Both the position numbers and the translations under genes were made by a program. Source: an uncultured Bacilli bacterium (GTDB lineage Bacteria > Bacillota_I > Bacilli_A > RF39 > UBA660). Taken from it: a stretch of 51,176 nt of DNA. Positions 1-51,176 of the stretch are shown in pieces (the first letter of the stretch is position 1; each line of letters opens with the position of its first letter). The notes under the pieces were generated by a model that did not search any database, was not told the DNA's origin, and was given only the letters and a program-made list of their open reading frames with translations. The stretch spans positions 1-51,176 of the forward strand of contig CANPZX010000002.1 of assembly GCA_947589195.1 (NCBI GenBank), in the 5' to 3' direction.

Positions 1-40
1 ATTTGGTTGTCTCACAAACCCTTATAAATAAAGGGTTTCA

Positions 41-146
41 ACAAAAATGGAGCGCTATTGCGCTCCTTCAGGGGGTTTTGGTTGATCCATTCTCACACAA
101 AATCGTAAGAACGATCGAAAGGTTAGCATGACAAACTATCATGCTA
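41..146 (-). ncRNA. Candidate small RNA (two hairpins, C-rich linker, intrinsic terminator)
   Basis: Minus-strand TTGACA (175-180), 17 bp spacer, TATCAT (152-157). Hairpins UAGCAUGA..UCAUGCUA and AUCGU-UCUU-ACGAU. Terminator GGAGCGC-AAUA-GCGCUCC followed by AUUUUUG. No ORF. Confidence 0.55.
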
Positions 147-151
147 TCTAA

Positions 152-180
152 ATGATATAATGATTTTTTTTCTTTGTCAA
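152..180 (-). promoter_or_regulatory. SigA-type promoter
   Basis: TTGACA-N17-TATCAT on the minus strand. Confidence 0.65.
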
Positions 181-265
181 ACAAATTCCTCTTAAAAAAA
201 TTAGTTTCTTAAAATATGACGTTAACTAATAATAAAATAAATGTAAATTTACATTTACTTTATTA

Positions 266-892
266 TTATTCTTCTAAATCTTTGTCTTTAAGTTTTATAA
301 GTTCATTATAATATAGAACTTCTGAAGTACTTATATAAGGTATTACATAAATATAAGCTATCCCAAAAGTAATTGCTCCTAGTAACATCCAGCCAATGAA
401 ACTTAAAATAAAAACAAAATAATCAAATTTATAACCATTCATTAATTTTTTACTCATACTAAGATATTCCATTGGTTGTTTACCCGGCTTATCAATATAT
501 AAATAATAAACCATGGAATAAGATAAAGCCGCGATAATACCAGGAACAATAAACAACAGACCCCACAATAAAGTAAATAAGGACATAAGTAATGAAATAG
601 CAACAATTGGTAAAACTTCACTAACATACTTAAATAAATCATGATAACTATAACTTTCACCACGAACAATCTTTAATAAATAGCTAATTAAACCCACTGA
701 TAATGTAGATATAAATAATGACGCTACAAAAGTTAAAGCTAACCCAATGTTACTTTTATCACCAAATATTAATAAAATAAGAAATGATATAACTGAATCA
801 AGCCCCACAACGATTAACTCACCTAGCCAAAGATCTTTAAATTTATTTTTTACTATTTCTTTCGCTTTGTTTTTAATTTCAACTCTATTCAT
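266..892 (-). CDS. DUF975 family integral membrane protein
   Basis: Motifs LWGLLFIVPGIIAALSYSM and SKKLMNGYKFDYFVFILSFIGW; GGAGG RBS upstream. Confidence 0.85.
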   Translation of the reverse strand: MNRVEIKNKAKEIVKNKFKDLWLGELIVVGLDSVISFLILLIFGDKSNIGLALTFVASLFISTLSVGLISYLLKIVRGESYSYHDLFKYVSEVLPIVAISLLMSLFTLLWGLLFIVPGIIAALSYSMVYYLYIDKPGKQPMEYLSMSKKLMNGYKFDYFVFILSFIGWMLLGAITFGIAYIYVIPYISTSEVLYYNELIKLKDKDLEE

Positions 893-936
893 TTGTTAAC
901 CTCCTCCTAATTAATATTATAATTTAGGGAACTTAT

Positions 937-2925
937 TTAATCAAGATTTGTTAAATTATTTAAGATATTTTGATATTTTTTATTATTTTCATATAAACCT
1001 TTCATTAAGAAATCATTACTATCTTCTTTCGCTTGTAATAATATTTTGAAATCTCTTTTTAAATCAGCAATTTTAAAAACCATATCACCACTTTGTTTGG
1101 TGCCAAATAAATCTCCTTCGCGGCGCATTAAAAAGTCCTGTTCACTAATATAAAAACCATCATTACTTTCTTCTAAAACTTTTAAACGTTTTGTATCATC
1201 ATATTTAGTAATTAAATAGCAATAACTTTCTAAACTATTTCTCCCGACCCGTCCTCTTAATTGATGAAGAGTTGCTAAACCATACATTTCCGCATTAAAA
1301 ATTACAATAGTCGTGGCATTAGAAACATCGACTCCTACTTCAATTACCGTCGTAGCAATTAAAACTTTAATATCACCATTTTTAAAATCATTCATAATCT
1401 TTTCTTTTTCTTTAGGTTTTACTTTACCATGTAATATTTCCATAGGTACTTTACCATTAAAAGCAGTATTAAAACTTTCTTTTAAAGAAACGACATCATG
1501 TACATCTCTTGTTTCATTTTCTTCTATCGCTGGGGCAACAACATATATTTGATGACCAAGTTTTAGTTCTTCCCAAAGACTTTGTAAAACACTTTTTAAT
1601 TCACTTTCTTTTTTTATCATGGTTTTAATTTCTTTGCGTCCATTCGGTTTTGTTTTTATTAAACTAGTATCCATATCCTTGTAAATAACTAAGGCATAAG
1701 TTCTGGGAATGGGAGTAGCACTCATATAAATAATGTCAGGCATATAACCTTTACTTTGAAATATATTTCTTTGATTAACCCCAAAGCGATGCTGTTCATC
1801 TGTAATTACTAAACCTAATTTTTTAAATTCCACATTACTACTTAATAAAGCATGGGTTCCAATTAAAATATCAATTTCACCCTTTTTTAATCTTGCTAAA
1901 ATATTTTCTTTTTCTTTTTTAGTTTGACTACCAGTTAGTAATTCTACACAGACATTAAAATCTTTTAATAATTTTTGGATACTCATAAAGTGTTGGGTAG
2001 CTAAAATTTCTGTCGGTGCCATCAAAGCACTTTGATATCCTGATAAAAAATTGGCATAAGATGCAATGGTGGCAACAATTGTTTTGCCACTTCCAACATC
2101 ACCTTCGATTAAACGATTCATTCTTTTTTTACTTCTTAAATCATTTAAACAAGCCGTGATGGCTTCTTGTTGATCACTCGTTAAAGTAAAAGGTAAACTG
2201 GTAATTAATTTTTTCACATCCTCATTTATAAATTCATGAGTTAAACCATTCATTTGAGAATTCTTAATTTTTAAATAATTTATTTTCAACATAAAAACAA
2301 AAAATTCTTCATAAATAAGCCTTAATTTAGCCTTTTTTAAGTTGGTAATATCTTCCGGGTTATGGATAATTTCTAAAGCTTCTTTTTTCGAAATAAAATT
2401 ATATTTTTCCCTAATATGTTCGGGAATATAGTCAACTATTTCAGGGTTTTCTTTTAAAGCATTTAAAATAATATCATTTAATTCTTTATTTTTAATATTT
2501 TTATCTTTATGATAAATCGGTTCTATTTTGGGATTAAGGGTTTTAGAAAGACGAATATCACTAGCAACAAAATTATTTTTTTTGCTATCATATTTTCCGA
2601 CTAAAGTAATTTCTTTACCTAAACTTAAGTTTTTTTTTATAAAAGCCCGATTAAAAATAACCACATTTACTAAATTATTGGAAGTATTTACTTTAAAAGA
2701 TAAACGATTTAAATTTTTTTTAATAAAAAAAACTTTAGGTTCAGTATCAATTGTTGCATTAATCGTAATCGTCGTGTTTTCGGGAGCATCTTTAATATTA
2801 ATGGGATTATAAACATTATAACGATACGGATAATTGTTTATTAAATCTTGAATGGTATAGATACCTAATTTATTTAAATTAGTAATCGTTTTGGGTCCAA
2901 CTTTTTTAATATCCATAAGTTCCAT
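937..2925 (-). CDS. recG: ATP-dependent DNA helicase RecG
   Basis: MNRLIEGDVGSGKT, DEQHRFGVNQR, MSATPIPRT, LHQLRGRVGR, GDLFGTKQSG motifs. Confidence 0.97.
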   Translation of the reverse strand: MELMDIKKVGPKTITNLNKLGIYTIQDLINNYPYRYNVYNPINIKDAPENTTITINATIDTEPKVFFIKKNLNRLSFKVNTSNNLVNVVIFNRAFIKKNLSLGKEITLVGKYDSKKNNFVASDIRLSKTLNPKIEPIYHKDKNIKNKELNDIILNALKENPEIVDYIPEHIREKYNFISKKEALEIIHNPEDITNLKKAKLRLIYEEFFVFMLKINYLKIKNSQMNGLTHEFINEDVKKLITSLPFTLTSDQQEAITACLNDLRSKKRMNRLIEGDVGSGKTIVATIASYANFLSGYQSALMAPTEILATQHFMSIQKLLKDFNVCVELLTGSQTKKEKENILARLKKGEIDILIGTHALLSSNVEFKKLGLVITDEQHRFGVNQRNIFQSKGYMPDIIYMSATPIPRTYALVIYKDMDTSLIKTKPNGRKEIKTMIKKESELKSVLQSLWEELKLGHQIYVVAPAIEENETRDVHDVVSLKESFNTAFNGKVPMEILHGKVKPKEKEKIMNDFKNGDIKVLIATTVIEVGVDVSNATTIVIFNAEMYGLATLHQLRGRVGRNSLESYCYLITKYDDTKRLKVLEESNDGFYISEQDFLMRREGDLFGTKQSGDMVFKIADLKRDFKILLQAKEDSNDFLMKGLYENNKKYQNILNNLTNLD

Positions 2926-2998
2926 AAATTTGTACTTCCTTTATAATTAAATTATAACAAAACTTACGATAATTTTTAATATTTTTGCGAAAAAAATG

Positions 2999-3027
2999 TT
3001 GACAAATTACTTAACTTTGATTAGTAT
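2999..3027 (+). promoter_or_regulatory. SigA-type promoter divergent from recG
   Basis: TTGACA (2999-3004), 17 bp spacer, TAGTAT (3022-3027); no ORF downstream. Confidence 0.7.
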
Positions 3028-3032
3028 ATATC

Positions 3033-3130
3033 TCACCAATTCACCAAAAGGCGAATTGGTGCTAGTATCACACTAGTCAACCCCTTTTTATTCTTTTAGA
3101 AGCTGTCTTCAGGGGGCAGCTTCAGTTTGT
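3033..3130 (+). ncRNA. Candidate small RNA (two hairpins, CCCCUUUUU linker, terminal hairpin)
   Basis: Hairpins CACCAAUUCACC-AAAA-GGCGAAUUGGUG, CUAGU-AUCAC-ACUAG and GAAGCUGUC..GGCAGCUUC directly after a consensus promoter. Confidence 0.55.
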
Positions 3131-3138
3131 GGAATGAT

Positions 3139-3177
3139 AAACGTTGTTAAGTTTTATTTTAGCTTAACAACGTTTTT
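3139..3177. terminator. Bidirectional intrinsic terminator after the PFOR gene
   Basis: Inverted repeat AAACGTTGTTAAG...CTTAACAACGTTTTT. Confidence 0.75.
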
Positions 3178-3182
3178 GTTTT

Positions 3183-6100
3183 TTAGTTATTTATTAATTT
3201 TTGATAATATTCATATCTTTGCATTGCCGCTTCTTTATTTAAATCAAGTAAAGTTTTGGCTAAAGAGGCATCTTTTATTTTTAAAGCATGAAATCTAGTT
3301 TCGTTATCTAAAAATTCCGAATATTTCGAAAAATCTGGTTTAGCTGAATCAAAATATAATTTTTCTTCTTGAGGATTATAATGCATTAGAAGTTGATAAC
3401 CACATTCGACAGCGAGTTTTTGTTCACTGGTTGTACAAGATAAGCCATTTTTAATACCATGTTCAACACATGGAGCATAAGCAATGACAATACTTGGGCC
3501 ATCATGGTTTTCCGCTTCGGTTAAAACTTTAATGGCTTGTATAAAGTTAGCGCCCAAAGAGATAGCTCCAACATAACAATTAGGATAACACATGGCTATT
3601 TTGAATAAATCTTTTTTCGCCGTTTTTTTACCAAAATCAGCAAATTCAGCTACTTGACCAATCGTAGATGATTTAGACATTTGACCACCAGTATTTGAAT
3701 ATACCTCAGTATCTAAGACTAAGATTTTTATTTTCTCATTACTTGATAAAATATGATCAATACCGCCAAAACCAATATCATAAGCCCAACCATCGCCACC
3801 AATAGCCCAGACGCTGCGACTAGGTAAATAGTTTAAAAGATTTTGTAAGTCTTTAGGGATCGTCATTTTACTTAAGTCTTCTTTTAATCTACTAGTAATG
3901 GTAAAATCATCAGGATTTTCCAAATATTCTTGATATTTAACTTTTACTTCATCATCTACTAAAGGTAGGGATTGTTCCATAATAGCTTTTATTTGGTTTC
4001 TTTTTTGTTTGTAGGATAAATACATACCATAAGCAAATTCGGCATTATCTTCAAATAAACTATTAGCCCACGGAATTAAATATGGTGTAGATGGAACACT
4101 TCCCCCATAAATACTTGAGCAACCCGTAGCATTAGCAATGATAAGTTTTTTCCCAACAATTTGGGTTAATAACCGAATGTATGATGTTTCACCACATCCG
4201 GCACAAGCTCCAGGAAATTCAAATAAAGGTTTAACAAAACTCAAATCTTTAGGAGTATTTTTCTCTTTAACAATTGGATTTTCATATTCATTAAAATAAT
4301 AATTACTTACTTTTTGATTTTCTTTAGAATATGGACCAAATTCTAAAGCTTTTTTTCCTTTTAAACCCGGACAAATATTAAGGCATAAGCCACAACTAGT
4401 ACAATCTTCTTCACTAATACTTACTAAATAATTATATTTATCATCCCCGATTAAAGGTTTTCCGATATTTTTATCTAATGTTTTAAAGCTTCTAATCACG
4501 GCATGAGGACAAACAAAACTACATAAACCACATTCACTACAATTTTCTGGTAGCCATTTAGCTACCTTATCCGCAGTTTTACGTTTTTCATTTTTTGCTA
4601 ATCCGCCCGGGAAAGTACCATCTTTAAAACTTAAGCAATCACTTACTTTTAAAGTATTACCTAGACGATGATTAATTTTAGTAAAGACATCATCATCCCA
4701 ATTTATTTCTACTTCTTCTTCATTTAACTTCACTTTATAAATTTCTTCTAAACTATTTCTAATGGCTTTTAAGTTATTATTAATAACTTCTTCCCCTTTA
4801 TTTTTAAAATCATCTTGAATAGTTTTACTTACTAACTCTAAAGCATTTTTTATCCCTAGTAGTTTTAGAATAACGACTTCCATTATTTTATTAATTTTAC
4901 CTTTAATACCACTTGTAAGGGCGATATCACTAGCATCAATAACTAAAACTGTAATATTTCTTTCTTTAATTATTTTTTTATCATGACTACTAATTTTATG
5001 ATTTAATTCTTTAGCATTAGTCGTGTTAATAAGTAAGGTTCCATCTTCCTTGATATTATCTAACATATGATATTTTAAAAAGTATTCATCTTTTGTCACA
5101 ACAACTAAATTAGGATTAGTACAATAATAAGGAGCTTCAACATTTTCTTCTTTTATTCTTAAATTACTTACTGTTAGGCCTCCACTTTTTTTCGAATCAT
5201 ATTCAAAATAACCATCTACATATTTATTTTGTTCTAAAGCAACTAATTTTAATATGGATTTACTAGCACTTACCATGCCATCGCTACCAAAACCATAAAT
5301 AACGATTTCGGAGGCCTTTAAATCAATATTATAATCAAATTTGGGTAATGATAGATGGGTGACATCATCGATAATTCCAATTGTAAAGTTATTTTGTAAA
5401 GTAGATTCTAGCATTTTGTAAACACTGTAAATATCGGCTGGGGTGGTATTTTTACTAGAAATTCCATATCTTCCACCGACGATATGACAACCCATATCTT
5501 TAAGAGCAGCAAGACAGTCAAGATATAATGGTTCACCAATGCTTCCACTTTCTTTAGTTCGATCTAAGACAGCAATATTTTTTACAGTTTTAGGGATAAC
5601 TTTAGTTAAGTATTCTTGACTAAATGGCCGATATAAATGCACTTCTACTAAACCAATTTTTTGATTATGTTTTAATTCTTCATTTATAACTAATTTAATT
5701 GTATCACAGACACTACCCATGGCAATGATTATATTCTCGGCATCAGGACTTCCATAATAATTAAAAGGTGCATAACTGGTATGAGCAAATTCATTAACTT
5801 TTTGCATATAGTTATTAACAATATCCGGAATTTTTAAATAATCTTGGTTTCTGGCTTCGATGGTTTGAAAATAGATATCTTCATTAAATGCTAAACCTTT
5901 TTCAATAGGATTATTGATATTTAAGGCTCGATTTTTAAATTGAGTTAATTTATCTTGATTAATAAGTTTTAAGAAGTTAGCCTCATCAATAGAATCAAGG
6001 GTTGTAAGGGCATGTGAGGTTCTAAATCCATCAAAAAAGTGTAAAAATGGTAAACTGCCTTCTATAGCACTAAGATGGGCAATTCCGCCAAGAAGATAAG

Positions 6101-6536
6101 CATCTAAAGCATTGGTGGACGCTAGTATACAAAAACCAGTACTTCTAGTCGCATAAATATCACTATGGTCCCCAAAGATACTTAAGCCATGAGTCGCAAT
6201 AGTTCGAGAAGCTACATGGATAACTCCGGGAAGCATTTCCCCAGCAATTTTATACATATTGGGAATCATTAAAAGTAAACCTTGACTAGCGGTAAAGGTA
6301 CTAGCTAGGGAACCACTTATTAAAGCGCCGTGCAGGCATCCAGCCGCCCCCGCTTCACTTTGCATTTCCACTAGTTCAACTTTGTTATTAAATAAATTTT
6401 TTTTATCCGTATGATTTAAATAATCAATATTAGAAGCCATGGGACTAGATGGAGTTATGGGATATATCGAAGCAACCTCACTAAATAAAAAAGCTATTTT
6501 TGAACATTCTTGATTAGCATCTGTAACAATTCGCAT
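3183..6536 (-). CDS. nifJ: Pyruvate:ferredoxin/flavodoxin oxidoreductase
   Basis: YPITPS, EMQSEAGAAG, FTASQGLLLMIPNMYKIAGE, two CxxCxxCxxxCP ferredoxin motifs, GACAGCGE, GGDGWAYDIG TPP motif. Confidence 0.96.
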   Translation of the reverse strand: MRIVTDANQECSKIAFLFSEVASIYPITPSSPMASNIDYLNHTDKKNLFNNKVELVEMQSEAGAAGCLHGALISGSLASTFTASQGLLLMIPNMYKIAGEMLPGVIHVASRTIATHGLSIFGDHSDIYATRSTGFCILASTNALDAYLLGGIAHLSAIEGSLPFLHFFDGFRTSHALTTLDSIDEANFLKLINQDKLTQFKNRALNINNPIEKGLAFNEDIYFQTIEARNQDYLKIPDIVNNYMQKVNEFAHTSYAPFNYYGSPDAENIIIAMGSVCDTIKLVINEELKHNQKIGLVEVHLYRPFSQEYLTKVIPKTVKNIAVLDRTKESGSIGEPLYLDCLAALKDMGCHIVGGRYGISSKNTTPADIYSVYKMLESTLQNNFTIGIIDDVTHLSLPKFDYNIDLKASEIVIYGFGSDGMVSASKSILKLVALEQNKYVDGYFEYDSKKSGGLTVSNLRIKEENVEAPYYCTNPNLVVVTKDEYFLKYHMLDNIKEDGTLLINTTNAKELNHKISSHDKKIIKERNITVLVIDASDIALTSGIKGKINKIMEVVILKLLGIKNALELVSKTIQDDFKNKGEEVINNNLKAIRNSLEEIYKVKLNEEEVEINWDDDVFTKINHRLGNTLKVSDCLSFKDGTFPGGLAKNEKRKTADKVAKWLPENCSECGLCSFVCPHAVIRSFKTLDKNIGKPLIGDDKYNYLVSISEEDCTSCGLCLNICPGLKGKKALEFGPYSKENQKVSNYYFNEYENPIVKEKNTPKDLSFVKPLFEFPGACAGCGETSYIRLLTQIVGKKLIIANATGCSSIYGGSVPSTPYLIPWANSLFEDNAEFAYGMYLSYKQKRNQIKAIMEQSLPLVDDEVKVKYQEYLENPDDFTITSRLKEDLSKMTIPKDLQNLLNYLPSRSVWAIGGDGWAYDIGFGGIDHILSSNEKIKILVLDTEVYSNTGGQMSKSSTIGQVAEFADFGKKTAKKDLFKIAMCYPNCYVGAISLGANFIQAIKVLTEAENHDGPSIVIAYAPCVEHGIKNGLSCTTSEQKLAVECGYQLLMHYNPQEEKLYFDSAKPDFSKYSEFLDNETRFHALKIKDASLAKTLLDLNKEAAMQRYEYYQKLINN

Positions 6537-6590
6537 TTTATCAGTCTCCTATCATCTAAATTTTAACAAAATTTAAATAAAGTAGCAATA

Positions 6591-7100
6591 TTATGAAGAC
6601 TTATTTAAAGAATTTTGTTCTAAAAGTAAAAGTTTTCTCTTTAGATCTAACCCACCAGCATAACCAGTTAAAGAACCATCAGAACCTATAACCCGATGGC
6701 AAGGGATTATTATAGATATAGGATTTTTACTTATCGCATTTCCGATAGCTTGATTAGCCATCTTTTTATTGGTTATCGCCATATATTTTTCTTTAATGTC
6801 TTTATAGGTGGTAGTCTCACCATAAGGAATAGTTTTTAAAATTTCCCAGACTTCTTTTTGAAATAAAGTACCGATAGGTTGTAAATTTAAGATATTAATA
6901 TGAGGATTTTCACCTCTAAAATAAGCATCTAACCATTTTTTTACTATTTTAAAAATAGGTAAATTATCTTTCTTAATTAAATTTTCCTTTACTTTGGAGC
7001 AAAAATATTTTTGCTTTTCTATCCATAAACCAACTAAGGATTCGCCATCACTTACTAAAGTTATTAAACCAACTACTGTTTTATAAGTTGTATAATACAT
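6591..7100 (-). CDS. ogt: Methylated-DNA--protein-cysteine methyltransferase
   Basis: NPISIIIPCHRVIG active-site motif; GSLTGYAGGL. Confidence 0.95.
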   Translation of the reverse strand: MYYTTYKTVVGLITLVSDGESLVGLWIEKQKYFCSKVKENLIKKDNLPIFKIVKKWLDAYFRGENPHINILNLQPIGTLFQKEVWEILKTIPYGETTTYKDIKEKYMAITNKKMANQAIGNAISKNPISIIIPCHRVIGSDGSLTGYAGGLDLKRKLLLLEQNSLNKSS

Positions 7101-7140
7101 TATTTCACCTTCAAAACTAAAATTATTATATAGAAAACCT

Positions 7141-7169
7141 AAAAAAAAGACAACTTTGTTGCCTTTTTT
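7141..7169 (-). terminator. Intrinsic terminator downstream of hsp20
   Basis: AAAAAAAGACAAC-TTT-GTTGCCTTTTTT. Confidence 0.65.
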
Positions 7170-7178
7170 AAATACTAC

Positions 7179-7589
7179 TTAATCTTCAATTTCGATGCAT
7201 TTTTTAGTTTGTTCTTCTTTATATTCTTTTTTAGGTAATGTAATATCTAAAATACCATTTTTAAATGAAGCTTTAATATCTTCTTCGGTAATTTCATCAC
7301 CTACATAGAAACTTCTTTGATATTCGCCACTATATCTTTCCCGACGAATAAATTTACCTTCTTCTTTTTCTTCATTATCACTAGAAGTTTTCGCACTGAT
7401 AGTTAAATAGCCATTATCAATTTCCAATTTAATGTTTTCTTTATTAAGTCCCGGTAAATCGACAATTAATTCATAATTATTGTCATGCTCCTTAATATCA
7501 GTTTTCATCATCTTCGTATTCTCTTTGAAAAAAGAATCATCAAAAAAGTCATCAAATACATCAAAATTTCTTCTTGGTACTAACATCAT
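7179..7589 (-). CDS. Hsp20/alpha-crystallin small heat-shock protein (start moved to 7589)
   Basis: MKTDIKE, DLPG, RRERYSGEYQRSF, ASFKNGILDITLPK; AAAGGA RBS precedes ATG at 7589. Confidence 0.93.
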   Translation of the reverse strand: MMLVPRRNFDVFDDFFDDSFFKENTKMMKTDIKEHDNNYELIVDLPGLNKENIKLEIDNGYLTISAKTSSDNEEKEEGKFIRRERYSGEYQRSFYVGDEITEEDIKASFKNGILDITLPKKEYKEEQTKKCIEIED

Positions 7590-7682
7590 AATTATCATTC
7601 CTTTCACATGTGCGCTTGCACGATTGTAGGTGCACATAATATAATTTTAATACCATAGGATTTTTCTTTTTCCTACGATTAA

Positions 7683-7724
7683 ATAATAGCACTACTATTA
7701 GCACTTGTCAATAGTAAGTGCTAA
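7683..7724 (-). promoter_or_regulatory. CIRCE (HrcA operator) overlapping the SigA promoter of hsp20
   Basis: TTAGCACTT-N9-AAGTGCTAA at 7698-7724 (consensus TTAGCACTC-N9-GAGTGCTAA); TTGACA (7706-7711)-N17-TATTAT (7683-7688). Confidence 0.9.
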
Positions 7725-7729
7725 TTTTT

Positions 7730-8614
7730 TTAATCATTAGCGGCCTTAGATATTTCTTCAATAGATTTTTGATTATTTTGTAAAAGAGCAGCACTTGTCC
7801 AACTAGAAGTTAAGCCAAAATCAATATAAATTAATTGCCCAGACATATAAGAACAAATATCACTACCAATTACCACTAAAGGATAACCCATATCTTCAGG
7901 TTTGGCAGCATAGCCATTCCAACTTTTTAAGAAGATATTATTAATCATTTCTTCGCCCTCTTTTTCATTGCCACTTGGGCTAGTTGATTTATTAAAGTCT
8001 TCGGTTAGCCCAGTAATAGTATCCCCTGGATTAATCGCATTTAAACGGATTTTTTTATTAATAAATTCCGGACTCATACATTTATAGGTTACATATGATT
8101 CTAAACATTGTTTAGCAAAAACATAAGCACTCTCTATTAAATCAGGATGATTTTCATACCAAGCCATAGCTTCATCCCAAGTTTTTAAATTAATAAGTTC
8201 CACAGCTTTGTCATATACTTGTTGCCAACCAAAACCACCAACAGATGAGATAAAGGTAATAGAACCATGTTCACTCATCCTAGGTAGTAAAGAATCAGCC
8301 ATATATTTTTGGCTATAAAAGTTTACTTTTTGAACTTGTAATTCTTTTCCGGGAAAATAAGCTATCCCATGACATAAAAAGATGGCATCAATTTTTTCTG
8401 GTAATTCCCTCATTACTTTATCAATTTCTTCTTTTTTACTTAAATCTGCCTGAAAAGCTTCTTTTACTGGTAAATCAATAGGATTAATATCGATAGCATA
8501 AACATTAGCCCCGAGTTCTAGTAATAATTCTGTAGCACTACGACTCATGCCCGATGCCGCGCCAGTTATTACGACATTTTTTCCTTCATAACCAAATAAT
8601 TTTTTTAAATCCAT
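7730..8614 (-). CDS. Short-chain dehydrogenase/reductase (3-alpha-HSD/carbonyl reductase-like subtype)
   Basis: TGAASGM Rossmann motif, catalytic YVFAK, IRLNAINPG, long insertion before the catalytic Tyr. Confidence 0.85.
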   Translation of the reverse strand: MDLKKLFGYEGKNVVITGAASGMSRSATELLLELGANVYAIDINPIDLPVKEAFQADLSKKEEIDKVMRELPEKIDAIFLCHGIAYFPGKELQVQKVNFYSQKYMADSLLPRMSEHGSITFISSVGGFGWQQVYDKAVELINLKTWDEAMAWYENHPDLIESAYVFAKQCLESYVTYKCMSPEFINKKIRLNAINPGDTITGLTEDFNKSTSPSGNEKEGEEMINNIFLKSWNGYAAKPEDMGYPLVVIGSDICSYMSGQLIYIDFGLTSSWTSAALLQNNQKSIEEISKAAND

Positions 8615-8682
8615 TAAAATTCCCTCCTTATTATTGGTTATTTTAAGTATACCACTTTTTAAGAAAATTATAAAAAAATAAT

Positions 8683-9198
8683 TTAGTCAAGATCAATACG
8701 TCTACCTTTTTCACAATGATTATAAAATTCTCGTACAGAAATATGAGACTTTGGTTTTTCATATTCATATAGTATTAGATTTTCGCGATTATACTGTTTA
8801 TTTAATTCATATTTTATAAATTTATCTTTAATATCTAATAATAAATCCCTTTCTAAATCATATTCATGAATTCCTCTAAATCTTTCCCAAGAATGTTCAA
8901 ACCAATAATATTTACCATTTTTGGTATAAGTTAAAAAAGTATGAGTTGGACATTTATTATCATCATAATGAACAATAAAATATGTTTTTATGGACCACCC
9001 TTGGAAATAATATCTTTCAAGTTCTACTTGATCCCAGCAGACACCAACTTTATTTGTTATTATTTCCTTAAAAGATTGAAGAATATAATTATCGGAAAAT
9101 GATCCATCTATATGATAGTGTTTATTATAATCTTTATCCAACCAACCATATTCAATATTATTCATTAAATCCATAATTTCCCATTCATTTAAGTTCAT
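8683..9198 (-). CDS. Hypothetical protein, possible transglutaminase/papain-like fold
   Basis: GVCWDQVELER...THTF...WFEHSW gives a Cys-His-Glu arrangement. Confidence 0.55.
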   Translation of the reverse strand: MNLNEWEIMDLMNNIEYGWLDKDYNKHYHIDGSFSDNYILQSFKEIITNKVGVCWDQVELERYYFQGWSIKTYFIVHYDDNKCPTHTFLTYTKNGKYYWFEHSWERFRGIHEYDLERDLLLDIKDKFIKYELNKQYNRENLILYEYEKPKSHISVREFYNHCEKGRRIDLD

Positions 9199-9275
9199 TA
9201 TAACACCTCTATTACTTAATATAATTTAAGAGTAATTATATTGTCAACACTTTGAATATAATTACTTTATTATGA

Positions 9276-9698
9276 TTAATCTTCAAAATCATCGTCTTTA
9301 ACATAATCATCGGGATTTTCCAAAATTTTTCTAGTTTCGATAATCATTCCAATACTAAATCCGGATATTTTCATTATATCTATTGTTGGCATCTTTAACT
9401 TTATCATGTTTTGAACCATATCTATTTTGCCTTTTAAATATCCAACTTCAATTCCATCAGAAAAACCAGATTGTCTAACTTCTTTAAGTACTATTTTCTC
9501 TTCTTCAGCAGCTCGATACTCTTCTAAAAATTCCGGATCTTTAAACATTTCTTCTAGTTTTTTGATTACTGGCTTAAACTTCTCATCATCCCCAAAATCT
9601 TTTTTCATTTGTTCAAAATTAGTCTCACTTAGAAAAAGCATCATTCTACGAATTCTTTCATCTCTATCACTATTTTCAACAGTTGTTGTCTCGTCCAT
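9276..9698 (-). CDS. Small protein resembling the C-terminal part of Rpn/PD-(D/E)XK transposase-like proteins
   Basis: GFSDGIEVGYLKGKIDMVQNMIKLKMPTIDIMKISGFS matches the G-x3-G repeat plus helical tail of that family; no nuclease domain. Confidence 0.6.
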   Translation of the reverse strand: MDETTTVENSDRDERIRRMMLFLSETNFEQMKKDFGDDEKFKPVIKKLEEMFKDPEFLEEYRAAEEEKIVLKEVRQSGFSDGIEVGYLKGKIDMVQNMIKLKMPTIDIMKISGFSIGMIIETRKILENPDDYVKDDDFED

Positions 9699-9885
9699 TT
9701 AATTCACCTCTCTTTCTATAGTAAAATTTTTTTCAAATAACATTAATAAATAACCCCTTTCTAGTTATTTGAATAGAGGATTATTTTTATCCTCTAATAT
9801 AATTATTACCCGCAAATCTGTATTTTCCTTTTTTTTTTGCAAGAAAGTTAAAAAAAATACCAAAAACATTAAATTTTTGATATTT

Positions 9886-10758
9886 TTATAAAGGATTAAC
9901 ATGAATAACGGTTAAATATATTTCTTTTAAATTATCTTCTATTTCATCTTCTAATTTATCAGCTATAGCATGACTTTCAAAAGTTTTTAAATTACCATCA
10001 ACAAATATGGTAAAAGATATTTGATAACGATATCCTACGGGTGTAGAATTAAAATGATTTATCTTTTTTATCTCGGGATATTTTTTAATAATATCTAAAA
10101 CTTTATTTTTAGTTTCTTCATCAATAGATTTATCCATTAAAACATTATAACTATCTTTAAATATTTGAAAAGCCGTTATAATAATCCATAAAGATATTAA
10201 CATACCAACAATAGAATCAATAAAATAGATATTTAACATACTTAAAAGACAAGATATTAAATTACAAGTTGTTATTACGGAGTCATTCCGGTGATCTGTA
10301 GCATTAGCTTTTAATAAAAAATTATGATATTTTTTAGCTATATGATTAGTGTAAAAATATAAACTTAGTTTTATTATAATAGTTATTAAACAAACCACGA
10401 TAAGCCATATGGAAAAGCTATAAGTTTTACCTTTAATTAAACTAGTTAAAGAGTTTAAAAAAGTTTTACCACCTAATAAAAACATTATTATACTAATTAA
10501 TAAAGCATAGACATACTCTGCTTTCCCATGACCCAAATTATGGTCATCATCTTTTGGCTTACTAGCTATTTTATTACCTACATAAGTAAGGATTGAAGAA
10601 AAAACATCACTAGTAGAATTAAAACAATCTGCAAGCATAGCATTACTATTAGTAATAATGCCAATTATTCCTTTAATAATCATTAAAAATATATTACCCA
10701 GTATTCCTAAGATACTAGCTAATTTAATCTGTTTATAAGGTTTAGACATCATAGACAA
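9886..10758 (-). CDS. Cation diffusion facilitator family transporter (FieF-like)
   Basis: AMLADCFNSTSD, PKDDDHNLGHGKAEY, DHRND, C-terminal IHVNP. Confidence 0.92.
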   Translation of the reverse strand: MSMMSKPYKQIKLASILGILGNIFLMIIKGIIGIITNSNAMLADCFNSTSDVFSSILTYVGNKIASKPKDDDHNLGHGKAEYVYALLISIIMFLLGGKTFLNSLTSLIKGKTYSFSIWLIVVCLITIIIKLSLYFYTNHIAKKYHNFLLKANATDHRNDSVITTCNLISCLLSMLNIYFIDSIVGMLISLWIIITAFQIFKDSYNVLMDKSIDEETKNKVLDIIKKYPEIKKINHFNSTPVGYRYQISFTIFVDGNLKTFESHAIADKLEDEIEDNLKEIYLTVIHVNPL

Positions 10759-10824
10759 CTCCTTTAATATTTAATAATTATAATATAATTTAATAATTTA
10801 AAAAAGTACCATTAAGATACTTTA

Positions 10825-11382
10825 TTAGCTAAAATATTTAATTGCCACGACAGTTGCTTTAGTTTTTAAAGCTGCTTCTATTCCTACCTCTGAATCTTCA
10901 AATATTATAGTATTTTCTGGAGTTTGATTGGTTTTTTCTAAAGCCAAAAGAAAACCCTCCGGATTAGGTTTAGGATTTTTTATATCATCAGCTGTTAAAA
11001 TTAAATCAAATAATTTAGTTTTCCCAGTATATTCTAAAATCTCATAAGTATTTTTCTTCGAAGCAGTTGTCACTAAAGCAATGATATAATCTTGTTTTAT
11101 TGCTTCAATTATATTAAATAAATGTTCATTAATTTTTACTTTATCTAAATATTTAGAATATAGTTCTTTTTTTCTATTATGGATATCCTCGATTATATCT
11201 TCTTTATAATTAGCAATGGGTGGGATAAAAATCTTATAAGAGCGTCCATTACATTCTCGACAATAATATTCATAGTCAATTTCTAAATTATGATAAGCTA
11301 AAGCTTCTTTATAAGCATAGTAATTAACATCATTTGTATTATATAAAGTTCCATCCATATCAAAAATAGCTAATTTTTTCAT
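10825..11382 (-). CDS. HAD-superfamily phosphatase
   Basis: FDMDGTL, KPNPEG, FEDSEVG; ATGA overlap with the upstream gene. Confidence 0.9.
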   Translation of the reverse strand: MKKLAIFDMDGTLYNTNDVNYYAYKEALAYHNLEIDYEYYCRECNGRSYKIFIPPIANYKEDIIEDIHNRKKELYSKYLDKVKINEHLFNIIEAIKQDYIIALVTTASKKNTYEILEYTGKTKLFDLILTADDIKNPKPNPEGFLLALEKTNQTPENTIIFEDSEVGIEAALKTKATVVAIKYFS

Positions 11383-13265
11383 GATTCAAATCTCTTTTCT
11401 ATATCGGCCGCGACAATTAAAAGTCCAGCATAAAAAAGTAAAACTCTTTCTTTATCTTTTTCAATTTTATAAGGCATCAACCGAAGCCAATGAATAATTT
11501 CATGGAAGAAAATACTTTTTAAGCCTTCTTTTCCAAATTTTTTTTCTAAGTAATTTACTAACTCTATAAAAAGATTATCGTAAACTAATGATTTAGTAAA
11601 AATAAATTCAATATTATTTTCATAATAAGATAAGTTCTTAGTATTCATTAAAAATTCATATCCACCATGTAAAGATTGAAATAATTTAGCATAATCAAGA
11701 TATGGAGAATTATGAATATTACCAGTATTGGGATCAATTAAATAAATGCTTTTTTTATTTTTAGTTTGATCATTTTTTAAACAAATAATATTTTCGATAG
11801 TAAAATCACCATGAATTTCCGAATAATTATCATTTTTAAAAGTATTATATAAATATTTAGTATTTAAATATTTTTTATAATAATTTAAATTATGATATTT
11901 TTGACCATTAATATAAATATATTCATAATTTTGAAGATTTTTAATATATGAACATTTTTCTATTTTTTCAATATTCTTTAACACTTTATCATTAATATAT
12001 TGCTCTATTGTTTTTTTATTTGCTTTACCAATTAATGTAGACTTATGTAATTTATCTATTTCATTTAAGGCATCTTTTAATTTATTCCAAGCTTCTTGAA
12101 AAGGTGTTAAATGAACATAATTAAAACAAGTAAGTGCATTAGGATTAAACTCCATATCATATGAGCATATATCCTCATTAAAATATTCAGAAGTAATTTT
12201 AGTTAATGATATTTTCTTTTCATATTTATGGATCCAATCTATTTGTTGTTTTAACTTTAAGGCATCATTTCCAAATGAATACTTTCGATAGAATGTTTGG
12301 TTATTCTTAATACATAAAATAGTTGTAGCATTACTTCCAGCTGAATAATCTTTAATAACTGCCACATCACTATTTAACTTTAAATAATTTTTAAAAAAAT
12401 TACTATTATGATTATTAAAATATAATTCTAAAAATTGTAAACGATCATTTATATTTATTTGGGGCAATAATTCAATATACTCTTCTTTTTTCGAAGCTTT
12501 TAAAAAGTAAGAAACTATAAATAAAGTAATAGCACTAAATACATAATAAATACAAATAGTTAAAATAATAGATAAATTAAAATCTTTAATCAAATAAATA
12601 AGACTAGATGTAATTCCACTTCCTGAAAAAAATAAATTAAAACTACTATAAACTAAATTAAAATCACTAATAGCTAAAGTTAATAAAAGACATGATAATA
12701 TATTCATAATCCAAACAATTAAAGAATAAATAATTAATTTTAGTTTGTTTACTTTAGACAAAATATTTTCAAAAGACATAATTGTAAACCATGATAATTT
12801 TAAAATTTTTAATTCAATATTTTTATTAAATGTTGAAGCTATTTTATAAATTATTTTCTTTAAAAATGGTTTTAATTTTTTTATAAGTAATATAAAAATA
12901 AGCATTAAAGTTAAAAAAGTTAAATAAAAAATTATATTATTTAAACTATCAAAGCCAAATATAAAGAAAATAATATAAATCAAAGAAACTAAAATAAAAT
13001 CGATAATTATTTCCACAATTATGGTAGCAAGTGAAAAAGAAAAACCATTTTTCATATGCTTTCCTGGTATATACACTCTTAATAAATAACCCAACCGAAA
13101 AGGAGCAAAAATATTTACAAGATTTCCCAAAGCTAAAGCTTGAGTTAATTTTTTATAATTTGGTTTTTCATATGGTTCAATAAATTGGGCTAAACGAAAT
13201 ATTTTAAAAATATTAGCAATCGTTAAAGTTAATATCGCTGCAATAATAAAAAGATGAGAATTCAT
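11379..13265 (-). CDS. Fusion of LPG-synthase-TM/flippase-like membrane domain and APH/choline-kinase-like phosphotransferase
   Basis: N-terminal ~255 aa polytopic region with GNLVNIFAPFRLGYLLR; C-terminal HGDFTIENI, LIDPN, DYAKLFQS. Confidence 0.75.
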   Translation of the reverse strand: MNSHLFIIAAILTLTIANIFKIFRLAQFIEPYEKPNYKKLTQALALGNLVNIFAPFRLGYLLRVYIPGKHMKNGFSFSLATIIVEIIIDFILVSLIYIIFFIFGFDSLNNIIFYLTFLTLMLIFILLIKKLKPFLKKIIYKIASTFNKNIELKILKLSWFTIMSFENILSKVNKLKLIIYSLIVWIMNILSCLLLTLAISDFNLVYSSFNLFFSGSGITSSLIYLIKDFNLSIILTICIYYVFSAITLFIVSYFLKASKKEEYIELLPQININDRLQFLELYFNNHNSNFFKNYLKLNSDVAVIKDYSAGSNATTILCIKNNQTFYRKYSFGNDALKLKQQIDWIHKYEKKISLTKITSEYFNEDICSYDMEFNPNALTCFNYVHLTPFQEAWNKLKDALNEIDKLHKSTLIGKANKKTIEQYINDKVLKNIEKIEKCSYIKNLQNYEYIYINGQKYHNLNYYKKYLNTKYLYNTFKNDNYSEIHGDFTIENIICLKNDQTKNKKSIYLIDPNTGNIHNSPYLDYAKLFQSLHGGYEFLMNTKNLSYYENNIEFIFTKSLVYDNLFIELVNYLEKKFGKEGLKSIFFHEIIHWLRLMPYKIEKDKERVLLFYAGLLIVAADIEKRFES

Positions 13266-14005
13266 TTTAAAACCCTTTTAAAAATATCATTTTTTTCTGC
13301 TTCATAATATTCATCAGGTGTCCCAAATGGAATATGTTCATCACAAGTAAAATTAGCAATTTTCATTCCTTGATTAGCCATTATATTATAAACACCACTT
13401 ACATAATATTCACTATAATTGCAATTTTCTAAATATTTTTGAGCACTCTCTAAAAATAATTTCTTATTTTTAAAATAATATGCCCCACAAATAGCATTAT
13501 CACTAATAACTTTTTTTTCGACAGTTTGAATAACATTATTATTTTCATCCATTTGTAAATAAGAATATTTAGGATCAGCTGATTTAAAAGTTAATAATGC
13601 CCCATCTAAATCATTAAAGTTACCTTGTCTACAATAATTATAAAAATCACTAGCTAAAAAGATATGATCACAATCATTAAAGATAATAGGATTATCATCA
13701 TTAATGTCTTTAATTCCTTCCATACAAGTCAAAACTGCCCCATTTAATAATTTAGGAATAACATTAATCTTAGCATTAGGAAAATATTTCTTTATAATTT
13801 TATCTATTTGAAATTCTTCAATATGTTGCTTTAAAACAACAAAAGTTAAATCTTCAATATCAATATAATTTGTTAAAGAAATAGTTGACCAGTATAAAAA
13901 TGGTTTTTCATTTATTTCAATTAAAGGCTTAGGTAAAACAAAACCATTTTTAAAAAATCTAGACCCAGCTCCACCCATTGGCATTACAACATGCAATTTT
14001 TTCAT
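13262..14005 (-). CDS. Nucleotidyltransferase (NTP-transferase, GT-A fold)
   Basis: PMGGAGSRF...PKPLI, IFNDCD, EKKVIS, GAYYF, FGTPDE. Confidence 0.85.
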   Translation of the reverse strand: MKKLHVVMPMGGAGSRFFKNGFVLPKPLIEINEKPFLYWSTISLTNYIDIEDLTFVVLKQHIEEFQIDKIIKKYFPNAKINVIPKLLNGAVLTCMEGIKDINDDNPIIFNDCDHIFLASDFYNYCRQGNFNDLDGALLTFKSADPKYSYLQMDENNNVIQTVEKKVISDNAICGAYYFKNKKLFLESAQKYLENCNYSEYYVSGVYNIMANQGMKIANFTCDEHIPFGTPDEYYEAEKNDIFKRVLK

Positions 14006-14032
14006 TGTTAAATCATCTCTTTGATCTTTCTA

Positions 14033-15055
14033 TTAGTTATCTTTTAATCTTTCTAATAATTCACACTCGTTCTCAATAACTCTTTTTAATCCTTCTCTAA
14101 TATCAATTTTAGGTTCCCAAACATATTTTTCTTTAGCATAAGTATTATCGCATAAAGAATATTTATTTATTTCATTTTTTAAAATACTCTCTTTAATTTT
14201 ATATTCCCCTTCAAATAAACTAGGATATTTTTCCCAATAATGACTATCATTAGCATACTCTGGTTTTATATCTTTATGCATTATTTCAGAAGCTATTTGA
14301 TACATTTCATTAACTGAATAATTAACCATAGATGAGCAATTAACACAATCAAAACCTTCGCCTTTTTGAACAGCAATAGCTAAATCAATTAAATCATCAA
14401 CATAAATATAATCTCTTCTTTGATTACCATCAGAATGGAAAATAGGAGTTCTATCATAAAATAATTCTCTTATCATATATGCAACAAAAGGTGGTTGTTT
14501 TCTTAAACAATCAATATGAGGGCCATAAACATTTGCAAATCTTAAACAAGTAACATTCATTCCATATGTATCACAAAAAGATTCAGCAAATCTTTCAGCA
14601 CAATACTTCGTATTAGGATATATCAAAGTTGGTAATTCAAAATTACTTTCAACAGTTGGAAATTTAGTTTCATTTTCATACATTGCATTAGTACTAGCTT
14701 GAATTACTTTTTTAACCCCATATTTTCGACTATTTTCTAAAATGTTAACCAACCCATTAACATTAACATCAATGGCTTCACAAGGATTAGATTGGCAATC
14801 CGGAAGTGGAGCTATTCCTGCAATATTATAAACATAATCAATTTTATTCTCTTTAAATATCTTTTCAATTCCCTCTTTATCCCGAATATCCATCTTAATA
14901 ATAGAATTTTCAAAATCAACATCTTCAAATTTTAAATTATCTACTTTTCCATAAGAGAAATTATCGATTAAAATTAAATCGTTATTCTCTTTCCATAAAC
15001 GATGCGCTAATTGAGAGCCGATGAATCCAGCTGCTCCAGTTATTAATATTTTCAT
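14033..15055 (-). CDS. NAD-dependent nucleotide-sugar epimerase/dehydratase
   Basis: ITGAAGFIGS, YPNTK, RFANVYGP, RDYIYVDD. Confidence 0.92.
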   Translation of the reverse strand: MKILITGAAGFIGSQLAHRLWKENNDLILIDNFSYGKVDNLKFEDVDFENSIIKMDIRDKEGIEKIFKENKIDYVYNIAGIAPLPDCQSNPCEAIDVNVNGLVNILENSRKYGVKKVIQASTNAMYENETKFPTVESNFELPTLIYPNTKYCAERFAESFCDTYGMNVTCLRFANVYGPHIDCLRKQPPFVAYMIRELFYDRTPIFHSDGNQRRDYIYVDDLIDLAIAVQKGEGFDCVNCSSMVNYSVNEMYQIASEIMHKDIKPEYANDSHYWEKYPSLFEGEYKIKESILKNEINKYSLCDNTYAKEKYVWEPKIDIREGLKRVIENECELLERLKDN

Positions 15056-15762
15056 TTTACTTGTTCTCCTTTTCTTATTTTAATACTATCTTTCATAATA
15101 ATTATACTTTGGCGAATTTTAGATTTCAAGCCTTTATTCCATGACGATTGGCCTTTTTTTCGCTTTTCCATATTTACTTTAAATCTTTTAATTATATACT
15201 TTTCTTTTTTAGCTTGATAGTATGTATACAATTCAATTGAAAAGTCATATGGTGCTTTTTCCAAACGTTTTAATAATTCGCGATTAAATAAAACTGGAAT
15301 AGCTCCGATATCATTCATTTTTTTGCCAAACACTAAAAACTCAAAAATGGTCATACTACCTGTAAAGAAGCAATCAAGAAGACTACGGTTTTTTCGGCGA
15401 CCTTTTAAAAAATATTTTTGTGAAGAATCAGCTTCATTTTCTAAATAATTTATTAGTTTTAACATATCATCAGGTGATACTTGCAAATCCGCATGAAGCC
15501 AACCTACAAATTCTCCTCGAGCAACTTTTAAACCTTGTTGTAATCCATATCCATAACCCTGATTAGTTTTAACATAAACTTTTTGAAAATGTTTTTCATC
15601 AAGTTTTAACTTTTCAAAAACTTCTTTACTATTATCTTTAGATCCATTTTCTACTAAAATAAATTCTGTTTCAGCAAATTTAGGAAACTTTTTTAAAGTA
15701 GCTACTAAATTCTTTAAATTTTCGCTTTCATTATAGCAAGGAATAACTATTGAATATTTCAT
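15052..15762 (-). CDS. GT2 polyprenol-phosphate glycosyltransferase (GtrB/DPM1-like)
   Basis: SIVIPCYNE, VENGSKD, NQGYG, HADLQ, RKKGQSSW. Confidence 0.85.
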   Translation of the reverse strand: MKYSIVIPCYNESENLKNLVATLKKFPKFAETEFILVENGSKDNSKEVFEKLKLDEKHFQKVYVKTNQGYGYGLQQGLKVARGEFVGWLHADLQVSPDDMLKLINYLENEADSSQKYFLKGRRKNRSLLDCFFTGSMTIFEFLVFGKKMNDIGAIPVLFNRELLKRLEKAPYDFSIELYTYYQAKKEKYIIKRFKVNMEKRKKGQSSWNKGLKSKIRQSIIIMKDSIKIRKGEQVK

Positions 15763-15783
15763 TTTTATTTACCTCTTTTTCTA

Positions 15784-17178
15784 CTATTTTATTTCATCAA
15801 AGCATTCATGGTTTTGACAGTAATCATTTGATACAGGAATTGGTACAGTTACATTCATATGTGGAGGGCTAATTTGAATATTAGCATACTTTTTATTTTT
15901 ATAATCTACATATGGTTCAATTTCGAATATTTTTTGACTAGTTTCAAATTCAGGATGATTTATATTTCTAACAAAAAAGAATAAAGCAAAAATTAAAAAT
16001 CCGATTTCAATACTTTTAAAAGTTTGATTGACTAGACTTATATTAGAAAGTGATATGGCTATTCCTAAAAATACAAATGTTGCTGGTAAAACGTGATACC
16101 ATATTTGATAACTAATTCCAGACGTTATTTCTAAAAAATAAGCAATAAAATCTACTCTTTTAAAATTCATCATAAAATATAAAATAAAAATATCTAATAT
16201 AACTAAAATGCAAGTTTTTAAATTTTTAGTTTTATAAAACATACCTATAATAATTAACCAAAGTATTGAGCCTGTAAATATATTTAATTTAGCTACACAA
16301 AGTGCTGAAAAAGTATCAGTTCCAAAAACCATATTTATACTAGAAATAAGCAGTAATAATGAATAATAAGCTACACTTATTAAGTGTCCTAAAGATAAAT
16401 CAATTTTAACAAGAGTTTCAACATCAGTTATAAATAAAATGGCATATGCTTGAATCAATAGAAATAATCCCATTAATATTAGTTTAATTAAATTGTGTTT
16501 GCCAAAATTTTTAAGCTTTATACAACCCCCCCCCCGAAGGTATTTAATAAAGCCAATCTTTTCCAGAATATAGTACATTAAAGCGAAGCCTAATATTAAT
16601 GATGATGCACTAGAAATTATTGATATTAAAACCAAAGGTAATATTACATAAGATGGCATTTTATCATGCAATAAATTTAGGGATACTAAAAAGATTAGTA
16701 ATCCACACCACCAATGAATAGCTACACCATTATATAATAACCAAGCAAAATTAGAAATTAAAATAATAACTAGAGCAGAAATTATAACTCTTTTTCCTCG
16801 ACTTTTAATAATATTTTCAAAACTACTTGAAGTAAAATAAGTAGCTACAAATGCCGAGAATAATATAGATAACCATTTAAAAGTATTAGCTAAAACTACT
16901 GCACTATTAGTTAATTTAGCAAAATTAACTGCAATAAAAGCAAATATCCTTGATAAAGTATCAAAATAACCACCATAAGTTAATTTAAATGAACCAAATC
17001 CATATTCCATATATTGTTTGGTAAAAATAGAACCATCCTCTAAAAACATATAAGGAGCTTTAATAATTTCCGGATTAAGAATAACTAACAAACAAATAAA
17101 TAAAAAGAAAATTATAATTAATAAAAACCAATTATTATTTAAAATTTTAGATGATTTTATTTTCTTACTTATTTTCAT
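15784..17178 (-). CDS. Polytopic membrane protein, putative GT-C/GtrC-like glycosyltransferase (paralog A, contains G10 tract)
   Basis: About 11 hydrophobic segments; EDG..F...YGGY....R motif in the first external loop; located next to gtrA/gtrB-like genes. Confidence 0.7.
   Translation of the reverse strand: MKISKKIKSSKILNNNWFLLIIIFFLFICLLVILNPEIIKAPYMFLEDGSIFTKQYMEYGFGSFKLTYGGYFDTLSRIFAFIAVNFAKLTNSAVVLANTFKWLSILFSAFVATYFTSSSFENIIKSRGKRVIISALVIILISNFAWLLYNGVAIHWWCGLLIFLVSLNLLHDKMPSYVILPLVLISIISSASSLILGFALMYYILEKIGFIKYLRGGGCIKLKNFGKHNLIKLILMGLFLLIQAYAILFITDVETLVKIDLSLGHLISVAYYSLLLLISSINMVFGTDTFSALCVAKLNIFTGSILWLIIIGMFYKTKNLKTCILVILDIFILYFMMNFKRVDFIAYFLEITSGISYQIWYHVLPATFVFLGIAISLSNISLVNQTFKSIEIGFLIFALFFFVRNINHPEFETSQKIFEIEPYVDYKNKKYANIQISPPHMNVTVPIPVSNDYCQNHECFDEIK
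16421..16995. repeat. 575-bp block identical to 18058-18632
   Basis: Read base by base at offset 1637 with no mismatch seen; flanks diverge. Confidence 0.9.
16526..16535 (-). repeat. G10 homopolymer within paralog A
   Basis: Ten C on the plus strand; encodes RGGG in frame. Confidence 0.95.
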
Positions 17179-17184
17179 TCATCA

Positions 17185-17274
17185 CACCTCTATTTTTGAC
17201 ATTTAACTTATATATATAGTTTAACAAATTTATTTTTTAAATACTACTTTTTTATAATAGAAAAATTAACAATC
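17185..17274 (-). repeat. Duplicated upstream region with a decayed gtrA 3' end (copy of ~18822-18910)
   Basis: CACCTCTATTTTTGACATTTAAC shared; (TA)5 here versus (TA)4 in the other copy; degenerate copy of the IVNFLLQKTVVFKK* coding sequence. Confidence 0.85.
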
Positions 17275-17414
17275 AAAACTAGATCTGTTTAATATATTTT
17301 TTAACTGCTATTTTTATTTTATCTATTAAATAAATTCCTATTCTAAAAAAGAAAAGTAAAAAATATAAATTTAAAATGATAGGAGAAAACATTGAATATT
17401 TTCTAACTATTTAT

Positions 17415-18815
17415 CTATTTTTGCTTTTCTATATGAATACATTCATGATTATCACAGTAAGAATTTTTAACAGGAATCAAAACTTTAAAATCCAGAAGGT
17501 CCGGACTAATTTTAACTAAAGCACATTCTTCATTATTAAAATCAACATATGGCTCAATTTCATTAATATTTTGACTAGTTTCAAATTCAGGATGATTTAT
17601 ATTTCTAACAAAAAAGAATAAAGCAAAAATCATAAAACTTATTTCTAAAACACGATAATTAAATGATATATTTTTAAGATTATTAAGTACAATCATTATA
17701 ATAAAAAATGATAATACCGCGGGTAAAACATGATAATAAACTTGGTAACTAGATCCAGAAGTTATTTCATGATAATAAGTCATAAATTCTATTTTTTTAA
17801 AATATATCATAAAATATAAAATAAAAATATCTAATATAACTAAAATGCAAGTTTTTAAATTTTTAGTTTTAAAAGCTAAATTTATAATAATTATCCAAAA
17901 AATTGAACCAACAAAAATATTTAATTTAGATACCCCCAATGCCAAAAAGGTATCTGTACCAAAAACAAAATTTATACTGGAAATAAACGATAATAATGAA
18001 TAATAGGCTATACTTATTAAGTGTCCTAAAGATAAATCAACTTTACTAATAGTTTCTACATCAGTTATAAATAAAATGGCATATGCTTGAATCAATAGAA
18101 ATAATCCCATTAATATTAGTTTAATTAAATTGTGTTTGCCAAAATTTTTAAGCTTTATACAACCCCCCCCCCGAAGGTATTTAATAAAGCCAATCTTTTC
18201 CAGAATATAGTACATTAAAGCGAAGCCTAATATTAATGATGATGCACTAGAAATTATTGATATTAAAACCAAAGGTAATATTACATAAGATGGCATTTTA
18301 TCATGCAATAAATTTAGGGATACTAAAAAGATTAGTAATCCACACCACCAATGAATAGCTACACCATTATATAATAACCAAGCAAAATTAGAAATTAAAA
18401 TAATAACTAGAGCAGAAATTATAACTCTTTTTCCTCGACTTTTAATAATATTTTCAAAACTACTTGAAGTAAAATAAGTAGCTACAAATGCCGAGAATAA
18501 TATAGATAACCATTTAAAAGTATTAGCTAAAACTACTGCACTATTAGTTAATTTAGCAAAATTAACTGCAATAAAAGCAAATATCCTTGATAAAGTATCA
18601 AAATAACCACCATAAGTTAATTTAAATGAACCGAGTCCATATATAAAATACTCTTTAGCAAAAACCCAACCATCTTCAGCAAAAATATAAGGAACTTTAA
18701 TAATTTCTGGATTAAGAATAACTAATAAAACGATAAATAAAAAGAAAGTCATAATTAATAAAAACCAATTATTATTTAAAACTTTAGATGCTTTTATTTT
18801 CTTTCTCAGTTTCAT
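17415..18815 (-). CDS. Polytopic membrane protein, putative GT-C/GtrC-like glycosyltransferase (paralog B, contains G10 tract)
   Basis: Tandem paralog of 15784-17178 with the same motifs. Confidence 0.7.
   Translation of the reverse strand: MKLRKKIKASKVLNNNWFLLIMTFFLFIVLLVILNPEIIKVPYIFAEDGWVFAKEYFIYGLGSFKLTYGGYFDTLSRIFAFIAVNFAKLTNSAVVLANTFKWLSILFSAFVATYFTSSSFENIIKSRGKRVIISALVIILISNFAWLLYNGVAIHWWCGLLIFLVSLNLLHDKMPSYVILPLVLISIISSASSLILGFALMYYILEKIGFIKYLRGGGCIKLKNFGKHNLIKLILMGLFLLIQAYAILFITDVETISKVDLSLGHLISIAYYSLLSFISSINFVFGTDTFLALGVSKLNIFVGSIFWIIIINLAFKTKNLKTCILVILDIFILYFMIYFKKIEFMTYYHEITSGSSYQVYYHVLPAVLSFFIIMIVLNNLKNISFNYRVLEISFMIFALFFFVRNINHPEFETSQNINEIEPYVDFNNEECALVKISPDLLDFKVLIPVKNSYCDNHECIHIEKQK
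18058..18632. repeat. 575-bp block identical to 16421-16995
   Basis: Direct comparison of the two copies. Confidence 0.9.
18163..18172 (-). repeat. G10 homopolymer within paralog B
   Basis: Ten C on the plus strand, in frame. Confidence 0.95.
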
Positions 18816-18864
18816 TCATTTCACCTCTATTTTTGACATTTAACTTATATATAGTTTAACAAAT

Positions 18865-19245
18865 TTACTTTTTAAATACTACTGTTTTTTGTAATAAGAA
18901 ATTAACAATCATAGCTAAACATGTAGCCAAAATAAATGAAATTATTTTTAAATTAGTTAATTTATAAACTATAGTATTTGTAATTGTATTACATAAAATA
19001 TTAATTATTTGACAACCAATATATTTTACTATTAATAAGGCATGTGTTTTTTCTTTTACAGAAAATGTCCAATTTTTATTAAAAATATAGGAAAAAGTTG
19101 TTGCCAATATCATAGAAATTAATTTTGCTAACGTAATATCAATTTTTTGGCTGAGTAACATATAAAAGATAAAATCTATTGTTGTAGATATGCCTCCTAT
19201 AATTAGAAATCTAAATTCTTTTTTATATTTATTTAATACATTCAT
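18865..19245 (-). CDS. GtrA family flippase (start probably 19245)
   Basis: RFLIIGGISTTID, SYIFNKNWTF, NFLLQKTVVFKK; four TM segments. Confidence 0.9.
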   Translation of the reverse strand: MNVLNKYKKEFRFLIIGGISTTIDFIFYMLLSQKIDITLAKLISMILATTFSYIFNKNWTFSVKEKTHALLIVKYIGCQIINILCNTITNTIVYKLTNLKIISFILATCLAMIVNFLLQKTVVFKK

Positions 19246-20599
19246 AATCGTCACAATACCTTTCATTTACAGGAACATCTACACACCAATTAACCCATCT
19301 TGGAGGAATTGAAAGACACCCTGTATGACTAGAATTAAATTCTACATATGGTTCTATCTGATAAACATTCATAATATAAGATAAATCAGGAGCATTATAA
19401 TTTTTAATTAAATTTAAAACTACATATAATGTAATAATACCTAAAGAGTAAACAAAACCAGAACGTAAAATTTTACCATTATTTAAAGTATTTTCTATTA
19501 ATATGGCAAAAATAAATATAACTAAAAGACAAGGAATAACATGATACCAAATAGTATAAAATTCATTTAACAATTGTTGATAATATCCAATATAATCATT
19601 TATTTTAAAGAGAATCATTACATATGTAAGTAATATAGTTCCAAAAAAGTAAATTAAATATTTAGTTTTTTTGTATTTTACAAAATAATAAACAATTATT
19701 GACCATAAAATAATAGATAAAGGAATAGCTATTCCTAATGAATTTAAAATTTTATATATATTTGTTCCAAAAATATAGTTAACACTAACTAAAGATAATT
19801 TTAATGATAAGTACGCTCTACTTATTAAACTAGATAAAGTAATGATTGTACCATCAGGATCTTTAGCAATAATTAGTATGGCATATGCTTGAATCGCTAA
19901 AAAACAAAGTAATAATATCATTTTTAATATTACTTTTTTATCAAACTCTTTTATAGTTTTTTTAAATCCATTATTCTTTATTTTATCTATCAAATAAATT
20001 CCTATTCCAAAAACTAATGTAAAAGATATAGGTGTTGTCAAAATAGAAATAAGAAGTAAAATAAAATTAAAACCTTTAGGATATTTGCCATTTATTATTT
20101 GAATAGTACAAAAACAAGTAAATAACCCTGCCCACCAATTTAAAGATACCATACAATATAAAATTGCCAAAAAGTTAGAAGAAAATAACAATAACAAAAT
20201 ACTTAATATTAACCTAATTGATTTATTTTTTATAATATCATCAAAATTGTGACAATTTAAATAATTAATCACATATAAATTAATAAATATGGAAATAAAT
20301 TTACTTACTTGACACATAACAATCGCACTATTAAATATTTTACCAAAACTAACTGCAACAAGAGCAACTATCCTTGGCAAAAGATAAAAATAGCCACCAT
20401 ACGTTTGAAAAAATGATTTTAAGCCATTGTTTAAAATACCATTTAAAAAAACCGGACCATCTTCCATCATTATATATGGCTCTTTAATAACCTCAAAATT
20501 TAAACCTATTAAAACAATAGTTAAAATAACAAATGTAATTATTGGCCAATACTTTTTTTCAGTTATGCTACTAATTTTTTTGATTATTTTTTCTGACAT
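19229..20599 (-). CDS. Polytopic membrane protein, putative GT-C/GtrC-like glycosyltransferase (divergent paralog C, no G tract)
   Basis: EDGPVF, TYGGYFYLLPR, IQAYAIL, WYHVIP and IEPYV motifs shared with paralogs A and B. Confidence 0.7.
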   Translation of the reverse strand: MSEKIIKKISSITEKKYWPIITFVILTIVLIGLNFEVIKEPYIMMEDGPVFLNGILNNGLKSFFQTYGGYFYLLPRIVALVAVSFGKIFNSAIVMCQVSKFISIFINLYVINYLNCHNFDDIIKNKSIRLILSILLLLFSSNFLAILYCMVSLNWWAGLFTCFCTIQIINGKYPKGFNFILLLISILTTPISFTLVFGIGIYLIDKIKNNGFKKTIKEFDKKVILKMILLLCFLAIQAYAILIIAKDPDGTIITLSSLISRAYLSLKLSLVSVNYIFGTNIYKILNSLGIAIPLSIILWSIIVYYFVKYKKTKYLIYFFGTILLTYVMILFKINDYIGYYQQLLNEFYTIWYHVIPCLLVIFIFAILIENTLNNGKILRSGFVYSLGIITLYVVLNLIKNYNAPDLSYIMNVYQIEPYVEFNSSHTGCLSIPPRWVNWCVDVPVNERYCDDYECIK

Positions 20600-20634
20600 T
20601 CTAACCCATTCCTTTCTTTAAATAGGTAATATTA

Positions 20635-23418
20635 TTAATTTTGTTTTTTATCGTTAGTTTTATTTATCATATAAACTAAATTTAAATATTCAAAAACATT
20701 AATAGTTGAATCTAACGAATAAGAATTTTCTAGTTTAAAATCTTGTTTAATTTGAGGATTTAAAATGTCGGTATAAACTAATGAACTAAAATTAGTACCA
20801 ATAAATTCTCCAGATAAATTAAGATTATATTTTTTAGCTAAGACAAGATAGTCATCAAAGAAAGCAAATATTCCATCATTAATTTGCTTCAATTTTTCAA
20901 TAAAGCTTTCATCAATATTTTCATTTTTATAAATAGGATTTCCATCATCATCAAATTTTATTAATTGACCAATCGGGGCGGTTAAAAAGCTTTCTAAAAT
21001 CATTGAAAAATTATATATATTTTTTTCACATGTTTCACTCTTAAAATTATAACAGAAACTTGCCTTGCCACCTAATTTTAAAGGTTTTATATTATCTGTT
21101 AGAATAAAATAATAACCATTAATTTTTTTATTTAATAATTTTATTAAATAATATTGAATTGTACCTGAGTATCCCAAATCTACAACCGCTACATTTTTCC
21201 CTTTAATATTTTTTTTGCAATATTTTAAATAATTATTACGTTCTTTATTAAAAATTTTCTTATATACATTAAAATTATCTTCTATATTTTTTAACACTTC
21301 ATCTTTTGAACTTTCAAGTTTAATAAATTTATCTTCTATATCTAAATCTAATCCTAATCGAGTTTTATATAAATTTTTTATGCTACCCTCGTATCCACTC
21401 ATCATAATTTCTTTAACATCTTCCATAGTTTCAATACAAGCAACAGATGTACTTCTTCTAGAAGTTAAAAAATATTTACTTTTTACTGGTTTAATTTTTA
21501 AAATTTTACAATATTTTTGATATAAAGGTTCTAAAAAATATCCTTCTCTTGCTAAAAATAATAATTCATCTGTATTATTTTTTTCACACTCTTTAGCTAA
21601 ATAATTAAAAAATTGAGCAAAAATCGGGCCAAAAATCGTATATCCTAATTCATTATAAGTATTTATACCGTATAATGTTTCATTAAATTTAAAAGGATTA
21701 TTATATAATTGTTTATTTACAATTAAACCTAATGCTACTTCATCACCAATTGTTCTTTTATTTTTATAATTATTAATAAATGTAGCATAATTAGATAAAC
21801 AAAACATCTTTTTAGATTGCATAACGTGTATAAATGGTTTACCCATATCACATAGCCTTTGAATATCAGAATGTTCATTATCTCCAATATGAATAGTACT
21901 TTTATTTTTAGTATAATTATTAAAATAATATTCCCATATTGCACCATTATCTTTTCTATAACCAACTTCAGATGAAACCAATAATTCATCCCAATTATCA
22001 TAACCACATTTATTTAACATTTTTTTAATTATATCGCTAGTTAAATACATATCACTTATTAAAATAATTTTTTTATTATCCTTTTTTAACCAGTTATAAA
22101 GTTCCAGCATTTCTTTTCTGGGAATTATAAAGTCTAATTCTAACTCTATTTCTTTTTCTTTAATTTTTTTACATTGATTATCATCTAAATTAGTAAGTTC
22201 TTTTATATTTTCATAAATTTCATCTATAGAACAATCACCTTTAAAATCTTTTGATACGCGAACATTATATTCAGCATTAATTCTAATTCTTTTAAAATCA
22301 ATTATTTTATATGTCTTTTTAACATAACTCTCTAATATTCCGATTAAATCACTAGGATTATAAATTTTTCTAGTAATTAATGTATCAAAAATATCAAATG
22401 AAATAATATCATAATTTTTAATTTTTTCATAAATATTTGTGGCATTTTGTTCATTATACTGATACATATTTTTTAAACCACTTTTTCTAAAGCAATTATT
22501 ACTTATATCAATTACTAAATAATTATATTTATTATTTTTAACTACTTGGGGAATCATTCTTTCAATAGCATGTGCTAATGTTCCATCATTTTTTCCATTT
22601 TCTTCCCCAAAATCTTTTTTAGTATAATTAAAGTCAAGAAAATTTTTAATAGAATCTATTTTTACCCAAAAAAAACTACCTACTGAATAATCAATATATT
22701 CATCATCCAAAGTAAAGCCTAATCTATTGGCAATTTTATTGGATTCAGGCTTATTATACAGCCATGTATGTGCCCAATATGGCATATCTGAATAAGTTTC
22801 AGGATATATTAATCCAATATTGTCCCCTTTTTCAAATTGATAAAATATTTGTTTTACCAAATTTTCGTCTTTTAAAAGACTATCCATCATATGTTGTCGC
22901 CAACCATCTTGTTGTTCTCCAGTTCTTATACTTTTTTTAGAATGACAGTGTAAAATATAATCATATTTTTCTAGATCATTCTTAAACAAAACAAACATCG
23001 GTCCAAAATCTCTTCCAAAATTTCCGGCTTTCTTAACAATGACTTTTTCAACATTTTTAATACTCTTAAACTTGTTTTCAATGCATTTAATTACTTCATC
23101 TGTAGCAACGGAAATATACAAATCAAATTTATATGGTATATTATTAAAATAATTAATAAATTCTTCAGCTAAATCAATATAATATAAATGAAGATGAACA
23201 GCAATTTTTTTATTAATTTTAAAATTAAGTTCATTTGTAAAATGTATATTATTTAAGTCTAATTGTTTAGGTGCTAAATTCATATCACTATAATTTTGAA
23301 TGTTTCTAAAAAATGGTACATGTTTTATAAGTTTATTTTTTATTTTTTGCTTTGTTGTATTTTTTATAGGAATTAATTGATAAAATCTTTTAATAAAAAT
23401 TATTAACTTTCTTTTCAT
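20635..23418 (-). CDS. RgpF-like rhamnan synthesis domain fused to HAD phosphatase and phosphoribosyltransferase-like domains (putative ribofuranosyltransferase)
   Basis: AVHLHLYY, NFGRDFGP, HCHSKKS, LAHAIER (RgpF); SFDIFDTL, ISDMYL, HIGDNEHSD (HAD); FLAREG and VDLGYSGTIQ (PRTase-like). Confidence 0.8.
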   Translation of the reverse strand: MKRKLIIFIKRFYQLIPIKNTTKQKIKNKLIKHVPFFRNIQNYSDMNLAPKQLDLNNIHFTNELNFKINKKIAVHLHLYYIDLAEEFINYFNNIPYKFDLYISVATDEVIKCIENKFKSIKNVEKVIVKKAGNFGRDFGPMFVLFKNDLEKYDYILHCHSKKSIRTGEQQDGWRQHMMDSLLKDENLVKQIFYQFEKGDNIGLIYPETYSDMPYWAHTWLYNKPESNKIANRLGFTLDDEYIDYSVGSFFWVKIDSIKNFLDFNYTKKDFGEENGKNDGTLAHAIERMIPQVVKNNKYNYLVIDISNNCFRKSGLKNMYQYNEQNATNIYEKIKNYDIISFDIFDTLITRKIYNPSDLIGILESYVKKTYKIIDFKRIRINAEYNVRVSKDFKGDCSIDEIYENIKELTNLDDNQCKKIKEKEIELELDFIIPRKEMLELYNWLKKDNKKIILISDMYLTSDIIKKMLNKCGYDNWDELLVSSEVGYRKDNGAIWEYYFNNYTKNKSTIHIGDNEHSDIQRLCDMGKPFIHVMQSKKMFCLSNYATFINNYKNKRTIGDEVALGLIVNKQLYNNPFKFNETLYGINTYNELGYTIFGPIFAQFFNYLAKECEKNNTDELLFLAREGYFLEPLYQKYCKILKIKPVKSKYFLTSRRSTSVACIETMEDVKEIMMSGYEGSIKNLYKTRLGLDLDIEDKFIKLESSKDEVLKNIEDNFNVYKKIFNKERNNYLKYCKKNIKGKNVAVVDLGYSGTIQYYLIKLLNKKINGYYFILTDNIKPLKLGGKASFCYNFKSETCEKNIYNFSMILESFLTAPIGQLIKFDDDGNPIYKNENIDESFIEKLKQINDGIFAFFDDYLVLAKKYNLNLSGEFIGTNFSSLVYTDILNPQIKQDFKLENSYSLDSTINVFEYLNLVYMINKTNDKKQN

Positions 23419-23439
23419 TTAAAATACATTCCTCCTGCT

Positions 23440-25545
23440 TTATCTTCTAAATATTTTATACTTTAATGCTCTTAACTTTCTTTTTAATCTTACCATTCTT
23501 TTTACAAATTTACTGGTATTGCTCATATAAAAAGCTGGAATATTTTCATCAGGAACAAATTCATATTCTTTACTTGGTGTAATAGGCTCTAAATGATATA
23601 ATGGTTTAATCTCTTCTTTCATATCATAATTACCGGCTAAAATTGCATTAACTGCCTCGACAAATTGTTTAAAGCCTACTGTTAAATCGTAATTTTTCAT
23701 ATATTTAGCACCAAATTCAGACATTTTTTTCATTAATTTTTCATTTTCATAAATTTTTAGTATAGCTGTAGCAATTGCTTCACTATTACTTTCAGCTAAT
23801 AAAATTCCACCATCTGGCATATCATATAGATTATTTTCTCTATATAAATCAACAACAGGTAATCCACACGCCATCATTTCAAAAGGTATTCTAGATGGAT
23901 TAGATGCACTAATACAAACTCCTACTTTACATTTATTATATAACTTACAACATTCAGTTATAGGAATAATATGTAAATTTGTTGTATCAAAACTGATTCC
24001 ACCTTCTACATTTGACCCAAATAAATAAATTTTTAAATTCGGATATTTTTCTTTTACTATTTTAATGGCATTTAAACCTAATTCTGCACATCTGCGCCAT
24101 TTCTCAGGTTGATAAATAAAACAAATGGCATCCTCTTTTTTTACATCTTTTAATACCTTGTAATTATTAGTATCGGCACAAAAATTAAAATATCTTGTAG
24201 GTTGATGATATTCATGAGATAATTTATTAGATAACCATCGACCTATAGTAATAAAGTTGAATCCATATTTATATGAATTTTCAGCCTTTATATAAGAATT
24301 TCCCATTGGTTCAAACCAAGGCTCAAAATCTTGAATAAAATAGCACTTATTTTTCACTGGCATATTTCTAACAGTTTCTGCAGTTGTCCAAGCAGTGGCA
24401 AATACTAAATCATAATCATATCGTAATCTTAATCCAACATATACCCCAGCTAAACATTGTCCATAAAAATCTTCTATCATTTTTTTCATATCTTCATTTG
24501 TAGATACAAAATCTTCATCAACATAAATATCTACTTCATATCCATAATGAATGAGAGCATTAGCATTTTGAATAATAGTTCTATGACCTCCAGAACCTTT
24601 TACGGGATATGGTAACACAATAGCAATTTTGTTCCTTTTAAAATTTCCTAAAATTTCTCTATTTTTTTTGCTAATAATATTTTTCATAAAGTTTAAGCGA
24701 ATTTTTTGCTTATGTAATATTTCATCCGTAGGAATATAATTATTATTAATTTCCGTTTGAATTTTTAATATTTCATTAAATTCGATATCAGCCTTAATAT
24801 TAGTAGTTACAGATTTTGAATGTTTTCGATAATAATTTAAAGATTCATGAAAATATGCAAGACTACCATTTTGTAAAACTTTATAGTATACATACCAATC
24901 TCCCGCAACTTTATATTCTTGAGCATTTAATAAAATTTCATTATAATCTTTCTTTTTCCAAACAACAGAAGAAACATTTAAAATTGTATTAGTATATGCT
25001 AGTCTTTCTTTAATAGCAGTCTCTCCAGAAATAACAAAATCTTCATCCCAATCTCCTGTTCTAAAAATATCACTTAAATCTCGAGAGTCATTAGTTATTA
25101 CCCGATTTTTTTCGTCAATTCTAGCTGATTCACAATATGAAAGTACAACATTCTTATTTTCAAAGCCTTTCATAACAGTTTCTAGAAAAGTTGGTTCACA
25201 TAAATCATCGGCTTCAGCAATCCAAAAATAATCGCCATTAACTTTTTCTAAACCTTTCTTCCATTGAGAAAAAACACAACCACTATTATGATCATTTATA
25301 ATAAATTTTACCGGGATATTTTTTATTTGTTTAATTTTCTTTTTTATAACATTAATACTATTATCTGTAGATTTATCATCTAATATAATTAATTCATATA
25401 TTGGATAGCTTTGCCTTAAAATAGAATCTATTCTTTCAACAATATATTTTTCATAATTATAATTTGGAATTATAACTGATACTTTTTTTACCTTTCCTTC
25501 CACTTTAGAAATTTTATTTTTATAAATATTTACCTTTTTTCTCAT
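23440..25545 (-). CDS. Bifunctional glycosyltransferase: GT2 plus WsaF-like GT4 rhamnosyltransferase
   Basis: SVIIPNYNY, WIAEADD; then SGGHRTI, ATAWTTA, YFIQDFEPWF, SRIPFEMMACG. Confidence 0.85.
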   Translation of the reverse strand: MRKKVNIYKNKISKVEGKVKKVSVIIPNYNYEKYIVERIDSILRQSYPIYELIILDDKSTDNSINVIKKKIKQIKNIPVKFIINDHNSGCVFSQWKKGLEKVNGDYFWIAEADDLCEPTFLETVMKGFENKNVVLSYCESARIDEKNRVITNDSRDLSDIFRTGDWDEDFVISGETAIKERLAYTNTILNVSSVVWKKKDYNEILLNAQEYKVAGDWYVYYKVLQNGSLAYFHESLNYYRKHSKSVTTNIKADIEFNEILKIQTEINNNYIPTDEILHKQKIRLNFMKNIISKKNREILGNFKRNKIAIVLPYPVKGSGGHRTIIQNANALIHYGYEVDIYVDEDFVSTNEDMKKMIEDFYGQCLAGVYVGLRLRYDYDLVFATAWTTAETVRNMPVKNKCYFIQDFEPWFEPMGNSYIKAENSYKYGFNFITIGRWLSNKLSHEYHQPTRYFNFCADTNNYKVLKDVKKEDAICFIYQPEKWRRCAELGLNAIKIVKEKYPNLKIYLFGSNVEGGISFDTTNLHIIPITECCKLYNKCKVGVCISASNPSRIPFEMMACGLPVVDLYRENNLYDMPDGGILLAESNSEAIATAILKIYENEKLMKKMSEFGAKYMKNYDLTVGFKQFVEAVNAILAGNYDMKEEIKPLYHLEPITPSKEYEFVPDENIPAFYMSNTSKFVKRMVRLKRKLRALKYKIFRR

Positions 25546-25655
25546 TATATATCTTTACTCCCTCAATAGTTAGTCATTAAATCAAAAAAATTTAGTCAGC
25601 AAAATGACTTAATACCTTTCAACAATTATAGCATAGGTAAATTTAGTTGTAAATT

Positions 25656-26507
25656 TTATAATACCCTATTTTTCAACATATCTTGCTTTAATATTTCTAA
25701 TGATTTTATTATCTCTTGTTGGCGATATTTATTTTTTAAGCGAGTGTCAGAATTAAACTTTTGATTTAACGATCCCCCCTCTTTATGAAATATTTCTAAA
25801 TTTGGATCATATAAAGTTATAAATTTTTGTTTTAGCATTCTTTGATATAAAAATTCTTCTTCATGATATAAAAAGGTTCTAGAATCAAATATATCTTTAT
25901 TTTTTTCATAATACAATTTTGAAAATATTAAAGCACAACCATGAAGGGCTACATTACATACAATTTTATCACCATTATGTAAAACTTTAGGTTTAATAAA
26001 TTTTCTTTTTAATTTTAAATAAATATTTAATAAGTTTGTTAATATTTTACTATTATATATAAATACTAATTTTTTAGAATATTTAATTTGTTTATTTACT
26101 TCACTTAAAGTTTTATAGACAGGAAAAGGATTAACAGAATCACCATTATTAGTGATAATTTTTGGGCCTAAAATAGCAAATTTATATTTTTGATAATCTT
26201 GATTAACTATTTTTAAAAAATCTTTTTGTTTTATTATCGTATCATTGTTTATAACAATTAAAAACTTTGGTTTATATTTAGTTATAGCTAATTCACACCC
26301 CTGATTATTTGCTTTAGCAAAGCCAATATTTTCTTCTAGTGTAATTAAATCATCACATATTTTTTTTAGTTTTTCTTCCTCTTTTAAATTTAAACTGTGA
26401 TTATCTACCACGATTATTTTTTTAGGTTCTTCTAATTTTTTAAGAGAATCTATACAAGCTATTGTATCTTTAATATTTTGATAATGTAAAATTATAAAGC
26501 AATTCAT
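25656..26507 (-). CDS. GT2 glycosyltransferase (rhamnosyltransferase-like)
   Basis: IVVDNHS, NIGFAKANNQG, INNDT, FLYHEE. Confidence 0.88.
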   Translation of the reverse strand: MNCFIILHYQNIKDTIACIDSLKKLEEPKKIIVVDNHSLNLKEEEKLKKICDDLITLEENIGFAKANNQGCELAITKYKPKFLIVINNDTIIKQKDFLKIVNQDYQKYKFAILGPKIITNNGDSVNPFPVYKTLSEVNKQIKYSKKLVFIYNSKILTNLLNIYLKLKRKFIKPKVLHNGDKIVCNVALHGCALIFSKLYYEKNKDIFDSRTFLYHEEEFLYQRMLKQKFITLYDPNLEIFHKEGGSLNQKFNSDTRLKNKYRQQEIIKSLEILKQDMLKNRVL

Positions 26508-27274
26508 TATACTTCCTCAGCAAAACCTTTTTCTAAGCGTTTAAATATTTGATAACTTATAAAACATAAAATTAAACAAATTATAAATAATGTTAGAAGA
26601 GCCGAAAATTCCGGATGAGAATTATAATAAAAAATATTACGATAAGCATTGATAATTGTAGTCATGGGATTAAAATTTAGAATTTTTTGCATACTACTTG
26701 GAAACATAGTACTATCATAAATAATTGGGGTAGCATAAAATAATAAGTTTATTACAAAGTTAATTATATATTCAAAATCACGTATATAAACATTAATAGA
26801 ACTAGTTATTAAAACAATCGCAATTTGAAATAAGCATTGCACAATAACTACTAGAGGTAAATAAATAATGTTATAAGTTATAGGTAAACCACTGCATAAA
26901 ACAAATATGATTATTATTGGTACGGAAATAAAGAAGTTTACAGCACCACTTATAACTAATGATATAGGTAATATTTCTCGGGGAAAATATACTTTTTTAA
27001 TAATAGCTCCATTATTAATCATACAACTAGTTCCTTGAAGAATCGACATTGTAAAAAAATTCCAAGGAATAATCCCAATTATTATATATGTCACATAATG
27101 AGGTTGAGTATTACGTAAAATATAAGGAAAAACAATCGCATAAACACAAGCCATTAGTAAAGGATTAATAAAGGACCACAATATACCTAAAAAAGATCCC
27201 TTATATTTTCCTCTAATTTCTTTCTTTATATTAGTCTTTAAAAGTTCGCGATAATTATATAAATTTTTAAACAT
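26507..27274 (-). CDS. wzm: ABC-2 polysaccharide export permease (Wzm/RgpC-like; start probably 27274)
   Basis: YKGSFLGILWSFINPL, IKKVYFPRE, FYATPIIY, NPMT. Confidence 0.92.
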   Translation of the reverse strand: MFKNLYNYRELLKTNIKKEIRGKYKGSFLGILWSFINPLLMACVYAIVFPYILRNTQPHYVTYIIIGIIPWNFFTMSILQGTSCMINNGAIIKKVYFPREILPISLVISGAVNFFISVPIIIIFVLCSGLPITYNIIYLPLVVIVQCLFQIAIVLITSSINVYIRDFEYIINFVINLLFYATPIIYDSTMFPSSMQKILNFNPMTTIINAYRNIFYYNSHPEFSALLTLFIICLILCFISYQIFKRLEKGFAEEV

Positions 27275-27275
27275 T

Positions 27276-28013
27276 TTAACCACACACCTTTAAGTAATTA
27301 TCTACAACTTTATTAGGATTACCATCCATTTTTATTTTACCTTCATATACCCAAATGGCTCGCGTACATAATTTTTTTACAGCTCCCATATCATGCGTGA
27401 CAATAACAATTGTTTTTTCACTATTTTTTAATTCTTTTAGTTTCTCCATACACTTATCTTGAAAATGTTGATCTCCAACAGCTAAAATTTCATCGATTAA
27501 TAAAATATCAGCATCAACATTAATAGCAACTGAAAAAGCAAGACGCATATACATTCCTGAGGAATAAGTTCTGACTGGGCTTTCAATAAATTCCCCTAAT
27601 TCGGAAAATTCAATAATATCATTAATTCTTTTATCAATTTCTTTTCTACTTAGTCCAAAAATAGAGGCGTTAAAATAAATATTTTCTCTACCAGTAAAAT
27701 CAGGATGAAAGCCAGCTCCAAGTTCTAGTAAAGATGTTAATTTACCATTAGTTATTATTTCTCCTTGATTTGGATATATTATTTTAGTCATTAATTTTAA
27801 AAGAGTTGATTTACCACTCCCATTAACCCCAATTAAAGCAACAGTTTCTCCTTTTTTAATATCTAAATTGATATTTTCTAAAACAATATGACTTTCACTT
27901 TTCTTTTTATTCCAAAAAACTAAACGTTCTTTTAAGGTACTAGGTTTATCATAATATAATTTAAAACTTTTCGTTACATTTTTTACCGTAATGGCGTTTT
28001 CCATCTTTTTCAT
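27276..28013 (-). CDS. wzt: ABC polysaccharide export ATPase (Wzt/RgpD-like, no C-terminal CBM)
   Basis: GVNGSGKST, YSSGMYMRLAF, IDEILAVGD. Confidence 0.93.
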   Translation of the reverse strand: MKKMENAITVKNVTKSFKLYYDKPSTLKERLVFWNKKKSESHIVLENINLDIKKGETVALIGVNGSGKSTLLKLMTKIIYPNQGEIITNGKLTSLLELGAGFHPDFTGRENIYFNASIFGLSRKEIDKRINDIIEFSELGEFIESPVRTYSSGMYMRLAFSVAINVDADILLIDEILAVGDQHFQDKCMEKLKELKNSEKTIVIVTHDMGAVKKLCTRAIWVYEGKIKMDGNPNKVVDNYLKVCG

Positions 28014-28050
28014 CTTCTTTCTATATTAGGATACCATTAAATTTAGAAAA

Positions 28051-29205
28051 TTACCAAATTTTTTGATATTTTTTAACAACAATATCCCAGGTATAACATT
28101 CTTTAATTCTTTCTTTAGCTAATTTATCATATTTTAATATTTCTTCGGAAGAAAATTTTTCCGTTTTTTCAATTATTCTTTTTAAGTCATCTTCTTTTTT
28201 ACTAAAATATAAAGAAGAAAAGGACCCAACTTCGACATTATAAACGGCATTATATAAAATATTTAAAGAAGTAAGAGACAAAGCTTCTAATAAACTAGGA
28301 TTAGTTCCTCCAGCCGAATGACCATGAATATAAGCATAAGCATTTTTTCTTAAATAATTTAAAGTATTTTTATCATATACTGGACCAATAAATTTGATTC
28401 TTTTATCATTTAAAAAATTAGTTTTCGTAATTAATTGTTGATAAAATTTATTTTCTTCCATATTAGAGACAATAATTAAATCTTTTTTAGTTTTAGTTTT
28501 CATAAATTCTTTTATAATTAATTCATAATTATTTTCGGGAACAAATCTACCCACAACTAGATAATAATTATGTTCTTCAATATGATATTTTTGCAATAAA
28601 GAAGTAATTTCTTCAGCTTTATTTATTAAAGGATTTAAATATGCTCCATAAGCTATAAAAGTAGTCTTTTTATGATATTTTTGATAAGTTTTATCAATAT
28701 AATCTTGAATAGCCTTTGAATCACAAATAATTAAATCACTATTTTTTACCATACATTTTTCGGATATTTTAAAACATTTTTTAATCCACCATGACCATTT
28801 TTCTCTTTTCCATTCTAAGCCATCGGGATTTAAATATATTTTAGCCCCCATCTTTTTTAAAGGAGCAATAAGAATTCTATAAAAGGGACCCATTCGACAT
28901 CCAAGGATATAGATAACCACATTTTTCAAGTTATTATCTTTTATATATTTAGGCATTATTTGTAAGGCTTTGATGGCATAGATAAACATAGTAATAAAGC
29001 CTAAATCTTTTACATATATTTCGGGACAAGAAACATTGTCTTTAAAAAGGATTTGATTTTTCAAACCTTTTTCATGAGTTAATTCTGGTACATGAAATTT
29101 AGTTTTTTTATCTTTATAATTTCTAATTAGATTAGTGACAAAAGTTTCCCAGCCCCCATAATTAGATTTATAACCTCTTGCCCCAATAATAATGATATTA
29201 TGCAT
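28051..29205 (-). CDS. rgpA: DUF1972/GT4 rhamnosyltransferase (RgpA/WchF-like)
   Basis: IIGARG..YGGWETF, NPDGLEWKREKW, GRFVPENN, HGHSAGGTNPSLLEAL. Confidence 0.88.
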   Translation of the reverse strand: MHNIIIIGARGYKSNYGGWETFVTNLIRNYKDKKTKFHVPELTHEKGLKNQILFKDNVSCPEIYVKDLGFITMFIYAIKALQIMPKYIKDNNLKNVVIYILGCRMGPFYRILIAPLKKMGAKIYLNPDGLEWKREKWSWWIKKCFKISEKCMVKNSDLIICDSKAIQDYIDKTYQKYHKKTTFIAYGAYLNPLINKAEEITSLLQKYHIEEHNYYLVVGRFVPENNYELIIKEFMKTKTKKDLIIVSNMEENKFYQQLITKTNFLNDKRIKFIGPVYDKNTLNYLRKNAYAYIHGHSAGGTNPSLLEALSLTSLNILYNAVYNVEVGSFSSLYFSKKEDDLKRIIEKTEKFSSEEILKYDKLAKERIKECYTWDIVVKKYQKIW

Positions 29206-29209
29206 AATC

Positions 29210-30058
29210 TTACCTCCTGATTATATTAACTAGGTTAGCCCAAAGATAATCAAAATAATATGTTAAACGTAAAATAAGTAATTCAAAAATATTAAGTTTT
29301 AAAATATTTTTTTCATAATAAAATTGACTTTGTTTTAATAGTTTAAATTTATCGATACTTACCAAACTTTTATTAACACTTTTGGATAAAGCATGAATAA
29401 CTACTACTTCATTATCGACATATGTTTTTAAATGATGTTCTTTTAGTTTTTGAGCTAAAATATTTTCTTCATAATATAAGAAAGTATTTTCATCAAAGTA
29501 GTTAATTTTTTTGACAACGGAACTTTTGATAATAAAGAAACAGCCCTTTACTACTTCTACCCGACTTAATTTAGTTTCATAATGTTTTTCAGGATATCCT
29601 AAAATATTTTTTTCTAAACGATGAAAATAAGGAAAATTGGAAATTAATAAGGAAAAGAAATTAGGTAATCGCCATCCTCTAGAGATACTTAATGGTTCTT
29701 TAACTACCGGAGCCACTACTGAGACATTGGCATCACTAATATCATCTAAAAGTTTTTCAATGTCTTTTTCTTTAACGATGATATCCGGATTAGAAATTAT
29801 AATATTATCCACACCATACTCTTCAATTAGATATTTCATGCCAAAATTATTTCCAGAAGCAAAACCTTTATTTTCGGGAGTACTAATTATTTTAATTTTA
29901 TTATTTTGATATTTTTCTAATTTAGTTATTGAATCATCAGTACTATGATTATCAACAACCACAATATAATCTAAACATTTATAATTTTTAATATCATCTA
30001 ATATTAAACTAGTATTCTCACTATCATTATAATTTAAAATTACGATTCCATTTTTCAT
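29210..30058 (-). CDS. GT2 glycosyltransferase
   Basis: VILNYND, VVDNHSTD, NKGFASGNN, SNPD, FLYYEE. Confidence 0.88.
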   Translation of the reverse strand: MKNGIVILNYNDSENTSLILDDIKNYKCLDYIVVVDNHSTDDSITKLEKYQNNKIKIISTPENKGFASGNNFGMKYLIEEYGVDNIIISNPDIIVKEKDIEKLLDDISDANVSVVAPVVKEPLSISRGWRLPNFFSLLISNFPYFHRLEKNILGYPEKHYETKLSRVEVVKGCFFIIKSSVVKKINYFDENTFLYYEENILAQKLKEHHLKTYVDNEVVVIHALSKSVNKSLVSIDKFKLLKQSQFYYEKNILKLNIFELLILRLTYYFDYLWANLVNIIRR

Positions 30059-30072
30059 ATTTAACCTCTTAA

Positions 30073-30117
30073 TTTATAATAACATAAAACCTCGAAAATA
30101 AAAACATTAACGTTTTA
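30073..30117. repeat. Direct repeat copy 1, containing an extended -10 promoter for the glycan operon
   Basis: TTTATAATAACATAAAACCTCGAAAATAAAAACAT(T)AACGTTTTA, also at 31669-31712; minus strand reads TGtTATTAT. Confidence 0.9.
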
Positions 30118-30131
30118 AGCTCCCACTATAA

Positions 30132-30159
30132 AAGAGTTTGCATTATCAACACAAACTCT
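30132..30159 (-). terminator. Terminator downstream of fic
   Basis: AAGAGTTTG...CAAACTCTT inverted repeat. Confidence 0.6.
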
Positions 30160-30974
30160 TAATTCATTTTTAAATCATCATTATTTAAACTATAATCTTT
30201 ATTTAATAACAAATTTTCAAAAAACATAATTAAATATTTATTTGTTTCTTTAATACCTTTACTATAATTAGTATAATTTGCTCTTACTAAAGCATTTCTA
30301 AAATATAATGCATTATCCTTAAACAATTCATTATTAATATTAAATCCCATACTGATTAAATATTTTTGAATAAATACAGCAGTTGTTCTAGTATTACCTT
30401 CTTGGAATGGATGTACTTGCCATAGCCTAGAAGTAAATTCAACAATTCTATTTATTAGTTCTTCTTCATTAAATTTAGTATAATCTATTTCCTTTTCTTC
30501 ATTAAAATCATAGTTTAATGTTTCTTCAATTAAATCATACGATTGATATTGAACTGTATCGCCATTAAGTATAGGTTCATCTTTTGTAAAATTATAAGTT
30601 CTAAATACTCCTGGATTATATTTTTTCTTATCTAAATTAGTAAATAATCTTTTATGATAATTTTTAAAAGTAAGAACATCAAATCTAAATGATTTATCAC
30701 TTAATATTTCATAAATAACAGTTGCAACTTCATCTGCTTCTTCTTCATCATCGTCATCATGATTATCTTTATTTTTCCTATAATAGGAAGTTATTTCTTT
30801 TTGTACTTCTTGATAAGTCTTTTTTCCCTCAATATGTTCTAAAGATAATTCTTTCATATATTTAGAAGGTTTTAATCCATCGACATCTTGAAGACCAAAA
30901 GCTATATCCCAATATAATTGTTTTACTTTAGGGCTAGTTTCTTCTTCTACTTTATCATAAGTTATTTCATCCAT
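30159..30974 (-). CDS. Fic-domain protein with N-terminal VbhA-like (autoinhibitory) segment
   Basis: HPFQEGNTRTT Fic motif; N-terminal IAFGLQDVDGLKPS. Confidence 0.9.
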   Translation of the reverse strand: MDEITYDKVEEETSPKVKQLYWDIAFGLQDVDGLKPSKYMKELSLEHIEGKKTYQEVQKEITSYYRKNKDNHDDDDEEEADEVATVIYEILSDKSFRFDVLTFKNYHKRLFTNLDKKKYNPGVFRTYNFTKDEPILNGDTVQYQSYDLIEETLNYDFNEEKEIDYTKFNEEELINRIVEFTSRLWQVHPFQEGNTRTTAVFIQKYLISMGFNINNELFKDNALYFRNALVRANYTNYSKGIKETNKYLIMFFENLLLNKDYSLNNDDLKMN

Positions 30975-31073
30975 AAAACTATCTCCTTTTACTATTTTTC
31001 CCTTTATTTATACATATTTTCTTTTATCCTCTTTTTTAAAAGTAATTTATATATAGATCTATTTTTATCTATC

Positions 31074-31157
31074 AAAAAATGACATTACTCGATATAATGT
31101 TTTTAAACATAAACAATACACAAGAATCGAAGTAATGTCATGTCTAAAATTATATCA
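31074..31157 (-). promoter_or_regulatory. Extended -10 promoter followed by a terminator-forming leader upstream of fic
   Basis: TGaTATAAT at 31149-31157; inverted repeat arms 31126-31141 and 31079-31093 followed by a U tract. Confidence 0.55.
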
Positions 31158-31215
31158 GATATTATTAAAATTTTAAATAGTAATTTCACTTAAGTCAAAA
31201 ATTCACTTAATTTTA

Positions 31216-31600
31216 GGGTGTAAATTTTTTTTGTAGGTAAAATAGTAGTTATTGATTCAAAAATTTAACTACTATTTTTTCTTTTCATCCCAATATTAAC
31301 TTTCTTGATAACATCTTAAAACTATTAATAATTAGCACCTTCAACACTCCATCTTATACCTACTTGTTTTAATCTTTGTTGTACTATTATTTTATTAGAA
31401 TTTTCTATGGCTCCACTTCCTACAAACCATCCATTATGTTCATAAGTTGAATAATCTATTTTATTTTTATTATTTTTTAGATAAATTGGTAGATTACAAA
31501 CAGTTGATGGTATCTTTATATTTTTTTAATTTTTCTTCCTTTAAATTCATACCCAATTACACTATCAAATCTCCTTTACCTACAAAAAAAATTTACACCC
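31216..31600 (-). mobile_element. 385-bp MITE / internally deleted IS of the Mutator-like ISKra4/ISLre2 group
   Basis: Perfect 26-bp terminal inverted repeats (GGGTGTAAATTTTTTTTGTAGGTAAA); 9-bp target duplication TTAATTTTA (31207-31215, 31601-31609); transposase relic NKIDYSTYEHNGWFVGSGAIENSNKIVVQQRLKQVGIRWSVEGA. Confidence 0.92.
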
Positions 31601-31668
31601 TTAATTTTACTTCTTTTCTTCATGTCTTTTTTTATTAATTACTATTTTTCCATAAAACTTTTCACATT

Positions 31669-31712
31669 TTTATAATAACATAAAACCTCGAAAATAAAAA
31701 CATAACGTTTTA
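31669..31712. repeat. Direct repeat copy 2
   Basis: Matches 30073-30117 with one indel. Confidence 0.9.
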
Positions 31713-31843
31713 CCCTAAAAAGTTTACATATTTAACATATTTCTTATAAATTTAATCAGGGCTTTTTTTGATAAAAATCAACACATTTAATTTACGTTTC
31801 TACTTTTTTACGATAAAATATTAACTAGAAAAGGACTGATAAT

Positions 31844-32092
31844 ATGAAAGAAGTTGGAAAAAATTTAAAAAGAATTAGACTATTAAAAAACTTATCATTA
31901 AAAGAAGCCGGTCGTTTGTTAAATATGTCTGCTCCTGCCATTTCAAAATATGAAAAATGTTAGATACAACCTGATTTTCAAAAACTTATTGAATTTGCTA
32001 AAGCATATAATGTTAAAGTACTAGATTTATTAAAAACCTATAATATGGCCGAAATGAAGTTTAATTCATTTCGAAAAAGGCAACGACTTTAG
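31844..32092 (+). pseudogene. XRE-family HTH regulator pseudogene
   Basis: AAAGGA RBS; MKEVGKNLKRIRLLKNLSLKEAGRLLNMSAPAISKYEKC*IQPDFQKLIEFAKAYNVKVLDLL...FRKRQRL*; in-frame TAG at 31961. Confidence 0.85.
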
Positions 32093-32125
32093 AAGGAAAA
32101 TTTGATAATATTATTAAAGAAATTG

Positions 32126-32157
32126 AAAAAAATTTAGTAACGTACTAAATTTTTTTA
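32126..32157. terminator. Bidirectional terminator
   Basis: AAAAAAATTTAGTA-ACG-TACTAAATTTTTTT. Confidence 0.65.
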
Positions 32158-32254
32158 TTTCTAAATGAAATATCCTTTACTGCAAGGCAATGTTTTTTTA
32201 TTCATAAATACTAAATAGATTAGTAAAATCATCCTATTTTAATGGACGATATAA

Positions 32255-33442
32255 TTACCTCATTAATAACCAATCTAAAGCATTCATCTTTTTTATACCA
32301 TCATATGATACTTCCGGATCTATATCCATGGTAAGAATATATTTAGGATAATGATCTTTTATTGATTGAAGTGCCGATAATTCTCTTTCTAAAGTATGCT
32401 CATATCTTACAGTATAAGCAACTTGATAATATATTATCCCTTCTTTATTCTCGGCAACAAAGTCCACTTCTTTATTATCATTCTTTCCAACATAAACTTT
32501 ATATCCTCTTCTTTTTAATTCAAGATAAACTATATTTTCTAAAACATGACCTAAATCAACATTTTTACGTCCAAGTAAAGCATAACGCATTGTTATATCT
32601 GTTGCATAATATTTATCCCCTGTTTGCAAATATTGTTTTCCCTTTATATCATACCGAGAGACTTTATTAAAAATATAACTTTCAGTTAAAGCATCTAAAT
32701 AACTCTCTACAGTATGAACACTTATATTTCGCCCATTACTAGTTAAAGTGTCAGCAATTTTCTTAACAGACATAGTTGAACCAACCGTAGAAAATAAAAA
32801 CTCTACAACACTTTTCAACATACTTGTATCAGTTATTTTTTTTCTTGTAGCTATATCCTTAACAATTATGGTATTAAATAAACTTTCTAAATAAGCATCA
32901 ACTTGATCGCTATTTTGAAGACTTAAAGCATAAGGAAATGAACTATTATTAATATATTTTAAATATAATTTTTCATTATTTTCTTCTTTATAGTATTCTT
33001 TATATTCTTTAAAAGATAACGGAAGCATTTTTATCTCAATATATCTTCCTGAAAGAAGTGTAGCAAGTTCGCCAGATAAAAGTTTGGCATTTGAACCAGT
33101 TATATAAAGATCTATATTTTTTAAAATATATAATCCATCCACTGCTTTTTGAAATTCTGAAATTGATTGTACTTCATCAAGAAAAACATAATATTTTTGG
33201 CTATCTTTTATTTTTCCCTTTACAAAATCATATAGTTCTTTAAAGTTAGCAAAATTAAAATCAGGCGATTCTAAATTTATTAAAATTATATGATTATCTT
33301 TTATACCAGATTTTTTTAATTCATCGATATATAAGGAAAATAAAGTTGATTTACCACAATTTCTTATTCCTGTGATAGCTTTAATCAAATCTTTATCTTT
33401 CCATGATATTAGTTTTTTTAAATATTCATTTCTTTTGAACAT
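32255..33442 (-). CDS. AAA_14/DUF4143 ATP-binding protein (start probably 33442)
   Basis: TGIRNCGKS, FLDEVQ, ITGSNAKLLSGELATLLSGRY, LENIVYLEL, EVDFVA, YYQV. Confidence 0.9.
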   Translation of the reverse strand: MFKRNEYLKKLISWKDKDLIKAITGIRNCGKSTLFSLYIDELKKSGIKDNHIILINLESPDFNFANFKELYDFVKGKIKDSQKYYVFLDEVQSISEFQKAVDGLYILKNIDLYITGSNAKLLSGELATLLSGRYIEIKMLPLSFKEYKEYYKEENNEKLYLKYINNSSFPYALSLQNSDQVDAYLESLFNTIIVKDIATRKKITDTSMLKSVVEFLFSTVGSTMSVKKIADTLTSNGRNISVHTVESYLDALTESYIFNKVSRYDIKGKQYLQTGDKYYATDITMRYALLGRKNVDLGHVLENIVYLELKRRGYKVYVGKNDNKEVDFVAENKEGIIYYQVAYTVRYEHTLERELSALQSIKDHYPKYILTMDIDPEVSYDGIKKMNALDWLLMR

Positions 33443-33461
33443 TATTTTCCCCCTTATTTTA

Positions 33462-35552
33462 CTATTTCTTAAAAACATCTAAAATGATACTTTTAGTTTT
33501 CTCTTGACTATATTCTTCTACTGTATTATAGGCATTTTTAATTAACTCATTTTTCTCTTTAGCTTTTAAATTTAAAAATTTTAAAATAGCCTCTTCTAAA
33601 GTTTTCTCTTCATAAGGATTAAATGGTAAACTATTTTGTTTATTTAAATAACTACCTGGTCCATAAAGATTTGAACCGATTACCAGCGTTTCACAAGCCA
33701 TCGCTTCTAAACCCGTTAAACCTAGACTTTCACTTTTCCGTCTTGTCGGATAAATTAAAGCCTCTAAAGAATTATAAACATAAACTAATTCTTCTTGTGA
33801 TAAGAAATCTTTTCGAATAATTAATTTACTAAGTTTATTTTTCTTAATTAATTTTTCTAATATATCCACTTCACTACCTGAACCAACTATTAAAAATTTA
33901 ATATTTTTTAATTTAGTTGAAGTTTTAATATTATAAATTGCATTAATTAAAGTATCATATCCTTTATCTTTTTCAATTCGGGAAATAAAACCTAGATATT
34001 TATATTTAGAGTTTAATCCAGATAGTTTAAGAGCTTCTTTTCTTGGTATTTTTTTAAATTTAGTTAAATCTACTCCCCCCGCCGGATAGATAGTTATTTT
34101 ACTTTTATTTACTTGATACTCACTAGTTAAAACATCTTGAAAGTATTTAGATGGAGCTATTACATTGTCAGCATATTTTAAGAAAAAACGACTACGTTTA
34201 ATATTTTTATTATCAATTTTAGTATCCGCGACAATATCATTACCATGAACATTTAAAATTAACTTGGTTTGATAAGAGGTAAGATAAGGAATAAATATTG
34301 GTATCGTACTGTGCGAAATAAAATGAACATAGTAATAACTATAATTATTAACTAAAGCTTTGAAAAAACTAGCAAGATAAAAGCTAATATATTTAATTAA
34401 TTTATCTAATATATTGGAACTTTTAGTCATTTTTACTAAATCAATTTGATAACCATTTTCTTTTAAAAGTTCGTAAGTATGATCAACAAATACCCCATAA
34501 TGTGGATACTTTTTACTAGGATACATATTAGTTATTAACAATATATCCCTCTTTTCTTCTGGTTGTTTATTAAAGATAAAAATTAAACTTACTAACGTAA
34601 AGGCAAAAATGTTAGTTAAAATATTAAAGCCAAAGAAACTAAGAAGAATAGTAAAAATAAAAGTCAATAAGTAAACATTTTTTAATTTAGCATTTTTTAA
34701 AATATAAAAAATAAAACTTAAATAAATTAATGAACCCACTATCCCTAGATTAAAGAAAATAGTTAATAAATCAATATTAGTTTGAAAACTAAATAAACCG
34801 AGTAGCTTATTTAAAGCTTGAGTATCCAAAAAATTTTGAAAAATAGTCGAAACTGAAGTAAAAGAAGTAAAATCTACTCTACTCATAAGTGCTAGATTGG
34901 GTAAATAACTAGTTAAGAATAAAAGAAAAACTAAAATAGTAATTAAAGATTTTAAATAATTTGTTCTAAAGAAATTTAAAATACTTTTAAAATTAGTTAA
35001 AATAAAATATATTATTGTCATAATAAAACAAAGATAACCAATTAAACTATTTAAAGAAAAAAGTGCATAAGTAAATATTACCATTAGAATTAACTTAAAT
35101 AAATAATTATTCGTCTTAATAATAGTAAGAATAAATAAAGGCATAGTTATTAAAAATAAAGAAATGATTAAATTACTAAAAGGATTAATAATTATAAATA
35201 AAGATAAAATTATAAAAATAAGGGTTAAGATATTTTTATTTAATTTAATATTATGCCTAATAAAATATAAACTAAAAAATAAAGGTAAATATAAATTTAT
35301 AAAATGAAGAATATTAGGTATTAAATTAGGTAAATCTTCTCTAAATAAGTAAATTATATTAATAATAAAATAAATTCCCCAACTTAATAATATTTTCTTA
35401 TCTTGTTTATTTTTGATTAAATAAATCAAAGTAATAAGTAAAGGAATCAATATTATAATTCTTAAATTATTAAAAAAATATGCCATACTTGTTAAGATTA
35501 ATATAATAATTAAGCCTAATAAATTGGAAAAATTTTCTTTAGTCATAATCAT
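33462..35552 (-). CDS. Fusion of polytopic O-antigen-ligase/polymerase-like membrane domain and GT4 glycosyltransferase
   Basis: About 330 aa hydrophobic N-terminus with IDLLTIFFNLGIVG; C-terminal NMYPS, HGND, SRIEKDKG, ESLGLTGLEAMAC. Confidence 0.75.
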   Translation of the reverse strand: MIMTKENFSNLLGLIIILILTSMAYFFNNLRIIILIPLLITLIYLIKNKQDKKILLSWGIYFIINIIYLFREDLPNLIPNILHFINLYLPLFFSLYFIRHNIKLNKNILTLIFIILSLFIIINPFSNLIISLFLITMPLFILTIIKTNNYLFKLILMVIFTYALFSLNSLIGYLCFIMTIIYFILTNFKSILNFFRTNYLKSLITILVFLLFLTSYLPNLALMSRVDFTSFTSVSTIFQNFLDTQALNKLLGLFSFQTNIDLLTIFFNLGIVGSLIYLSFIFYILKNAKLKNVYLLTFIFTILLSFFGFNILTNIFAFTLVSLIFIFNKQPEEKRDILLITNMYPSKKYPHYGVFVDHTYELLKENGYQIDLVKMTKSSNILDKLIKYISFYLASFFKALVNNYSYYYVHFISHSTIPIFIPYLTSYQTKLILNVHGNDIVADTKIDNKNIKRSRFFLKYADNVIAPSKYFQDVLTSEYQVNKSKITIYPAGGVDLTKFKKIPRKEALKLSGLNSKYKYLGFISRIEKDKGYDTLINAIYNIKTSTKLKNIKFLIVGSGSEVDILEKLIKKNKLSKLIIRKDFLSQEELVYVYNSLEALIYPTRRKSESLGLTGLEAMACETLVIGSNLYGPGSYLNKQNSLPFNPYEEKTLEEAILKFLNLKAKEKNELIKNAYNTVEEYSQEKTKSIILDVFKK

Positions 35553-35561
35553 ACCTCCGCT

Positions 35562-35978
35562 TTATTTTTTAAAGACAAATATTTTACTTAAAATATAGTT
35601 AGCAATAATAACTAATATTTGACTAATTAATTTAGCTAAAGTATCACTTTGTCTAAGTAAACTGACAAAGATAAACATTATTAACATATCTAATAATAAT
35701 GTGGAAAGTCTCGCCCCAAAAAAACTGATTATTTCTTTAAGATATTCTTTACTTTTACTTTGAAAAACAAAAATTCGATTAGTAATATAAGCAAATAAAA
35801 CGGCACCTACCCACGATAAGACATTAGCAATCTGTAATTCTAAAGAATTACTAGCATCTAAAAAAGTATGTACACATATAAAATAGATAATTAAATTAAT
35901 TAAAGTAGTTAAAACTCCCACTACTAAGTAATTAATAATTTCGCGATATTCTTGATAAAGCTTACTTATTTTTTGCAT
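35562..35978 (-). CDS. GtrA family flippase
   Basis: YLVVGVLTTLIN, FAYITNRIFVF, NYILSKIFVFKK. Confidence 0.92.
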   Translation of the reverse strand: MQKISKLYQEYREIINYLVVGVLTTLINLIIYFICVHTFLDASNSLELQIANVLSWVGAVLFAYITNRIFVFQSKSKEYLKEIISFFGARLSTLLLDMLIMFIFVSLLRQSDTLAKLISQILVIIANYILSKIFVFKK

Positions 35979-37020
35979 TTTTCTCCCTCCGTTTAAATAA
36001 AATATCTGTTTTTAAAACTATAAATAAGAAAAGAATCATTAAGCCAATATAAATTAAAATGGCATAAGTTGTATCCCCTAAAGCATAAAAGATGGATATT
36101 CCCGCAAATAAGATATCAATAGCATAAATTATTAATAAGGATGCTTTAGTGGAAAATTCTAGTTTTAAAAGTTGATGATGTAAATGAAGTTTATCCGGAG
36201 TATTAAAAGGATTTTGATGTTTTAAAATCCGCCGAATAATCGAAAATATAACATCAATTATTGGGGTGGCTAAAATTACTAAAGGAATAAGTAAAGAAGT
36301 AAACGTGGCTGTTTTATAACCTAATAAAGCGGTCACGGCAATGATAAAGCCTAAGAAATTACTTCCGGTATCTCCCGCATACATATAGGCAGGAGGAAAA
36401 TTATAAACTAAAAAGCCAAGAATTGAACCTAACATAATTAAACATAAGGTTGTATCAAGACCATTTTGCATATTCATTATAAAGGCAATGATAGAAATAG
36501 TAGCAAAGTAAATTGCACTTATCCCCGATGATAATCCATCTAATCCATCTGATAAGTTAATAGCATTCGTAATAGCAACAATTATAATGATGGTAATTAG
36601 GTAATTAAAAGGAGGAGCAATATTTAAATTAAATCCAAGAATAGATAAGTAATCAACTGTTATATGACCATAAAAAGCAATAATACAAGCAGCAAATATT
36701 TGGACAATTAATTGATATTTAGCTTTAAGCGGATTTATATCATCAATCATACCCATAATTATTAAGAAAAAACTACCCATTAATATCGATAACATTTGGA
36801 CACTACTTTCCGCATAAAGCATATAACCTATTAAAAAAGAAATAAAGATAGCTAAACCACCTAAAGTAGGCATAGGTACTTTATTTAAACGTCTATTATT
36901 AGGATAATCTAAAGCTTTGACATGATAAGCTATTTTACGAACTATAGGAGTTAATATTAAACTACTTAAAAATGTTATAAATATAATAATAAAAACATTA
37001 TGGCCATTTACTGTAAGCAT
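35962..37020 (-). CDS. tagO: Undecaprenyl-phosphate GlcNAc-1-phosphate transferase (TagO/WecA/RgpG)
   Basis: PTLGGLAI, GMIDD, NAINLSDGLDGL, GDTGS, DKLHLHHQL. Confidence 0.92.
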   Translation of the reverse strand: MLTVNGHNVFIIIFITFLSSLILTPIVRKIAYHVKALDYPNNRRLNKVPMPTLGGLAIFISFLIGYMLYAESSVQMLSILMGSFFLIIMGMIDDINPLKAKYQLIVQIFAACIIAFYGHITVDYLSILGFNLNIAPPFNYLITIIIIVAITNAINLSDGLDGLSSGISAIYFATISIIAFIMNMQNGLDTTLCLIMLGSILGFLVYNFPPAYMYAGDTGSNFLGFIIAVTALLGYKTATFTSLLIPLVILATPIIDVIFSIIRRILKHQNPFNTPDKLHLHHQLLKLEFSTKASLLIIYAIDILFAGISIFYALGDTTYAILIYIGLMILFLFIVLKTDILFKRREKNAKNK

Positions 37021-37082
37021 CTTATCACTTCCTGTATTTATTATAACCTAAGAACATAAAAAAAAGAAGAAATACTAACATT

Positions 37083-37802
37083 TTATTTCCTTTTTAAAGT
37101 TAAATTTAATTCTTTACCATACTTATAATTTTTTAAAGCTGAATTATAATGATTAACCAAAGCTTCTTCTAAACTTATATTATCTGTTTCTAATAAAAGT
37201 TCTTCACTCATAATTCTTTTTCCCATAACTTTTTGTTTAATAAAATTATCTTTTTTAATTAGAACTTCTGATATAACCGAAACATTAGGTTTTATATCAT
37301 ATAAAGTTTTATCATTATTAAAAAAATCAATTAATGATGTATTTATATTTATTCCATTATCTATTCCTTTAATTAAAGAAAATAAATTACATTTTTGAAT
37401 TCTTTCTAAATGATAAATTACAGTTTCTAAAAATTTTTTATTATCAAATCTTAATATATCAATTTGCATTTTTTTAGCATTCTCTGTTATAAAAAATTGT
37501 AAACTAGGATACCAAAGCATTTTATATTTTTTTATTTCTTCTGTTAAAAAACGAGCATTAAATGGTTCTAAATAAATTAAATTATTATTCCAATTAAGAG
37601 TATAAATTAATGATGTTTCAAGATCTTTAAAAATAAATGGGGCAATGATTTCTAAATGAGACCATAAATTAGTACAAATCCATTCCATTTTTTTTAAAGC
37701 TAATAGTTGTTCTTTTTTTACTTTAGAATAACCACTTACATCTTGATGTTCTAAAACTAATTTTTTAATTGTTTCTTCCAAAGAATTTGGCATAAATTTC
37801 AC
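37083..37802 (-). CDS. Hypothetical protein
   Basis: Open frame of about 237-239 codons with AGGTGA RBS; no recognised motif. Confidence 0.7.
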   Translation of the reverse strand: MKFMPNSLEETIKKLVLEHQDVSGYSKVKKEQLLALKKMEWICTNLWSHLEIIAPFIFKDLETSLIYTLNWNNNLIYLEPFNARFLTEEIKKYKMLWYPSLQFFITENAKKMQIDILRFDNKKFLETVIYHLERIQKCNLFSLIKGIDNGININTSLIDFFNNDKTLYDIKPNVSVISEVLIKKDNFIKQKVMGKRIMSEELLLETDNISLEEALVNHYNSALKNYKYGKELNLTLKRK

Positions 37803-37833
37803 CTAGTGATTTAGTATATTAAATTATTTATTT

Positions 37834-38616
37834 TTATGCAATATTTTCTTGATTAATTAATTTTTCAATAGCTTTAATAGCAACATTTATTTCCTTATCT
37901 ACATCAAATACTTCTTCATTATCTAAACCTAATTTTTCTCTTTCTTGATTCCAAATAACTAATAACACCGCGGCAGCTTTTAATTTAAGAATACTAGAAA
38001 CTATATATAAGGTAGCAGTTTCCATTTCACTACACAAACACCCAGCTTTACACCATGCTAGCCATTTATTTTCTAACTCATAACTAATTGGCATCCGCTT
38101 AGGATCATGTTGTCCATAAAAAGAATCTTTACATTGTACAATACCAACATGATTAGGATAACCTAGCTCTTGGGCAGAATCTCTTAAAGCTACAACTAAA
38201 TCAATATCCGCAACCGCGGGAAATTCAATAGGTACATATTCTTTACTTGTTCCTTCTTGTCTTATAGCTCCACTTGCTATGACAATATCCCCGGCTTTTA
38301 CTCCAATTTGCATACCCCCACTAGTTCCCACACGAATTAAGTTTTTAATACCTAACATGGCTAGTTCCTCAACACAAATAGCTGTTGATGGTCCACCCAT
38401 GCCTGTGGAAATTACTAAAATTTTTTCACCTTTAATCTCACCTAAAAAACTAGTATATTCCCGATTAGTTTTTAAAAATAACGGATTATCTAACTTTTCC
38501 GCGATTAATTTAACTCTTCCCGGATCTCCTGGTAAAATAGCATATCTTGCTCCTTGTAAATCTTCTTTTTTTAAACCAATATGGTACATTACTTCATTTT
38601 TTTGCATTTTCTTCAC
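37834..38616 (-). CDS. udp: Uridine phosphorylase
   Basis: LPGDPGR, NREY, STGMGGPSTAI, RVGTSG, DSFYGQ, EMETA. Confidence 0.95.
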   Translation of the reverse strand: MKKMQKNEVMYHIGLKKEDLQGARYAILPGDPGRVKLIAEKLDNPLFLKTNREYTSFLGEIKGEKILVISTGMGGPSTAICVEELAMLGIKNLIRVGTSGGMQIGVKAGDIVIASGAIRQEGTSKEYVPIEFPAVADIDLVVALRDSAQELGYPNHVGIVQCKDSFYGQHDPKRMPISYELENKWLAWCKAGCLCSEMETATLYIVSSILKLKAAAVLLVIWNQEREKLGLDNEEVFDVDKEINVAIKAIEKLINQENIA

Positions 38617-38689
38617 CTATAATAATTATATCAAGATTATTTAAAAATGTCTTTATTTCTAAAAAATAAAAATGTTATTTCTAACATTT

Positions 38690-39235
38690 CTATTTAATTT
38701 TAATATTTAGTTCATCTATATTTAATGTTGGATGTTTGATTACCCTAACAAGTTCCATCGGAACTGGATTTTGATATCCTGATGATTTCATAAATCTAGT
38801 TGTCGGATCAGAAGTCATAGTATTACCATTATCTGCTGCGGGGATAAAATATTCTTTATAAGCTGGACATTCTAAAATAACTTCTCCATATTTTAAACAG
38901 ACCCCACCTAAATACCAATTTATTCCTTTATTATTATTGTATATTTCACCATCAATTTCTCTTTCTTCATATTCATCATCTTCACTATAGCCATATATGT
39001 AACCTAATTTTACATATCTTTCATATTCTTGTTCATTAACTGCTCGATAAACATGATCTCTTTTAAGAACATAACCATTTATTTCTTTTACTAAATAATC
39101 TCGACCTAATAACATTTTTTCGCGAGCTGTTAACGTATTACTTAATCCATTTAAAATTTTTTCTTGAGCCTTTCTTCTTTCCGAATCACTTGACAAAGGC
39201 ATAGAAAAAGCATTATATAAATCCACATTAATCAC
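38690..39235 (-). CDS. Hypothetical protein (start possibly GTG at 39226)
   Basis: Open 181-codon frame abutting the upstream stop; HVYRAV motif. Confidence 0.7.
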   Translation of the reverse strand: MINVDLYNAFSMPLSSDSERRKAQEKILNGLSNTLTAREKMLLGRDYLVKEINGYVLKRDHVYRAVNEQEYERYVKLGYIYGYSEDDEYEEREIDGEIYNNNKGINWYLGGVCLKYGEVILECPAYKEYFIPAADNGNTMTSDPTTRFMKSSGYQNPVPMELVRVIKHPTLNIDELNIKIK

Positions 39236-40375
39236 CTATTCATTATATTCACTAGTAATCCCAAAATAATCTTCCATCGTTAGCCAATCCCCATTATTAT
39301 AAAGTTTTAAAGCTAATTCTTCACCAACATACCGAAAATGCCAAGATTCATATTTATAACCCGTTTCATTAGTTTTATCTTTAGGATATCTTAAAATAAA
39401 ACCATATTTATAGCAGTTCTTTTCGAGCCAAATAGCCTCTGGAGAACCAATAAAGGTATCATTTATTTGATTAACATCAAAAGCAAGTCCTGATTGATGT
39501 TCCGAATGACCTGGTCTTGCCGAATAAGTATCAGCTTTTTCTTTACCATCCCTTGATACATAACGATTATAAATAGTATTTTGGGTATCATAACTTCTAA
39601 AACCACTTTGCAACCAAATATTTAAACCTTCAGTCTTCGCAATAGCGTTCATTGCCTCGAATGCCGCCTTAGTTTCTTTTGTTAATCCTGTCCCATAATT
39701 AGCTGGCAAAGAATAAGTCTTATTAACTACTAAATAACCATCGATATACGTAACCCCATTAATAGTTACGCCTTCAAATCCTTTTGCTGTTGTAAAATAC
39801 TTAACATCATCGGTGGGATTAATACTTGGTAAAGAATTACTATTTCCTTCTTTTACTTTTAATGTAAACTCTTCTTTAGTTTCATTCCCACTTTTATCTT
39901 TCGCAACATATGCCAATTTATATTCACCAACCTTATTAATATTATATTCACCTTCAATAGTTGGTGTAATCGTTTCATTAGAATTATCTTTTACTACCAC
40001 ATTTGCTAATAAATCAATTTTTACCCCTTTTTTCGTTTCTAAATTCTTTTTAAATTCTATTTGGGGGGCTTCTTTATCCACAACTAATATTTGATAAGTA
40101 ATTTCTTCTTTTTTACCTAACTTATTTTGAACTAAGACTGCTACTTTTTGACTTCCTAATTTACTAGTATCTATTTTTTTTACTTCACTTATAATTTTCC
40201 CATTTTTAACTTCTTTTATATATTCTAAGTTATTCACATCACTATTAATTTCGGCTTCTAAAAGCTCTTGCATTACTACATTTACTTTTTTAGGATATAA
40301 AATATAAGCAATTACACCAATAAATAATATACTAATTAAACAAATTATAACTTTAATTTTTGGTTTTCTTTTCAT
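39236..40375 (-). CDS. Membrane-anchored M15B (VanY/LdcB-like) carboxypeptidase with Ig-like spacer domains (start probably 40375)
   Basis: N-terminal TM helix; VDKEAP and DKSGN Ig-like repeats; SGFRSY, SARPGHSEHQSGLAFD, ESWHFRYVG. Confidence 0.92.
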   Translation of the reverse strand: MKRKPKIKVIICLISILFIGVIAYILYPKKVNVVMQELLEAEINSDVNNLEYIKEVKNGKIISEVKKIDTSKLGSQKVAVLVQNKLGKKEEITYQILVVDKEAPQIEFKKNLETKKGVKIDLLANVVVKDNSNETITPTIEGEYNINKVGEYKLAYVAKDKSGNETKEEFTLKVKEGNSNSLPSINPTDDVKYFTTAKGFEGVTINGVTYIDGYLVVNKTYSLPANYGTGLTKETKAAFEAMNAIAKTEGLNIWLQSGFRSYDTQNTIYNRYVSRDGKEKADTYSARPGHSEHQSGLAFDVNQINDTFIGSPEAIWLEKNCYKYGFILRYPKDKTNETGYKYESWHFRYVGEELALKLYNNGDWLTMEDYFGITSEYNE

Positions 40376-40433
40376 ACTACTCATCCTTATTTTTAATTTT
40401 AACACAAACCATTTTAGTTCTCAAGATAGCCTT

Positions 40434-41966
40434 TTAAATTTCATTATAGTCATTATTTTTTATTAGATTAGCCGGATATTCATTAATGATTAAACTGGTA
40501 GTTGTTAATAGAATTCCCGCGATACTTGTAGCATTTATTAAGGAGTTAATAACTACTTTAGTGGAATCTACTACTTTAGTACTATTAATATCTTCATAAA
40601 TACCCGTACTTACATTATATAAAAACTGATAGTTGTTTTTTTCGATTTCTTTTAAGATTGGTTCTTTTTCTAAACCTGCATTTTCAATTATTTGCTCCAA
40701 AGGCAGTTTTAACGTTTCTTTAAAGTATAATAGTTTTCCTTCTTTTATCGTCTCAGCTATTTTGGCTAAAACAATTCCACTTCCGGGCACTATTCCTAAA
40801 TCTAAAGAAGAAATGGCCTCCAACGCATCAATAAAGCGCATCTTTTTTTCGCGTCTTTCGGTTTCTGTATAACCTCCAATAATTAAATTAACTATTCCTT
40901 TATCTAGCATCGCTAGTCTTTTACCTTTTAAATCCGGATTATTATTTATCCCAGTTTTTAATTTTTCTATATATTCTTTGATTTTTTCTTCTTCCGTAAA
41001 TTGAAAAGTAATTTCCTCTTTTTTAATAATTACTTGCTTACTAGTTCCCACTACTTCAAAAGTTAAATAATCTTTTACCCGACTAGACTTACTATTAGTT
41101 ATTATTTCTAAATCAGCAAATATTTCTAATTTTTCTTCCCCATACCCAGGTATTTTTATTAAATAAATTTGGGCTTCATTATTTAAATATAAAGACATTA
41201 TTTCATTTATTAATTCATCACTATAATCATCAGCAATAATTATTAACTTTTCATTTCGTCTAATTATTTCATTTATAATATTAGCTATTTCTTCTAAATT
41301 TTCTAAACAATCTTTTAAAAGTAAAATACGCGCATTAGTTATATTAATTTCATTTTGGTCTTTAAAATAATAAAGTGAAACTAAACCCGTATCTAAAGTA
41401 TAACCTTTTTTTAATGTTAAAGTAGTTTTATCATCCGTACCAATTTGGATATTAATCGCTTCTTTATTTTTTACTAAATTAAAAGCTTCACTTATTAAAT
41501 AACCAATTTCTAAAGATCCACCGGAAATACAAGCAATATTTTTTAAATCATCTTCTTTAGGCATTCGCGACATTTCTTTTATTTTTTCAATTAATTCTTC
41601 TACTCCCGAATCTAATTCTTTTTTTAAGAAAATAGGATTCATTCCTTGTTTAATTAATGCTAAACCATTTTTAAATAATCCTTGTAATAAAACTAAGGTA
41701 GTTGTTGTGCCATCGCCAACTTTTTCGTCTGTCGCAATCGATGCTTCTTTCGCTAATTCTAAAAAGGTATTTATTATCGCATCTTCACTTTCAATATTTT
41801 GGGCAATCGTTACCCCATCATTGGTAATAAAAGGACTAAAAGAAGAATGGTCAATAATTGCATTACTCCCTTTAGGCCCTAAAGTAGTTTTGACCGTATC
41901 ACATAGTAAATCAATAGCTTCAATCATTTTAGTTTCTAATTCTTGTCCTCGAATAACTTTTTTCAT
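40434..41966 (-). CDS. groEL: Divergent group I chaperonin (GroEL/Cpn60-like)
   Basis: TLGPKG, ITNDGVTIA, GDGTTT, GIVPGSG; 510 aa; no GGM tail; no adjacent groES. Confidence 0.88.
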   Translation of the reverse strand: MKKVIRGQELETKMIEAIDLLCDTVKTTLGPKGSNAIIDHSSFSPFITNDGVTIAQNIESEDAIINTFLELAKEASIATDEKVGDGTTTTLVLLQGLFKNGLALIKQGMNPIFLKKELDSGVEELIEKIKEMSRMPKEDDLKNIACISGGSLEIGYLISEAFNLVKNKEAINIQIGTDDKTTLTLKKGYTLDTGLVSLYYFKDQNEINITNARILLLKDCLENLEEIANIINEIIRRNEKLIIIADDYSDELINEIMSLYLNNEAQIYLIKIPGYGEEKLEIFADLEIITNSKSSRVKDYLTFEVVGTSKQVIIKKEEITFQFTEEEKIKEYIEKLKTGINNNPDLKGKRLAMLDKGIVNLIIGGYTETERREKKMRFIDALEAISSLDLGIVPGSGIVLAKIAETIKEGKLLYFKETLKLPLEQIIENAGLEKEPILKEIEKNNYQFLYNVSTGIYEDINSTKVVDSTKVVINSLINATSIAGILLTTTSLIINEYPANLIKNNDYNEI

Positions 41967-42715
41967 AATTCATCACTCACTTCTAAGATATATTTCCAAT
42001 ATTTTTTCGGCATAAAATTTTGACGGCACCTATCATTTTTTCTTTCTTTAATGCCAATTGTTTTATAAAAACTTTGCCAAAGTTCTTCTACTAGTTCTTC
42101 TTTCGTTGAATTTAAAGTAGCAACATTTACATTTTCTTCACTTACTAGATAAAATTCTTTTTTATCATATATACTTAATATACCCCGATTTACATCTTTA
42201 ATTATCCAAAATTCATTTTTTAGTCTATTTTTAAAATGTTGGGATAATAAAATTAAAACATTATTAGAAGGTGCTATCTCGGCATATAATACTTTATTTT
42301 GTAATTCTCTAAATCTTACAAAACCTTTAAGTTTATGACTTTCATTACTTACATACTTACAAATTTTTAAAACTTTATCAATTACGGTTATATTTCGATA
42401 ATAAAAAACTTTATTTTTATATTTTACACTATAACCAAAGAAGTAAAATAATATTAGTTCTTTTTGGGGATTCTCCGATAAATAAACATAAAACATTGTT
42501 TTTAGAATTTCTTTACTTAAATATTTTTGAATATCTTTTATTAATTGGTCATCTTCTTTTAACGAAAGGTTTATTACTGCATCAAATAAGTTTTGTTGAT
42601 AATTACTATTTTTTATATTAGCAGGAATTATTTTATTTTGCCAAAGTGTTTTTATAAGGGTTAACAAACTTAAGAAATTATCATTATAAAGATAGATATA
42701 ATTATTTTTTTTCAT
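41963..42715 (-). CDS. Probable DNA metabolism protein (TIGR03915/DUF4130-like)
   Basis: ESHKLKGFVRF, HFKNR, WIIKD, LWQSFY, FMPKKYWKY. Confidence 0.88.
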   Translation of the reverse strand: MKKNNYIYLYNDNFLSLLTLIKTLWQNKIIPANIKNSNYQQNLFDAVINLSLKEDDQLIKDIQKYLSKEILKTMFYVYLSENPQKELILFYFFGYSVKYKNKVFYYRNITVIDKVLKICKYVSNESHKLKGFVRFRELQNKVLYAEIAPSNNVLILLSQHFKNRLKNEFWIIKDVNRGILSIYDKKEFYLVSEENVNVATLNSTKEELVEELWQSFYKTIGIKERKNDRCRQNFMPKKYWKYILEVSDEL

Positions 42716-43920
42716 GAAAATAAACTTAATTGCTCCTTTTTTAAATTATTTTGGGTATTTTCTTCTAAGACTAAATTCTTTTCAATAAAACTTTTATTAA
42801 ATAAGGTAGGATTTATAAAATACCGACCCCGACAAGTAATAAAGTATTTAGCTCTTTTTAAAACTATACCCATTTTTTTTAAATCTTGGAAAGTAAGGCT
42901 AAAATATTTACGGGAACTAATTATTCTTTTTGCCGAGACAACCCCAATACCTGGTACTTCTAAAAGCTCTTGATAAGAACAAGTATTGACTTCTTTAGGG
43001 AATTTATCTAAATGACGGAGCGCATAATCAGCTTTGGGATCAAGAAGTAAGTTAAAGTGAGGATTGTCTTGACTAATTAAATCTTCAACTTTAAATTTAT
43101 AAAATCTTAGCAAAAAATCAGCTTGATATAAACGATGTTCCCTGGCTAAAGGAGGAATGGTAATACTCGGCAAAAGTTTATCTTTATTAACCGGGATATA
43201 AGCTGAATAAAATACTCTTTTTAAATTAAAATTTTGATACATCATTGAACTTTTAGTCATAATATCATAATCGGTTTCTTGGGTTGCCCCGATTATCATT
43301 TGAGTACTTTGCCCAGCAGGAACAAATTTAGAACTTCTATTTTCTTTGACATAACCCATAATTTTCGTAATATTATTACTATTTTTATTGGGAGCAAGTA
43401 ATTTTAAACCTGATTCGGTAGGTAATTCAATGTTAGCACTTAAACGATCCACCAATAAACCTAATTTTTTTAAAAGATAGGCGCTAGCTCCGGGAATAGC
43501 CTTCGCGTGAATATAACCCCCAAAATGATATTTGTGCCGCAAAAGAGCAATAGTTTCAATTAATAAATTCATTGTATAATCTGGACTTTTAATAATCCCC
43601 GAACTCAAAAATAACCCTTCAATATAGTTTCGTTTATAAAAATTAACAGTTATTTGACAAACTTCTTCCGGAGTAAATAACGCTCTTTTGACATTATTAC
43701 TTCTTCTATTTAGACAATATTTACAATCATATATACAACAATTAGTCATTAAGATTTTTAAAAGTGAAATACATCTACCATCCGAAGCAAAAGAATGACA
43801 AATCCCCGAAATTGCTGTATTACCAAAGCCATTTCCTTTTCTATTACTCCCACTTGATGAACAAGAAGCATCATATTTAGCACTATCAGCTAAAATAGTT
43901 AACTTTTCTTTTAAATTCAC
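42712..43920 (-). CDS. Putative DNA modification/repair radical SAM protein (TIGR03916-like; start GTG 43920)
   Basis: AKYDASCSSSG, GICHS..DGRCISLLK, CIYDCKYC, GQSTQMI, REHRLYQAD, C-terminal HhH VPGIG. Confidence 0.93.
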   Translation of the reverse strand: MNLKEKLTILADSAKYDASCSSSGSNRKGNGFGNTAISGICHSFASDGRCISLLKILMTNCCIYDCKYCLNRRSNNVKRALFTPEEVCQITVNFYKRNYIEGLFLSSGIIKSPDYTMNLLIETIALLRHKYHFGGYIHAKAIPGASAYLLKKLGLLVDRLSANIELPTESGLKLLAPNKNSNNITKIMGYVKENRSSKFVPAGQSTQMIIGATQETDYDIMTKSSMMYQNFNLKRVFYSAYIPVNKDKLLPSITIPPLAREHRLYQADFLLRFYKFKVEDLISQDNPHFNLLLDPKADYALRHLDKFPKEVNTCSYQELLEVPGIGVVSAKRIISSRKYFSLTFQDLKKMGIVLKRAKYFITCRGRYFINPTLFNKSFIEKNLVLEENTQNNLKKEQLSLFS

Positions 43921-43963
43921 ATTAACCACCTAATTAGTATTATATATTAACTTAAAAGAAAAG

Positions 43964-43977
43964 TAAACATTTGTTCG
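43964..43977 (-). promoter_or_regulatory. LexA (SOS/Cheo) box upstream of the radical SAM operon
   Basis: Minus strand CGAACAAATGTTTA versus Firmicutes consensus CGAAC-N4-GTTCG. Confidence 0.8.
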
Positions 43978-44063
43978 ATAAAAATTAATGGTAATTTTAG
44001 CCATTAAAAAAATATGATGATTATCATTCACCATATTTACTAATATATTTTTTAAGTTCAGCT

Positions 44064-44672
44064 TTAATAATTTTCTATATCTCCTATATTCCATCTTTGA
44101 AACTTAGGATTTAATTCCAATCTTTTAGCTCTACTTACTTTTCTTTCTTCATTTACTTTAACATTTCTTATATTACTTAAGGAATATTGAAAAAACTTAA
44201 TAGCTGTAGCATCATCAATATCAGGATAAGCTTTTTTAATTTTGGCATATATTGCTTGAGCTAAATCTATATCACATATGATACCCGTTTGTATTCCCCA
44301 TGAATGGCCAAAAATATGACGCTTTTTTAGATAGTCATACATTATTTTTTGACTATAACTTAGCCAATCACGTGATTCATCTAAAACCCTATTATCTAAA
44401 CCACACTTTATGCATCCACACCTTCTATATGTACGCCCTTCATATCTATCATAATCTATTTTAGAATATACTAAGATATGCTTACAAGCTGCATATTCCT
44501 CCATTTTTATCTTTCTAAATAAATCAAGTTGATTATCATATAAGTTTTCATTTTCTTTTTTTAATTCAAAATATCTTTTTAATACTTCATTTTCTTCAAG
44601 CTTTTTCATCTCAGCAATAATTTTTTCCCTTTGTTCTGTTATTTGATCATATTTTTCATTTAAATCTTCCAT
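44064..44672 (-). CDS. Hypothetical protein: coiled coil plus putative Zn-binding motif (start probably 44672)
   Basis: GGAGG RBS; CKH...CGCIKCG. Confidence 0.75.
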   Translation of the reverse strand: MEDLNEKYDQITEQREKIIAEMKKLEENEVLKRYFELKKENENLYDNQLDLFRKIKMEEYAACKHILVYSKIDYDRYEGRTYRRCGCIKCGLDNRVLDESRDWLSYSQKIMYDYLKKRHIFGHSWGIQTGIICDIDLAQAIYAKIKKAYPDIDDATAIKFFQYSLSNIRNVKVNEERKVSRAKRLELNPKFQRWNIGDIENY

Positions 44673-44861
44673 AAAAACCTCCATACAAATTATATCAGAT
44701 ATTCAATTATTATAAACTACTTTTTTTCGTACAGTTTTAATTAATTTTTTTACTTCTTTCTCTTTCAAACGCTCCTCTTTAGCAACAATATAGTAAGAAG
44801 CATAATATTCTTCAGATTTTTTAAATATTTCGTTAAGTTCGATTAAAAATTTATTGTGTTA

Positions 44862-44882
44862 TGAACAAACGTTTGATATAAT
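44862..44882 (+). promoter_or_regulatory. Possible LexA box fused to an extended -10 promoter, with no downstream ORF
   Basis: GAACAAACGTTT (44863-44874) overlapping TGaTATAAT (44874-44882). Confidence 0.5.
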
Positions 44883-44960
44883 TTTTATAGGAATCACTTA
44901 TTCTTATTATCTTTTTACTAATAGCCTTACTTTTTACTTTTGTAATATAGTATTCTATGT

Positions 44961-45077
44961 AAAAGAAAAGCACTCAATCTAACTAAACAAGATTAAGTGC
45001 TGACCAATATATTGGAAAGTACTCAATATTGCACTGTTAAGTATTCCCTTTTTTATTTTATGCAAGTTTCCTTGACG
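44961..45077 (-). ncRNA. Candidate small RNA with two related hairpins
   Basis: Promoter TTGTAA-N17-TATTAT with TG extension (45083-45111); hairpins 45014-45048 and 44969-45001 share an ACUUAA..UUGAGU core; the second ends in UUUUCUUUU. Confidence 0.45.
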
Positions 45078-45092
45078 TATTCATAATATCAT

Positions 45093-45119
45093 AAAAACGA
45101 CCTTTTTACAAGTCGTTTT
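45093..45119 (-). terminator. Terminator of tRNA-Thr
   Basis: AAAACGAC...GTCGTTTT inverted repeat with U tract. Confidence 0.7.
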
Positions 45120-45157
45120 CCTATTTCTACTCGAAAAGTCCGAGTTTAGTATCAATC

Positions 45158-45233
45158 TGGTGCTGGAAACAAGATTCGAACTTGCGACCTACGCGTTACG
45201 AGGGCGTTGCTCTACCAACTGAGCTATTCCAGC
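45158..45233 (-). tRNA. tRNA-Thr (anticodon CGT)
   Basis: GCTGGAATAGCTCAGTTGGTAGAGCAACGCCCTCGTAACGCGTAGGTCGCAAGTTCGAATCTTGTTTCCAGCACCA; cloverleaf with encoded CCA. Confidence 0.96.
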
Positions 45234-45330
45234 GCAAAAATATTATATCAAAGAACTTATTTAAAAAACAATATATTTTATTGTTTTTTTAGGCTATAAA
45301 CCTGTATAATAAAAATATAGGTGAAAACAA

Positions 45331-47040
45331 ATGATAAAAGTTGAAATAAAAAAATATTTTTTATATATAATTGGCATAATTATACTTACCATAATTGAGG
45401 CCCTAATTTTATTATCTTTACCAGATTTTATGGCTAATATTATCAATTATGGAATTGGGGAAAACAATCTTTCCTATATATATACAACCGGCTTAAAAAT
45501 GATTTTAATTACCCTATTTTCTAGTATTTGTGCTATTTCTTTATCCTTCTGCTGTGCCAAACTAGGAGCAAATATAGCTTCAGATCTAAGAATGATGGCT
45601 TTCACCAAAATAACTTTAATGGATGAAGAAGCCTTTAATAACTTTACTAAAGCTTCCCTTCTAACTAGAACAACTAATGATATAAATCAAATAAGTATGG
45701 TCATAAGTAATTTTTTTAGACATATATTATTTGCTATTACTATGGGAAGTGGCGGGATTATAAAAGCTTTCTCTAAAAGTAAAAGTCTCCCTGCTTTAAG
45801 TATTATTCTAATTATAGGAATCTTATCAGTTATAATATTTTTAATAATTGTCTTTTTATTAGTAATTAAAAAATTTGAAATATTACAAAATATCCTCGAT
45901 AAAATTAATAGTAAAACAAAAGAAATCTTAAGTGGTACTCTAGTTATCAGGGCTTTTAATAAAGAAGAAAAAGAAGAAAAAGAATTTAAAAAAACTAATA
46001 CTGAATATAATAACTTAGTATATTTTTTAAATAAAATAATGGCTTTATTAAATCCTTATATGTCTTTTATTATGAATAGTGTCGTCATAGTTATTATGCT
46101 AACAGTTTCTAAAACCGCGGTAAGTACTTTTGATATTGGCAATATGTTATCTTTTAGTCAATATTCAACCCAAGTAATCACAGCCTTTTTAACTCTATCT
46201 ATTATCTTTGTTTTCTTACCTAAAGCCAAAGTTTCTTATAATCGTATTAAAGAAGTAATTGATACTAAAAATACTTTAGAAGTAAGTAATAACCCCGTTA
46301 ATTACGATGGCCTAAAAGAAGATATTCAATTTCAAAATGTGAGTTTTAGATATAATGGTAGTGAAGAAGACGCTTTAAAAAATATTACTTGTACTTTTAA
46401 AAAAGGTGAAACTTATGGCATAATTGGTTCGACAGCTTCCGGGAAAACCACTCTTGTTAATTTATTATGTCATTTATATGATTGTACATCGGGTAATATT
46501 TTAATTGATGGTATTGATAACCGTGAAATTAGTTTAAATGATTTACTTAAAGATATTGCTTATATTCCTAAAGAAAGTAGTTTATTTAAAGGAACTATTA
46601 AAGAAAACTTAAAAGATGGAAAGAAAAATGCCACCGATAAAGAAATAAAAGATGCTTTAGAAAATGCTTCAGCTTTATTTATAACTGATTTAAATACTAA
46701 TATCAGTGAAAATGCGATTAACTTTTCGGGAGGAGAAAAACAAAGATTATCCATTGCTCGCGGATTAATCAAAAAAGCTAGTATTTTAATTATCGATGAT
46801 GCCTTATCAGCATTAGACTATAAAACGGATTTAATTGTCAGAAAAAATATTAAAAAAAATAAAGCCCAAACTAAATTAATTATCTCTAGTCGTATTGCCA
46901 CGATTATGAATGCTGATAAAATATTAGTTTTAGATGATGGTAAATTAATTGGTTTTGATAATCACGAAAATCTTCTAAAAAATTGTAAAACCTATCAAGA
47001 AATCGTGATATCCCAATTAGGAAATGAGGCCTTAAAATGA
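45331..47040 (+). CDS. ABC exporter, fused permease/ATPase (degenerate-site subunit of a heterodimer)
   Basis: Six TM segments, GSTASGKTT, FSGGEKQR, IIDDALSALD. Confidence 0.93.
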   Translation: MIKVEIKKYFLYIIGIIILTIIEALILLSLPDFMANIINYGIGENNLSYIYTTGLKMILITLFSSICAISLSFCCAKLGANIASDLRMMAFTKITLMDEEAFNNFTKASLLTRTTNDINQISMVISNFFRHILFAITMGSGGIIKAFSKSKSLPALSIILIIGILSVIIFLIIVFLLVIKKFEILQNILDKINSKTKEILSGTLVIRAFNKEEKEEKEFKKTNTEYNNLVYFLNKIMALLNPYMSFIMNSVVIVIMLTVSKTAVSTFDIGNMLSFSQYSTQVITAFLTLSIIFVFLPKAKVSYNRIKEVIDTKNTLEVSNNPVNYDGLKEDIQFQNVSFRYNGSEEDALKNITCTFKKGETYGIIGSTASGKTTLVNLLCHLYDCTSGNILIDGIDNREISLNDLLKDIAYIPKESSLFKGTIKENLKDGKKNATDKEIKDALENASALFITDLNTNISENAINFSGGEKQRLSIARGLIKKASILIIDDALSALDYKTDLIVRKNIKKNKAQTKLIISSRIATIMNADKILVLDDGKLIGFDNHENLLKNCKTYQEIVISQLGNEALK

Positions 47041-48791
47041 AAAAACAACTTAATTTAAAAATCTCCTTAAAACATTTTATAGCTAATTTAGGTAACGAAA
47101 AAAAGAAAGTTTATTTAGGAATATTTTTAGCTATTATTAGTGTAATTATCTCCGTTATTTTACCAACTTTTTTAAGTAAAGCTACGGACTATCTAGTTTT
47201 AGGAATTAATCATGAAGATAACCTTTATCTTATACACATTAGAAATATCTTATTAATTTCTTTTCTCTTACTTATAGGTAGTACAATTTTTAGTTATTTA
47301 GAATCATTAGTAATGTGTAAAGTAAGTAAAAAAGTAAGTTATCAACTCCGAAAAAATATTATTACTAAAATCAATAAATTACCTTTAAATTATTTTGATA
47401 AAATCGAACATGGGGAAATCTTAAGTTTAATGACTAATGATATAGAAGTAATTGCTGATACTTTAGCTACTGATTTAACGGAAATATTTTCTTCAATTAT
47501 TTTATTTATTGGCATCTTATTTATGATGCTTAGATTAAATATTTTATTATCTATTGTTATTTTTCTAATTATTCCTTTTAGTTTAGGTATTTGGTTTATT
47601 TTAGTAAGTAAAAGTCAAAAATATTTTAAAGATTATCAAGATTATCAAGGACATATCAATGCCCATTTAACGGAAAGCTATAAAAATCACACCATTATTA
47701 AACTATATCAAATGGAAAATAAAAGTATTAAAAATTTAAAAAAATTAAACAATACTTTAACTGAAAGTGTTTGGAAAAGTAATTTTATTTCTAGTTTAAT
47801 GCATCCTTTAATGAAGTTATTTGGTAATATTAGTTTTGTTTTAACTTGTATTATTGGTGGATATTTTTGTTTACAAGGTAAAATGAGTTTAGGAAACATT
47901 CAAGCTTTTATTACTTATGCAAGAAATTTTGCTAATCCTTTAATTAATTTAGGTTCCTTAACCGGAGTGATGCAACAATTGTTGGTAGCTAGTGATCGAA
48001 TTTATGAATTTTTAAATGCTAAAGAAGAACCTTTAGAGTTAGCTTTAGATGATAACAGTGTTTTTAAAGGAGATATTGAATTTAAAAATGTTAATTTTGG
48101 TTATAATGAAAAAATAGTTATTAAAGATTTAAATTTAAAAATTAAAGCTGGAACTAAAATAGCCATTGTGGGACCAACTGGCAGTGGTAAAACTACAATT
48201 GTTAAATTATTAATGAAATTTTATAATATTAATTCTGGAGAAATTTTAATTGACGATAAAAATATTCAAGAGATTAATAAAAAGACTTTAAGAGATAATA
48301 TTGGGATGGTTTTACAAGACCCTTGGGTTTTTGAAGGAACAATTAAAGATAATATTGCTTTTGGTAAAGAAAAAGCTAATATTAGTGATATAAAACTGGC
48401 TTGTACTAAAGCTAATTTAAATCATTTTGTTAATGCTTTACCTAAAGGTTATAATTTTAAAATCAATGAAAATAATGATAATATTAGTGCTGGAGAAAAA
48501 CAACTTTTAACGATTGCCAGAGTATTCTTAAAGAATCCTAATATTATTATTTTAGATGAAGCGACAAGTAATGTTGATACTAGAACCGAAATGTTAATAA
48601 CTAAATCATTAGATAAATTAATGAAAAATAAAACTTGTTTTATTATTGCTCACAGGTTATCAACTATTGTTAATGCGGATATTATTATTGTAATTAAAGA
48701 TGGTAAGTTAATTGAAATGGGTAATCATGAAGATTTATTAAAACAAAAGGGCTTTTATCATGAGTTATATTTTTCGCAATTTGGCGATTAA
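47037..48791 (+). CDS. ABC exporter, fused permease/ATPase (second subunit)
   Basis: GPTGSGKTT, ISAGEKQ, ILDEATSNVD, IAHRLST; ATGA overlap with the first subunit. Confidence 0.93.
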   Translation: MKKQLNLKISLKHFIANLGNEKKKVYLGIFLAIISVIISVILPTFLSKATDYLVLGINHEDNLYLIHIRNILLISFLLLIGSTIFSYLESLVMCKVSKKVSYQLRKNIITKINKLPLNYFDKIEHGEILSLMTNDIEVIADTLATDLTEIFSSIILFIGILFMMLRLNILLSIVIFLIIPFSLGIWFILVSKSQKYFKDYQDYQGHINAHLTESYKNHTIIKLYQMENKSIKNLKKLNNTLTESVWKSNFISSLMHPLMKLFGNISFVLTCIIGGYFCLQGKMSLGNIQAFITYARNFANPLINLGSLTGVMQQLLVASDRIYEFLNAKEEPLELALDDNSVFKGDIEFKNVNFGYNEKIVIKDLNLKIKAGTKIAIVGPTGSGKTTIVKLLMKFYNINSGEILIDDKNIQEINKKTLRDNIGMVLQDPWVFEGTIKDNIAFGKEKANISDIKLACTKANLNHFVNALPKGYNFKINENNDNISAGEKQLLTIARVFLKNPNIIILDEATSNVDTRTEMLITKSLDKLMKNKTCFIIAHRLSTIVNADIIIVIKDGKLIEMGNHEDLLKQKGFYHELYFSQFGD

Positions 48792-48831
48792 AAAAAACAT
48801 CTAAGTAAAATAAATTACTTAGATGTTTTTT
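48790..48831. terminator. Bidirectional terminator between convergent genes
   Basis: AAAAAACATCTAAGTAA...TTACTTAGATGTTTTTT. Confidence 0.85.
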
Positions 48832-51176
48832 AAAAAGCTAAGACAAGTCGAAAACCAATGTAGTTATATGCAGAGCCGTTGTCCGTATCAAACATGAACA
48901 AACCAGCTCCAACACCGACGGCACAATCGCCTCCACGATGCACCCATGGATTGCTCGTAGAAACAGGATAGCCATCGTCGCCATGCCAACTACTTATGTA
49001 TCTAGTTTGAGCAGCTATATTAGGTATCGTTCCTTGATATTGTACTTGTTTAAATGGCCCCATTTCACCGGTTGCATCACCAAAAATAAATCGACTATTA
49101 TCTTTATCATTTATACTATATGTATATATATCATAATATCTTGAATCATCTGGCAATTCTATTCCATTTGAAACTATACTTTTATCAGTATTTTTACCAT
49201 TAAATCCAGAATTATTAGTAGAATTTGGACCGGATGCTAATACGCCTGAATATTCATTATCTTCCATACCTGCCATCATATATTCATGATTTCCTCCACT
49301 CATATCAAAAATACCACTATAGTTATTTGTTGTGCTTGCTACGACACTTGCAGAATTAAAATAATTAGTATTATATGTTCCATCTAATCCCTTAGTTGCT
49401 CCACCAAATTCATTACAAGCATTTGGATATGTTGTACATGATTCATTCGTTGCTGTATAACCCGTTGTTGGTGAATTTATCGCGGCATATCCAGTTAAAT
49501 AACTAAGATTATTATTGATTCTTACCTCTTGTCTACTTCCATAGATACTATGTTGTAAATAAGCAACTGCTCCCCACTCTGTATTTTTCATCATATGACT
49601 ATTTAAATTTGCTTCGTAATTTCTTCCTACAACATAAGCTTTAGATACTTGAATGCTTCGCCATGAATATACATTTGGTTTTATTATCACATTCTTTGCT
49701 TCTTTTAAAGCATCACTTTCATCTATTGGATTTACTTGAGCTCCAGCAGTATTTTCTGCTCCTTTATATCCAGTTTCGAATTTTCCTACCCAAATACCAT
49801 TCGTATTAAATGAAGTAAAAGCTGGATGGGTTAACCATGTTTCCTTTGTTTGTCCTTTTGATACTTCAGTATCAAATCTATCTTCAAATATTACTTCTAT
49901 TGTTTGAACTTTACTTGTTATATCTGTTGTTGATAAATCTTTGTATTTCTCATCACTAAATATTTGATAGCGATATCTTGGTATCCATACAAAATAACTT
50001 TCAATATCTTCTTCATTTATTGGTTGATTTATTCCAGGATCATCTTTTCCCTCAACTAATATAACTGCATTTGCCCATTCTTGATTGGAATAATCATACC
50101 ATTTTTCATTAGTGTCAGCTCTGGTTACTTTTCCTTCATTATCTATTTTAACTGGTATTAAATTATTTTTTAATACTGGATCTGCTCCATTTAAATCTGT
50201 TTCTTGATATCCATTATAACTTAATTCATAAGGTTCCGTTTCGGTTCCTTTACCATTTGATATTAATACTTCGGGCTTTAGATATAATGTGGGCTTAATT
50301 AAATCAGCTCTCCAAACTTGATGATTACCTACTGCCCCTGTTGGGCCCATTGCAGTAATGTTGTCCCAATAATCAGTTATAGGCATAAGCATTCTTTGAT
50401 CTTTTAAAGTTTCCAATAACCAATTGGTATATGCACAATCAGTTTGATATGTATCATTTTTCCAATTATATAATTCTTGCTTTAAACATAGTTCACGATT
50501 ATTTGTACTTTCTCCACTTGTAGCATATCCATAATCTGAAGGATACATTAAAGCAATTTTGCCTTGCCATAATTTAGGGCGAGAACTTGATACTGTTGTA
50601 CTTCTTTCATAATTATAAAAATCATTTGTTATAATTCCAATACTTGTACTATTTCCTCCCAAATTCCATAAGACTGTATCTATCATATTTTTTGCTTCAG
50701 TGGTTAAACCACTCTTACTAAAATCACATTCTGTTGTTGCATTATTTTGTCCAGTCGGACAATCTCCACTAGTTCGATTATAATATGCACCAGAATTTAA
50801 AAGTAGTTGTAATTTGGCATCACTCCAATCATTGCTTCCATATGGACCTTTTGATGTTCCTTCATTGTTATTTTTATTATCATAAGACATCGCTGGTTCT
50901 AATGCATCGGCTCTTATTATTTTTACTCTTTGTCCTTCAGGTGTATTAACTAGGCCAATTATCCTCCATAACTCATTATTAAACTTAACATAATTATTAG
51001 GATTTTCTCCATAATACCTGTATTCTTCTTGTTTTAAATTAGCTATTGCTTCATTTGGATTTAAGCCATATTCATTATATCCAGCATCTACTATATTTGC
51101 ATCTTTATGACTTACTTTAACAATTCCACTTCCTCCAGCTATATCTTTATCTTCTATTGCTAATCTTTTTATATCT
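48830..51176 (-). CDS. Large multidomain protein with C-terminal C-type-lectin/FGE-like domain, 5'-truncated by the window
   Basis: Frame stays open from 50890 to the window edge (…YRYYGENPNNYVKFNNELWRIIG…). C-terminal domain has VWIPRY, THPAF, WVGKFE, EWGAVAYL, GIFDMSGGNHEY, RGG, GFRLVL*. Confidence 0.85.
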   Translation of the reverse strand, partial: DIKRLAIEDKDIAGGSGIVKVSHKDANIVDAGYNEYGLNPNEAIANLKQEEYRYYGENPNNYVKFNNELWRIIGLVNTPEGQRVKIIRADALEPAMSYDNKNNNEGTSKGPYGSNDWSDAKLQLLLNSGAYYNRTSGDCPTGQNNATTECDFSKSGLTTEAKNMIDTVLWNLGGNSTSIGIITNDFYNYERSTTVSSSRPKLWQGKIALMYPSDYGYATSGESTNNRELCLKQELYNWKNDTYQTDCAYTNWLLETLKDQRMLMPITDYWDNITAMGPTGAVGNHQVWRADLIKPTLYLKPEVLISNGKGTETEPYELSYNGYQETDLNGADPVLKNNLIPVKIDNEGKVTRADTNEKWYDYSNQEWANAVILVEGKDDPGINQPINEEDIESYFVWIPRYRYQIFSDEKYKDLSTTDITSKVQTIEVIFEDRFDTEVSKGQTKETWLTHPAFTSFNTNGIWVGKFETGYKGAENTAGAQVNPIDESDALKEAKNVIIKPNVYSWRSIQVSKAYVVGRNYEANLNSHMMKNTEWGAVAYLQHSIYGSRQEVRINNNLSYLTGYAAINSPTTGYTATNESCTTYPNACNEFGGATKGLDGTYNTNYFNSASVVASTTNNYSGIFDMSGGNHEYMMAGMEDNEYSGVLASGPNSTNNSGFNGKNTDKSIVSNGIELPDDSRYYDIYTYSINDKDNSRFIFGDATGEMGPFKQVQYQGTIPNIAAQTRYISSWHGDDGYPVSTSNPWVHRGGDCAVGVGAGLFMFDTDNGSAYNYIGFRLVLAF
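48833..48993 (-). other. Putative DGR variable region (VR)
   Basis: 75/150 G+C over 48841-48990 by hand count versus 26/120 over 49081-49200; 14 of the last 53 codons end in C; W..RGG...G.F....G......GFR scaffold. Confidence 0.6.

Follow-up and report, generated by a model that had tools for sequence, protein, structure and literature searches.

Phase-variable surface glycans are textbook knowledge for a few Gram-negative pathogens and, to our knowledge, are hardly known for gut commensal Bacilli. In Campylobacter jejuni, G runs of ~8-11 lie in many surface-glycan genes (capsule, LOS, and flagellar glycan) of a small, AT-rich, host-associated genome, with frameshift ON/OFF switching and combinatorial surface states (excerpts of PMC9561416). 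The enzymes concerned are cytoplasmic and the bacterium is Gram-negative, whereas the transferases considered here are predicted GT-C enzymes acting outside the membrane in walled Bacilli. Neisseria glycosyltransferase genes (pgtA, lgt) also carry intragenic poly-G that yields ON/OFF glycoforms (excerpts of PMC2193922 and PMC2191774). Their products, from Gram-negative pathogens, are soluble and of the GT-A/GT-B types. Mycoplasma is taken as the nearest lineage among the systems compared, and the glucan switch of M. agalactiae is reportedly a poly-G tract in the synthase gene. High-frequency ON/OFF variation of surface polysaccharide is described for the capsular glucan/galactan of mycoplasmas (excerpts of PMC11658790, citing Gaurivaud 2016). 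There the enzyme is a processive GT2 synthase of wall-less bacteria; here the candidate is a GT-C side-chain transferase of a walled one.

A comparable genetic layout is found in the gtrABC genes of Salmonella and phage P22, where GtrA and a GT2 of the GtrB type accompany a polytopic transferase that is variable, for phase-variable O-antigen glucosylation (excerpts of PMC2909390). The whole Salmonella operon is switched epigenetically, by DNA methylation at the promoter, whereas the putative switch described here is a coding-sequence repeat confined to the acceptor-specific transferase, in two paralogs. Comparable Gram-positive systems are CsdAB/CsdCD/CsdEF with CflA of L. lactis, GacI/J/K/L of S. 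pyogenes, and CsbB/YfhO/GtcA of B. subtilis. In these systems the C55-P-sugar made by a GT-A enzyme is moved by a flippase of the GtrA type and used by GT-C enzymes of diverse sequence to decorate rhamnan, teichoic acids, or further wall polymers; a single flippase may supply more than one GT-C enzyme (excerpts of PMC8035078 and PMC9574508). A term search of these two reviews found no mention of phase variation. In our literature searches, no multi-component wall-glycosylation system with a repeat-switched GT-C transferase came up, in agreement with an earlier reading made from the sequence alone, which knew of no such description in this lineage.

Predicted GT-C transferases in an Rgp-like envelope locus

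The window, that is, the whole stretch of 51,176 bases analysed, contains the following features, all on the minus strand.

10825-11382, minus: HAD phosphatase (Pfam)
11379-13265, minus: 628-aa fusion with a flippase-like TM domain (Pfam)
13262-14005, minus: nucleotidyltransferase (Pfam)
14033-15055, minus: NAD epimerase/dehydratase (Pfam)
15052-15762, minus: soluble-type GT2, 236 aa (PF00535, E 7e-27)
15784-17178, minus: predicted GT-C-fold membrane glycosyltransferase, paralog 1; ORF of 464 aa, in frame at G10
16421-16995, minus: 575-bp block, copy 1, 100% identical to 18058-18632; tract inside
16526-16535, minus: G10 tract 1, codons 215-218, read as R-G-G-G-C, located in the predicted TM6-TM7 loop
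17179-17414, minus: spacer between paralogs 1 and 2, 236 nt, made of relics
17415-18815, minus: predicted GT-C-fold paralog 2; ORF of 466 aa, in frame at G10
18058-18632, minus: 575-bp block, copy 2; tract inside
18163-18172, minus: G10 tract 2, same position and context as tract 1
18865-19266, minus: GtrA-family small membrane protein, 133 aa (PF04138, E 6.3e-20, above the cut-off)
19229-20599, minus: predicted GT-C-fold paralog 3, 456 aa, tract-free, 35-36% identity to paralog 1
20635-30058, minus: Rgp-like polysaccharide assembly genes (Pfam)
33462-37020, minus: GT1 of 696 aa, a second GtrA-family gene (35562-35978), and a Glycos_transf_4 initiating transferase (35962-37020) (Pfam)

The three paralogs are not readable as GT-C enzymes from sequence families, because none of them matches any Pfam or NCBIfam model, including the named bacterial GT-C families (PMT_2, YfhO, and others), and Pfam is equally silent on all 36 homologs scanned. 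In this they differ from the Gram-positive systems above. A PDB sequence search with profile A2 returned no GT-C match either, its best hit (E 0.025) being an unrelated protein. The structure prediction that the sequence-only reading had proposed as a check was run on paralog 1, and there its assignment of GT-C-like transferases held. The AlphaFold (AF2) model is confident (pLDDT 94.3, pTM 0.93), and a VIA fold search of 48,161 PDB chains placed GT-C-type proteins at all of ranks 1-20 (Z 13.6-6.8, 262-358 residues aligned); below these the scores fall abruptly to Z <=6.3 and <=101 aligned residues. The best match was ALG12 (Z 13.6, 313 aligned, rmsd 5.4), and further scores were 13.1 for AglB, 12.0 for AftA, 11.9 for Pmt1/2, 11.6 for STT3, 10.8 for PglB, and 10.2 for ArnT. 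Foldseek found no match at E <=0.001 for the same model; its best 10 rows are all GT-C enzymes, yet with E no better than 0.016, which is weak alone.

The predicted fold has the module layout of the GT-C_A class, in which a conserved module of seven TM helices at the N terminus precedes a C-terminal module that varies. As defined in the excerpted text of PMC13503287, enzymes of this class carry the catalytic base, an acidic residue, in the first helix of the first extracytoplasmic loop, after TM1. In an alignment of 64 homologs, E47 is invariant and D48 is conserved in at least 90%, both at the start of a helix (47-65) in the first loop after TM1; by position they may correspond to the GT-C_A base and are candidate catalytic residues. 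The paralogs would thus belong to an unnamed family of GT-C-fold polytopic glycosyltransferases, with ~865 database representatives.

The neighbourhood fits a multi-component glycosylation system. The GtrA-family protein, whose match to NCBIfam gtrA_1 falls below the cut-off, is a putative flippase for a lipid-linked sugar. The adjacent GT2 is a putative polyprenyl-phosphate sugar synthase with a GtrB/GacI-like role: its best PDB sequence matches are DPMS (5mlz, 3.8e-10), ArnC (9hwj, 4.9e-10), and GtrB (5ekp, 4.3e-7), and at 236 aa versus 322-374 residues in those chains we read it as a GacI-like soluble form. The proposal of one GtrA/GtrB lipid-linked donor feeding three transferases is therefore borne out in its setting, in which a GtrA protein, a GtrB/ArnC/DPMS-like GT2, and three GT-C paralogs adjoin; a polyprenyl-phosphate-linked donor is suggested by the adjacent GT2 and GtrA genes.

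The assembly genes at 20635-30058 comprise an RgpF-domain protein, GT2+WsaF, GT2, an ABC-2 permease, an ABC ATPase, DUF1972-GT1, and GT2, and the Rgp/GAC-type set of RgpF, DUF1972+GT1, ABC2_membrane, ABC_tran, and Glycos_transf_4 is present. The locus would accordingly be of the ABC-transporter (Rgp-like) cell-envelope polysaccharide type. A rhamnan backbone was dropped as a firm claim: the RmlC family (PF00908), the sole dTDP-rhamnose pathway gene searched, had no match in the 88.55%-complete genome, so the polymer may not be rhamnan despite the RgpF-like genes. A wall glycan is nonetheless a plausible target, as the genome encodes penicillin-binding proteins and a Mur ligase. Genes overlap or are separated by 21-49 nt, except for the 236-nt spacer between the tract-bearing paralogs. 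Operon structure is read from this spacing only, because promoter and terminator signals were uninformative: promoter-like sites did not exceed shuffles (127 versus 125.9 expected), and between 10500 and 24000 there was no terminator-like site on the minus strand and a single one on the plus strand.

Two in-frame G10 tracts on one identical block

The plus strand reads C10 at both tract positions, so the genes, on the minus strand, read G10. Coordinates and frame of the two mid-gene tracts were reproduced as first reported, as was their standing as the longest G/C runs of the window: no other run of at least 8 occurs in it, paralog 3 included. Their six overlapping G8 matches compare with 0.14 expected, and none of 100 shuffles reached six. 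Each tract occupies nt 644-653 of its gene, from codon 215, in a K/R-rich loop that precedes TM7 (helices H191-207, H210-214, and H227-250 of the paralog 1 model) and is inferred to be cytoplasmic. Loss or gain of a single G removes TM7 onward; computed frameshifts to G8, G9, G11, or G12 leave products of 219-222 aa for both genes. In the assembled consensus both copies are ON.

The tract is a lineage-specific insertion of 13-15 nt, absent from all homologs examined. R-G-G-G-C falls in a gap in eight of eight aligned homologs and in paralog 3, the orthologs in the relative G014 are 13-15 nt shorter at this point, and none of ten related loci has a G/C run of at least 6. The proposed comparison of tract length and frame across related MAGs came down to one relative: G014, the sole one with an orthologous gene pair, is tract-free and gives no cross-strain comparison of lengths. 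Searches for closer DNA reached no same-species relative: a pattern of the tract flanks that allowed any G-run length had no match in metagenome contigs, a protein-guided scan of such contigs reached only relatives at 49% identity, and the eight proteins returned by a word-index protein search included none other from the cluster to which the window belongs. Among 12 short database homologs checked for frameshifted alleles, none ends at a Gly run in the homologous loop. One of the 12 (P0049), known as protein alone without its DNA, ends just after GGGGG near its C terminus.

The surrounding locus is syntenic in two relatives, where ORFs of 126, 462, 465, and 235 aa (in this order, L014) and of 462, 128, and 236 aa (L019) were assigned to GtrA, GT-C, and GT2 by length, order, and tblastn match only. 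On these assignments the three-component linkage appears to be kept.

Both tracts lie inside one 575-bp identical block and are therefore not separate observations. The block spans aa 63-254, approximately TM2-TM7 of the conserved GT-C module, and its two copies stand in direct orientation 1,637 bp apart, with flanks of only 75-83% nucleotide identity. Overall the two paralogs share 81% amino acid identity, which falls into 72.6% for residues 1-62, 100% for 63-254, and 64.8% for 255-464. This pattern suggests recent homogenisation of the copies along part of their sequence by gene conversion, or possibly reflects assembly collapse; in the latter case the tract length of each copy would not be individually known.

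Repeats of this kind could themselves be the source of variation, with deletion or duplication giving a chimeric or extra GT-C gene, conversion swapping modules, and the tract travelling as a passenger of the converted block. Besides the perfect direct repeat, the G014 copies are most alike over the same segment (93% versus 68-71% in the flanks), and remnants of gtrA and of an additional GT-C copy remain in the spacer: 17185-17275 resembles the gtrA 3' end plus the paralog 2 leader (91% over 93 nt) and 17313-17349 resembles paralog 3 at 19977-20013 (95% over 37 nt). However, no joint or deletion form appeared in public contigs, where coverage is poor, and recombination leaves unexplained both the rare-codon homopolymer within the block and the runs elsewhere in the genome. 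We regard it as quite improbable as the main route of variation; it and tract slippage are not mutually exclusive.

The idea of two independently switchable transferases giving four wall-glycan states fares accordingly: two in-frame tracts do exist, but their independence is weakened by the shared block, since conversion can couple the tracts and short-read assembly does not allow each copy to be given its own length. The four states are thus hypothetical.

Poly-G runs across the genome and the genus

The tract pair accounts for a small share of the ~85 runs in the genome. The 1.35-Mb genome contains 85 G/C runs of at least 8, where almost none are expected, versus 23 variable genes in C. jejuni 11168 (excerpts of PMC9561416). 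By length the counts are 22 (6), 1 (7), 5 (8), 10 (9), 65 (10), and 5 (11). Most belong to two surface-protein families (47 in family A and 25 in family B, with 13 elsewhere); these 72 lie at the 5' ends of the genes, mostly as G10, which there is OFF. Runs are also found in promoters and in seven other glycan-modifying genes, with ON and OFF frames mixed. Three Acyl_transf_3 genes have G8 (OFF), G9 (OFF, split into 206+103 aa), and G10 (ON); two ATP-grasp genes are ON; a weak hexapeptide-like gene is OFF; and a PMT_2 GT-C gene is OFF at G9, where G10 would give 527 aa, in line with the open frames of 515-531 aa of its homologs. Distant PMT_2 homologs in three other genomes (G016, G029, G030) have no G/C run of at least 7 and so provide no orthologous tract to compare. 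One length difference in identical surroundings is seen elsewhere in the genome: the two ends of a contig (C70) agree over 67+90 nt, yet one carries C10 and the other C9. G9-or-longer matches occur in 29 of 30 same-genus genomes. In 24 genomes from outside the family, 14 have none, eight have one to three, and two have 11 and 20.

This distribution bears on whether the G10 might instead be a tolerated, essentially stable Gly-rich loop insertion, copied by conversion and slipping at no useful rate. Homologs differ in the length of the tract loop and conserve its sequence poorly, and a stable coding insertion would also leave both copies in frame. MutS and MutL are present and intact, so the genome is without the repair deficiency invoked for Campylobacter; C. 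jejuni is said to lack key repair enzymes (excerpts of PMC9561416). Tract pairs with near-identical flanks are of equal length in three of four cases. Logan contigs from four runs, the public data for tract lengths, are fragmentary (depth ~3-5x); they show no length variant and no indel or joint is listed, but no contig spans a tract with 31 nt of flank at each end, which leaves them neutral on length variation. Against stability, GGG makes up only 11.9% of Gly codons, whereas 14 of 95 Gly-Gly-Gly tripeptides are coded GGGGGGGGG versus ~0.16 expected from codon frequencies; 85 runs of at least 8 contrast with a single run of 7; and the tracts of other glycan genes, as well as those of most genes in the families, stand out of frame. 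G runs of this length are mutable in every studied system that we know of. A stable insertion therefore seems unlikely to us.

The contigs also address a sequencing or assembly artefact, in the form of a poly-G error or a collapsed repeat behind the tracts or their identity. For 21 of the 85 tracts a contig end is no more than 100 nt away, the identical block exceeds typical short reads, and one public contig stops inside tract 1. However, a contig of run X1 reads through tract 2 without difference, ending 18 nt beyond it, although X1 may be the source sample of the window and is thus not independent support. The tracts, moreover, sit at fixed positions of gene families with consistent ON/OFF frames, almost all genomes of the genus carry such runs, and collapse could hide a difference between copies but could not create a tract. 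An artefact is accordingly very improbable.

Because the 85 runs lie in surface-protein families, promoters, and glycan genes and in both frames, they are most likely slipped-strand contingency switches. They are homopolymers of at least 8, within reading frames or promoters, over-represented relative to composition, as contingency loci are defined. The sequence-only reading of the two tracts as contingency-type repeats is indirectly supported by this excess, by the lineage-specific insertion, by truncation on slippage, and by ON/OFF tracts in other glycan genes.

Probable switching of side-chain transfer and its possible consequences

We thus favour, as the probable explanation, tandem GT-C copies in an Rgp-like envelope locus whose G10 runs act as slipped-strand contingency switches. 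GT2 would load a sugar onto undecaprenyl phosphate, GtrA would flip the lipid-linked sugar across the membrane, and each GT-C paralog would pass it on to an acceptor site of its own. Most acceptor contacts in solved GT-C structures come from the variable module, and paralogs 1 and 2 pair an identical N-terminal conserved module with divergent C-terminal variable modules (64.8% amino acid identity). Slippage of the G run during replication would turn a gene OFF and ON. Actual switching, donor, acceptor, and a benefit through escape from phage or immunity are all inferred parts of this explanation.

A bolder and rather doubtful extension is that the switch travels between paralogs because its poly-G run rides on a module-sized conversion block, the conserved GT-C half, a single insertion making an array of acceptor-specific transferases switchable, and that the genus, of walled and repair-proficient gut Bacilli, keeps a G10-peaked poly-G phasome by lineage-specific seeding or holding of one tract length. 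The phasome so conceived spans surface-protein families, promoters, O-acyltransferases, ATP-grasp enzymes, and two kinds of GT-C enzyme.

Real switching would mean that an abundant uncultured gut lineage varies its envelope sugars from one cell to the next, and would bear on phage host range and on antibody (IgA) recognition. It would also bear on how MAG consensus sequences are read, since genes that look "broken" may simply be OFF. For the unnamed GT-C family, the locus provides a likely function and, as a hypothesis, a split between donor and acceptor modules.

Two G10 tracts within one duplicated block

Exactly two G/C runs of at least 8 nt occur in the window, one in each of two tandem GT-C-like transferase genes.

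Tracts and the reading frames that carry them (coordinates, strand, feature)
16526-16535, minus-strand gene (C10 on the plus strand): G10 tract 1
18163-18172, minus-strand gene (C10 on the plus strand): G10 tract 2
15784-17178, minus strand: paralog 1 ORF, 464 aa
17415-18815, minus strand: paralog 2 ORF, 466 aa

A G8 search of the window returned 6 overlapping matches against 0.14 expected, a number reached in 0 of 100 shuffles. Both tracts fall at gene nucleotides 644-653, where they encode R-G-G-G-C in frame, and paralog 3 (19229-20599) has no G/C run of at least 8 nt. The run search and the ORFs thus confirm the sequence-only reading on the presence of in-frame G10 tracts in two tandem genes and their absence from the third. 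Its treatment of the tracts as two separate observations was not upheld, since both lie within a 575-bp stretch (16421-16995 = 18058-18632) that is 100% identical between paralogs 1 and 2, with identity of only 75-83% on either side. This is therefore one tract present twice rather than two independent tracts, and its length in each copy is not readable from a short-read assembly because of the identical block around it.

Transferase fold and gene setting

No Pfam or NCBIfam model matched any of the three paralogs, and Pfam matches were likewise absent from the homologs scanned (0/36). A word-indexed search found few members of the family (8 proteins); a profile search recovered 865 representatives at E ≤0.001. 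From an alignment of 64 sequences, AlphaFold2 produced a confident model (mean pLDDT, 94.3; pTM, 0.93). Its top 10 Foldseek matches in the PDB were all GT-C enzymes (AftA, STT3, ALG9, and ALG12; best E value only 0.016), with PglB at rank 19. A second, independent fold search of 48,161 chains likewise placed GT-C-type proteins at all of ranks 1 to 20 (lowest Z, 6.8); beyond rank 20, Z was at most 6.3 over at most 101 aligned residues.

Matches in the 48,161-chain fold search
ALG12: Z 13.6, 313 residues aligned
AglB: Z 13.1
AftA: Z 12.0
Pmt1/2: Z 11.9
STT3: Z 11.6
PglB: Z 10.8
ArnT: Z 10.2

Across the 64 sequences, E47 is invariant and D48 is at least 90% conserved; in the model, both sit at the start of a long helix in the first loop after TM1. 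The GT-C_A class, as outlined in the excerpted text of PMC13503287, has its catalytic base on the first luminal loop, within that loop's first helix. The GT-C-like fold anticipated from sequence is accordingly borne out by structure prediction, and we accept a predicted GT-C fold with putative catalysis for the paralogs.

Gene order around the paralogs (coordinates, strand, feature)
20635-23418, minus strand: RgpF-domain protein, first in the order
19229-20599, minus strand: paralog 3
18865-19266, minus strand: GtrA-family protein (PF04138, E 6e-20)
minus strand: paralog 2, then paralog 1
15052-15762, minus strand: 236-aa GT2
minus strand: epimerase/dehydratase, nucleotidyltransferase, flippase-like fusion protein, and HAD phosphatase, in this order

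Neighboring genes either overlap or are separated by 21-49 nt; the exception is a 236-nt spacer between the tract-bearing paralogs. Among solved proteins, the GT2 is closest by sequence to three polyprenyl-phosphate glycosyltransferases, namely dolichol-phosphate mannose synthase, ArnC, and GtrB. Excerpts of PMC8035078 and PMC9574508 describe Gram-positive multi-component transmembrane glycosylation, in which a GT-A enzyme makes the C55-P-sugar, a GtrA-type flippase moves it, and diverse GT-C enzymes, several of which can be served by one flippase, transfer the sugar outside the cell. The arrangement in the window fits such systems, and the GT2 would supply the donor for the GT-C paralogs. Synteny extends to two related loci. 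In L014 the order is kept, with an ORF matching GtrA in length, then two as long as the GT-C genes, then one as long as the GT2; in L019, a single GT-C-length ORF precedes ORFs that match GtrA and GT2 in length.

The locus continues with a further two GT2 genes, a pair of ABC-2 exporter genes, a DUF1972-GT1 gene, a second GtrA gene, and a Glycos_transf_4 initiating enzyme, a layout that is Rgp/GAC-like. Despite RgpF-, DUF1972-, and WsaF-like genes in the window, RmlC (PF00908) had no match in the genome, which is 88.55% complete; we therefore do not claim a rhamnan. The polymer may contain no rhamnose, or the RmlC gene may sit in the unassembled 11%. Five penicillin-binding-protein matches and one Mur ligase in the genome make a wall polymer a reasonable putative acceptor.

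Two other features of the locus deserve mention. It is interrupted at 30159-33478 by genes for a Fic-domain protein and an AAA_14/DUF4143 ATPase, and positions 30975-32254 hold no ORF of at least 110 aa. The 628-aa flippase-like protein (11379-13265, minus strand) combines an N-terminal LPG_synthase_TM domain with a long C-terminal part lacking a Pfam match at the threshold used; because it adjoins the nucleotidyltransferase and HAD phosphatase genes, these may form a second decoration pathway.

The tract as a candidate switch and poly-G runs in the genus

In protein alignments, R-G-G-G-C is an insertion in a variable-sequence loop relative to 8/8 homologs and paralog 3. At the DNA level, the two orthologs in a relative (G014) lack 13-15 nt exactly at the tract site, and G/C runs of at least 6 nt are present in 0/10 related loci. 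Tract lengths of G8, G9, G11, or G12 would bring a stop at 219-222 aa, before TM7. GGG is a rare glycine codon (11.9%), yet nine G's encode 14 of 95 Gly-Gly-Gly tripeptides. These sequence features, together with the number and placement of poly-G runs in the genome, the C70 length difference, and the distribution of runs across the genus (all below), provide good indirect evidence for the tract as a putative ON/OFF switch, i.e., a frame opened or closed at the tract. The G10 could instead be a stable insertion, which would also leave both copies in frame. Contigs from public runs over the stretch, at ~3-5x depth, list no indel, and none bridges a tract. Protein and metagenome-contig searches found no other samples of the same species. 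Comparison of the tract across related MAGs succeeded in locating the gene pair in a single relative, G014, where the tract is absent. Switching occurs in Neisseria and Haemophilus despite intact mismatch repair. This genome has both MutS and MutL, so the repair deficiency invoked for Campylobacter in the excerpted text of PMC9561416 is not applicable.

Long G/C runs are over-represented in the 1.35-Mb genome (G000, of which the window is contig C2), with 85 of at least 8 nt (e.g., C3:46539, C5:41977, C50:403, and C29:1314), and the counts by length peak at 10 (6, 22; 7, 1; 8, 5; 9, 10; 10, 65; 11, 5). Of the 85, 47 are found ~17-25 codons into a surface-protein family of ~375 aa whose N terminus carries a membrane anchor; another 25 are located six codons into a second surface-protein family (300-1000 aa). 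By frame reading, G9 is ON and G10 is OFF in both families, which are mostly G10 (41 and 19, respectively) with three G9 runs in each. Of all 85 runs, 21 fall within 100 nt of a contig end. The 13 runs outside the two families spread broadly in length (G8, two; G9, four; G10, five; G11, two); besides the two in paralogs 1 and 2, they occur at four intergenic sites and in three Acyl_transf_3 genes (one OFF; one OFF and split into 206+103 aa; one ON), two ATP-grasp genes (both ON), one PMT_2-type GT-C gene, and one weak hexapeptide-like gene (OFF).

Other poly-G tracts in the genome (coordinates, feature)
L024 (G000:C18:4000-23302) 2744-2751, 5736-5744, 6854-6863, 9022-9030, and 15751-15760: the Acyl_transf_3 and ATP-grasp tracts
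L025 (contig C76) 1808-1816, minus strand: G9 run in the PMT_2-family GT-C gene, OFF
C68:4233-4240, C4:31120-31130, C7:278-288, and C7:1256-1265: intergenic tracts

L024 is a second polysaccharide locus, with GT1s, a Wzx-like flippase, UDP-galactopyranose mutase, and a glycyl-radical enzyme. In the PMT_2 gene, the 72 codons upstream of the run, which end in ...NCDEAMTAVNAKFMAGGG, lie in a different frame; a G10 run would restore an ORF of 527 aa, close to the lengths of open frames in distant homologs (515-531 aa). The C68 run occupies the spacer of a TTGACA-N18-TATAAT promoter-like site and the C4 run comes after a TTGACA; intergenic tracts could be promoter-spacing switches. On contig C70 (5,545 bases), both ends (1-167 and 5380-5545) hold a tract with identical flanks of 67+90 nt, yet it is C10 at one end and C9 at the other. 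This reflects either a gene pair, tandem or looped, or a single place captured at two tract lengths. A distant database homolog from another source, P0049 (385 aa), ends ...LVGGGGGVCLYRCL and matches the family profile only over its first ~254 residues; it may represent a further family member interrupted by poly-G, or an artefact of a contig end. G9-or-longer matches occur in 29/30 same-genus genomes, often by the dozen; in the 24 genomes from outside the family, the number of such matches is zero in 14, 1-3 in 8, and 11 and 20 in the other two. Such runs are a lineage trait.

Known systems, paralog divergence, and number of states

The proposed mechanism is that of a classic poly-G contingency locus, like those of Campylobacter and Neisseria glycan genes, and the enzymes form a system similar to Gtr and to the multi-component glycosylation systems of Gram-positives. 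Phase variation of the Salmonella gtr operons acts through DNA methylation (PMC2909390), whereas a coding repeat is present here; Mycoplasma capsule synthases also phase-vary (excerpts of PMC11658790). Our literature search found no paper in which a GT-C side-chain transferase is linked with a coding repeat; in the available texts, "phase" does not occur in PMC8035078 nor "phase varia" in PMC9574508. The search also found no account of phase variation in these uncultured Bacilli, in line with the earlier statement that none was known in the lineage; in both cases, absence is not proof.

At the amino acid level, paralogs 1 and 2 are 72.6% identical in residues 1-62, 100% in residues 63-254, and 64.8% in residues 255-464. 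The identical segment corresponds roughly to TM2-TM7 of the conserved GT-C module, and the divergent part to the variable module, which makes most acceptor contacts in the solved GT-C_A enzymes covered by excerpts of PMC13503287. By this analogy, the pair would fit one donor with two acceptor specificities. In G014, too, the two copies are most alike in the corresponding segment (93% versus 68-71% in the flanks), which indicates that homogenization of the module recurs. The spacer between paralogs 1 and 2 (17179-17414) is a mosaic that includes two relics left by earlier duplication and deletion: 37 nt from a GT-C gene resembling paralog 3 (17313-17349) and 93 nt from the gtrA 3' end plus leader (17185-17275). 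Since the GT2 lies downstream of both tract-bearing genes in an apparent single operon, we speculate that polarity from a premature stop might affect all three transferases. Conversion can copy the tract state from one paralog to the other, and recombination between the 575-bp repeats could delete the intervening interval. The two independently switchable genes and four wall-glycan states proposed from the sequence are thereby weakened to a possibility.

What the first reader, a model, noticed from the sequence alone, without database searches (positions are those of the whole stretch)
48833..48993. Orphan DGR-like variable region at the end of a C-type-lectin-fold protein
Seen: the last ~53 codons jump to ~50% G+C in an otherwise very AT-rich gene, and 14 end in C (GGC, GAC, AGC, GCC, GTC, AAC, TAC). 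They sit between fixed scaffold residues SW..D...V....PW..RGG....G..AG.F.F....G......GFRLVL, followed by a stop and a hairpin. Known: DGR targets carry C-terminal CLec/FGE-like domains ending in GFR, and their VR is overwritten from an AAC/AAT-rich template by adenine-specific mutagenic retrohoming, leaving NNC/NNT codons. Inference: this gene is a remote target of a DGR encoded elsewhere, possibly one of many dispersed paralogs in a chromosomal surface-protein diversification system. No RT, Avd or template repeat is visible here.
Basis: partly seen in the sequence, partly recalled or inferred. Interest (0 to 1): 0.8.

Follow-up and report, generated by a model that had tools for sequence, protein, structure and literature searches.

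The report
Leftover retroelement-written tip of a surface lectin
The GC-rich tail of this surface-protein gene carries the footprint of a diversity-generating retroelement, a reverse-transcriptase system that rewrites a protein's binding tip, but the rewriting machinery was not found in this genome, so the tail is most likely a leftover of a known kind.

Summary
The last 53 codons (48833-48991, minus strand) are 48% G+C against 31% in the rest of the gene, are A-poor, and 14 of them end in C.

No RT, Avd or TR was found in the 88.6%-complete assembly. At the site where two relatives carry the cassette, this genome has 474 AT-rich bases on a contiguous contig. The window's tail also differs at 12 of 104 consensus non-adenine positions, mostly GC-to-AT changes.

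Best reading: a former remote DGR target that is now orphaned, as described for Treponema denticola isolates. A cassette missing from the assembly is not excluded. The scan has found similar orphan DGR tails on other gut Bacilli DNA. This is a new member of a known kind.

The parts
48830..51175 (-). 3' part of a surface-protein gene. It has 781 open codons plus the stop, and its 5' end lies beyond the contig end. It belongs to a family of 19 paralogs.
   Evidence: ORF list. The own-genome search gave 21 matches that reduce to 19 tails. Full-length paralogs start with a hydrophobic N-terminal anchor.
48833..49912 (-). C-terminal 360 residues, an FGE-type C-type-lectin fold as in DGR variable proteins.
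48833..48991 (-). Variable-region-like segment of 53 codons. The part that aligns with the TR/VR repeats of relatives is about 48836-48970.
   Evidence: Composition and codon counts. 12 of 12 codons at columns aligned to AAN template codons of relatives are NNY. Entropy against template adenines: rho 0.78.
48833..48856 (-). Last 24 bases of the ORF (GFRLVLAF). In relatives this is where TR/VR identity ends, so it is the presumed homing-initiation end. Here it carries AT-ward changes relative to the freshest paralogs.
   Evidence: TR/VR ends in relatives. Paralog 3' ends compared. One of the 12 deviations lies here, C to A at the Arg codon. The homing-site function is inferred, not tested.
48797..48826 (.). 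AT-rich hairpin between the convergent ABC-transporter gene and this gene. Most likely a two-way terminator, not a DGR-specific cruciform.
   Evidence: RNAfold -22.8 kcal/mol. Not called by the consensus scan. Paralogs have unrelated hairpins.

Best explanation
The segment is a genuine DGR-written variable region. It forms the ligand-binding tip of an FGE-type C-type-lectin domain at the C-terminus of a membrane-anchored surface protein. In the past, a template repeat with AAY codons at the variable positions was reverse-transcribed with adenine-specific errors and copied into the 3' ends of several dispersed paralogs, this one included (trans or 'remote' targeting). This left NNY codons between A-poor scaffold codons, which explains the jump in G+C. 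In this genome the retroelement (TR, MutS-like gene, Avd, RT) appears to have been lost, so the tail is now an orphan that drifts by ordinary, mostly GC-to-AT, point mutation.

Shown: the fold, homology to proven targets, the codon footprint, absence of the cassette from the assembly and from one site shared with two relatives, and extra non-adenine changes in the window copy.

Inferred: that homing once reached this copy, that the cassette is truly lost rather than unassembled, and the binding function.
For: Family and fold
- The region is 41% identical to G015's target.
- Pfam FGE-sulfatase matches 11 of 15 paralogs, best E 1.4e-5.

Proven DGRs on this family in the same genus
- TR/VR repeats were found in G006, G016 and G015.
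- 15 of 16, 15 of 15 and 11 of 11 mismatches lie at template adenines.
- The cassette genes match RVT_1, bAvd and MutS_I above their Pfam cut-offs.

Footprint in this genome
- The adenine count of the three real templates predicts the amino-acid entropy of this genome's 19 paralogs: Spearman 0.78, p 3e-11. Columns aligned to AAN codons average 2.55 bits (n=12) against 0.69 bits (n=31), p 7e-6.
- At those 12 columns NNY codons make up 12 of 12 in the window copy, 93 of 96 in a core group of 8 copies and 113 of 132 in the other 11. In variable codons upstream the figure is 128 of 231.
- In the five core copies with full upstream sequence, window copy included, hypervariable codons differ at positions 1-2 in 51% of pairs but at position 3 in only 17%. 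Third positions of the gene body differ in 34% of pairs; resampling gives p 0.002. So the tips are younger than the gene bodies.

Loss of the retroelement
- No RT, Avd or TR was found.
- In G015 and G045 the order is target-TR-MSL-Avd-RT followed by a 319-aa gene and cvpA. On this genome's contig C26 the target is followed by 474 bases of 19% G+C with no remnant, then the 81%-identical 319-aa gene, cvpA and trx.
- A second DGR type is likewise reduced to its target plus the MutS-like gene on contiguous contig C22.

Drift
- The window tail deviates at 12 of 104 consensus non-adenine positions, and 8 of those are GC-to-AT. The freshest paralogs show 1-3 of about 105. Cognate VRs of relatives show 0-2.

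Precedent
- T. denticola isolates without RT or TR keep such target genes, described as 'likely leftovers' (PMC4891356, passages).
Against: - The assembly is 88.55% complete in 90 contigs, none shorter than about 2.5 kb. It breaks repeatedly inside this family: there are exact 77-base overlaps at contig ends, and 9 of the 19 tail-bearing genes run off a contig end at their 5' side. In relatives the cassettes sit on short contigs of 3.7-9 kb. A cassette could therefore have been lost in assembly or binning.
- Some relatives hold several cassettes at different sites, so absence at one shared site does not exclude another site.
- Three to five paralogs (C26, C58, C29, then C14 and C28) have almost no non-adenine deviations, as expected after recent homing.
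- The core consensus was built from this genome's own copies, so deviation counts are approximate.
- The coincidence of variable columns with template adenines could partly reflect shared structural loops.
- Population variation in the VR could not be measured.
Confidence: 0.6

Rival explanations
1. The tail is still a live remote target. A DGR cassette exists in the organism but is missing from this assembly. It rewrites this gene and several paralogs in trans.
For: - The assembly is incomplete and fragmented at exactly this family.
- A DGR-type RT of about 320-390 aa is present in 13 of the 24 same-genus genomes searched (my reading of the open-frame lengths).
- Hypervariable-codon third positions are only half as diverged as those of the gene body in the core group, which includes the window copy.
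- Trans diversification of remote targets is documented elsewhere (PMC5758913 passages; PMC10907252 passages).
Against: - The cassette is absent at the site shared with G015 and G045 on a contiguous contig.
- A second cassette type has been stripped down.
- The window tail has 12 of 104 non-adenine deviations, which a recent homing event would have erased.
- In a closed relative genome (G041) and in G006, only the cassette-adjacent VR is clean. Remote paralogs carry 6-26 and 4-30 non-adenine mismatches.
- Pattern scans of metagenome and viral contigs found no template.
Confidence: 0.27
2. No retroelement was ever involved. The tail is a conserved lectin scaffold whose loops diverged among paralogs under ordinary diversifying selection, with a local codon bias.
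For: - Over all 19 copies, hypervariable codons differ about as much at position 3 (0.47) as at positions 1-2 (0.59 and 0.56).
- Variable loops of a binding site would vary under any mechanism.
Against: - Ordinary selection does not keep third positions as C/T (97% NNY in the core group against 55% upstream).
- Nor does it make them less diverged than neutral third positions.
- Nor does it deplete A to 18% in a gene with 41% A.
- Proven TR/VR pairs exist on the same family in the genus.
Confidence: 0.05
3. The tails are exchanged among paralogs by gene conversion, a cassette-type antigenic variation.
For: - There are many dispersed paralogs and some truncated or frameshifted copies, C41 and C82.
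- The genome is small and AT-rich, with phase-variable surface genes.
Against: - The longest exact match of the window's 161 bases elsewhere in the genome is 22 bases. For the 507 bases upstream it is 36 bases.
- No mosaic tracts were seen in the codon alignment.
Confidence: 0.05

Closest known systems
[quoted passage not shown]
   Same: - C-terminal VR and several dispersed target paralogs.
- Strains without RT or TR whose VRs still show the adenine footprint.
   Different: - 19 tails in a 1.35-Mb genome, more than the seven remote targets quoted for Treponema.
- The relatives' cassettes carry Avd plus a MutS-like gene, not the HRDC gene quoted for Treponema.
- The paralogs also carry poly-G tracts near the start codon.
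Thermus aquaticus DGR variable protein TaqVP (PDB 5vf4)
   Different: - No detectable sequence match in the PDB profile searches. Only weak EgtB and PvdO hits appeared, at E 0.16-0.4.
- The host lineage and the N-terminal parts are different.
MSL-containing DGRs, 'Architecture D' of Wu et al. 2018 (PMC5758913 passages)
   Same: The relatives' cassettes on this target family read target-TR-MutS_I protein-Avd-RT. This genome keeps one MutS-like gene that is 55-62% identical to them.
   Different: In this genome the MutS-like gene stands without Avd, TR or RT.
Cyanobacterial CLec variable-protein paralogs (PMC7517822 passages)
   Same: Intragenomic spread of CLec target paralogs. Some have remnant TR/VR homology and no nearby RT. 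The authors suggest removal of the diversification components.
   Different: Those proteins are mostly cytoplasmic signalling proteins with kinase or caspase-like N-termini. Here they are anchored surface proteins of a reduced gut Bacilli genome.

Membership tests
FGE-sulfatase-type C-type-lectin fold (DGR variable-protein fold) | Three-dimensional fold shared with TaqVP, Mtd, TvpA and FGE | tested here: met
   [not shown]
FGE-sulfatase-type C-type-lectin fold (DGR variable-protein fold) | Pfam PF03781 sequence match | tested here: inconclusive
   The window copy has no match at E<=10. 11 of 15 paralogs match, best E 1.4e-5, as do 6 of 37 wider relatives. Atlas neighbours: 22 of 30 named hits carry PF03781.
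DGR target gene family (homologue of proven targets) | Homology to genes whose 3' end pairs with a TR that differs only at adenines | tested here: met
   41% identity, E 2e-70, to G015's target. TR/VR mismatches at adenines: 15/16, 15/15, 11/11 and 16/18.
DGR target gene family (homologue of proven targets) | Footprint in the VR: A-poor scaffold and NNY codons at the template's AAY positions | tested here: met
Functional DGR in this genome | Template repeat matching the VR except at adenines | tested here: not met
   blastn at word size 7 (listing cut at 4000 characters by my script) and six-frame search found only in-frame 3' ends of paralogs. The 474-base gap at the shared site has no remnant. 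The assembly is 88.55% complete.
Functional DGR in this genome | DGR-clade reverse transcriptase | tested here: not met
   RVT_1: 0 matches at E<=1. Three relatives' RTs as queries: best E 0.3-9.
Functional DGR in this genome | Accessory protein Avd | tested here: not met
   bAvd best E 0.10, 13.3 bits, below the cut-off, inside an 1128-aa frame. tblastn best E 0.5.
Functional DGR in this genome | Ongoing diversification: variants at VR codon positions 1-2 in a population | not testable with these tools
   Only Logan contigs at depth 3-5 were available. Those over the VR are identical to the window. No orthologue above 76% identity exists in the protein collection.
Functional DGR in this genome | Homing site (IMH) and nearby cruciform at the VR 3' end | tested here: inconclusive
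   There is no TR to compare with. The hairpin is AT-rich and terminator-like, and is not conserved among paralogs.

The most novel reading that the evidence does not exclude
One unassembled DGR still rewrites, in trans, the lectin tips of five to eight or more dispersed genes of this 19-member family. Poly-G tracts just after their start codons switch the same genes on and off. That would be a two-layer surface-variation system (which genes are expressed, and what each one binds) in a 1.35-Mb gut Bacilli genome, with more targets per template than the seven or eight quoted in the DGR survey passages I read.
Probability: 0.2. Interest if true: 0.7.

Novelty: new member of a known kind. Interest (0 to 1): 0.4.

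Why it matters
It shows how a small-genome gut bacterium builds a large repertoire of surface lectins. A retroelement writes random binding tips into many paralogs, and the paralogs persist after the retroelement is gone. For annotation, GC-rich, A-poor gene tails in AT-rich genomes are a reliable flag for present or past DGR action. Most of the 80 loci kept come from uncultured gut Bacilli or 'Tenericutes'. The family is unnamed in every library I searched. The case is not a new mechanism.

Tried and rejected
- Reads. The one run search found 7 runs, all kept as contigs. Laying 4 of them gave depth 3-5 and pieces identical to the window over the VR. Other differences came from paralogs or relatives. 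This gives no verdict on population variation.
- Template search outside the genome. Two IUPAC patterns built from the core scaffold found 0 matches in metagenome contigs and 0 in viral contigs. blastn against phages found nothing.
- Orthologues from other strains. None exceeds 76% identity, and the best rows are this genome's own paralogs.
- First structure model. With 15 paralogs as the alignment it failed, pLDDT 30.1. The 120-sequence alignment succeeded.
- PDB sequence-profile searches gave only weak hits: EgtB-IV E 0.16, PvdO E 0.3-0.4.
- 'Virtual template' built from this genome's own copies. It over-calls adenines (66 of 174) and is circular, so I replaced it with leave-one-out counts and with the real templates of relatives.
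- A weak Avd-like hit downstream of the C58 tail (E 8.6) lies in a housekeeping gene region. Rejected.
- The hairpin as a DGR cruciform. Rejected in favour of a terminator.

Full report
**What is there.** The window is a whole contig (C2) of a 1.35-Mb, 27% G+C, 90-contig assembly that is 88.55% complete. The finding lies at the 3' end of a minus-strand gene. Its open frame runs 48833-51175 and off the contig. The last 53 codons (48833-48991) are 48.4% G+C against 31.1% for the other 728 codons. A is 18% against 41%. Codons ending in C number 14 of 53 against 37 of 728 (p 1.6e-6), and codons ending in A number 6 of 53 against 326 of 728 (profile). The stop is followed by an AT-rich hairpin (48797-48826, -22.8 kcal/mol). 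It sits between this gene and the convergent ABC-transporter gene and reads as a two-way terminator. The 80 bases downstream of the other paralogs fold at -4.2 to -26.5 kcal/mol with unrelated sequences, some with clear terminator-like hairpins. The consensus scan did not call the hairpin.

**A large paralog family.** A six-frame search of the own genome with the last 156 residues gave 21 matches. One contig (C81) is the 5' piece of the C28 gene, with an exact 77-base overlap, and C3 matched in two pieces. That leaves 19 tails. Many of them lie at contig ends, and C58 and C14 share exactly 77 bases up to the first variable codon, which marks an assembly-graph branch. Full-length members are about 650-990 residues and start with a hydrophobic anchor. 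The codon alignment shows a fixed scaffold, SSWY.D.GYPV..S.PWV.RGG....GTEAGLFSF.R..G.A...IGFRLVLAF, with hypervariable codons between the fixed residues.

**Relatives prove the family is a DGR target.**
- Of 24 same-genus genomes, 16 hold the family, with up to 27 matches each, and 16 hold RVT_1 matches.
- In G006, G016 and G015 the target's 3' end is repeated 180-330 bases downstream. The differences fall at template adenines in 15 of 16, 15 of 15 and 11 of 11 cases.
- The following genes match MutS_I, bAvd and RVT_1 above the Pfam cut-offs. This is the MSL-containing 'Architecture D' of Wu et al. (PMC5758913, passages).
- The RTs carry I-G-N-Y-T-S-Q (sequences printed). I recall, from no call, that [LIV]GxxxSQ is the DGR hallmark.
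- The window's domain is 41% identical (E 2e-70) to G015's target.

**The footprint in this genome.**
- Using the three real templates of relatives as an outside yardstick, the number of adenines per template codon predicts the amino-acid entropy of the aligned columns of this genome's paralogs: Spearman 0.78, p 3e-11. AAN columns average 2.55 bits (n=12) against 0.69 bits (n=31).
- At those 12 columns the window copy has NNY in 12 of 12 codons. A core group of eight copies has 93 of 96, and the other eleven have 113 of 132. Variable codons upstream have 128 of 231.
- In the five core copies with full upstream sequence (C26, C29, C66, C67 and the window copy), hypervariable codons differ at positions 1-2 in 51% of pairs but at position 3 in only 17%. 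Third positions of the gene body differ in 34% of pairs, and in 43% in amino-acid-variable codons; resampling gives p 0.002. The tips are therefore younger than the genes that carry them. One template written into already diverged paralogs would give this result.
- Over all 19 copies the contrast disappears: 0.59, 0.56 and 0.47 at positions 1, 2 and 3. The other eleven tails are older or come from another template.

**No retroelement here.**
- RVT_1 gives no match at E<=1. Three RTs and three Avds of relatives give nothing better than E 0.5. bAvd gives E 0.10, below its cut-off.
- Every DNA or protein match to the tail is the in-frame end of a paralog. The listing was cut at 4000 characters by my script, but a template at 85% identity would rank at the top.
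- G015 and G045 have target-TR-MSL-Avd-RT followed by a 319-401-aa gene, cvpA and trx. On contig C26 of this genome the target is followed by 474 bases of 19% G+C with no remnant. Then come the 81%-identical gene, cvpA and trx. Only the right flank is shared. The left flank of G015 (prp, rpmA) lies on C1, followed by a decayed fragment of a family gene.
- A second DGR type exists in relatives: target ending in GVRPRFLI, a 195-aa gene, TR, a 400-aa RT, then MSL. On contiguous contig C22 it is reduced to the target (52% identical) and the MutS-like gene.

**State of the window copy.** The window tail differs at 12 of the 104 positions where at least six of seven core copies share a non-adenine base. 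Eight of the 12 differences are GC-to-AT. The counts for the paralogs are C26 1, C58 2, C29 3, C14 5, C28 8, C66 8 and C67 11, each of about 105, and 17-23 for C63, C3, C75 and C41. Cassette-adjacent VRs of relatives have 0-2 non-adenine mismatches. Remote paralogs have 4-30 in G006 and 6-26 in a closed 1.31-Mb genome that holds one RT, one TR and seven remote paralogs. The window tail thus looks like those remote copies. It was written once and has not been rewritten since about a dozen point changes accumulated.

**What could not be settled.** Reads were available only as low-depth contigs. No orthologue from another strain exists in the protein collection. Pattern scans for a template in metagenome and viral contigs and in phages found nothing. 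Gene conversion is unlikely, because the longest exact match of the tail elsewhere is 22 bases. Given the incomplete, repeat-broken assembly, a cassette elsewhere in the organism remains possible. I put that at about one in four.

**Comparison with what is known.** Remote targets and leftover targets are described in the literature:
- Seven remote targets in Treponema (PMC5758913 passages).
- Isolates without RT or TR that keep targets, 'likely leftovers' (PMC4891356 passages).
- CLec paralogs with remnant TR/VR homology in cyanobacteria (PMC7517822 passages).
- Metagenome surveys miss remote targets by design (PMC8144416 passage).

My four paper searches listed no paper on DGRs in this Bacilli lineage. 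They found no paper on DGR targets with poly-G switches either; one unrelated paper holds all three of those terms. Supplements were closed. The scan itself has reported similar orphan DGR tails in other gut Bacilli genomes. It has also reported the poly-G switch in this genome, which I confirmed at the 5' ends of five paralogs.

**Verdict.** This is a real feature and a new member of a known kind, of moderate interest.

Noticed in passing
Genome contigs C10:23038-23047, C29:3813-3823, C66:14-23, C51:7411-7420, C50:5333-5342. In the window: C-runs at 16526-16535 and 18163-18172.: Runs of 10-11 G (C on the plus strand) sit a few codons after the ATG of the same DGR-target paralogs. The 27% G+C genome has 85 G or C runs of 8 or more. 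These genes therefore combine a likely slipped-strand on/off switch with a retroelement-written tip.
   Followed up: partly
Genome contig C22:202-1446 (minus) and C22:1661-2023 (plus); locus L150: A 415-aa gene has a 60% G+C tail (...FGVRPRFLIK) followed by a GC hairpin. It is 52% identical to the target of a second DGR type in relatives G023 and G016 (target, 195-aa gene, TR, 400-aa RT, MutS-like gene, rpsB). Here only the target and the MutS-like gene remain.
   Followed up: partly
Genome contig C1:17779-18127: A decayed, frame-broken fragment of a family gene lies directly after rplU-prp-rpmA. This is the position where relative G015 has its DGR target.
   Followed up: partly
Genome contigs C81/C28 and C58/C14: Contig ends overlap by exactly 77 bases inside this family. 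C58 and C14 branch at the first variable codon. The assembler broke at these repeats, so copy numbers and absences in this assembly are soft.
   Followed up: yes
Genome contig C82:4-1580 and 2121-3449; C41:71-706: One paralog is frameshifted near 619-621 and is followed in tandem by the start of another family gene. Another tail (C41) has a closed frame only 212 codons long, next to a contig end.
   Followed up: partly
Relatives' loci L152 (G023), L153 (G016:C19), L151 (G003): The second DGR type carries two to four direct repeats of about 270-680 bases between the Avd-like gene and the RT, possibly multiple template copies.
   Followed up: no
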